From Saccostrea cucullata (taxonomy: Eukaryota), in the NCBI RefSeq assembly GCF_032062105.1, contig NW_026925998.1:806001-870000 (forward strand): a DNA stretch of 64,000 nucleotides. The letters run 5' to 3'. This document shows positions 1 to 64,000 of the stretch, in pieces. Each line of letters opens with the position of its first letter. Within the stretch, counting starts at the first letter, position 1. The notes beneath the pieces were generated by a model. It searched no databases and was not told where the DNA came from. It saw only the letters and a list, made by a program, of their open reading frames with translations. Position numbers and translations under genes: made by a program.

Positions 1-769
1 ATATACGCTGTCCTTCACAATATTTCTGATTTTTTCAAAACAAAATTCAAATGAAAAAATATCTGAAAGCAATTCAGAGTATTCTTAAAAGTTTTATGTA
101 GATTGTTTATCAAGTAAATACATTAAAAAGAATATTGAAAGAAGTACTAATCACGTGTTTATCAATTATTCAGAAAACAGATGGTCAATTAATTAAAATC
201 GAAAACACTTGTTCATTTAAAATAACTTGTTTTAGATTTTTAGTGCATACAGAAACGGAACTTTAATTTTATAATAATTTTTTTTATTTCGAAAAAAAGA
301 AATAATTTAAAATTTTAATGTTGCACATCATTCTGAATTTTATTTACTTCACCGATTTTTGCTTTCATATGGAGTGTCGAATGAAAAATCGAATATTGAA
401 ATGAGTGAAGCCTCTGTTCAATTGGTTTCAATTACTCGTGCAAGTTGAATACACTGACCTGTAACTTCATGAATAAAGATTACGAAAAACTCCTCCAGTT
501 TATTGCACAATGAAAATTAATTTATTATTGAATTTCACGATTAGAAAGTCATTTTACGCAGTATTATTCTTTCAGACATTGATTTCACAACCTCGGCAAG
601 GTTGCAAGTTGCATTCATAATGAACTACTAGTAATGTCAGTTTCTCAAACATTCGCTTTTTCGTTGTTTTGGACTGTTGAGCTCACCCGATCTAAAAATA
701 ACTACATGTTACATGTACATTTAAATTTGTACACATGAGTGGATTAAAACAATACAAATTTAAGAAACG

Positions 770-1035
770 GGGCATGGCAAACCTATGGCGAGGTGTTCGC
801 TTCGTGTTCGGGTTCGATTCTTGTTTGTCGCACCTTTCCAAACCTTAAGCGCATCTAGTAGTGACTGTTTCTCGCCAAGAACCCGGAATTAGGAGTGAAA
901 GTCACGAGTCTTTTAAATGGTATCCTTAAAACCGAGGTGTGCTGTCCACTGTTGGCGTTGGTACGACAAAGAATCCTCACTTTTGAATCGCCCTGAGTGC
1001 TTAGTATAAATCTTAATTTGATTCCCTTCACCAAT
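770..1035 (+). mobile_element. Degenerate tRNA-derived SINE (same family as 17943-18291)
   Basis: Box-B-like GGGTTCGATTC and a core CCTTAAAACCGAGGTGTGCTGTCCACTGTTGGCGTTGGTACGACAAAGAATCCTCAC matching the reverse complement of the other copies. Confidence 0.7.
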
Positions 1036-1095
1036 TACAATTGAGAACTTAGAATTCAATCTCATGTCATGCTATGAAAGGTGATGTAACCTTAC

Positions 1096-2884
1096 CAGAT
1101 ATTTCTGTGACTCTTGTTTCCATAGTAACCGCCTGCGCAATATATTTCGTTGTGGTGCACCACGCATGCGTGGTTCGCTCTTGGTGAGACAAGCGGTGGT
1201 GCCTCTGTCCATTCGTTCACTTCCGGGTCATACATTTCACAGGAAGACAGAACTTTGCCGTTGCTCTCCTCCCCACCTACATAATATAATTATTGTCAAT
1301 AAAATACGATATATTTAAAGTTAAATGTATTAGAACTATATAACTATTATTAAACATATAGAAATTTAGTGGCAGGTTTAATATTGAAATGTACGTTTGG
1401 TATTTTTAAGATGTATGATGTCGCCTTTTTATTTATTCATTCAACTAACATGATGTAGAAATGAGCAGTTCCGTAAAATAATAAAAAAGAACAACACTGT
1501 GAATTCCTGTTGTAACATTGACAAAGCTTTATCATCTACTCAATCAAAAACGATGTAAGAGCCCAATTACACCCGAGAGCATATAGACATTGTGTCGAAG
1601 CAATATTTTACAGAATACTCAACATTTTGTGAAAATCTATAATCCTTTGGGAATGACAAAACATAAGCCCATAAGCTTTCCCCAGGGAAGGATGGTGCTT
1701 CCAACACAGTTTATCGTACAACTAATTTTTCCAGTTTACAATTTTCGTGTTTTCCTACTGTGTCCTTGTTTTTATCTTAATCCATAAATTAATGACTTGG
1801 AACAAAAAATATAGAACAATGTATGACATTCTGCATACGGATACCATCCCAGGCTAAAACCTTTATGACTTTGTTATCGCTATAATAATAATGAACACAT
1901 TGATTGCATTTTATTTAGTTTCAGATACCTAGAACCAGGATTTTGCCATCCAATACAGCAGTAGCGAACTTGGCACGCGCGACTGGAAGAGGTTTAACGT
2001 CTTTCCATGTCCCGTCGTCTGGATCAAATCTAATAAAATGGTGAGTACAGTTCAGGAAATTTCTGTAGAAGTTTTTACTGTTCAAAACACTACGTTCAGA
2101 TGTTTTGTTTAATTAGATGTAAAGGGGGAAGATATCGAACTTTATTACATCAGGGTGATTACTTAAAGTAAATAATAAGGTACTTTTTTTTAAATAGTGA
2201 ATGATTAAATGATTATTTATGGTTAAAATATCCACTCATCAAGTTTCCATAGACTAAGGAAGCAGAAATATGACCGGTAAAGATAATTTTATCATTTCAT
2301 GATTGATTGGTTTTAATTTGAGAAAAATCAACTAAAATACATTTTTATATCTGAAACAAGATCAGTTCGTTTGGAAGAAATACAGTATAAAAATTAATAA
2401 AACATTGGTTTGCTGTTATGGTATCATTCAGGAATTAAATTGTAGCACAAGAAAAAAAAAAACCTGCTGACACTTAAGTAAAATTTATGGTTCAATCGAT
2501 AATCTAATAAAATGAAAAAAAAAGCTTGAAAGATAAGTGCACATAAAATCAGTCCTTAAATAGTCAAGCCAAAAATAACATAAATTTTGTAAATGAGCGA
2601 TTCATTAAGAGGAGTTTTATTTACCTGACAACTCTTTTCACGTGCTTGGCAGTGGCCACGTTAAACCCGCCAATAATGTACAGGAAGTTGTTGACGATGG
2701 CGACCCCAAAGTGACTGATGTCCTTGGTGGCCTTCCAGTGCTCGGTCTTGATCTGATAGGTCAGGACATCATTGTGGTCAGGAGTCAGGAGGATGTAGAA
2801 TGCCTCCCCGGACCCCGCCCTGTTAATGGTGTACAATCGGTGCTGGACAAACTGACCGGAAGAGGATCTTCTAGAGTTGCTCAT
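1096..2884 (-). CDS. Kelch-repeat (beta-propeller) protein, 5' part; exons 2884-2625, 2029-1929, 1276-1096; continues beyond the left edge
   Basis: Three GT-AG exons join in frame: MSNSRR...FGVAIVNNFLYIIGGFNVATAKHVKRVVR/FDPDDGTWKDVKPLPVARAKFATAVLDGKILVLG/GEESNGKVLSSCEMYDPEVNEWTEAPPLVSPRANHACVVHHNEIYCAGGYYGNKSHRNIW. Shows the kelch signature: hydrophobic run plus GG, then Y/F-D-P-x3-4-W, then P-x3-R. Confidence 0.93.
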
Positions 2885-3050
2885 TCTTCCATGTTGTCTA
2901 TAAAATTAGAAATAAACTTATAATTCTTGTTGCTTTGTTGTAGGCATAGAAAGATCTCTCTCCTAGAGTTGTTCATTCTTCCATGTTGTCCATAACGTTG
3001 GAAAAACTAATATAATTTTGGTTGCTTTGTTGTAAACATAGGAATATCTA
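2870..3050. repeat. Tandem duplication (~92 bp unit) of the kelch first-coding-exon boundary
   Basis: CTAGAGTTGCTCATTCTTCCATGTTGTCTATAA...GTTGCTTTGTTGTA is repeated as CTAGAGTTGTTCATTCTTCCATGTTGTCCATAA...GTTGCTTTGTTGTA. Confidence 0.85.
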
Positions 3051-5343
3051 TTTTCTTTTAATGTGTCAGGACAAGGCATAATGTGAAATGTATATATAGT
3101 GAAAGATAAAATCTAATCGCTGTCATTCTGTATGGAATTAGTATTCGTTTTTAGTAAATATTTGGCCTGAAACTAATGATTTGTTTAAATATCGAGAAGA
3201 ACAGTAAGGAACATGTTAAGGGAAAAAATAGTCAAACAACCTATAAATTCCTTAGTTCGTTTTGGGTATCGTTTTCACCTGATCTGGATCTGTTGACAAA
3301 ATGGATCTGTTGATAAAATATGCAACATAATTATGTTCAATCGATGTTTCTTTTATCTTTGATCACTATGAAAGAATTCAGCAAGATAGCTCCTTATTTA
3401 AATCCCACGTGCTTAGCAGCCGTGATTTACTTTTTTAAAATAGAGTGAGGGAATTGAAGAGAGATCAACGCCATTAAGAACTCAAAGCTTTTAAATTTAA
3501 TGATATTTTTATTGCACTAACAAGAAAATCTGCCGTTTTGAAGTTCATAGAAGTATGTCCAATTTTGAGCTCAATCTTTAAATGTGAATATTCTGCAGTA
3601 GAAAAATGCAAGGTGAAGATGTGAAAAAAATATCATAAGCTTGGTCCTCAAAGGAAAGTTGAGGATAAAATGACCGAATTTTGCTTTACCTTTCATAAAA
3701 GTGCTTTACATTTAAAATTTTAAACTTAAAAAATATATTTCTAAAGAAATAAATTTATTAAATATGGAAACGTTTTCTTAAGATTTTTTAAAGGTGGTCA
3801 GAACATAAAAGGTAATCTTAAAAGTATACAGTTTGGTTTTTAAGTTGTGTTTTCTATAAGACTATTTCAAAATTAAGTTTTCATTTTGTTTTCCTTCGTT
3901 GAAATGAAACAAGAATCTTTTTTAGAATAAAAGCCCATAAATGTCTTACCTTTAAATATCAGCTGTATTTATCTATTCATGGCAAAAACCTTAATATACA
4001 GCGGTCAAACTAAATTATTTATCCAATTCTGACACGGTGTATTTGTAAACTCTAAATTACTTTCACTAACAACGTCTTCCCAAAACTGCATGGCAATCAT
4101 CGGTTCAGTGGTCGAGGCCGGTACCAGCTATCTAAGCTTATCGTTTTTAACCGTTAAACAAATTATCTTTTAAATGTATTTATTGTTCCAGGTCGTAACT
4201 CGGTGTAAGAGCAATTTTAAAAATTAGAATTTCCTGCATTGTAGAATTTAAAATAGAAACTCAGATAGATTAAATATAAAGTAGCAAGGTAAATATAGGA
4301 TCAGAATTTAATTCAAAGCGATATCTCTTATTCAAACATCAAAACTGTTAAGACCAAATAAAATCACAATGGCCATTTTGATTAAGTGGGCATTTTAGTT
4401 AAAACTATCAGAAACACTTACAGAATGGTGATTTAACAAAGAGATGTTCATGTTTGTTCAGTTTAGGAGTTTGTATTTTGAAGAATTAAAAAGAAGACAC
4501 TTAGAAAGATCCTGCCTCTTATCTAAAACCTTCTATATATGTTTCAAAAGTATGTGAACGTATATCAGATGGGTCAAATTATTGAAATGGCGAAAAGAAA
4601 CAGTTTAAAATATGCAGGAAAACAGTATCAGCAACCAGAGTATTTATTTCATTTGTACATAATTCCGTAATGCATCCCCACTTTGTCCACCTTACACTAT
4701 ACTTTTTTCCGTCAGCATGTGATGGGATAATATCCTATACTAAGTCATGTCCAGACTTTTTGAACAGTCAATATATGCTAGTCTTTTCTTGTTAACTTTT
4801 ACTAAAATATTTCCTGGAGGTGACTATTTTACTCACCATTTCGAAGTAAATGAAATGTCAAAGTAAAAACAAAGAAAAAACACCACACAAGATGATATGT
4901 ACAGTATACTACACCTAAACTTTGTTATTTTATGCTAAATAATATTTGAACATTGCTTCGAACTGGTGATTTTGTTAATGCATTGTATGGCATACTTTGA
5001 AACACTGAGTATCTGTACGGATATCTTCAGATTTGCATATTATATTAGGAATGATACTCTAGCAATATATGTACTCGATGAAACCTTTAGTATATTTGAT
5101 AATTCAAAAATGACTGTCTTTTAAATGCTCTAGATCGCCTGGACAGAACATACCCTATTAAGATATTATCATTGATAAGATCAGATTACACCCAATAAAC
5201 GTAGCATTAAAGGTATGACAGTTGTTTGTGATATTTAGTAAACTAATGCAGGGCTGGGGATGCTGCAAGATCATTGATGTTTGATTTGATTTTATTAAAA
5301 GCTTTAAAACACCAAGTATTGGAAGTCACTTGAATTTCATTTC

Positions 5344-5345
<2 letters not shown>

Positions 5346-5413
<68 letters not shown>
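5346..5413. repeat. (GA)n microsatellite
   Basis: Perfect AG dinucleotide run. Confidence 0.98.
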
Positions 5414-5415
<2 letters not shown>

Positions 5416-6051
5416 TGAGGGGAATATAATAAAATCTATAAGACAAACTCTGATGATGAAAAAAAAACTTATTCAGTTAGTGAATGTCTGATATGAGCCT
5501 TTTTGAAAATCCCAGGTGATATAAATGTACTTTAGTTTTAAACGGAATGAATGCCAACATGGAGACAATGATAGCCTTACCTTAAATGTCTGTTGTCTTC
5601 AAATCCATATCTATCTCCATAACCCCTTAACTTTATATTGGATTATCTCCTGTAAAATAAAACGGATGTCCTCCACATTATTGATGTTTACTCTAAACAT
5701 TTTGCTCTTATTGATAAAACCTTTCCAAACAGACAGTGCTTATACGTAACGCAGTAACTCTTGTTATTTAAAGGGAGATTCCTATGCTACAATGAATTGG
5801 GGCTATATAAATTACAAAATTCAGCTGTGGCGATACTTTATTTTGTAATTGAATATGTAATATACCAAACCCATGAAACCAATAAAAACTTGGATGGTCT
5901 TATTGACATTACGTGTAGAATTTAAATCACCTAATGAAATGGATTTGATGTGAAAGATTTTTTGTATTACCCATCAAAAAGATCAAATAACACTGATTAA
6001 TCGAAAAATTTATTTCGTTTCAGTATTGAAATCTCTGGTGTATGATTCACA

Positions 6052-9000
6052 ATGGCAGTGGTTTCGGATAGGAAAACTGTTAGAAAACTGATATCTGTAA
6101 ACTCAAATGAAAATTTGATTCCGGTCGCTGAGAAGAAAATATCCAAAGATCCAGGAAGACTGCCAGAAAATGACCCTCAAAATCAACCACCCACCCAGAT
6201 AAACACCACAACCCAAAAGAATTCCCTTTCTAATGTAGGGCGACCCTGCTCGGGTTCCTCCATTTTGAAGCGCTCTGCTCGACCTTCATCGGGCCATTCA
6301 GTAAAGTTTGTAGGAAAAGAGACTATAATTTCACTTGAAAATGCAACAGGTTCACCTGTTAGCGGAACTTCTCTTTCAAATTCAGATTTCAAAAAGATAT
6401 CATTAGAGACTATTACTCAACAAGAACCTCTTGAATTACATAATCATTTATCTCAAGAAGCCGTTATTCCACTTGAGAGCAGAATCTCTACTCCTTCTAC
6501 ACCAGCAGTCCCTGCTGCATGTGAAACAATGGAAAATAATGGCATGTCTTGTGGAACGAAAGCTAATGAAAATGAATTAAAACTTAACTACAATGAAACT
6601 GACATCAAAGAAGTAAACATAAAACAAGATAATGATCGCCATGTAGACTTTTCAAATGAGAACGACGGACTAGACGCAGAGGAAATTGGAAATCAACAAA
6701 TATTAAAACATGAAGAGGGGGAGGAAATTCACAAAGACACAAAAACTAAAGAATTGTCAAGTGAAAATACTAATGATTTACCGGGTGCATCAGGTCGTTC
6801 AAGCATTCATGATTCTGATCAGGCTAAGAAGCATCACCCACAGAGGGAAAGTTCCTATAACCAGAAAAGAATTATATATAATACCGAAATATGTCCAACC
6901 AGTGGCGATATGCTAAGGGAGGGGTGCTACAAAACAAAGGGGAGTGAATTTGAAAAACAACATTATAGACATAAAAATGTTAAACATATAATGTCAGAGA
7001 AAAATGCCCATGAAAATGGAAAAGATCAATTTGATGAGATGGAATTGGATGATGGAATCGGTGGGGAGATTGAAAGAGAAATAGTACAAACAAAAATGAA
7101 TTCAAGAAATATATCGGCACAGAAGAAGAAAAAGCTGTGCGAACTGTATGAGGAACTCAAGAGAGTTCGCGATGCTATCGCACACATGTATTCTTTTGAA
7201 GAGGAAGAAAAAGACATTAGCCCACTCGTAACAGAAAACGCAGTTGATGAAAATGAGGAGGAAGAGAGTCAGAAGAACATTACCGTTTGTCCAGGGGAAT
7301 CAAAGGGCTCCGAAAAGTCAGATATAGAAAAAGAGAATTCTGACATTGAGAGTGACTTGAATTGTGATACAAGATCACAAGGAACTCATGACAATGAAGA
7401 GAGTTATGAGAAAAGTATGATCGAAGGAAGTGAAGATTATCTAGATATGAGGCAATCGTCTGAAAAAGCTGATGATGAAGAAACAGAGATGAGAGAAAAC
7501 TGTACTAATATTGAAAGAGAATCAAAAACCCAACTTGATATGCAAAAGGACGAAAACAGTGGTAACGAGAAAGAAAATAATAAATTGTGTGAAAAGGAAC
7601 AAAAAGACATAGTCAAAAATGAAGTGGAAAAAGTTCTTTTAGAAGAGAGCAGGTCCCCAGAAAACGATGTAGAGAACTCAAAAAGTGAACTCATTGAAAA
7701 GGATTCAGCCTGTAGCAATAATGCTGAAGAGTTAGTGAGAGACTGTGAAGAAGAAACTAAAACAGACAGCACGGATGAGATTCAAGAAACAAACACTACC
7801 ACTGAAAAACATTTAAAAAGTACAATGGAGGCAAAAACTGACAAAGGTCATGATGGAAAAGCAAAAAATCAGATCAAAATGAAAAGTAAATCTCATTCAA
7901 CTGACAAAAAGATCCACGAGAAAAAGAATGAAACGCACAAAACGAACGGAAAGCAAAATCAAAAAACTTCTCATTCGGAGGAATCTCGAAAGGGAAAAGA
8001 TCTCAAGTCAAAATGTCACACTAAATGTAAAGAAACCAAGAAGTCTGAGGTTAAAACTAAAAGCATGACAACTCATGACAAATCGTTAGATAGGACAGAA
8101 GAGATGCATGGAAAAGACGGCTCTTGTTTATCATCAAACGATGAAAATGAATCAAGAATGAATGTAGACGTTGAAAATAATGTTACACAGATTGACAAAA
8201 ACATTTGCAGTGTAAAGGATAATGTTGAGAAACATATAACACGAGAAGACGATAAATATAGGAAAGATAATGTAATAAATAATGAATATAATAAAGATGA
8301 GCAATTAACCAATTGTGACACGATTAACAGAACAACTGCTCTGACGGAAACAAATCTAACTGGAGAAAAGTTCAATCGAGATAGTTCAGTGAAAAAGATT
8401 TCCATGTCAGAACCCAATATCGTAGACAAAAAGTCAAAAAGTTCATGTCAACTGACAAGCACATCAACTGCTGCTGGTCAAAAAGCAATAGAGAAGGAAA
8501 AATCTCTTCAGGAAACGAAAGACCAAAATATTTCATCCTCTTTTGAAGACTATAGACATCTTGCTTCCGAAGTGAATTTAGACTTTGTCATTGATGTAAA
8601 TTACCCAGCTGAAAATAATCGAAAAGGTGCTGATGATAGCGACAGAGCGATGAGAGAAAGCTTTTCAGATTCAGCTCTAATGATGTCACCGATGAAAGAT
8701 AGGGATGATGATTATTTTGATTATGACGATGATATCTCTGACAACGATAGTTTCACAGGTAATATATTATTTGAAACATAAAATATATCGAACTAACGTA
8801 GATGAAAATATTCCAAGTAAAATGTACAGAAGAAATAAACATTAAATTGAACAATTCTGTTTGAAATTTGATTCCTCTTTATAGTATAATTTTGATAAAT
8901 TTAGACATTCCTAAAGTTGCGGACGAAAAGAAAAGCAAAGAAGCAACAAATGTAGCCAATAAAATTATAAAGGATATTTTGTGCAACATCAGTGACATGC

Positions 9001-12000
9001 AAGAGAACAGGCAGTTCAAAAAAGAGTAGGTTTCTTTTCAAGACACCATCAGATGATTAGCTTTAGAAATTTGAAAGGATTTTATTTTAAAATATATATA
9101 TTTTTTAGTTTCTAATCTTGTATCATCTCATTTTATAAAGGTTTAAAACAATGACAACAGAGCAAGAAGAGATGTCTTGTATAATAATTTCAGACCCGGA
9201 TGACACGTTCAATGTTGACCTGATTAAAGATATGAACTGTTCAAACATCGATCCACTTATTGTACCTTCTTTAGTTGGAGAGTATGAACTTTTAGTCAGC
9301 AGCGTGACTCAACTATCTACCTCAATCAACAACGACCTTTGGGTAAACGGCATTTGAATATGTAGTCGGAAACCGACTAAATTTCTATTCCAATTAAGAG
9401 TCCAGTATTATTGCATCTACTATGAAACTATTTTATATTCAACGATTATCTGTTTGGTTTACAGAAAATAAAATTGAAAGTTCGAATTCCATTCATGAAA
9501 TCTGAAATGAAATATTTTCATCGTCCTGTCTTGCGATGGCTGTCTTCAGAGAGAAAGTGGATTGAAATTCCTTCTGTTGAATACTTGTACGAGGACGAGG
9601 ATGGTTGTGTAAGAAACACTGTAATAGTAGATATTTAGAGAGTTTAAAGTCAAAAATGTATTAATATTCAATCATTTATTTATTTTTGAAATAGATTTTA
9701 CCAATATTGGAGGCTGAGGTAAAACAATTAGGAATCTTTGCCATAGTTGCTACAACTATTAAAGAGCATTTTGTGTTTGGTCACAATGTGCACGAAGTAT
9801 CCTCCGCTGTGGACAGAGAAACGACTCTTGCAGGAACATACTGTCCTCGGTTCTATAAAACAGAAACAGAAGCTGATCTAGTGGTACAAAATATGCACAT
9901 ATTATATTGCAAAATTAATTTGATTTTTTAGCAAATAAGATTTATATCGGTTATCTCTCGGCATACTTCTCGTTGATTATTTGTCATTTTTTTTCTGTAG
10001 GTTATTCCAATCGAGAGATCTGTGATCGATGATTCTAAAACCCCAGACATAGAGGATTCATCGTTACTTGTCTCGTCAAGCGCTCTAGTTGTTGTGGAAC
10101 TTCTAAATGATCCTCCTCAACCTCTGACGCTTTACATTCTTTGCAGCAAACCCAAATCGAGGCCATGGACGGCTTCGATGACATCAAGGATCGGTACATC
10201 TGAATCGGGATATTTATCAGGTTCACGTATTGTTTCCAGAGCAAAGTCAAGGGAATCGATCAACCATTTTTTAGGTTAGCGACATTTTTTCTTGTACATA
10301 CTTTGTATTTTCATGTGTTTTTTGAAATAATTTAATCAAAAATTATAAAAATTAAAAGCTATGTTTAATAAAGTGTCAGTGAAGTAAAATTTGTTTTAAT
10401 GAAGATATAATTTGACTATATATATGATCATTTACAATGCTATGTAAGAGCTTAAGAATTATGTATCTCCTATTTTAATTATGTCTGTAGAATGTTGGTA
10501 CGATTCAGACAACTACCTTGTACGGATGACAGGCGGGTGTCTAGGTGTTAAGAGTATGCTTCTTCAAAAGAAAGATCTTACTAAGGACGATAAAATCCAA
10601 GTTACACTTCACGAAAAGCACAACATGTAGGTACTTTTTTTATACCGACTTTTAATGTAATTGAAGATATATGTAGAGAATTGGTTATAGAGCATGAGTT
10701 CAGTTTCAAATTTCTTTAAAGGAGACTTCGAGTAATAAAAAAAGCATGTATGGCCAGACTACTTCTTTTATCGTCTGCATAACTGTAATTTTTGTTTGGC
10801 ATTCTTTTAAATTTACTGTGCTGTTAAATCTCATTTTTGCACATGTAATTCTCTTCATATGACAACACAAGATATACATTTTTAAAATTCTATTTTAGGT
10901 ACCTAATTGTTGAAATGAAAAAAGAAGCAAGACGTCCAGATGTAAATAGCGTTGTTGTTAACCTTATAAAGACACTCAAAGAGCATAGGATTTATGTTTG
11001 CGTTGCTCAAAGACGAGACGACCCCAGACATATCAGAGTGTCCTGTGATCTGAAAACAAAGGTCACTACGCGGATGATCAATCGACTAGAAAAAGACCAC
11101 AACATCAGAAGGACCCTTATTCATGCAAAGGAAGGTGATGTCATCAGTTTAGGTTTGCGTGGCAACATTACAACCATTCCTAAAAGAAAAAGAATTTTTA
11201 GATTTTACGCCATGAATGGGTTTGTTGCTGACTGGGAAATCCAGGTCGTGTATCCATATTGTCAACGGTCTTTGAGGGAGTATTGTGGATTTGTTCAAGT
11301 TTCAGTTTGCACAAGCGACAGCTTCGAAGATGATCCAATATCCGGGTATGAGGAGTACGTCAAATGGAAACTGTTGACTGAGATCCCTGTTACATTACCA
11401 AAAGATAGTTCCTTGTATAGCTGTGAAAAAACATTAAAAGCAAGGCTGTGTCTAACTTACAAAGGTAAATGTAAAATTGAACGTTTAGAATTAAGCATTC
11501 CTAAATGCGAAAGTAAAATTATAAATCAGAAAACATGTACATTTACATACGACAGCTTTTAGGCAAAAGGCCAATTTCATTCATAAAAATATTTAAGCAA
11601 GTTGTTTTTATTCTTTAATAGTTAACCCACTGCATGGGTTAAGCAAAATGGCATGCTCCAAATAAACTTTGCAAATGCTTGTATTTATTTCTCTCTTTAA
11701 CAAACATATAATAAATGAAAAAAATGTCTTTTTTCTATTAAAGGCCCAATTACCATAGAGTTTCTCCGTTCACTTGCTAGACTTATCGGTAAAGAATGGT
11801 ACATCTTAGCCAGAGGTCTCCACCTTGAGCACGTGAGGATACAGTCCATTGCACAACAAAATAAGAGATGTTCTTTAGAAAGCCTTGTGTACGATATATT
11901 GCTTGCCTGGTTAAAAAGATCCCGCCACTGTAGCGATAAGGTATGTGAACATAGATGAAAATAAATTGTAATCAGTACCTATAATTACAAATTTAAAAAT

Positions 12001-15000
12001 CAAAGGAAAAAAATTCTAATTAAAGTAGGAATGTAAATTAAATACAGTTAATTCAAAGAATGAAACTACACCATCCAGTCAACTGAGTGGTTATTGAAAG
12101 GTTCGGAAAGATGGCTTTTAATTACCTCTCAGTCACTTTTCATGGAACGTTGGGTTACCTTTCAATTAACTGAGTGGCTGTGTCTTATTATGATATTGAT
12201 GAACTATAAATGTAAATCATTTTGTCTCATTGAAGAGGACAATCATAGATTCGTTCTTTACATGTAGAAGGTTTTTAAAAGTAATTTCTGGTTTATATCA
12301 ATACAAAAGTAAGTCTGCTTATAGTGGATCACAATGATTACTAATGGTATTTCCAAAAAAGATTATTGGATTCACCTGTAATATACCGTTAAAAAGGTCT
12401 TTGATTACAGTTGCAATGATTAATCTGACATGAATTGGATTTATACAAACTGACAATAAGAAAGGATGTATTCACTTTAACAAAAGAATTGACCTATCGG
12501 AGAGAACAATTTCCCGGAAAAAGTGACATTCAAAAAACAATCTTTATTTGTTGTTTTCTACCGTATATATGTCTAAATTTTTCAAATTTGTATTTTTTAC
12601 CTAAAATTTATTACTTACAACTTTACAGTAAACCTCCAAAGTTGATCGAAACACCATTTTAGCTCAGCTGATATATGCTCTGACTTTTACACCTTGTTTA
12701 CTCTCTTTTTAAAGTCGGGGGTTCGAATCCACCAGGTACAACACTTTTAAAATTTTAAATTTCGCCTTTTCAAAGACTATTTTAATTTTTTTTATAGACT
12801 TGTGTAATTTTCCTTCAATTATCTATCCCTTTATGCACGCCCATTCTTGATATAAGAAACATTAAAGAGATATCAAATCGTAACAATCCAGTGTACAGTT
12901 GTCAGTCAGGTGGAACGAACCTCAGTATAAGCACACTTTCTCCGAGGACAAGAATAACTCACTATGTGTTACTCAATACAGGTATTCTTGGCAGCATTGA
13001 GCTGCGATGAATTTCAATTGTATATATTCCTTAGAATTTAATCACATTGATTTTGGCTACATATTTCAGTAAATGCACTCCCTTGGATTTCATTTAGACG
13101 TATATAATTTGCACACATTGATGACAATTTTTTTTTTATTATATCCACGGATAAATAGCCTAGACATAAAGAATAGAATTTCAGAGACAGTAGACATTAC
13201 CTTTATGCACAATGAGACGTAAAGACAAATATTAATTATTACATTTGGAGATAACAAATTCAGAAAATCAATGAAAGGGTTCCTCATACCTCTACTCACT
13301 GAAATAAAGATTCAGGAAAAACAAATTTTTATATGTATTCAGCCTAGTGTCATTAATCGGAACGGAAATCGACAAGCTTTTTGTAGAGAAAAAACCAAGC
13401 CCGGTCCTGTAGGTCAGATCCCTATTTATATAATGAAGTTATCCTTTTTCTCCATCAATACGTCACACAATTTTTTTTCCAAATGTTGGAGTTGTAATTT
13501 GTACACAGGAAATTGATTTTTTTACAGCAAGTGTCAATTGAATACAAAAAGATAAAAATCATAATTTTAACCCCTGAACACCTGTAATGAAGATAAATTT
13601 TAAGGAGTCATTGATCAAAAAGATATATTTGATTATATCAATAAATTGTCTTTCTTAATTTGTCTTTTATTGATTATGACATTGCATTTCAAGGCTGTGA
13701 ATCTGGCGTCCGCTTTGAAGAAGAGTGGGCGGATTGATCTCGCCAAAGAAATCAGTGACATGGATAGGTCATTCAAGCGTGACTATTACAAAACTATAAA
13801 CGGTAAATACAACAATTCTTTAAATTAATAATTTATACTAAATTGTATTTTATTTTATTTTTCCTAAGAACAGTAAAAACACGACACCTAAAACATAATA
13901 TAAATGTATTATTTATTTTATGAAATAAACTCTTATTTACATTATTTCTGGAAATTTATCATTTTGTAAATATTAATGCTAAACTCACAGAGAGACGACT
14001 AGACAAGGCCATACATCTTGCCAGCAAAAGCCATGCTGTGATCAAGTCATGGAAACACGTTGGTTCCTTCCTTCAGTTGAGGGAGGAAGATATTGTAGAA
14101 ATAGATGCCACGGAATCCAACGAATTTCAGAAATGCGAGAGAATGCTAAACATGTGGAGAAGTCGAAATCAATCTCACCAAGGGCCCCAAATGCTGATTG
14201 TACTACTGAAGAAGGCTGGTTACTGCTATGTGGCAGGTATGGTTTTAAATTTAAGGATACATATATTGCATTTTAATTTTTTCTTGAAAATAGAACTGAC
14301 TTTAATACAGAAATGGAAAATTTCTTCAAAGGTTAGAGAGAGAGAGAGCTTAAAGGTTTTAAGGAAGAAATTTATCCTGGTTTGAAAAATGCCGAATATG
14401 TTCTTTAAACAATGTAGCTATTTTAGAAAGTATATACTTTGTGATTTTGCAATCTATAACAATAAATTTTATATGCAAGCTCTGCAAGCTCTATGATAAA
14501 TGTAATAACTTCCACTTTTAAATCGTCAACTTGCCTTACTTATGTAGCAATATACCCTTTTATCACCTGCATACAGCGTTTATATCTCTCAGTTGATTCA
14601 TTACGCGAGAGTATGTTCTACGTATGAACAATTTCTAAAACGAGGTAATCCATTGACAAACAATTTGGTAAAACAAGAATATCAGCCGTCTCGTTTAAAA
14701 ACACAATTTTGTAAGTTCTTTGGTCGATACAATGACCTTGTCAACAAATACAATTTATTATTGCGTCAAATGCTGATTGACGTTTTTCATAGAAATTTGT
14801 TAGTCCATTATTTACATGCTGAATTGACGACCGACTTTTCCGTTATTTCCCGATCATGACAATTTAAGGAGCACACGGTGCGTGTGACAGGTTGGCAGGG
14901 GATGCTTACTCCTCCATGGCCCCTGATGTTTGGAGTTCCTTATTTGCTCGGCTCCTTCTTTGTATTGTTTATTGGACTTTTGAGGTTAAAAATTTTTCGT

Positions 15001-15474
15001 TATCTCCATATGTTTCACTCCATATTTTTGTTTTAAAAATCCATATATGATATTGAAAAAATACTTTAGTTTAAGAGATATTGATGCAGGCCTTTGCAGG
15101 TGTAAGGCTGAAAACATAAAACTGTCAGTTTCTATCAAAACGTCAAATTAACACATCAATATAGCACTGTATATATGTCGATATATGGTGAGAATAAAAT
15201 TATTCTAATTGCACAATTTAACTCCTCGCAATGGTTGAACAATTAATGCAAGATAATACCACTTCTCAATTTACTTTTATCTTCTTTGTATTGAAACGCA
15301 AAAACATAAATCCCGATGTTGCTACCATGTGTGGTTATTTTATTTGAACAGGTTGAATAACTCTGACATCTTACTTCACGTTCACTGTATTATTCAACCT
15401 AAAAAAAAATCACTACTTCTTTTTCAGATCATATCGCAGTTGCTACCAGATGGAGACCAAAAACCAGTGTATAG
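6052..15474 (+). CDS. Death domain-containing protein 1 (DTHD1)-like, ~1645 aa; exons 6052-8758, 8905-9025, 9141-9342, 9465-9608, 9695-9883, 10001-10274, 10491-10626, 10899-11464, 11744-11940, 13694-13802, 13991-14236, 15428-15474
   Basis: All 11 introns are GT-AG and the exons join into one 4938-nt stop-free frame. ZU5-like segments (ELLVSSV...LKVRIPF...W...LGIFAIVA) and a UPA-like segment (EGDVISLGLRGNI...FRF...EYCGFVQ). Death domain 1: FLRSLARLIGKEWYILARGLHLEHVRIQSI...YDILLAWLKRS...LASALKKSGRIDLAKEI. Death domain 2: SWKHVGSFLQLREEDIVEID...KCERMLNMWR...LIVLLKKAGYCYVADHI. Orthology to DTHD1 is inferred from architecture only. Confidence 0.88.
12660..12925 (+). repeat. Intronic repeat with a tRNA-like head
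   Basis: TAGCTCAGCTG (box A-like) and GGGGTTCGAATCCACC (box B-like), but no complete cloverleaf. Confidence 0.4.
14490..15012 (+). mobile_element. Penelope-like retroelement 3' fragment (RT C-terminus plus 3' UTR)
   Basis: Translates to ...QLIHYARVCSTYEQFLKRGNPLTNNLVKQEYQPSRLKTQFCKFFGRYNDLVNKYNL; 3' UTR shared with about 10 other copies in the window. Confidence 0.8.
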
Positions 15475-16719
15475 ATTTATAGATGTATAGATTTTGAAAA
15501 AAAGAATGATGGTAGATACTTCAAAATAGAGTCCGAAAAAAAAATAATATAGATTTATAACACACGATTCATAACCTTAAGAAATATTCTTAAATCTATA
15601 AAGTCATCAAGCGATGACAAAGCAGAACATTAATCTTTTAAAAGTTTTCTTTACATGAACAAAATAAAGAAAGCTGTGTATATTTGGAATTTATATTATT
15701 TTTTGAGCTATCCGTGTTCTTCCTTGAAACCTAAAGAGAGATTTTTTTGTTTTCAACCTTGTACGAGATTTTCCGTCAGTCAAAAGTTAATATATTGATA
15801 TATTTAATGACAAACGAGAAAAAAAGATCTTAATATAATAAAGTTTCTACTTGTACTATTTTCCTGAATTTATTATCTGTTTCCTATTTGGATGTTTTAC
15901 GCCATACGATAACGACTTACTTAATAGAATGAAAGCAAAATGACAAAAGAGAAGAAGCTCCCTCCATTGCATTCTTTTCTTATTCATGGAATGATATTCT
16001 GCTATAACATGTATATGAGGATGAATTACGTCCCCCTACTTATTTGATACTCGAAGGCATGAATACTATCATGTTATTTAAAACCTAGACAGACTACTGA
16101 CAGATAGGTTAATATAACAGAGATTTCAACAAGCTGGTGTATAATATGCATCTCGTAAATGATATGGTGTCTATTAAGACCTTTTGTATTTGCAAAACCA
16201 TTATGTGTATTGCCTATAATTTGTATTTATAAAAATTTTTTTTTTTTATCTGGGATCCTTGTTTTATGAACTGTTGACAGATTTGTATTGTCGGTGATTT
16301 TTCTTAGATTTTTTTGACGTTTTTAATATCATTTATACAGTTTTCTGTTTTAGGTGAATTCCTCCCAATGACCACGATACAATGAATCAACAATATAAGT
16401 AATTCTTGTATGTTGGTGCGAATTGTCTTTTCTATCTGAATATCATTTTTTAAATGCACAAAAGCTTGAGGTTGATATATGCTTGTTTAATTTTACTTGA
16501 CATATTTCAACATTATATCATTTGTAATTGTGCAAGTGGTTTATCAAGTTTTAAAGTGCATTAATTTAAGAAACGTTGATCCACGTTCTTTACACAGCTA
16601 ATGGACATTTTTTTTTCGTTTTAAATAGCACAAAATACCACGTATTTGTAATGCTTTCCGATGGACGAAATAAAGAAAAAAATATATTTTATAAAGTGTT
16701 CATGGGATGGAATGTAAAA

Positions 16720-17715
16720 AAAGGTTAAGATAATTAACAGTAATTAATCTATAAAATGTACACAGTACGAGCAGTGTTAAAAAGTGGACTCCAGACAACA
16801 CTAGAGAGGGGGTCAAGGAGGAATAGGTGCCTGGGAGCAGCAAGCATTACCTGTCGACCTGCAACACCTCTCTTGAACCCAAAGTATTTATATGTAGATG
16901 GAGTAATCGTAGTCAAAATTTACATTACAAATTGTCATGCAGCAAAAGCAATGGTCTAACAAATAGCATGCAACAGTCAGTCAACATATAGCGAATTTTA
17001 AACTTTATCTGCAAAGACACATTTAAAGGGGCATGGACACAGTTTCAGATAAAATTTCAAAATTTATTTTTCCATTTTTACAAGTATTTTACTAGGGTCT
17101 TTTTAATGATCATCAAAATTTGAAATCAGTTGTCGAAATACAAGACATATTTAGAGAACCAAACCTTTGTAATGTAAACAAGGTCCGTGTCGTGTTTTTG
17201 TTTACATAGATTAATATACTAATACATATTCGTTCAAAGTAGATAATTTCAATAAAAAGTTACTTTTAAATACAATTCGACAGTTTCTTTTGATTTGCTG
17301 AATCTGATTTTGTCATAAATATGATGGTTTCTATTTGTAAACAAAACAATGCACGGGCCTTGTTTACATTATGAAGAAGTTGAAGTTCTGTTTCTCGTTT
17401 GTTAATCCACAAATGATGTTCAAATTTTTGCTTATCAATAGATAATGCCTTAGGTAGGAATTGTAAACGTTAAAATTTTTTTTTTTAATTCAATTGAAAC
17501 TGTGTCTATGCCCCTTTAACGGAAACAGAATTTGCAAAATGTTGATCAATGACGAGATTGCCTTATAACTTACTCATTTGTCAATAGGTTGTAAAAAAAA
17601 GGATCGTTCTCAGAGAATATCATTTTGCACACTAAATCAGTTAGAAGACATGATGTTTAATACAGGTGATTGTAGAATATTATTACATAAATAACCAAAG
17701 TTGATGATGGACATG
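16720..17715 (-). mobile_element. Old Penelope-like 3' fragment interrupted by a MITE
   Basis: AGGTGCCTGGGAGCAGCAAGCATTACCTGTCGACC resembles the family 3' UTR; TACAGGTGATTGTAGAATATTATTACATAAATAACCAAAGTTGATGA resembles the RT segment on the far side of the MITE. Confidence 0.6.
17027..17515. mobile_element. Non-autonomous DNA transposon (MITE), TTAA TSD, Kolobok-like termini
   Basis: TTAA|AGGGGCATGGACACAGTTTCA ... TGAAACTGTGTCTATGCCCCT|TTAA, plus internal inverted repeats around TGTAAACAAGG/CCTTGTTTACA. Confidence 0.85.
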
Positions 17716-17942
17716 CTAGTCTTTCTGTTTAACACACATTTTATTCGTACGTTTGCGTTTATGGACTACATGTATAGTTACATAGGAAGAAAGATTCTTT
17801 GTGGAGTTATAAATGAATATATTTTTTGAGTTGTAAAAACATCTTTGATCTATCTGAATATCAATCAGAAGACCAAAGCAAGCAAATATTGTCAATGAGA
17901 AAAAGAAGCATCTTTTTGGACCGACTGCGCTGTAATTGTTTG

Positions 17943-17977
17943 TTTGATTGATTGATTGTGTATTGTTTAACGTCCCT

Positions 17978-18011
<34 letters not shown>

Positions 18012-18291
18012 GTATGCCAGTGAAGGGCTTCAAATTTTGACCTTTACTCGGCACTCAGGGCCATTGAGCAGTGAGGGAACTTTATCGTGCCAACGCCTGC
18101 CGCTGACACGGGGCCTCGGTTTTTAAGGTCTCATCCGAAGGACCCGCAACTTTCACTTCAAAGTGCCGAGCGCATGGCGAAAGAACAGTTGCTACCCATT
18201 TTAACGACTAGGTCAGTCGCGGCCGAGATACGAACTCACGACCTCCCGATCACGGAGCGAGCGCTCTACCGACTGAGCTACCGTGAACGGT
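17943..18291 (-). mobile_element. Full-length tRNA-derived SINE (Meta-type core) with 12-bp TSD
   Basis: Minus strand has box A GGTAGCTCAGTCGGTAGAGC, box B GAGTTCGTATC, core CGGATGAGACCTTAAAAACCGAGGCCCCGTGTC, and a (CAAT)n tail. TGTAATTGTTTG occurs at 17931-17942 and 18292-18303. Confidence 0.92.
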
Positions 18292-19164
18292 TGTAATTGT
18301 TTGAAGGATCAGATTGATTTTCAGAAATGTACTTTTTAGAAGATTAATGAAAAGATGAAAACTTTCGAGTTTAATTATTTTAAAGATGCAATCGAAAAGG
18401 ATTAAAAGACTCATGATTTTTTTTTCTCGAGAGAAATGATTGTACATGTACGTTCTTAGGAGGCGTGCGTTGATTTTTGGAAAAAAAGTTCTTAATGTTG
18501 CCTTGAAATTTTTGTTAAGTTACCTGGATATCTTAGGTTTATAAAAAACAACAGAATTTGTCAAATAAAAGGGATCAGAAAATTATTATATAAGAACAAA
18601 TAAATATAATTAATCTGCAATGTATTGCTAAAGCAGAAAGTATACAAAACCGCAAAATTTTATAATAGCAATTACGCCTGGTTTCTTTAACTTGCAGACA
18701 CATTTTTCTACAAAATTTGGAAAGTTTATTATGCACTTGACAACGTACCAAGGTCGAAATAGAGACGGAAATTGGATGCTAATTAGATTAATTGTTCGGA
18801 GTAATATATAAGACAGGCAGAAAAAGTAAAAGTTGTTGCTGATATCACCACTAATGAATTACATGGTAACAACATGACATTCGCCTACTTATGAATTAAC
18901 CTAACATAGTTAAAAGCTTTAACATTATTTCAGATAAAACATAGCATAGATTTGAAAGAAAATGAAACTAGAATATAAATGAAAAGTTGACAATTTATAT
19001 GATCAGACATTGGCTTGTAAGCGTTGTTGTTTTTGCTTGTCCTCAATTGAATGTTGAATGTATTATTAACCTTAAATCTTTGCAATGTAATCCCCGTTCG
19101 ACTTCGTACTAATAATTCAATTTCTATACATGTGTTGTTAGTAAAAATATGCTGTTTATGTAAT

Positions 19165-19408
19165 TTTTACCTTTTGACGTTGACCTTAGAGTTTGGCCCA
19201 CTTTTTAAAAATTGTAACATTTATCATATCTTTTGAACAGTTAGAACTAAGGCTTTCATATTTCACAGGTGTATTTCTTGTTACTATATTTTCATTTGGT
19301 TGCCAACAATTTTGACCATGACCTTTTGAGTTTGACTGGTATTTGAGAAATGCGTCTCTAAGCTGCCATACGGGGGCATCAGTGTTTCACAAATTAAGAC
19401 ATCTTGAT
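19165..19408 (+). mobile_element. Helentron/HINE-like 3' fragment
   Basis: TGACCTT...GAGTTTG repeat units followed by a GGGGGCATCAGTGTTTCACAAA...ACATCTTG end typical of bivalve HINE-type repeats. Confidence 0.5.
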
Positions 19409-19471
19409 TTTCAAGGAAGTAGATAAAGAATGTACAGAAAGACAGATAATGTAAAACCAAAAAAAATGCCT

Positions 19472-21615
19472 TGTGTTAAACACCCAATTTTATGTTAACG
19501 CCCCCAAAATCTCCCCGATTCAAGATCAATAATTTACTAACTTACCGCCTGTCAATCATTAAATAAGCAATAGCTATGGCAAGCCAAATTCACAAAAATG
19601 AGCTAAACATAGTTTCACAGTCGATAAACTAGGTTTATCGGTTGTAAACTACAGTTCACGGACTGTAAACTATAGTTAACAACGTTAATCTATATTTTAT
19701 ATCCGTAAACCATAGTTAACGCGATAATCTATGTTTCACAACCGCTTAACACTGAAAACAATCATTTGCGATTGCAAAACATAGATTATCTGATAAATAT
19801 AGTTTCACGATTTGTAAACTATAGTTAACAAACCGTTAACTATAGTTAACGATCTGATAAATATAGTTTCACGATTTGTGAAACTTTTATTAACAACTCA
19901 AAATATAGTTTAATTGTAAATTATTAAAACGTGAATAATTTTATAACAAAATCTATTGTTAACGCTTATTACAGACAGAAAGTGTTATCATCGTAAACTA
20001 GAGTAAACAACCGTTAAATATAGTTTTACAGATGAAAAAAAACGAATCGTTAACTATACTTAAGAAATCGTTAACTATATTTGTTTGTAAACTTGTTTAA
20101 GTCGATAAACCTAGTTTATAAAATGTGAAAATTATTTTTTGTGAAGAAATGATCTGATTGACAGATCAGCCACCTGTGCTACATGAAAATCCGAATTTAC
20201 ATGTTTACCTCACGCCAAACTCTTTCATGTACCCGCCTTGTATACACGCGGGTTAGAGAACTCCAATATGTTTGAATTTTATTTCAAAAAATAATTTAAA
20301 GTAAATTATTAAAACATTAATTTCATAAAATATTTCTTTTCTATCTTCACTGCCGTTTTACTCGAAAGTGTTATATCGTTCACGATACCTGTAGAAAAAA
20401 AAGACCGTCCACAGAAACCGGCTCTATTTGCAGTAATTGGAAGTCCGACGATTAAAATTATTTTTTTATGAAATGGGATTCGTCTATAAGAAATATTCAG
20501 CACTAATTAAAGAAAAGGTTACCTGAGGAGGGGGAGTGGTTAATTAACAGTGGTGTTATTCATCGACCCCAATAAAAAAAATCTATATACACGTTCCATT
20601 ACACAGGAAGTTTTGATCAGGGTCAACATTCCAGTCTAAATTTGAGTGAACACACTTGAAATAATTGAAATATTTCAATATAAAATTTATATATAAATAC
20701 ATCCAGCGATATCTGATGAAGAAAAAAATTATAAAGAAATATCGTTTTTATATTTTAAAAAAATGACAAACAAAAAGAACACAATAAAACTACAAACAAA
20801 AAAAAACTTGTATAAATATCAAAACAAAAAAAAAAATTCCATTTATAGATAGGCCTATCCTTCGTGTGAACATATACAATGTACCGTACCGCGATAGGAA
20901 TAAAAACAAAAAAATATTCACCATTTCCGGGTGTTCGTGTGTTTAAATTTTTTTTATTGTTTGCAAGATTTCTTTTAAGAATTGATCTTTGGCTGTATAA
21001 ATTCACTTTTTAATTTCGAATATTGGGTATTGACTGCAGATGTTAGGAAATTCGAACTAAAAGTTACAATTCGAAACTCCTACAGCTGTTTCTGACATTT
21101 CAGAACTTTACAACGGAACATGGTATAGATTGTATTCATATATGCGCAGATAAAACATGGGATAAAGAATTTTTTAGACGTTTGTGCTAAATATCCTTAT
21201 TTATCATATTCCAATTTTAATCGGCAAATAGCGTTTCTGTGCACGGACTGGTCTAAATTCTACAGCAGATATCTTGGACGACATATCGCCTAAAATACAA
21301 TATAGCCCGTTGAGATTAAAAGCAAATATTTTATGAAGTCATGTTTTAATTATCTACTCTCAACTGTTTTTAAAATAAAGTTTTACCAAGATTCTTTTTT
21401 TAACCCCCGTGTATACAAGGCGGCTACATGAAAGTGTTTAACGCGTGACCAGGTAATCGTTTTCAAAGGACAGAAACTCAGACTATCAGGTAGCACGGGT
21501 AGCTGCCCTGTCAATCAAATCAGAAGCTATTGTTTTTTTTAATGATTGACAGGCGGTAAATTATTGATCTTGAACCAGGTAGATTTTCACTGATAAAATT
21601 GGGTGTTTAACGGCC
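19472..21615. mobile_element. ~2.1-kb inverted-repeat (foldback) DNA element with a nested minisatellite insertion in its left arm
   Basis: GTTAAACACCCAATTTTAT...TTCAAGATCAATAATTTAC...CCGCCTGTCAATCATT (19475-19560) is mirrored at 21541-21611. TTTCATGTACCCGCCTTGTATACACG (20223-20248) is mirrored at 21408-21433. Confidence 0.8.
19576..20145. repeat. Degenerate ~22-bp palindromic minisatellite array (MITE-like)
   Basis: Repeated ATAGTTTCACGA/TAAACTATAGTTAAC units in both orientations. Confidence 0.75.
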
Positions 21616-21989
21616 TAGTTTACAAAGGGTGTTTTTATTTTGTACAATGCATGGCTACAATCTGCACGATGTAGTACGGAAATTTATGTTAGAATTAATG
21701 CTCGAATTTCCTCTAGTGTCTGTCTATATTCGTAATGAAAAGGTGAAGATAATTAATTAATAGTCATCGACCTTGAAAAAAAATCTTTCTAACAACTAAA
21801 TTTTGTTAACTAGGGTAACACACGAACAATTGAAAATATTGAATATTTTGGACAAGATTGTTGGCCAGAAAATTTAAAAAAAAAAAACAAAAACAAAACA
21901 AAACCAAAAAAACAAAAAAAAAAAAAACAAAAAAAACAAAACAATATTCCGATATCGCGGTAAATGTTCACATGCACGACGGATAAATG

Positions 21990-22180
21990 GATTGATTGAT
22001 TATATGCTGTTTAACGTCCCTTTCCAAAATATTTCATTGATAAAGAGACGTCACCATTGCCGATGGAGGGCTGCAAATTTAGGCCTATGCTCGGCACTTA
22101 CGACCTTTGAGCAGGGCGAGATCTTTGTCGTGCCACACCTGCTGTGACACGGGGCCTCGGTTTATACGGTCTCATCCGGA
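21990..22180 (-). mobile_element. 5'-truncated SINE copy
   Basis: (GATT)n tail, GAGACGTCACC and GTGACACGGGGCCTCGGTTTATACGGTCTCATCCG match the 17943-18291 element. Confidence 0.85.
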
Positions 22181-22784
22181 GAAATGGATTAATTATTTTC
22201 AATATTCAGACTTTTTTAATCATTGTGATTTCTTTTATTGAAGATTAGAAACAAATAAATATTATTGCTTTGCATTATTTACATGTACTCGTGATTTTTT
22301 CTTTAATTTAACGAACACCTTTTATAAAGCGATATATCTTTGTATTTTTTCCTTCAAAACATGACCATGAATGCGTTTAGGTTGCAATTAAATTTCATAT
22401 TAAAATAAATTTTTTTGCGTAGTTTCACTAAAAACACGTAATGTTGACCCTGATTACCAAACACAGATTTCCTGTGTACTACTACGTGTAAAGAGATTTT
22501 TGACATCTTGGGTATTGGGGGTCTCCAGGTAAATAACACCACTGTTAATTCGACCACTCCCCCTCCTCAGGCAACCGTACGGTAAAAAAAAAATTGGGTC
22601 TTTAAGATGTCACTCTGATTTCAAAGTCTCGTGAGCTTCTTTCTTATTTATTACATAATACAGACGAGTTACTTAAAATAATTCAAGGTTACACGGAGTG
22701 ACAATATAACTATTTGTTCATTTCATTGAACATAAATGCAGTTAGGGCATTACTTGACTCCTTTATAAAGACGGCTCGGGCAGT

Positions 22785-24943
22785 ATGGACTCTCGGATCA
22801 TTTTCATATCGATTATTTTCCTAAGCCAGATTTTATCGTTTGCTTCAGCTGGTCACAATGAAAGAGAGACGGATAAAGGAAAATTTATTCTGCGTAAATT
22901 TATTAGGATGGATAATCAATTTTCCAACAAACTAACCATTCCAATGTCAAATGAAATACCAACGTCATCGCAAGGTACGTTGTTTGTTTGTACATGTATG
23001 TTGTTTAATGTCCCTCTCGAATTTTTTTCACTCATATGGAGACGCCACCACTTGCCGGTGGAGAGATGCAAATGTTGTCCTTTACTCGGCACTTAGGACA
23101 GGGAAGGATCTTTTTCTTGCCAGCACCTACTGCGACACGGAACCTCGTTTTATAGGGTCTCTTCTGAGGGCTCGACGTCCCACAGTGGGATTCGAACCCG
23201 CGACGTAAGGATTGACTCCTTACTTGGCGACTCTAGAGCGACGCTCTAACCACTGCGCCACGCGGGTGATTCGCAAGGTACGTAAAATAAAAGAATGAAA
23301 TAAAAAAGTAATTTGGAAAAAATCGTTCTCAGTTTAAGAAACATACATCTTTTTTACCTGTGCGTTTCTTATTTGCAATCTTGAAAGTTTAAAGAAGACT
23401 AAGGCTTATTTGATGTCATAATTTTAGTTCGAAGGATCTTATGAGTTAGATTGCGTTGATAAATATAGCTGCATATTTAGTTTCCTTTTTTCTCGAGTAT
23501 TTATTATTGCAAAAATGGCTTTTTAACACTAAATCGCGAAAACGATTGTTCCATTTTTTAAGACCATTCAGCACCATTAAATCAAAAGCGAGTACCGGTA
23601 ATTCTATTTCGCAAGTAATGCTTTTCGGAAAATTACATAACAATAAATTCCTCGCGTTTAATTAGGAATTTGCAGTATTTTGATGTTCAGACAGCCGTCC
23701 TTGAATATAAAAACTTTTTTGTTTGCTTTTCAGAACAAAACAAAGAAGATGATGAGGATTTAGGTAAGTTAGAATTTTGTTACTCAATAATTATGTATTT
23801 TTTCCCATTAATTTGAAAAAAGTTACGTTTTAGAAAATGAATAATATTTGTTGGACAAAAAACAATCTGTTACATGTTATTGTGGAACATTATTTAGTAT
23901 TCAACAAGATGTTCTTTTTCGTGAAAAATGATCTGTCTTGATTTACGTACGGCAATTTAAGTCTAAGTTGGTTGCATTAAAAACGTTATTTACAAACCTA
24001 AGACTAGTAAACCAATTTCTTTGCATCAAGATTTTGGTACGAAAAAGCATGAAATCTTTTTTTTCCACAAATAGGGTACAACTGAAGGCACAGGACCTAG
24101 AATAAATTTTTTTTATCCTTGTTTTTATTAAAGGAAGTCAAGAAAAAAAATCATCCTTATCCTTTTTTCTTATGAATTTAGCAGTAATAATTCAATCTTG
24201 AAGATATGGCTTTAAACAAATGATCTTTTATTTAATTTAATATAATGAAAACCAATATACGGGTTCTTATAATTAAATATTTTTACAGTCAAAATTAACA
24301 AACTGCTAGTTTAGGTCGGCTCAATATTTCCATGCATCAATACCTACATTGCAGTACTTTGCATGTTAGAATTTATATCTTTGCTTTAATTTAATGGAAT
24401 GACCGAACTAACATGTCATATTCAGTTTGAAGAAGAGTAATTGTAGTACGTTATATTTGGGCTTTTTAAATCGCACAGTGGTCTCGTTATTTTGGAAAAT
24501 CGTGTCACACCTGTGTGTGACATAACCGAGGTAATAACTAAGTTTGTATACATTACTGTCAAAATTCTTTACATTACAAGCCTACATGACGCAATAGTCT
24601 TATAACATGGTATCAACATCACAATACACAAAAGATCATGCTTTGTACATTGCTTAAGTATATACAGTATAATTATTTGAATAAAGTAAAAGTTAACATT
24701 TATGGGATCAGGGCCAAGGATGTAGAATTGGCCAACTATGGGGATAAAAGTATTATTCTGCAGCTTTTATAGAATTTTTAGAAAACATTTTTTGAAATAT
24801 CCTACTCAAATCTAACTGAATAATGATAGGGATATTGAAAATGGTTTCTGTCCTTTGCAGGGGATACATTTTGCTCTCTGTGCAATGCGATTGAAGATCC
24901 AAATGCTCGTAGGGATTGTATTGCCATCAACTGTGCAGAATGA
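22785..24943 (+). CDS. Secreted four-cysteine peptide gene A (100 aa); exons 22785-22974, 23734-23763, 24861-24943
   Basis: MDSRIIFISIIFLSQILSFASA (signal) GHNERETDK...PTSSQ/EQNKEDDEDL/GDTFCSLCNAIEDPNARRDCIAINCAE*. Both introns are GT-AG, phase 1, with polypyrimidine tracts; the last exon is homologous to those of genes B-E. Confidence 0.88.
22981..23270 (-). mobile_element. tRNA-derived SINE inserted at the exon 1 splice donor of gene A, 13-bp TSD
   Basis: TCGCAAGGTACGT at 22968-22980 and 23271-23283; box A/B on the minus strand (GTGGCGCAGTGGTTAGAGCG, GGGTTCGAATCCC). Confidence 0.9.
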
Positions 24944-26261
24944 CGATAATATAATGCTGAAGAATTTATAAAATTTACAAACGATTTAAATCATTAGATC
25001 CTCAGTAAACGATGAAAAAACGCTGTTTAGATGTTGATCTGTTAACTGAATTTTGAATTTATTTAGTAGATGTCTTATACAAAAACACTTTTGTTTTATT
25101 ATGTAACACTTTGAGGGATATATCCTAGATACATTTATAATGCTTTAATGTTTATACATTATTTTCATTTTGTACTCTATACTAACTATATACTGTGTAT
25201 GCCTACTTTAATAGAGCTTTCTACTTTAGATAAACATTATCTAATTGTTTATGATTCGATTGTAAATTAAATATTAAAACCTTATTGTTATGTATTTGTC
25301 TTTGAGAAGTTTTGATACAATATCAAAATACAAGTATTAATAATATTAAAATAAGAATCCGTGAAAAAAATTACAATAAACAAATTAGTTTTCTTTTCTT
25401 AATTGAGCTTATTGTTTCAAAGAGAGTGAAGTGAGTTACCGCAGTTTTCATTAATAGCAAACTTTAAGGTCTGGGAACTATTCTCAACATAACAACATTT
25501 AATGTTAATCATAATGACTTCAATTTTCTTTTTCATTGTTATACCATTTTTAATTTTCTTATCACATCATATGTAGTTCATACGCAAACGCATGCAGTTG
25601 GAACAAAAAATTTGCTAGCTAATGAAAACGAGGTTGGTAATACAAGATTGTCCCGTTAAAAGTCAATAATTAGCGAAATTTATGATGAAAACAATAAGTT
25701 TGATAACATGAAAAAGGCACGAAAAATAAGACATGTGAAAACTTCAAGTGATTTTGACAAGAATTTCATTTGAATTTTACATGAAGAGCATATCGCATAA
25801 ATATCATGCAAAGAAAACATTTTTAAACCCACATTAAGCATAGGAGCTATCATAAAATTAAAAGCATTACTTTTTTAATTTGCGGTGACTTCTATCATAA
25901 AAATGATGTAATCTTCTTTATTAATGCTTATCATTAAGAGCTAAAACTGAAAATAATTGATATAGTACAGAGTTAGGAATCAGAAAAATAATTTAATCTT
26001 TAAAGGTTTTTTTGAATCTCAGAGTTTAATTTCTTGAAATTAAAACAGTAATACGCGTATCTGCTTAATACCATTTTAATACTTTACCTGAGAACTGTCG
26101 TGAATACAAATATGTAATAAAAGGCTAAAAAATTTAGAGTTATCGTGATGACTGTCAAGGAAAAGTGAAAATCAGATAACGGACCACTTTGGTACTGTGA
26201 CTTCACATGTCTCAGTTTTCGAATACTCAGTAACCTGAAAAAAGATTATTTTATAAAATAT

Positions 26262-26690
26262 TTGGAGTGACGTACAGTATTCAAGCTCTAATCTCCATTT
26301 AATCATACAAAAATAGGAACATTGCAAGCACAGCCAACCAAAACATCAGAGGCATGAGATCAGGTGCCATAGAGGAGAGAGCATCTCTTCAGATCGGCCA
26401 CATCCGCCATGTGCTCCTTGTCATGATTGGGAAATAATGGAAAAAATCCGTCGACAAATATAATGGCCTATCAAATAGTATGAAAAACGTCGGTCAGCAT
26501 TTGACTTAATGATAAATTGTATTTGCGGACAAGGTCATCGTATCGACCACAGAGCTTACAAAATGATGATTTTAAACGAATCTGCCGATATTCTTGTTTC
26601 ATAAGCTTTTTTGTCAATAACTCGTAACTTCGATTAAAAAATTGTTCACACGTAGGGCATGATCTTGCATATCGAATCAAGTGGAACCCC
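26262..26690 (-). mobile_element. Penelope-like 3' fragment
   Basis: LIRYARSCPTCEQFFNRSYELLTKKLMKQEYRQIRLKSSFCKLCGRYDDLVRKYNLSLSQMLTDVFHTI plus the family 3' UTR. Confidence 0.82.
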
Positions 26691-26707
26691 ATTTGCAGTT
26701 GCTTTTG

Positions 26708-26709
<2 letters not shown>

Positions 26710-26753
<44 letters not shown>

Positions 26754-26948
26754 AGCACAGAGAAATTCACTTTTACAAGGATACTCACTTCCGCCCCAGC
26801 CCGGGGTTGAACTCTCGACCTACGGAATCTGTCTCCTAGCAGTGCAGGAACAGCGCGTTAGACCGCTCGGCTATCTAGGCAAGTTAAAAAACTTGCTTTC
26901 GATGCCATGGTCACAACGCTGCCCTACACTACACGGTCATTGAGAATG

Positions 26949-26983
<35 letters not shown>

Positions 26984-27085
26984 ACAACTCTTAAACTAAT
27001 ATAACTGCCCTAAGTGAAGGAATATTAATATAGAAAGCACAGAGAAATTCACTTTTACAAGGATACTCACTTCCGCCCCAGCCCG
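26710..27085 (-). repeat. (TA)n-embedded tRNA-derived repeat, tandemly repeated into an assembly gap
   Basis: Minus strand GCCTAGATAGCCGAGCGGTCTAACGCGCTG...GAGAGTTCAACCCCGG lies between two (TA)n tracts; 26749-26803 recurs identically at 27031-27085, just before the Ns. Confidence 0.7.
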
Positions 27086-27224
27086 NNNNNNNNNNNNNNN
27101 NNNNNNNNNNNNNNNNNNNNNNNNNNNNNNNNNNNNNNNNNNNNNNNNNNNNNNNNNNNNNNNNNNNNNNNNNNNNNNNNNNNNNNNNNNNNNNNNNNNN
27201 NNNNNNNNNNNNNNNNNNNNNNNN
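27086..27224. other. Assembly gap
   Basis: Run of N. Confidence 1.
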
Positions 27225-40611: not shown

Positions 40612-41719
40612 AGGGTTTTTATCACGCATAGAAATTTCTTAAAAATTAAACACTATTATATTCTTGAAACATATAATTATCGTTTAATCATAAAATAATG
40701 CTTTAAACTGTCGTATTTAAGCCATAATACGTCCGTAATGTAGGGTCTTCAGATTGAAAATCTCCACTAATTAGATAGGGGTCACGTGGTATGAAACGTC
40801 ATAGGTGTCAATGGGCAATTTTAAAGCGTATCGTAAGAAAACATCTATACCGTATAGATATTTGCCTGAAATAAAAAGAATACACCACTAGGTTGAAAGA
40901 AATTTTGATATTGACAATATTACTTTGGCTATGGATGCTCAATCTTATATGTTTTAACTTCTACAGCATAAAAATAAATAAAAAACACACCGTGAAAAGA
41001 GGAGAAGGCATTGAAGACGAAGCCGTTGACAACTCCTGTGGCTTCGACTAAATAGATCGAATTATTAACCTTTGACTTCTTAAATAATTATAAAAATGGT
41101 CATACGTTTTCTTTCTTCGTTATTTTAATAAATTATACATAAACAGATCTTGTGTACCTTCTATCTGTTCCAGCAATGAACATCATTTGATAGAAAGGAC
41201 AAAATATTACGATTTAGTCTTTGTGCATTAAATGCATATTGATTTTTTTTTTTTTTTTTGAAAAAAAATACTATTTCCATTAAATATATATTTTATATAA
41301 TACAGAAAAATTTTGATCGTACATAAACCAATGCTCTGAATATATAGACAAATCCTCGCACCGACCAAGTTTAAAAGAAACTTCCTAAAACCTTTCCTGT
41401 GCTGATTTTTCATCTAAACGCCACAAATTATTTATAAATATCTATTGATTAACCAATTATCATTTCTTAATTACTAGTAGGGTTTATAGAAAGCCATTGT
41501 AAACACAATAAGTACTTCGCTTGACCAGGACTGACACCTATGACGTCAGAGCAATGGCGCGCAACATCGGCGATCAAAATATGCATATTGAGAAATTTAA
41601 ACTTTGAATCGCTGAAACAACCAAAATATTAATTTTCTAACCAAAAAATTTTGATGGATGATTTTAATAGCATATAAACTTTGTTATATCAAAAAATCAT
41701 GATGCATGATAAAAACCCT
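40612..41719. mobile_element. Non-autonomous DNA transposon, TTAA TSD, Kolobok-like termini
   Basis: TTAA|AGGGTTTTTATCACGCAT ... ATGCATGATAAAAACCCT|TTAA. Confidence 0.8.
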
Positions 41720-42485
41720 TTAAATAATATACTCAAAACATAATTTATTCCAGGAAGACATATTTTTACAGAACTTTACTATTGTAGATATAACCCTCAA
41801 GAAAAAAATTGCACCACAGACAAAAAACATCTCTGTAGCTTTTTAGGTTTAAAGGAACCTTAATAACAAGAGGTTTAAAACTAGACATGTTTTTAACTAC
41901 TCATAAATAAAGGTGTTCATTGCATACGTATAAACTAGACAAAACAGTCGTAGGTTATTTATACAAAAAAATTGGTCACTTAGTACACACTAATTAGCAT
42001 GAGTAAATAAAAAACAAAATAAATAGGCGAAAATAATGAATAGTGATCAATCTAAAAAGAATTACGAACAATACAAATCTATGATCAGGGCATTAAAACA
42101 AGTCCCCGGAAATTTCCCAAAAATGGGATAAGAAGCCGAGGTAAAATAAGTTTCCCCTGTCGACCGGTTATATCCGCCGCGATCCCTTAATTGAAAATAA
42201 CTACCAAAATATTAAATAATATAAAATACACCAAATTTTAAAATAATTTGAGAGTGTTGTGTATGATATAAGCTTAAAACAACGATGACAGATTAAGAAA
42301 AAGATATTTGTCCGCTTTATGATCTTGTAATTGTCTGCATAGCATGTGGTGTTATTTGTTAATTTCCTCATAGTACTCCTTTTACGACATAATTGATAAA
42401 TAAGCAATTTGTCCAATCGTAATATTACACAGCACTGGTAATATTGTTGATGATTAGTACAGATCTAAACGATCCACGGGGCAAC

Positions 42486-45400
42486 ATGAAGCATTTTATC
42501 GTTTGCCTATGTATATGTGCAGTGGTAGTTCAGACAGCAAGCTATCGAACCCCAACAATTTTGGAAATGGAGAATGAAGGCGAAAATTTTGAAAAAAAAT
42601 TGCTTTTGGCGATTCTTAAGCCTTCCATCCGACATCAGTTTGAAGATTTGTGTAATGAGGATTGTAATAAAGTACCAAGCAATTTGAAGAGTAAGTATTT
42701 ATTACTTAAAAGATACTGAGTATGGTTGATTTGCAAGAGGTAATAAAGAGTATTTCAACAAACATGTCTTGAATTTTGTATGCCTGTATGTTTGCAAAAA
42801 ACAAATATTTAAAAAATAATACCTGTTTTTCAAAATACATTTCTCGGTGATGGTGATCAAAAAAATAAAACAGTTATTAAATATTTTCCAATGAAGTTTT
42901 GAATATATTTCTTAAATTTGAATGAAATTATGCAAATCTCCAAATTCATCAAAAGCAGCGCATAAATCTTTGAAATAAACCCACTCGAATGAGAACCATC
43001 TTTCTAGAAAACAGACTTTTCAAATGATGCATTTCATTTTCCCTTTCAACTTACATGACTTAGATCCAACTTTTTATTTCTGATAAATTAGATTGTCTGA
43101 TGAATTAAAAATGTATTTTAACTACATGCCGATATGCGCTTTAAAATAATCCTTGAATATTTTTGTTAGGAAAAGAAGTAGGGGATCGGAGTAAATTGCT
43201 ATTGTTACATGCCATGCCATTAATAGATAGATACAATACTTAAGATTTTTATTTGCTTAATTATAAGAGTTATCAGTAACAATTCAACTAGTGCAATGTA
43301 TATTCCAGTGGTTATATTTTTTTTTTCATTTTTTTTAAATAAGCTAAGAATAATGTTATACTGTCAATAAAGAGAGAATCTAATGAAACAGACATGTAAC
43401 AAATATTAGTTTTCTATTATACCATTTGCAGTCATAACAACTACGCGATTCGTTAATTTTTTTATCTTATTAGTAATCAAAGACAAGACGAAGTCTCCGC
43501 CAAACAAAATGTACATTCATTCATACAACATTTGTGCAAGTTTTGCTGTGATAGGATTTTACTTACATGGAAACATGGGCTTGCTCGTAATTTTCTTCTG
43601 TTCAAGCATTTGAAAAATGTATTTGAAGAATCTGTGGAAGTGTTTGGTCATTTCTTAGTCTTATCTCGAAAAAAAGCTTTTTGAGAAAGTAAACTTTATT
43701 TTTGTCATTTAAAGAAACATATACATATATGCAGATCGAATTGAGAATCTAAAAGAAGTTGGATAGCTCTTACTCCAAGATAAATCACTCATGCAAGATA
43801 TATTACCATAGACTTTTAGTTACTTGGGAATTGACTGACAAATTTTCGCATACAATGCTGCAGTTATGTGTTTGTATCTTCAAAAAATATCTATTCAATG
43901 CTTAATTATTCCCTCTAGATCTAGTTAAATAATTTTTAAAACATCTATAAAATTGAACACACATTAAAACAGAGAAAAAAAACAGTTTGCGAAGAAAGAT
44001 AGTAAAATAATTCGAATAGCTCTTGCAAATTTCTGAAATAGTAATAAATTTTAGTTAAATTTATATTTCTATATCAAAAGTAATATCGGCATGGTTTTTG
44101 TGATTTGTATAAAATACACACAGTCATAATTATGTATTGTTTTTATTGCAGTATCTATCAGAGAACCACTTTGCGATTTCTGTGAATCCATCTACAACTA
44201 CGAGGCCAGACTTCAATGTAACGCTTATTACTGTGAAATGTAGCTTAAAATCAGCGGGACACATTGTTAATAAATGTTCTCGCTGACTGACAAGTAATGA
44301 GTTAGGTGCAATATTTTTTTCAGCATACATGTTTAAGCATGTTAGTATCGATGAAATGAACCATTCCTATTTATAAATAAAGAATTTTCAGACTCATTCC
44401 TAGTTAAATTAAATTGCAAAATTTAGTTTAGCATGAAATATACTCTATGCATTCAATAATATAAGGAGATAATAAACAGTCCCCAAGCTCAAAAGTCTAT
44501 TCAAACCATAAACTTTGACCTCTTAAACATTACAGGCTTGTTCCAGTGATTTCTTGGTTGTAAATTCAGTGTTGTACTGATTATGAAAACAAGCCATTGT
44601 CAATGGAAATAACTTTTGTTATGCAAAATGAATGTCCATTTTAAGAATACAAAGTTATCGTTCTTTGCGTTCCCCTAGCTGTCAGGGTAAACCATCTCCA
44701 GACAAAATGAAACTTTTCTAGCATTGTTGTACTGTTTGTTCATAAAATGGACTAATCAATATAATCGGATACACTCAAAAGAAAAGGACACCAAGAGAAA
44801 TACCTCTGCCTATAAACTTTATTACGCTGTCTCTCCCCATCAGCCATTATGAAAAACATTGTTACTGCTCGCTGTGTGAAGAAGGGACTGAGAGGGAAAG
44901 GGTGATTGGATGGTTGAAGATGACTAAAATGTGATGATAATGATTAAGCCATTCTTCGTAGATTACATGTGCATATTAAGTTTTCCATTAAATGTATTAT
45001 GGCTTTGCATTATCTTGCGTTTAAATGCTAGTACTTAAACCGATTTTTTTCTGCGTTTATTGTGTTATATTCCTCTTTAACACCAAAAGTTTTCTAAAAC
45101 AAATTGTATCTGCTTACCTAGACGTTTGTTGTGGTTAAATGACAAATGATAGATGGTTGGGATACTTTATATATAAATATTACCTTGTTAGCGAAAACCA
45201 CCTGTCGTTTGGTCGCATTTTAAATGGCATATCTGAGATCAATTGTTAGACCTTTGTTTTTATGACAATTTAACTACGGATTATTTCTTCTAGTTTATGA
45301 AAACATTGGGCTCACTGGGCCCAAGAAAGGTTCTGTGAAAGTCTCATTAGCAGACCTATTTTTTTTATTCATATGAAGAAGAATTTGTACAAAATCTTAC

Positions 45401-48065
45401 GCGTGAAAAAGAAGAAAACACTTGCTGTGTCCTTCAACTCGGTATTTAGATATATTGACGACGTATTGTCAATTAACAATGGTAATTTCCATTCCTACGT
45501 CGATACGATATATTCTGGTGAGCTTGAGATAAAAGATGCCACAGAGTCCGACAAATCTGTTTCATTCTTGGATATTTTATTTGAAAAAGATGTTAATAGT
45601 AATCTAACAACAAAGCTATATGACAAACGTTTAACTTTTCTATCGTCAACTTTCCTTACTTATGTGTGTTCTCAAAATATATGTTATTCTTTATCTTCAA
45701 TTATATCAAACTTTCTTAAAACAGTATACATATGCAACAAACACAGGTAGATGCCATTCCAAGTTTCAAGCTAGACAACATGAAAAATTAACGTTTTAAT
45801 GATTAAGAATAATTTGAATAATAAAAACGTTATTTTTTTTCTATTCAGTAATTTACTTTGCTACGACGGCGTATTCGTGCCATTTTAACAATGTAGAAAT
45901 TTTTTATTAAATCTTTTTTAGAAAATTTTTACGATTTAATAAATCGTTTGTACATTTAGTAAATAGTACCGATTTACTAAATCGTACAAACGATTTATTA
46001 ATCGTGATTTAAAAAAATATTTCTACATTGTTTAAATGGCAGACGCCGTCGTACTTTGCCGTGTATTCTTTTTTAGAAAATTTTTAGTACATTTAGTACA
46101 AGTAGACCCTTTATATAATTGCGCAGAATTATTATTATTTCATAATTTAACATTTAATGGGGTCAAACTTTGGGTGACACTTAATAAAGCAGATTTGGGA
46201 ATCATGAACTTAACAGTTATTTTCAAGTGCGTGTTTACTCTCAGTTTAATATTATTGGCTGAATTAATCGTATACCTTGTGCAGAACAATGATAGGATTA
46301 AGCACGTTCAAAGACAATCTAAGAATCACATGTTTCAATCTGGGTTGAAAAATCAACAAGTTTTCATCAAGGACAACTTTCCGGATTTTGCAGATTTTTC
46401 AAACCACTCTGAAGGTAAATTTTAACACTGTTAACGAAATTTCCAATACAAATTACTGTATGTGTACTTAATTATAAAACGGGCTTCATATTTTAGCAGC
46501 TTTGGTGCAAACAGAGATGGACTAATTCATGAAAACCGCTAAGAAATCATTCATATATCCCTGTACAGCTGGTAAAACTTTTAAACAATTTGCAATAAAC
46601 TTAAAGATTAAAAGATGTTTTTTTTCAATGAATGCGCATAATGACGTCTTATTTAAACACTGGAATAATGCAGAAAAAATACATAACCCGCGTAACATAA
46701 CAACAAACAAAGAAAGACATTTTATTGTTTATATTTATATCTGTTTAAATTATCATTTTAAGTAGGATTAAAAATAGTAATTATTGTGTTAATGATGCGA
46801 ACGTCTTTGTAAGTTTCATTGATGGAAGCCACTGATCAAGAAGGCAGGTGATATGGTTTTACAATGGGTTTTCTTATATATTCATGGCATGGACATATCT
46901 TGCGCTAATTAATGATTACACCGACAACTCTATACCCATCGAATGCACTAAATTTTGAATACGCCAAATTATGTACATACACTTTGATGTTAAACAATAA
47001 AAGGATTATTGTTTTCGATTTATTAATATTTATGCACCAGGGTGCTGATTACAAAACTGCCAAAATATTTGATTTAAATAAAATGATATATAAGATTAAG
47101 ATGCAAGTCCAAATCAGGAATGTACAAAATAGCTCTGTCCTAAGTACCATGTTATGCTGTTGATTACGTTTTAACGAGTTCACACACAGTAAATTAACTG
47201 AAAAAGAATTGAAGAAATAAATTGCTTTAAGCAATCTGTTAATTAGAATATTATTACCTGTACATATAATATAATAATAAATTGTCCTTTTGATCAGATT
47301 ATGAAAAAACAGAACCCAAGTAGACTGACTTAGATTATGAAAAAAGCATAGGTAAGGAATTTTTATCTTATGACTCAAGTCAATGAGATATATTGAGATA
47401 AAAACAGTATTCGAGCTCAAAAGTCCATTCAAACAATACAAATCATGAGCAGAGCAAACATGGTCCTCTAAAACATCAGAGGTGGGATCAGATGCCATGG
47501 AGGAGTCATCATCCTCTGCCGACCGGTCACACCCTAAGTGTTCCTTGTCATAATCGGGAAATAACGGTAATTTCGTCGACAAGACAGTATGTAAATAAGG
47601 GACTAACTATTAGTATTAAAAACTCGAGTCACCATTTGACTTATTGATAAGTTGTATTTGCTGAGAAGGTCATTGTATCGACCATAGGTTCTGTAATGAA
47701 CATGTAAGTTTACCCACAGCTGAAAGCAAGCATTGGAAGTACTAACGTATTATTGGTAAAAGGCTTTCTATCAGTATTTGTGCAATACTTTTATTGTTCA
47801 TTTCATTTAATTACCTAAGAATAAAGATCATAACCCTGAGATCATGATAATTAATAGAGATCGATTTTAAAGCAGGTCTGTAAAGAGGACATTTAAGACG
47901 GACCCCTTGCAATTCCAGAACCAAATTTCATCGCTATTTTCTTAATTACTACACATTTTTGTTTCAGGACTTACATTATGTTTGTTGTGCCATGATATTG
48001 AAAATCACGATATTCAATGCCAATGCAAGAACCTATATTGCAGTAAAGAGAAAAGATGTCAGTGA
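42486..48065 (+). CDS. Secreted cysteine-rich peptide gene C (~106 aa); exon 1 42486-42690, last exon 47968-48065, probable micro-exon 46394-46414 (alternative or additional 43170-43190)
   Basis: MKHFIVCLCICAVVVQTAS (signal) YRTPTILEMENEGENFEKK...EDLCNEDCNKVPSNLK/NFSNHSE/GLTLCLLCHDIENHDIQCQCKNLYCSKEKRCQ*. Phase-1 donor A|GTAAGT and acceptor TTTTTGTTTCAG; same C-x2-C-x11-C-x4-C core plus two extra Cys. The middle exon is uncertain. Confidence 0.78.
45345..45665 (+). mobile_element. Penelope-like reverse transcriptase fragment
   Basis: LAVSFNSVFRYIDDVLSINNGNFHSYVDTIYSGELEIKDATESDKSVSFLDI...LTTKLYDKR: YIDD catalytic motif, FLD and LYDKR motifs of Penelope-like RTs. Confidence 0.88.
45862..46053. 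mobile_element. Small palindromic MITE with CTTTGC duplication
   Basis: TACGACGGCGT...TGCCATTTTAACAATGTAGAAAT is mirrored by ATTTCTACATTGTTTAAATGGCAGACGCCGTCGTA; CTTTGC on both flanks. Confidence 0.8.
47395..47685 (-). mobile_element. Penelope-like 3' fragment
   Basis: CATCAGAGGTGGGATCAGATGCCATGGAGGAG...GACCGGTCACACC...AAGGTCATTGTATCGACCATAG. Confidence 0.8.
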
Positions 48066-49859
48066 ATACGAATGGGAAAAGAGCGCAGCATTTGAAAGTT
48101 CTAAAACAACTTTTTATCAATGAGAACATCTTTGATTTTGAGGACATTAAAGAAGATAAACGGAGAACCTGCTGTCTCTAACAAACCAACCAGATCTCTG
48201 TGCAGGAACGTTCCTCGTTAATTTTGTGATTGGTTGATGTTGATTCTTACCCACGCAACCGACACGTTGCATTCATACACACAGAAAACTTCTGTTTTTG
48301 AATGGCAGCATCGATCGAGTTGTTTTTCTGAAATATATTTTATAAATAAAAGAATACTTTTTTCATTGTTCTGGTTTTGAGATGCAAAAATCATACAGTG
48401 ACATTGTTTTAAAAGTAAATTGACACAGAATAGCATTAATAAAATACCATACAATCTATAGTACAGAAGAATAGCAATATACAGGTATTGTGAACTATAA
48501 CTAATCATATTATAGAGTTACTAATTATTACTAATTATAGATAGGTTACTAACTTAAAGTTAATACATAATTACATTGATAGCCTATGTAACTTGACCCC
48601 TAATGTTTTTAGCTTTTAAAATTTGGTATCTCTAAAATTGCATTTAAATAATATTTAAAAACTGTGAATTCGCAAGTTAAATATCCTTTTATTATCAATT
48701 TTACAAAAAGCATATATTCAATAAAAATATAAAATACAACAAATTAGAATTTATTGTAGAAAAAAAATTTTATTTATTCAAGTAAAAAATTATTTATGTA
48801 TACATGTAGTAAAAAGAGAATAGTGAATGTTATGTATTTATTTCACAAGCTGAATATGGCTTTGTAGATTTTGTCATGAGTGTGAAGCAATTAGATCGTG
48901 GAGACATAATTTGAAATAAAATAGGCCTTAAAATGTCTCATGGAATAAACAGCCTAAATGTAAAACTACAAAGAACATGGAATATTGCGTCGCACTATAA
49001 TTACCTGGGTTTTTTTGTTTTGTTTTTTTTTTTTGTTTTTTTTTTTTTTTTTTTTTTTGGGAAGAATATGCTAAAATGAACAGATTTTCGTTTCTCCGTT
49101 GGTCACAAAAAACACGTGTTATCTTGAAGTTGTACCGCATGACCATACCACCACCAATAAAATATAAAGGACTATTCAAAAAAAAAAAATAATAAAAACG
49201 TATATTTGTTAAAAGTTTATTCTGAAAATAAAAAAAAAATGCTAACTAAATTCCTTCAGAGGTTTTAACTGAGGACGGTTTTCTACGTACTTTTAATAAA
49301 CCCCAGTTCCTGTATGTGCACATACATGTACAGTATTATGTAAATAGGACTCCAGAAATTAAAATGAAAAACAAAATACGCGCAAACATATTTATTCAGA
49401 TCCCCTTTTTAAATTGATAAATGTGTAGATATATTTAGATATAAAAATTTTTGCACATTTTTTGCGTGCTTCGTGGTCTCTTATTTTACATCTGGCTTAA
49501 TTTATCTTTCATCTCTAGGTAAAAATTTAATGTTTTGGAATATTACTCTTCAACATTTCAAGGATCTAGGAGACATCATGAACTCCAAGTCCTTTGCTTC
49601 TTCAGCACACCCTTACAAGAAAAATATTCTAAAAAGTAAATCGAAATCTGCGATAAGTAGAGCATATTTTTTTCCATATCCTTCATTTCAACACAAAAAC
49701 GTGCAGGCTGCATAAAAAATTAAAGAAAAAAAGAGACAAGAGAAAATATGCAAAAAAAGCAGTAAAAAATCAATTATTTTCAAATTGGTACAATGGAGTA
49801 GTGTCAAGTAAAGGTAACAAAAAGCACTGTGATAACTTTCGCAAGAGAGATTTGTAAGA

Positions 49860-50785
49860 TTGATTGATTGATTGTATACTGTAAACCAATTATTATACGC
49901 GTCATTTTTTATTCGCGACTGACCGCGGGAGAACTAATCTGCGACGATTTATTTCCGCGAACAAGTGGTCATATTTTTTTTATTTCCACAAGTATTTTAA
50001 AGTACTGCTTATGTATTATTTAGGACATTCTGTGGATTGTGTCTATTCAAAATCTTATATCCGCACCTAAAGTAGGTAAAATGTTACCATGAATATACTT
50101 CTTACGCATTATTCACGACGCTCGAATGAAAATCGGTAAAAAGAAAATCGAGGAAAAAAGTGTAAAAGTGCCTCGTGCTAATTGGGTAATTGAAAAAATC
50201 AATTATTATTTGGGACGGAGCAGGACTGGGCCATAATTAGTCGTAATTAACCAGGCTATCTCTAACTCGTCTGTGACAATAAATGAACAATAATAACACA
50301 AGCTGACATTTTAATCGTTTTAGCACGTTTATATATTTTTTCTGAACGTTTGTAATAAAACTTCAACTGCTTCTAGAACACTAAAATTCGTCCGTGATTA
50401 CTTATTGAATCATTGGGATTGGTACTCAAAAAAGGGCAAATAAGTCTAATAATTACATGGGAAAATGAGCCACTGGTTCGCGACGATAAATTGATTGATA
50501 TTTTGTATAATACTTGGTTTACAGTATTGTTTTACATCCCTCTCGAGAATTTTTCACTCATTTGGAGACGACACCAGTTGCCGGTGGAGAGCTGCAAATT
50601 TTGTCCTATACTCGGCACTCATGGCCATTGAGCAGGTAAGGATCTTTTTCGTGTCAGCACCTTCTGCGACATGGGACCTCGGTTTATACGGTCTCATCCA
50701 AAGGACCGGTCATCACGTCCCACATTTGGATTTGAACCCGCGACGTAAGGATAAACTCTTTCTTCGTGACTCTAGAGCAGGCGCT
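49860..50785 (-). mobile_element. SINE with 13-bp TSD, interrupted by a MITE in its tail
   Basis: GAGATTTGTAAGA at 49847-49859 and 50786-50798; removing the MITE restores GATTGTATATTGTTTTACATCCCTCTCGAG. Confidence 0.88.
49879..50524. mobile_element. MITE with TA TSD nested in a SINE
   Basis: TA|CTGTAAACCAA ... TTGGTTTACAG|TA. Confidence 0.85.
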
Positions 50786-50854
50786 GAGATTTGTAAGAAA
50801 TAAATTGAGATATCGAATAGTAATCAAGCTCAAAAGCTTAATGAATGAAAAAAT

Positions 50855-51100
50855 GGAAATAACGAGCAGTACCAAAGCTCAAAAGCTCACCAAACAATAT
50901 CAATTGGAGAAGAGCAAACACAGACCTCCAACACATCAGAGGTGGGATCAGGTGTCATGGAGGAGTGGGCATTCCTCTGCGGGCCGGTCACAAACGCCGT
51001 GTGATCCTTGTCATGATTCGGAAATTAAGAAAAATCTGTCGACAATTCAGTGTAAGGAATGGACTACAATAATTATGAAAAATGTCATTCAGTATTTGAT
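50855..51100 (-). mobile_element. Penelope-like 3' fragment
   Basis: AGAGCAAACACAGACCTCC...CATCAGAGGTGGGATCAGGTGTCATGGAGGAGTGGGCATTCCTCTG. Confidence 0.8.
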
Positions 51101-52414
51101 TCATGTTTATCATAAAGCTTTGTTCTTAGATAAACATTATCGTCTTATTAAGTAAGTTATCCGAATATAAAACAAATGTGTTGGACTCTGTGGTATCTTT
51201 TATTTCAAGCTCAACAGGATATAACGTATCGACGTAATTTAATTGACAATACATGGTCGATATATCTAAATGTCGAGTTGCAGGCCGCGACAAGTATTTT
51301 CTTTAAATATAGATTTAAATTAATATTTGACCCTATTTTTTTTAACTGTGAGCAAGAAATCTGCTATAAATCTGTAACCATAGTAACCTGTAACCTGTAA
51401 CCATAGTAAATTTACCTTTAATAGTGATGATAGTGAGATAAACGCGGCAAAGACGAATAACTCGCCATAACAATGTAATTAAATTTAACACCAACCTCAC
51501 TTATGAAAAAAATGAAATTTAGAATTTACAAAATTTGAAACCTTACTATTTTATATTGTACAATTATCGTAATTCAAATCATATTGTAAACAATCGACTG
51601 AATTTAGAGGCTGGGATATCGTTACCAGTGTAATTAAAATAAGAGATGTACTTTGAAAGGATTTTTACTTTTTCCTCTAAAATCATAAACTGTGATTGAA
51701 ATTGACAATCTCTGTAATAGATCCGCACTTCTATTATTTCACGGTTTATATTTTAGTTTCTTGGTAAAATGATGACAGATTGTACATCCACACTGTCGTC
51801 CGTCAATAATGCATGTATTCATGTATTTTAGGAATGATAATCGAATACAGAATTACTAATCGGTTAACCACAAGTCTTTCCAACCGATTAATAGGCTAAT
51901 CGTATACACACCATCTAAACATTTTTGTAATTGTTAGCTCTACCGAAAAAAAACAGACTATAAAGATTGATTATATTTGTTCAGAGCATCATAAATCATT
52001 TACTTCATCTTTATTTTGTTCATATTAAATTAAAACAAGGTTATACTTTTTTTTTAAAATGTTCATACTAAATTAAAACAAGGTTATACTTTTATTTTTT
52101 TTAAAAAATGAAAAAAGGATGCACTTTTGTTTTCATTATCTTAAATATTATTCCTCATCTTTCGTTGATAAGTTGGTCGAAAGTATGCAATATCTCATCT
52201 TTCTATACCTGAATTTTCGCAAATGACTCCAAAGCAGCACGGCGCTGATATATATATATGAACTATGCATATTGTCGTTTTGAATTTCAACACAAAGTTT
52301 CGCTTAGAATATGTTTTAAAGTACATTTGTTTACGTATTTTAATACTAAAGGTTGTAGATAATATTTTTCATAAAGTAACTGATACGATTTTTGATGAGG
52401 TCGCAGCAATGAAA

Positions 52415-52995
52415 TATATGGAAATAACGAACAGTATTCAGACTCAAATGTCCAATAGAAATACAAAATAAGAGCAGAGAAAACACAGACCTTCGAAATA
52501 TCAGAGGTCGGATCAGGTGCCATGGAGGAGACAGCATCCTTTGCCAACCGGTCACGACCGCCATGTGCTCCTAATCAAGATCGGGAAGCAACGGGACAAT
52601 CCGTCGCAAATTCAGTGTGTAAATAATTGACTAACAATTACATGTAGTATGAAAAACTTTAGTTAGCATTTGACTCAATGATAAATTGTATTATTTGACA
52701 AGGTCGTTGTATCGACCAAATAATTTACAAGATGATAACAAAAATCATGATATTCTTGTTTCATCAACTTGTTCAACAATAATTTACCTCGTTTTAGAAA
52801 TTGAACATATTGGAGCATGCTCTTGCGTATCGAATCAGCTGGGATATATAAAACCCGTAGTTAGGTGATGAAGGCATATTGCTGCATAAGGAAGGGAAGC
52901 TGACATTGAAAAGTTAATGTCATCACGTTTATCAGAGAGCTTTGTTGTTAGATTACCATTAACGTCTTTTTTAAGTAAAATATCCAAATCTGAAA
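52415..52995 (-). mobile_element. Penelope-like 3' fragment (RT C-terminus plus UTR)
   Basis: Family 3' UTR plus degenerate RT sequence (GCGTATCGAATCAGCTG; TTATCAGAGAGCTTTGTTGTTAGATT; AAAATATCCAA). Confidence 0.82.
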
Positions 52996-54101
52996 AAGAC
53001 AAGTATTTCAATCAGGACCTTTTTTTGTATAGTTTTGAACTATTTTACATTAAAACTGAATGCTACAGTTGGTATTAAATTTACATTTGATCTAATAGTA
53101 CATATTTAGTATATGTTTTGATATTGTTTGTCCATCATTGTAACGTACACACATGCATGTTATGATAATGAAAGGATTAATGAAAAAAAATACTGAGTAC
53201 TTCAGGACGATTTTTTCTAAATTCTAGCATGTCTATTATTGTAATATCCGGTATATAAAAAATCCAAAGAAACAAAATCCCTCCGAGGAAAAGAAAGTAC
53301 TAAAAGTAACCTTTAAATATCAAAATATCAAAGTCACGACTCAATTTTAAAATTTACTGTTTAAAATGTAAATTATAAAAACTGTGAATTCATTAATTTT
53401 CGTAGGGGTTTCTTTTTCGTTGTTTCCGATGTATTAAGATACCCATGAATTCATGACTACCACAAAATTTAACATTTAACTTAGAAAACTACCTAATAGT
53501 TTTCCATCCATGAAATCAATTTCCCTCGAACCAATATTTCTTTTCTCAAACCACAAAATAAATATTGTTGCTATACAAATAACATGTATATATGCATACC
53601 TCCTAACTCTTCATTGAAAACTTAAACATTGATTGCAGAAACACCTTTTACTTTCATTTTAATAAGGGGTAAAATAAACAGTTGAGTTTAAGATATTTCA
53701 TTGTATAAAAAAAGTATGCTTAACTTATCGAATCTTACAGTTTCAAGTGTTAATGAGAGTCAGCCTATCACAACAAATGTCTACCAGTTTGACAGTTTAT
53801 TATTCGTGAAATATTGGTTTCGTCCTTATATTAAGTGGTTTTACGATGTTAGAAAGAGATTTGTTTGTCCAGACAACACAGAAAAGGTTACTGGTCAGTG
53901 TGTTAAGTCACCTTACGTCCTTACAAAAACGTTATTTAATGACATTCTGCTGACCGGTGCATGTTCATATCTGTCTGACATGCAGAACAAGTCGATCCGA
54001 GGATGACAAATAAATCACGAGAATATGATTTTGGACATTATATCAACTCAAACACAGACATGTTCCATTAGTACTGACCTTACCATTCTCTGAGCACCAC
54101 G

Positions 54102-55379
54102 ATGATGAGGATAATATTCCTTTCCTTGTGTGTGGCAGCAGTACTCGTTAACTGTGATGAAAGCTACTCTGATGATAGAAACGAGGATGATTATAATGGA
54201 GCAACGTATCAACCAAATGGTAAGTTAAATGATTCTGAAGCTGTTGGGTTTAAGGCTTACAAGAGCATTAGCTTAGAATACTTAAATACTTTTTCGGATG
54301 ACAGATTATATATTTTGATGTACAATTAATTAGATTAAGTATTAAAGAAGGAATACTTACTCTCCCTTTGTACCTGATCCCATCTCTGTTTATGCCCTGT
54401 TCACTAAATTGTAAATCTTTTTTTTTGTTCGATCTCTTTTAGCTATCTTTACCTTTTTATTTTACTAGGACGTTGCTGCAATAATGTCTTGTATCAGGCA
54501 TGATAAAAATTGTAAATAAATATATTTTCGGTTATCCTTCCTTGATATAAACTATATTCCATTTTTTAGTATGAAAAAAATATGAAAGAAGTATGTTTCA
54601 GAGTAAAATAAAAATATATTGTGTGGTGGTGAAATTGTAAATGGTTATGGAATAGAAATTTTTTTTTTTATTAGTTTTCGTTACAATATTAAATATTCTT
54701 ATTTTACCATCAATTGGTATCTAAAATTAAACATGAAAATAAATATACATAGTGTTTCACAATATATGTGGCACATCTAAAGACAGATAGATAAATGACA
54801 ACTAAAGCTTATATACAAAACCACAGTAAAGTATTGCAGAGTTTGCTCTATGTATTACATTTATTCAAAAGTATTCACATATAAATATAGACATTTACTT
54901 AAAATTTTGAGATATCTTTCTTTTTTTTAATTTTTCTCTTATTGTTCTTAAATTTTGTTGCTTTTATATCTTCTGTAGCTCCAACAGATTTGCCATTTGT
55001 GAGATGTAAGTATTTATTATTTCTTTTCTTAAGTTTCTAGCATTTATAAAAATAATATATATAAATTTATTTGTGAACGTTTTACACAATCAAGATTGGA
55101 TCTTAGAGACAAAAATGGTATTTTAATTAAGAGTTTATCTTAATACTTTGGCCAAATCACCATCTTACATTTTAGTTACTCATTAAAAGGGTAACCTTTA
55201 AACAATTTATCATATCTAGTTACTGGTAACTCTTTTAACCTATGTTTTAAAAATAATTTTATTTTTCTTCTCTTTTTCTCGTAACAGTTGACTTCAACGA
55301 CTCACTCTGTGCTTTCTGTGATTACATTTACGACTTCGTAGCTCGGAGGCGGTGTAGAATACAATATTGCGCATTCTAG
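54102..55379 (+). CDS. Secreted four-cysteine peptide gene D (78 aa); exons 54102-54219, 54979-55005, 55288-55379
   Basis: MMRIIFLSLCVAAVLVNC (signal) DESYSDDRNEDDYNGATYQPN/APTDLPFVR/FDFNDSLCAFCDYIYDFVARRRCRIQYCAF*. Both donors are GTAAGT, acceptors are strong, both introns phase 1; AATAAA at ~55705. Confidence 0.9.
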
Positions 55380-57339
55380 TAGTCATCCCAAAAGCACATC
55401 TTCATCAGCTTTGATTTTTTCTGTCTCAAATTAAAATGTAGTATTTTGATTCAAAACCTAGGGAAAATATATTAGAATATCACGAATAACAAAAAGGTAG
55501 TAGTTGGCTGTATATTTTTGTACACATTGATGCTGATGTAGTAAAGAAATTGAGATCCTTGATTTTGACTTCTTTTTTTTTTTTTTTAAATGTCCAAATT
55601 AAAGCTAAGAACATCATTCTTGTTACACAGATATCATGTTTACATAAATATTTCTATGTCTTTTTTTAATTTATGCAAATTTCTATTGGTTTTTTTCTAC
55701 TTCCAATAAATATATATCTTACGAAGTATTTACTTTTTTAAACTCTCATTTGATATGAGTCTGTACCAATTGCTGTTTGCTAAGAAAAAATCCAAAGAGT
55801 TTTATCAATATTGGACTTTTACAATTAAGGAGCGCTAACATTTACAGTTGACGGCTTACTTTCACACTAGAATTATTTATGGACGATATTAATTTTGCGA
55901 TGTAAATATTTAGGACAAAATAAACTTCAACGAGTAAAACATTAAATATCAAAGAACACACATGTATAAGTTGTCCTTGAAGAAAAGGACACCATCTAAC
56001 CCTCAACTCCCGGCCTTCACATGTAAGTGCCCATAACACTATACCTATGACCTTTAGAAAGGTTTTCTTATGTATTGGCATTTCTGTTCCACCGTGCATG
56101 ATACTATTGTAAATGTACAAGTAAACCATCAACTGTTAAAGTCAGTGTTCCTCGCAAAAGCCCATTTGGGCAGTCTCTGTATAGTATATATAGATAGTAT
56201 ATATAGATAGTAAGACATCAAAATTTATGATGTATTTTTCCCCGTTTTTTTTTAAACAAGCATAAAAGGCTGTAGAAATATATAGGTGGGATGCATGTAT
56301 AACGGTTGTCCTCTATGTCATTTTAGTTTAAGAGCAGTCATTTTTATCCACTACTCCTCCTGTTTCACAAAATGATTTTTAGGAATGTCAGCTAATTTTA
56401 GGTACATTGCGTATATTTCCTATTTGGGATTTGGGTTGATTCAAAAGTGGAGTTTCACACAACATAACATGAAATTTTATTTTTTATGATAATATTGGCG
56501 GTATCCATATTTAATGTATTATCCTCTTCTTTCGATGAATAAAAGTTAATTATACTCTCATAGAATGCATGGTATCATTGTTATACTTATAAATAAAAAA
56601 AAACTGTAAAACATTGTAACCTGGTCGAGCACTTTCTGAGTGCAATTGATATACAGTATTCCTAAATAAAGGTGTGTATACTAGTATTTTCTTGAAGGAA
56701 ATAATAAGTAAGATTCCCCCTCTTTTATACATCTGATCTAAAACCCTGATCTTTTCATAGGTCCACGTTGGCCTTGATCAAAATATGTATTTGTTTATTA
56801 GACTTTTAATATTGTTACAGGTGGTTTTTGTTCATTATCTTTGCAAATCATCTCGTTACGATGATGAGTAAGAAATTACTCCTACCATACTTTTAAAACG
56901 TGTATTCCCGATTAATCCTGTTCCTATTTCCTGTTATGTACATGTACATGAATTAATTCTGAAAACAGGATATCTATTTGTATTCTTAATTATATTCTCA
57001 GCTACTTGTACATCTTTTGTTTTAATTACATTTATCAAGAACTAACTCATGTTTTTTTCTAAATGCTAATGGAGTTAATGAGGGGAAAGCAACATAAAAA
57101 TTAAATGCAGAATTTTAAAATTGTTTTATCAGTAACTGCCCGTACCTTATTCTGTGAAACCTAACAATTAGTTTGAAGATCGTTAAAAAAAAAAAAGATT
57201 TCCTCTTCATCATCAAATTATTTTCAAAAGATTCAAGATCAACACATTTTTTTTTATCTAAAAACATTTATTATCTCAAGCTGTAAAGGTTTCTACCGAT
57301 GAAATACACAGAGATAATACCAGCATACAGTATACAGTA

Positions 57340-57545
57340 TACAACAGTATTCAAGATCAAAAGACGATACCTAATCGGAGCAGAGCAAAAACGTACCTCC
57401 AAAATCTCAGAGGTGGGATCAGGTGCTATGAAGGAGTGAGCATCCCCTGTCAACCGGTCACTTCCACCGTGTACTGCTTGTCATTATCGGGGAATTACGA
57501 CAAAATTCGATGTCAATTCAGTGTGTGAATAATGAACTAACAATA
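57340..57545 (-). mobile_element. Penelope-like 3' fragment
   Basis: TCAGAGGTGGGATCAGGTGCTATGAAGGAGTGAGCATCCCCTGTCAACCGGTCAC. Confidence 0.8.
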
Positions 57546-58098
57546 AATTTAATTAATTAAATTTATTTAATTTTAATTAGATAGAACTCATGTTAGCCCG
57601 ATTTTAAAAGTAACATGTTTTATCAGGACGGAGAACGCTTTACAACGTTGCAACGTCAAAAACATCATTAAGAACTTTTCTCAATATCACTCTTAATCAT
57701 TAAATGGTCCAGTGCTGTATTCTCCAATATTTCAAGTTTAAGACTACACCATGTATTTCCTTCAAATGTACATCGCATATTGCTACAAAACCTCAAATTA
57801 TAAGAAAGCTTTAAAAAGCCTAGATATCGAATATCTGAATCAAAGTCCATTTTTCGTTTGTTTGAACATAAAACAAAATAGCAATCAAATAAGGATTTTA
57901 ATACTCAGTATTAGAATTGTAAGATTTGATGTCTCTTACTTAACGTGGTCGCACTGGATTTCCATGTTCATATTTGTGTAAAATCCTGTTGACGTCCTGT
58001 CTGAAATGACTAATTATATATTTTAATTGCTAATTAAACTTAAGCTTTTTATCACAGATAAATATATATAATCTTCACGTTAGTCTTAAACTTCAAAC

Positions 58099-60978
58099 AT
58101 GAAGTTAGGTTCCATTTCTTTGCTTGCGATAATTATTTTTCTATTAGTGGTAGAAACCTTTTGCGTGCAGAGAAGACAACGAAACCGTGTCAAGCATCAT
58201 GGTGCTCGAGGACTAAAAAGCAAGCAAAAAACTCGTAACAGAGGTAAGCCAACTTTAAGGTTACGCTCTTATGATAAGTAAAATACCGTGGAAATAGGCC
58301 CAGGGCCATAAAACTTACAGGAGATCAACTTCGATCTCCGCCTCACTTTTAACAATATATTTCTTTTGTGAAATGAAATATAGGGAAATAACAAACAGTA
58401 TTCAAGCTCAAAAGTCCATCTATTACAAAATAGGAAGGGACCAAACACAGACTTCCAGAACATCAGAGGTGTGATCAGAAGCAATTGAGGAGTGAGCATC
58501 TCCTGCCGACTGTTCACACCCGCTGTGTGTTCCTTGTCATGATCAGAAAATAACGGCAAAATTCATGGACAACTCAGTTTTTAAATAATGGCCTATAAAT
58601 TTGTATGAAAAAACGTCAGTAAGCATCTGGCTAAATGATAAATTGTATTTACTGACAATGACATTGTATAGACAATAGATCTTACGAAATCTTAAACGAG
58701 ACTGCTGATATTCTAGTTTCATCATTTTGTTTGTCAATAATTTACTTCGCATTAGTAATTGTACATCAGTTGAGCATGTATTTACGTATAGAATCAGCTG
58801 AGAGTTATTAACCCCGTATGCTGGTGAGAAGGTGATGAAGGTATACTGCTACATAAGTAAGGGATTTTGACGATTGAAAACTTAAAGTCATTGCATTTAT
58901 CATAATGTTTGATTGTTAGATTACTATTAACATTTTTTCAGTAAAAAATGGAAATATGAAACAGATGTGTCAGACTCTTTGGCTTTGGTGTCTATTTATC
59001 TCAAGCTCATAAGATTTGAAACAACCACTGTTAATTGAGAATATGATATCGTCGATATGAAAGTTGGACTTAAAGTTGGATTTAATTTTTGTAAAACATT
59101 TAATTGTTGGCATTGTATGACTTCGGAGATAATTTTAATTTCAATTTTTTTCAATGTTAAATAGAAATATAATGTGAGCTTACAAAGAAAACGCGTTACC
59201 CAACGTATTCATTTTGCGCTATCAAAACGGACTTGATAACAATTACGAAACAGGTTTTATCGTTAACTCTTCAGAAAAAAGATTACCACTTGAGGGAAAA
59301 ATTGTAGCTTTATTTTATATGAATCATTTTATGTATTCTATTGCTTATAGGCAAGCTCACCGCAGCTTGTTTTTGCTAATTTTGTGCAAGTCAAATAAAA
59401 CACTTTCATAAAGATGAATTATGTCATTTATTAAAATGACGGTATAAATGTGAACAATTTATCAAACAAGAAGGGGATCAGACTTACAAGCTTTGATTAT
59501 CAGTTACGTAAGATATGATAATGTCTTATCCCTCAAAATGACTAGGAAAAAGTATCTGTAAAACAAGACAATCAAAACATCATACGAAAAAGTTAGCAAA
59601 AAAATGGCACACCAAAACAAAATAGGCCACAAGATATGACATGTAAGTCATATCTATGTGATATGTGATATGCAGATCACATCCATGCCATCCAAGGTGA
59701 GCTTGCACACAAAATGAATTCTATATGGAAGCAGTTAATCACTGGCCTATCCATACATTGCATCTCAAAGGAATAAAATAGAAATCTACCTATTATTATT
59801 CCATAATCAAAGTTTACACGAAAATGTAGTTATATGTAATACAACATGAAGGAAGTACATATATCTAACGGAAAGATTTTAAACTTTATTATTTCAGGTC
59901 TTGGAGTTAAACCGAGATTTAGACTTACTTGTAAGTATAGATGAAATGTCAGATGATATTCTTTCATGCAGGTAATAAAGCACATACATGTGTACCCATC
60001 CTTAAAGTTTAAAGAGTGGTCAATTACTTTGATTGCTACCAATGAAAGATTTACTATCGGAAGAAGCTCTAAATTCATTTAATTTGATTTGATTTAGTAT
60101 TTACACATGAAACACATTATACTTTTTTGGAGCTAAGAAGCCGAAAAGCACAAGTACGATGATTTACGGGCCAACTCACTTGGCAGTGACTTTGGGGCGT
60201 TGAGGCCATGTCCTTGTATCCTTCGAACAAGACCGTATAAACTGCATCGCAGTAGATACTGGCACGAAAAAAATCCCTCAGTGCATGCTCAGTCAATAGC
60301 CTTAAGTGCAAATTACAGGTCAAATTTTTACATCCCTCCACTGGCAAGTGGTGGAGTCTTCATATCGGTAAAAATGAGAAATCTATTTGAACATCTACCT
60401 ATGAGCTAGGGCAAAAATTAAATCAACTTCGAAGAGTCTTGTTGATTTGTCTACTTCTTAGCACTCTGTCATTAATTTACATATACGTTTTGGTTTGTTA
60501 AAAACACTGGACACTCTGTAAAGTTTTAATAGTGTCATTTTTTATAGTTTCCTTTTCATTAACAGGACATAAGTGTGCTTTTATGTCACATAAAAATTAA
60601 CTTTCGTAAATTTCGATTATTAGATTTTCGGTGGGTTATGACTCTTTCCAAAGGGTGTGAAAGAGAAGAAAGACTTAGAGGGGCACATTTCTCTTAGAAT
60701 CAATAAAGAAGCTTAGTCATAAAATGATATGTGATAAATTTTAAGTAAAATGTTGTTATTCTGAGCAATTACACCCAATCAAATATACAGCAAAAAGTAA
60801 TTATTCTGAAAACTCAAATTATATTTCATATGCACATTGTAAAGTTGTTTTAGAAAGTTTTGTTCAAGTATTTTGAATAAAAAAATTGTTTTTCTGCATT
60901 TCAGCTACTGCACAGATTGGTGATATGTTCTGTGGCTATTGTCGTACCAAAACGTGCATACGAAAGTTTTGTGGATGA
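58099..60978 (+). CDS. Secreted, strongly cationic four-cysteine peptide gene E (83 aa); exons 58099-58243, 59898-59930, 60905-60978
   Basis: MKLGSISLLAIIIFLLVVETFC (signal) VQRRQRNRVKHHGARGLKSKQKTRNR/GLGVKPRFRLT/STAQIGDMFCGYCRTKTCIRKFCG*. GT-AG phase-1 introns; GDxFCxxC start and C-I-x3-C end as in genes A and B. Confidence 0.87.
58375..59060 (-). mobile_element. Penelope-like 3' fragment in intron 1 of gene E
   Basis: KLLTNKMMKLEYQQSRL...NVIVSKYNLSFSQMLTDVF plus the 3' UTR and degenerate RT upstream. Confidence 0.82.
60185..60385 (+). mobile_element. Degenerate SINE copy in intron 2 of gene E
   Basis: GACCGTATAAAC...CTGGCACGAAAAAAATCCCTCA...GGTCAAATTTTTACATCCCTCCACTGGCAAGTGGTGGAGTCTTCATAT. 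Confidence 0.65.
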
Positions 60979-61442
60979 CATTTGTATATATATACATGTA
61001 TTTATTGACACTATTAATATTATTGTGGTAAATTATTATGTTTTTGTATCAATAATCACGTGTATTGTCCGATTTAAACTTGTTTAACTTTATTTATCTC
61101 ACAAATACAATTTCATATTGATTATTTTTGTACTCTATTTCCTTTCAAAGAGTGTATGTTGGGAGCCTGTTCAGTGCTCCTGGAAGACTGAATATTTAGA
61201 CCTGTGTTATGATCAAGAAGAATCCCCTTTGAAAAAGTCACATCGGCCCCTTCTTTCTTCAGACTTTGTCTCGTTTTAGAAATTATTCCTATGCAAAGCA
61301 TATTTTTGTTTATCGAATCAAATGGGAGACATTAACTCAGTATGTAAGTGATTATTGCTTAGTGTTACATTCAAAAGAAGTTGTAACGTTTATTATAAAG
61401 CAATACCTTACACAATGGACATACTTACTTTGGAATTTTCTA

Positions 61443-61758
61443 TTACACCCCCGCTTGAAAAGCGTGAGGGTATATAGAAGTCGGGATGACCGTCCGTCTG
61501 TACGTCTGACCGTCCGTTCGTCCGTCTGTTACACTTTTGGTACCCATCTCTTATCCGCTACTCCTCTCATAAGCACTGAATGAAATATGATGAGATTTTC
61601 TCAGAATCTTTATTACATATTGTCATTGTGACCTCCTATTTTACTGTTTGATGCGACACATATTTTGGGTTTCCCATAACAAAACATGGACACATTATAT
61701 TAAAATTGGTGATGGGGGTATCATTTAGTGAGCTTATTGTTCACAATACCTCTAGTCT
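61443..61758 (+). mobile_element. HINE/DINE-1-like non-autonomous Helentron
   Basis: 5' TTACACCCCCGCTTGAAAAGCGTGAGGGTATA hairpin, (CCGT/CTGT)n tract, and 3' GGGGGTATC...GTGAGC...TCACAATACCTCTAGT. Confidence 0.75.
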
Positions 61759-64000
61759 TAATTCTGTATTGCTACAATAAATAGCTTCATAGCCTTTATT
61801 TTTTTCATGCTTGATTGCTTTCTTGACATATGAATGTATATAATTCAATGAGTAGTAATACGAGGGCATTAAATAATTAATATTTTACCAAAATGCTTAA
61901 TTTATCATCAAATAAGTCTGATTTGAGTGGTTTGTCAGTTGAGGTGGTATTCACCTCCTTAATGAAGGGGTTTATTTATAAAAAGATTATAAAAAGAAGT
62001 ATCATTATACTTCTCTTTGTTTATTTTCAAACCCTTATGTCTTAGATAACTTTGAGACATATATTATGATCCGTACTGTTTCAATAAATCTTCAAAAATA
62101 AAAGTTGTCAGCTGCAAAATGAAAAAAGTATATGACAATTCATTTGTATTGCAGTTGAGTTCAAAACTAGCAAGGATTAGCACTTTTCTATTTTATTTCT
62201 ATATTCAAACAAGTAATATTTCTTTGAACCATATCAAAAAAAAATTAAATAAAAAATAATCGATAAACCATCTTAAAGTCAGTATTCGTGTAGGCTACTT
62301 AACATTTCTGAATAAATTTGTTTTGAAATTCTTTGAGTTCAATTTTGTTTTTCATGGCATCTTTGCAATCCATTTTTCTTCCTCTACTTATATATATTGA
62401 TTGGTATGAAAGGCTTTACATGTTTTGTTTTCAATTTGCAATAAGTTTGAGGGGGGAAACATTTACATGCTGAATCAAAGAAGCTCACTTTATAACCACA
62501 AACCAACTTCTTGCAAGGTTTTGTGTCGGTTTTTAAAATAAGAAGTGTTGAAAAAAAAATTCATTACGATAAATTAACTTTGAACTTTCTTGTGTGTAAT
62601 TTTCTGGGTCCTTGGTGTAAGATTTCTATAACTGTAACGTAACCGAAGATATATGCCTTATCAACGTAACGGAATAGTCGGTATCAAAATTATTATAAAA
62701 TCATGTTCTTTAAGTGTGATGAAACACATCAGTCAAAATATGATACATTGAGATGTTGTAATGGCAAATAAATTCATTATAACGACCATATCAATTGAAA
62801 ATACTTAAAAATAGCATGGTTGTATGAACCTAATAACGTCAATTTATTTGTCAAAACGCAGCCTGATTTTAAAATTAATATAATCATAACCTGTTTTGAT
62901 TACCCTTTTTATGTTTTGAGACATTAACATTAGATGCAGATGATAAAATTAACTAGGTGGCAAGTTAAAAGTATCTTACACAGATTTTAGGCAATTCTTT
63001 GAAGTAAGAAAAGTCAATGCTCTTTTAATACTTTCCTGGCTGATACGACCATTGAAATGACAATATTTACATTCGCTTATGTTTCCCTTATATAACACTA
63101 CTGAAAGCAATGCATATCTATAACCGTATATATTTATATTCGCTGTGCTTTTCTACTAAGCCAACTGTAAAACTGATTTGAATACCATTTTCGTGTATAC
63201 CCAAGCGTAGAAATATACACGAAGAAACTGGCGTTAACGTGACGTCACAATGAGGCTACAGCGACATTAGTAAACATGCAACTATATAGGGCAGCGAGAA
63301 AATTCAAGTTTTGAGTATATTTTTGGTGCTTTTAAACATGTAAAATGTTAATCTAAAGATTGTTTTTAAATTTAGTGTGAATTATTAGTGTGTAAATCAC
63401 ACAGACTTGCAGGTAGGCAGGATTTAGGTTTAGTTTTTCCATAAAATGACACTGTTCATATACCAGTTAACTGACCAAGTTCCAATGTCTGATTTTAACT
63501 GTCATGCAATTTGAAGTAGAGATTTGGTGCTATCATTTTATAGGAAAAAGTTCCCTTTGAGTGCTTGTCTTAAAAACAGTTTAGGGAGTCCTCATTTTAA
63601 GCTGTCAAAGAATATAATGACAGCTTCTTGTTTTTGTATAATTATGTTCCTGTTTTATCTATGATATATCTGTATCGTAAATGCATTTACTTGTATTTTA
63701 TGCATTCGCTTCCCGTTCAAGTATAACAAAAATCACTTTTTCCATGACTTCTAATTAACTTTATCGCAACCTCTTATTTTCCAAAAAATGTATTTGATAT
63801 AACTTTTTTTCTAAAAATTATGGTTATTATTAATTCAGAAGTTTACATTTTCAACACTATTTCTTAAGCAGTATAATTGTAAGTCATGACTTCGGTACGG
63901 AAGAAAAAGATATATAAGTCTTGCTTTTTCATTATACTATACTGCTATCACCATGCACACAAAAAGGAGCATTCTACTTTTGATATCTCTCTTGATAACA

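Follow-up and report, generated by a model that had tools for sequence, protein, structure and literature searches.

Genes and extent of the array

The window, a 64-kb stretch of Saccostrea DNA, contains six complete genes (A, B, F, C, D and E, in order of position) which lie on the plus strand and each encode a putative secreted peptide with a C-terminal four-cysteine module, and a seventh gene (G) begins at its very end (Table 1). The first-pass annotation of this sequence had described five co-oriented genes. Their orientation was confirmed in every case but the count was low, as it had missed gene F (42486-44243) and the start of gene G. The genes share a layout in which an ATG exon with a hydrophobic N-terminus ends in a phase-1 GT donor, and all introns are in phase 1. 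The last exon begins at a phase-1 AG acceptor located 2-9 codons upstream of the first cysteine and reaches a stop codon shortly after the fourth, and the joined exon sets form stop-terminated open frames of 78-129 aa. In all six genes the signal-like N-termini were called with a hydropathy rule and not by SignalP, and by this rule the signal peptides proposed earlier hold for each gene. Micro-exons, which had been attributed to all five of the original genes, were found for A, B, D and E, but no convincing one was identified for C, nor for F.

Table 1. Coordinates of the features in the window
Feature	Position	Strand	Remark
Gene A exon 1, signal-like peptide and spacer	22785..22974	+	identical to XP_062608521.1 (LOC134270317) aa 1-63
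Gene A micro-exon, 30 nt, acidic	23734..23763	+	
Gene A last exon, C-x2-C-x11-C-x4-C module	24861..24943	+	10/22 residues identical to AP7 C-domain
Assembly gap	27086-27224		intergenic, between A and B; unfilled
Gene B exon 1, signal-like peptide, basic stretch, 13-Ser run with four S-x-E motifs	33753..34023	+	
Gene B micro-exon, 39 nt	34770..34808	+	counterpart exon in S. echinata model
Gene B last exon, 4-Cys module	35967..36046	+	dN/dS 0.22 vs S. echinata
Gene F exon 1	42486..42690	+	ATG at 42486
Gene F last exon, 4-Cys module	44152..44243	+	
Gene C exon 1	46204..46414	+	
Gene C last exon, 4-Cys module and two additional Cys	47968..48065	+	
Gene D exon 1, acidic spacer	54102..54219	+	
Gene D micro-exon, 27 nt	54979..55005	+	predicted only
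Gene D last exon, 4-Cys module	55288..55379	+	
Gene E exon 1, Arg/Lys-rich spacer	58099..58243	+	
Gene E micro-exon, 33 nt	59898..59930	+	predicted only
Gene E last exon, shortened C-x2-C-x4-C-x4-C, Gly-stop end	60905..60978	+	
Gene G exon 1 start	63953..64000	+	

A six-frame scan placed the C-x2-C-x11-C-x4-C motif on the plus strand at 24872, 35978, 44172, 47979 and 55308, and the shortened form belonging to gene E at 60931. The positions and sequences of the five last exons reported before were recovered unchanged; the spacing that had been assigned to all five applies to A, B, C and D, but not to E. Across the array as a whole the spacing is exact in A, B, C, D, F, G and H2, whereas the loop length deviates in E, H1, I, J and K and ranges from 4 to 12 residues over the bivalve members. 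The module itself measures 21 residues and is present in one or two copies per gene of the array. The spacers that precede it are acidic or Ser-rich in A, B and D and Arg-rich in E, I and J, the net charge is acidic for A, B, D and F and reaches +17 for E, and the modules of I, J, K and of Mytilus are rich in Arg and Lys. Several members are strongly cationic, a property which was counted against the matrix role considered below.

Past the window end the contig carries G, H1, H2, I, J and K, six additional genes in the same orientation, with the module exon of G located 1.5 kb beyond the boundary, and the tandem array therefore extends over contig positions 828,785-928,176, approximately 100 kb, and comprises at least 12 genes. 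An exon-profile search of the genome gave an extra match 13.5 kb downstream. No more members were seen over the 130 kb that follow the array, nor on its other side in the initial 22 kb of the window and the 20 kb ahead of the window. Contig C706 is a copy (90-94%) of the H2 region; contigs C3800, C12144, C7970 and C22597 probably represent alternative haplotypes, and the profile matches on contigs C22398, C4849 and C9559 are weaker. The assembly gap lies 2.1 kb past the stop codon of A and 6.5 kb ahead of the ATG of B and breaks no gene model, and a dispersed inverted repeat is the only sequence shared by its flanks. The distance from A to B is the only result that depends on it. A minus-strand motif at 21157-21095, which has no suitable acceptor, a cysteine pattern at contig position 893520, which two stop codons precede, and the long Cys-rich matches P0008 and P0017 were set aside as due to chance, and an exon at contig position 898243, considered as a separate gene, is an internal module of gene I.

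The mutual similarity of the last exons, as claimed originally, stands out clearly from a shuffled background: their non-cysteine columns score 141, compared with a mean of -196 (SD 33) and a maximum of -22 in 20,000 shuffles. In 150 simulated windows the motif occurred 0.03 times per 64 kb, and never together with an acceptor and a stop codon. Gene A is identical to RefSeq XP_062608521.1 of Saccostrea cuccullata, with three exons that match those derived here, and H2 to XP_062608523.1, which has two modules. Gene B, the orthologue of S. echinata LOC133174204, has two counterparts in that species which share its exon layout, and the dN/dS values of gene B against S. echinata, 0.13-0.22, are indicative of purifying selection. 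The modules of orthologues are conserved, and recent duplicates have dN/dS values near 1 that are based on few changes. The reading frame of a C. gigas member is unbroken in ten Logan contigs (0.9-2.2 kb where a length is given), as would be expected of spliced transcripts. The best explanation of the array is that its genes are functional.

Bivalve relatives and predicted fold

A profile search of 1.84 billion representatives yielded 16 matches, which take in Saccostrea, C. gigas, C. virginica, Mytilus edulis, M. coruscus, M. galloprovincialis and M. trossulus together with an unplaced animal protein and two matches due to chance, while word-based homologue searches recovered close relatives only. 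The oyster and mussel relatives are all annotated as 'uncharacterized'. C. gigas LOC105331338, C. virginica LOC111126843 and LOC111126627, and Mytilus LOC134723266 with its relatives share the module with the array, together with the succession of signal exon, small exon and module exon in phase 1. Unlike the genes of the window, the Mytilus proteins carry 2-4 modules, which follow a signal exon and a micro-exon, the introns being again in phase 1. In C. virginica, genes like H2 and like I/J/K lie in tandem with their order kept, and distinct old paralogues preserve their order between Saccostrea and Crassostrea. The idea of an old family of secreted peptides is supported. The relatives in Crassostrea and Mytilus speak against a family that is lineage-restricted in the narrow sense. 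Neither the exons nor the full-length database proteins had a Pfam match at cut-off, so that the family is without a Pfam model, and the ESM Atlas gave no feature match and structure matches to generic hairpins only. The literature search, which covered openly accessible papers, found no paper that names the oyster genes or describes the family.

AlphaFold2 models a single module as a helix-loop-helix (pLDDT 81), which agrees with the fold first suggested and predicts that the module is a helical hairpin. Two Mytilus modules with their linker are modelled as a five-helix unit (pTM 0.69), and two modules and a linker helix are accordingly predicted to pack into a compact bundle. As the four cysteines are invariant and the hairpin is secreted, they would be expected to form two nested disulfides. 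Fold searches with the module and with the two-module mussel unit returned no significant match (best Z 3.6 and 6.8, respectively), the nearest folds of the module being nigellin-1.1, BWI-2c and Tk-hefu (E above 5, Z 3.6). These plant alpha-hairpinins are four-Cys helix-loop-helix peptides like the predicted module but differ from it in their spacing (C-x3-C...C-x3-C versus C-x2-C...C-x4-C), in the lack of any sequence match and in their plant lineage. Framework XIV conopeptides are also short, secreted, helical peptides with four isolated cysteines, and molluscan ones, but their spacing is unlike that of the module; no conotoxin was matched in Pfam or PDB, and oysters are not known to have a venom system. 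Of the resemblance to both groups that had been pointed out at first, only the analogy of fold remains. Bivalve defensins, big defensins, mytilins, myticins and macins have 6-8 cysteines and a fold that contains beta-sheet, whereas the module has four conserved cysteines, an all-helical model and no Pfam match, and the initial distinction from these peptides is therefore upheld.

Probable relationship to abalone AP7

AP7 is among the best-studied nacre proteins in vitro. Its C-terminal domain (AP7C, PDB 2JYP) is the best PDB match of every profile, in an ungapped alignment of 21-22 residues with E-values of 2.6e-4 for the six exons of the window, 4.9e-4 for ten oyster modules, 3.1e-4 for a mussel-only profile, 2.9e-4 for a joint profile and 0.013 for gene A alone. 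The module is thus not unrecognised, as had been supposed, since it matches a characterised domain. Like the bivalve proteins, AP7 consists of a signal peptide, a variable N-terminal part and a C-x2-C-x11-C-x4-C module, and hydrophobic, Asp-Pro and Arg positions are conserved in both. In contrast to AP7, the bivalve proteins are encoded in a multigene array (12 genes or more), and their spacers vary between acidic and strongly basic. The bivalve match stops short of residues 1-11 of 2JYP, a structure which does not include the N-terminal 30-aa calcium-binding domain of AP7, and the spacers of A, B and D (acidic) and E (basic) are compared by composition only.

AP7C scores approximately 24 bits, whereas random peptides with planted cysteines have a median of about 0 and a 99th percentile of 12-14 bits, with no more than a fraction of 1.5e-4 attaining 24 bits, under a null that ignores the constraints of a helical hairpin. 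The designed helical peptide 5KWZ, in which Asp-Pro caps a helix, reaches 19-22 bits with the mussel and joint profiles, which implies that the AP7C match is in part due to a generic helix-capping Asp-Pro motif. At E 0.001, the profile search among the 1.84 billion representatives returned no abalone protein.

The AP7-like protein Tri_24151 of Haliotis laevigata, described as AP7 plus a 58-aa insertion, makes up as much as 4% of the identified nacre protein and was detected in nacre by mass spectrometry with its spacer intact (PMC6003135). In the published sequence a signal peptide is accompanied by two modules of identical spacing, and the second module, aligned by eye, shares 9/21 residues with gene A and 9/21 with a Mytilus module, which suggests that the '58-aa insertion' contains a second copy of the module. 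Two modules per protein are also present in oyster H2 and I and in the Mytilus proteins.

It is proposed that the bivalve module is homologous to the C-terminal domain of AP7, a relationship which the sequences make likely. That the two instead converged on a small helical hairpin with two disulfides, the family being a separate invention of pteriomorph bivalves, is rather unlikely. The alignment covers just 22 residues, 5KWZ comes near to AP7C on the mussel profile, and 2JYP is absent from both module fold searches, which are weak for 33 residues. Convergence would nevertheless have to account for the exact spacing, for a score far above the Cys-planted null, for the agreement of two independent profiles, and for a precursor layout and an internal duplication that are common to both, in molluscs on either side. 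The bivalve family also bears on the abalone protein itself, as it suggests for AP7C a possible helical hairpin with disulfide bonds in place of a RING-like metal site.

Possible role and significance

Judged by its sequence, the module of the array is probably the AP7C domain, and localisation to the shell is a candidate property of the array members. The leading, if tentative, reading is that the members are secreted by the mantle and serve in assembly of the shell matrix or in modulation of crystals, a reading kept at slightly below an even chance because its basis is a single characterised relative together with composition. The gene product would consist of a signal peptide and a fast-changing, low-complexity spacer followed by one or two hairpin modules, whose cysteines would close into the nested disulfides upon secretion. 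The stable hairpin could then act as a unit of self-association or partner binding, as is reported for AP7C, which in vitro is involved in nucleation, in self-assembly and in interactions between proteins (reviewed in PMC6003135). The charged spacer would touch mineral ions or the matrix, and a self-associating module joined to such a spacer is what would give rise to a role in matrix assembly or crystal modulation. The poly-Ser/S-x-E tract of gene B is of the kind that is phosphorylated in mineral-binding proteins. It speaks against the matrix role that the shell of adult oysters consists largely of calcite and is not known to contain nacre. The members of the array may differ in role, and the literature search found nothing that places bivalve members in tissue or shell proteomes.

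The same genes could be precursors of defence peptides of mucosal surfaces or haemolymph, which would act like plant alpha-hairpinins as antimicrobial or protease-inhibiting hairpins. The tandem expansion, the high positive charge and Gly-stop end of gene E, the basic modules of I, J, K and Mytilus, the alpha-hairpinins among the nearest folds and the dN/dS near 1 of recent duplicates, few as the changes are, would all be in keeping with such a function. It is nonetheless an unlikely one, as the fold matches are not significant, A, B, D and F carry a net acidic charge, purifying selection acts on the orthologues, neither Pfam nor PDB relates the module to any defence-peptide family, and the sole characterised relative is a shell protein. 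Signalling or reproductive peptides (hormone- or pheromone-like, or of the gamete surface), in which a pro-region releases a receptor-binding module, are more improbable still: the layout resembles a prepropeptide, spacers contain dibasic sites and distinct old paralogues persist in a preserved order, but A, C, D and F have no common cleavage site directly upstream of the module, the Mytilus repeats are without clear dibasic separators, and the spacer of the abalone relative is intact in nacre by mass spectrometry (PMC6003135).

With its four-Cys module shared by oysters, mussels and AP7, a shell protein that was described only from abalone seems to be part of a wider, unannotated family of molluscs. 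AP7 was not detected among ESTs of shell-forming tissue in pearl oysters (PMC3120837), in keeping with the notion of different nacre gene sets in gastropods and bivalves, and outside subscription journals no report of bivalve AP7-like proteins was found. It is possible, if somewhat doubtful, that the C-terminal module of AP7 is an ancient secreted domain of molluscs which gastropods and bivalves both inherited, which was expanded in oysters to a multigene array and in mussels to proteins of several modules, and which is used in the shell matrices of both. A bivalve family with the AP7 module would mean either that the module was part of the toolkit of the gastropod-bivalve ancestor or that it had an older task and was later co-opted into abalone nacre. 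If the inherited domain is indeed used in both shell matrices, a textbook example of a lineage-specific nacre protein would become one member of a shared and overlooked biomineralisation family.

Second cysteine module in an abalone nacre protein

The 58-aa insertion that distinguishes Tri_24151, the AP7-like nacre protein of Haliotis laevigata, contains a second C-x2-C-x11-C-x4-C module (published sequence, PMC6003135 supplement 28). This second module is preceded by Ala-Asn-Pro-x-Cys, as is that of oyster gene G of the tandem array (L017:1467-1574).

Repeats and neighbouring genes

Within the array, the poly-Ser/S-x-E tract in the spacer of gene B is made of a 6-bp repeat, and the counterparts of the gene in S. 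echinata carry two or three SSSEE-type units. The tandem satellite at window 28588-29586 has a unit length known from oysters. The transposon-like ORFs located between the exons of array gene I resemble DIRS/tyrosine-recombinase elements; those downstream of the array appear LINE-like and Harbinger-like. In the multi-exon gene upstream, the 909-aa ORF is low-complexity and charged.

Features in and around the array
Feature	Position	Strand	Basis
Kelch-repeat gene exon	window 2621-2884	-	Pfam Kelch_1, E 0.002
Multi-exon gene, upstream of array	window 6052-14385	+	909-aa ORF, 215-aa ORF, Death-domain exon
Death-domain exon of this gene	window 14038-14382	+	Pfam PF00531, E 3e-7
Tandem satellite	window 28588-29586		166-bp unit, about six copies
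Gene B spacer tract	window 33930-34000		
Transposon-like ORFs	S. cucullata contig C8135, 901,272-905,453 and 968,713-976,432	-	ORF text alone

Module-like sequences outside the array

P0012, which is probably an animal protein, is encoded on a 1.16 Mb contig (ENA ERZ25074796, L042:5001-5492) and carries three short C-x2-C-x7-C-x4-C modules; it is Arg/Trp-rich and reminiscent of oyster gene E with its shortened module. Weaker matches on S. cucullata contigs C22398, C4849, C9559, C8955 and C2921 (E 1e-4 to 0.1) may represent a second locus of the module family.
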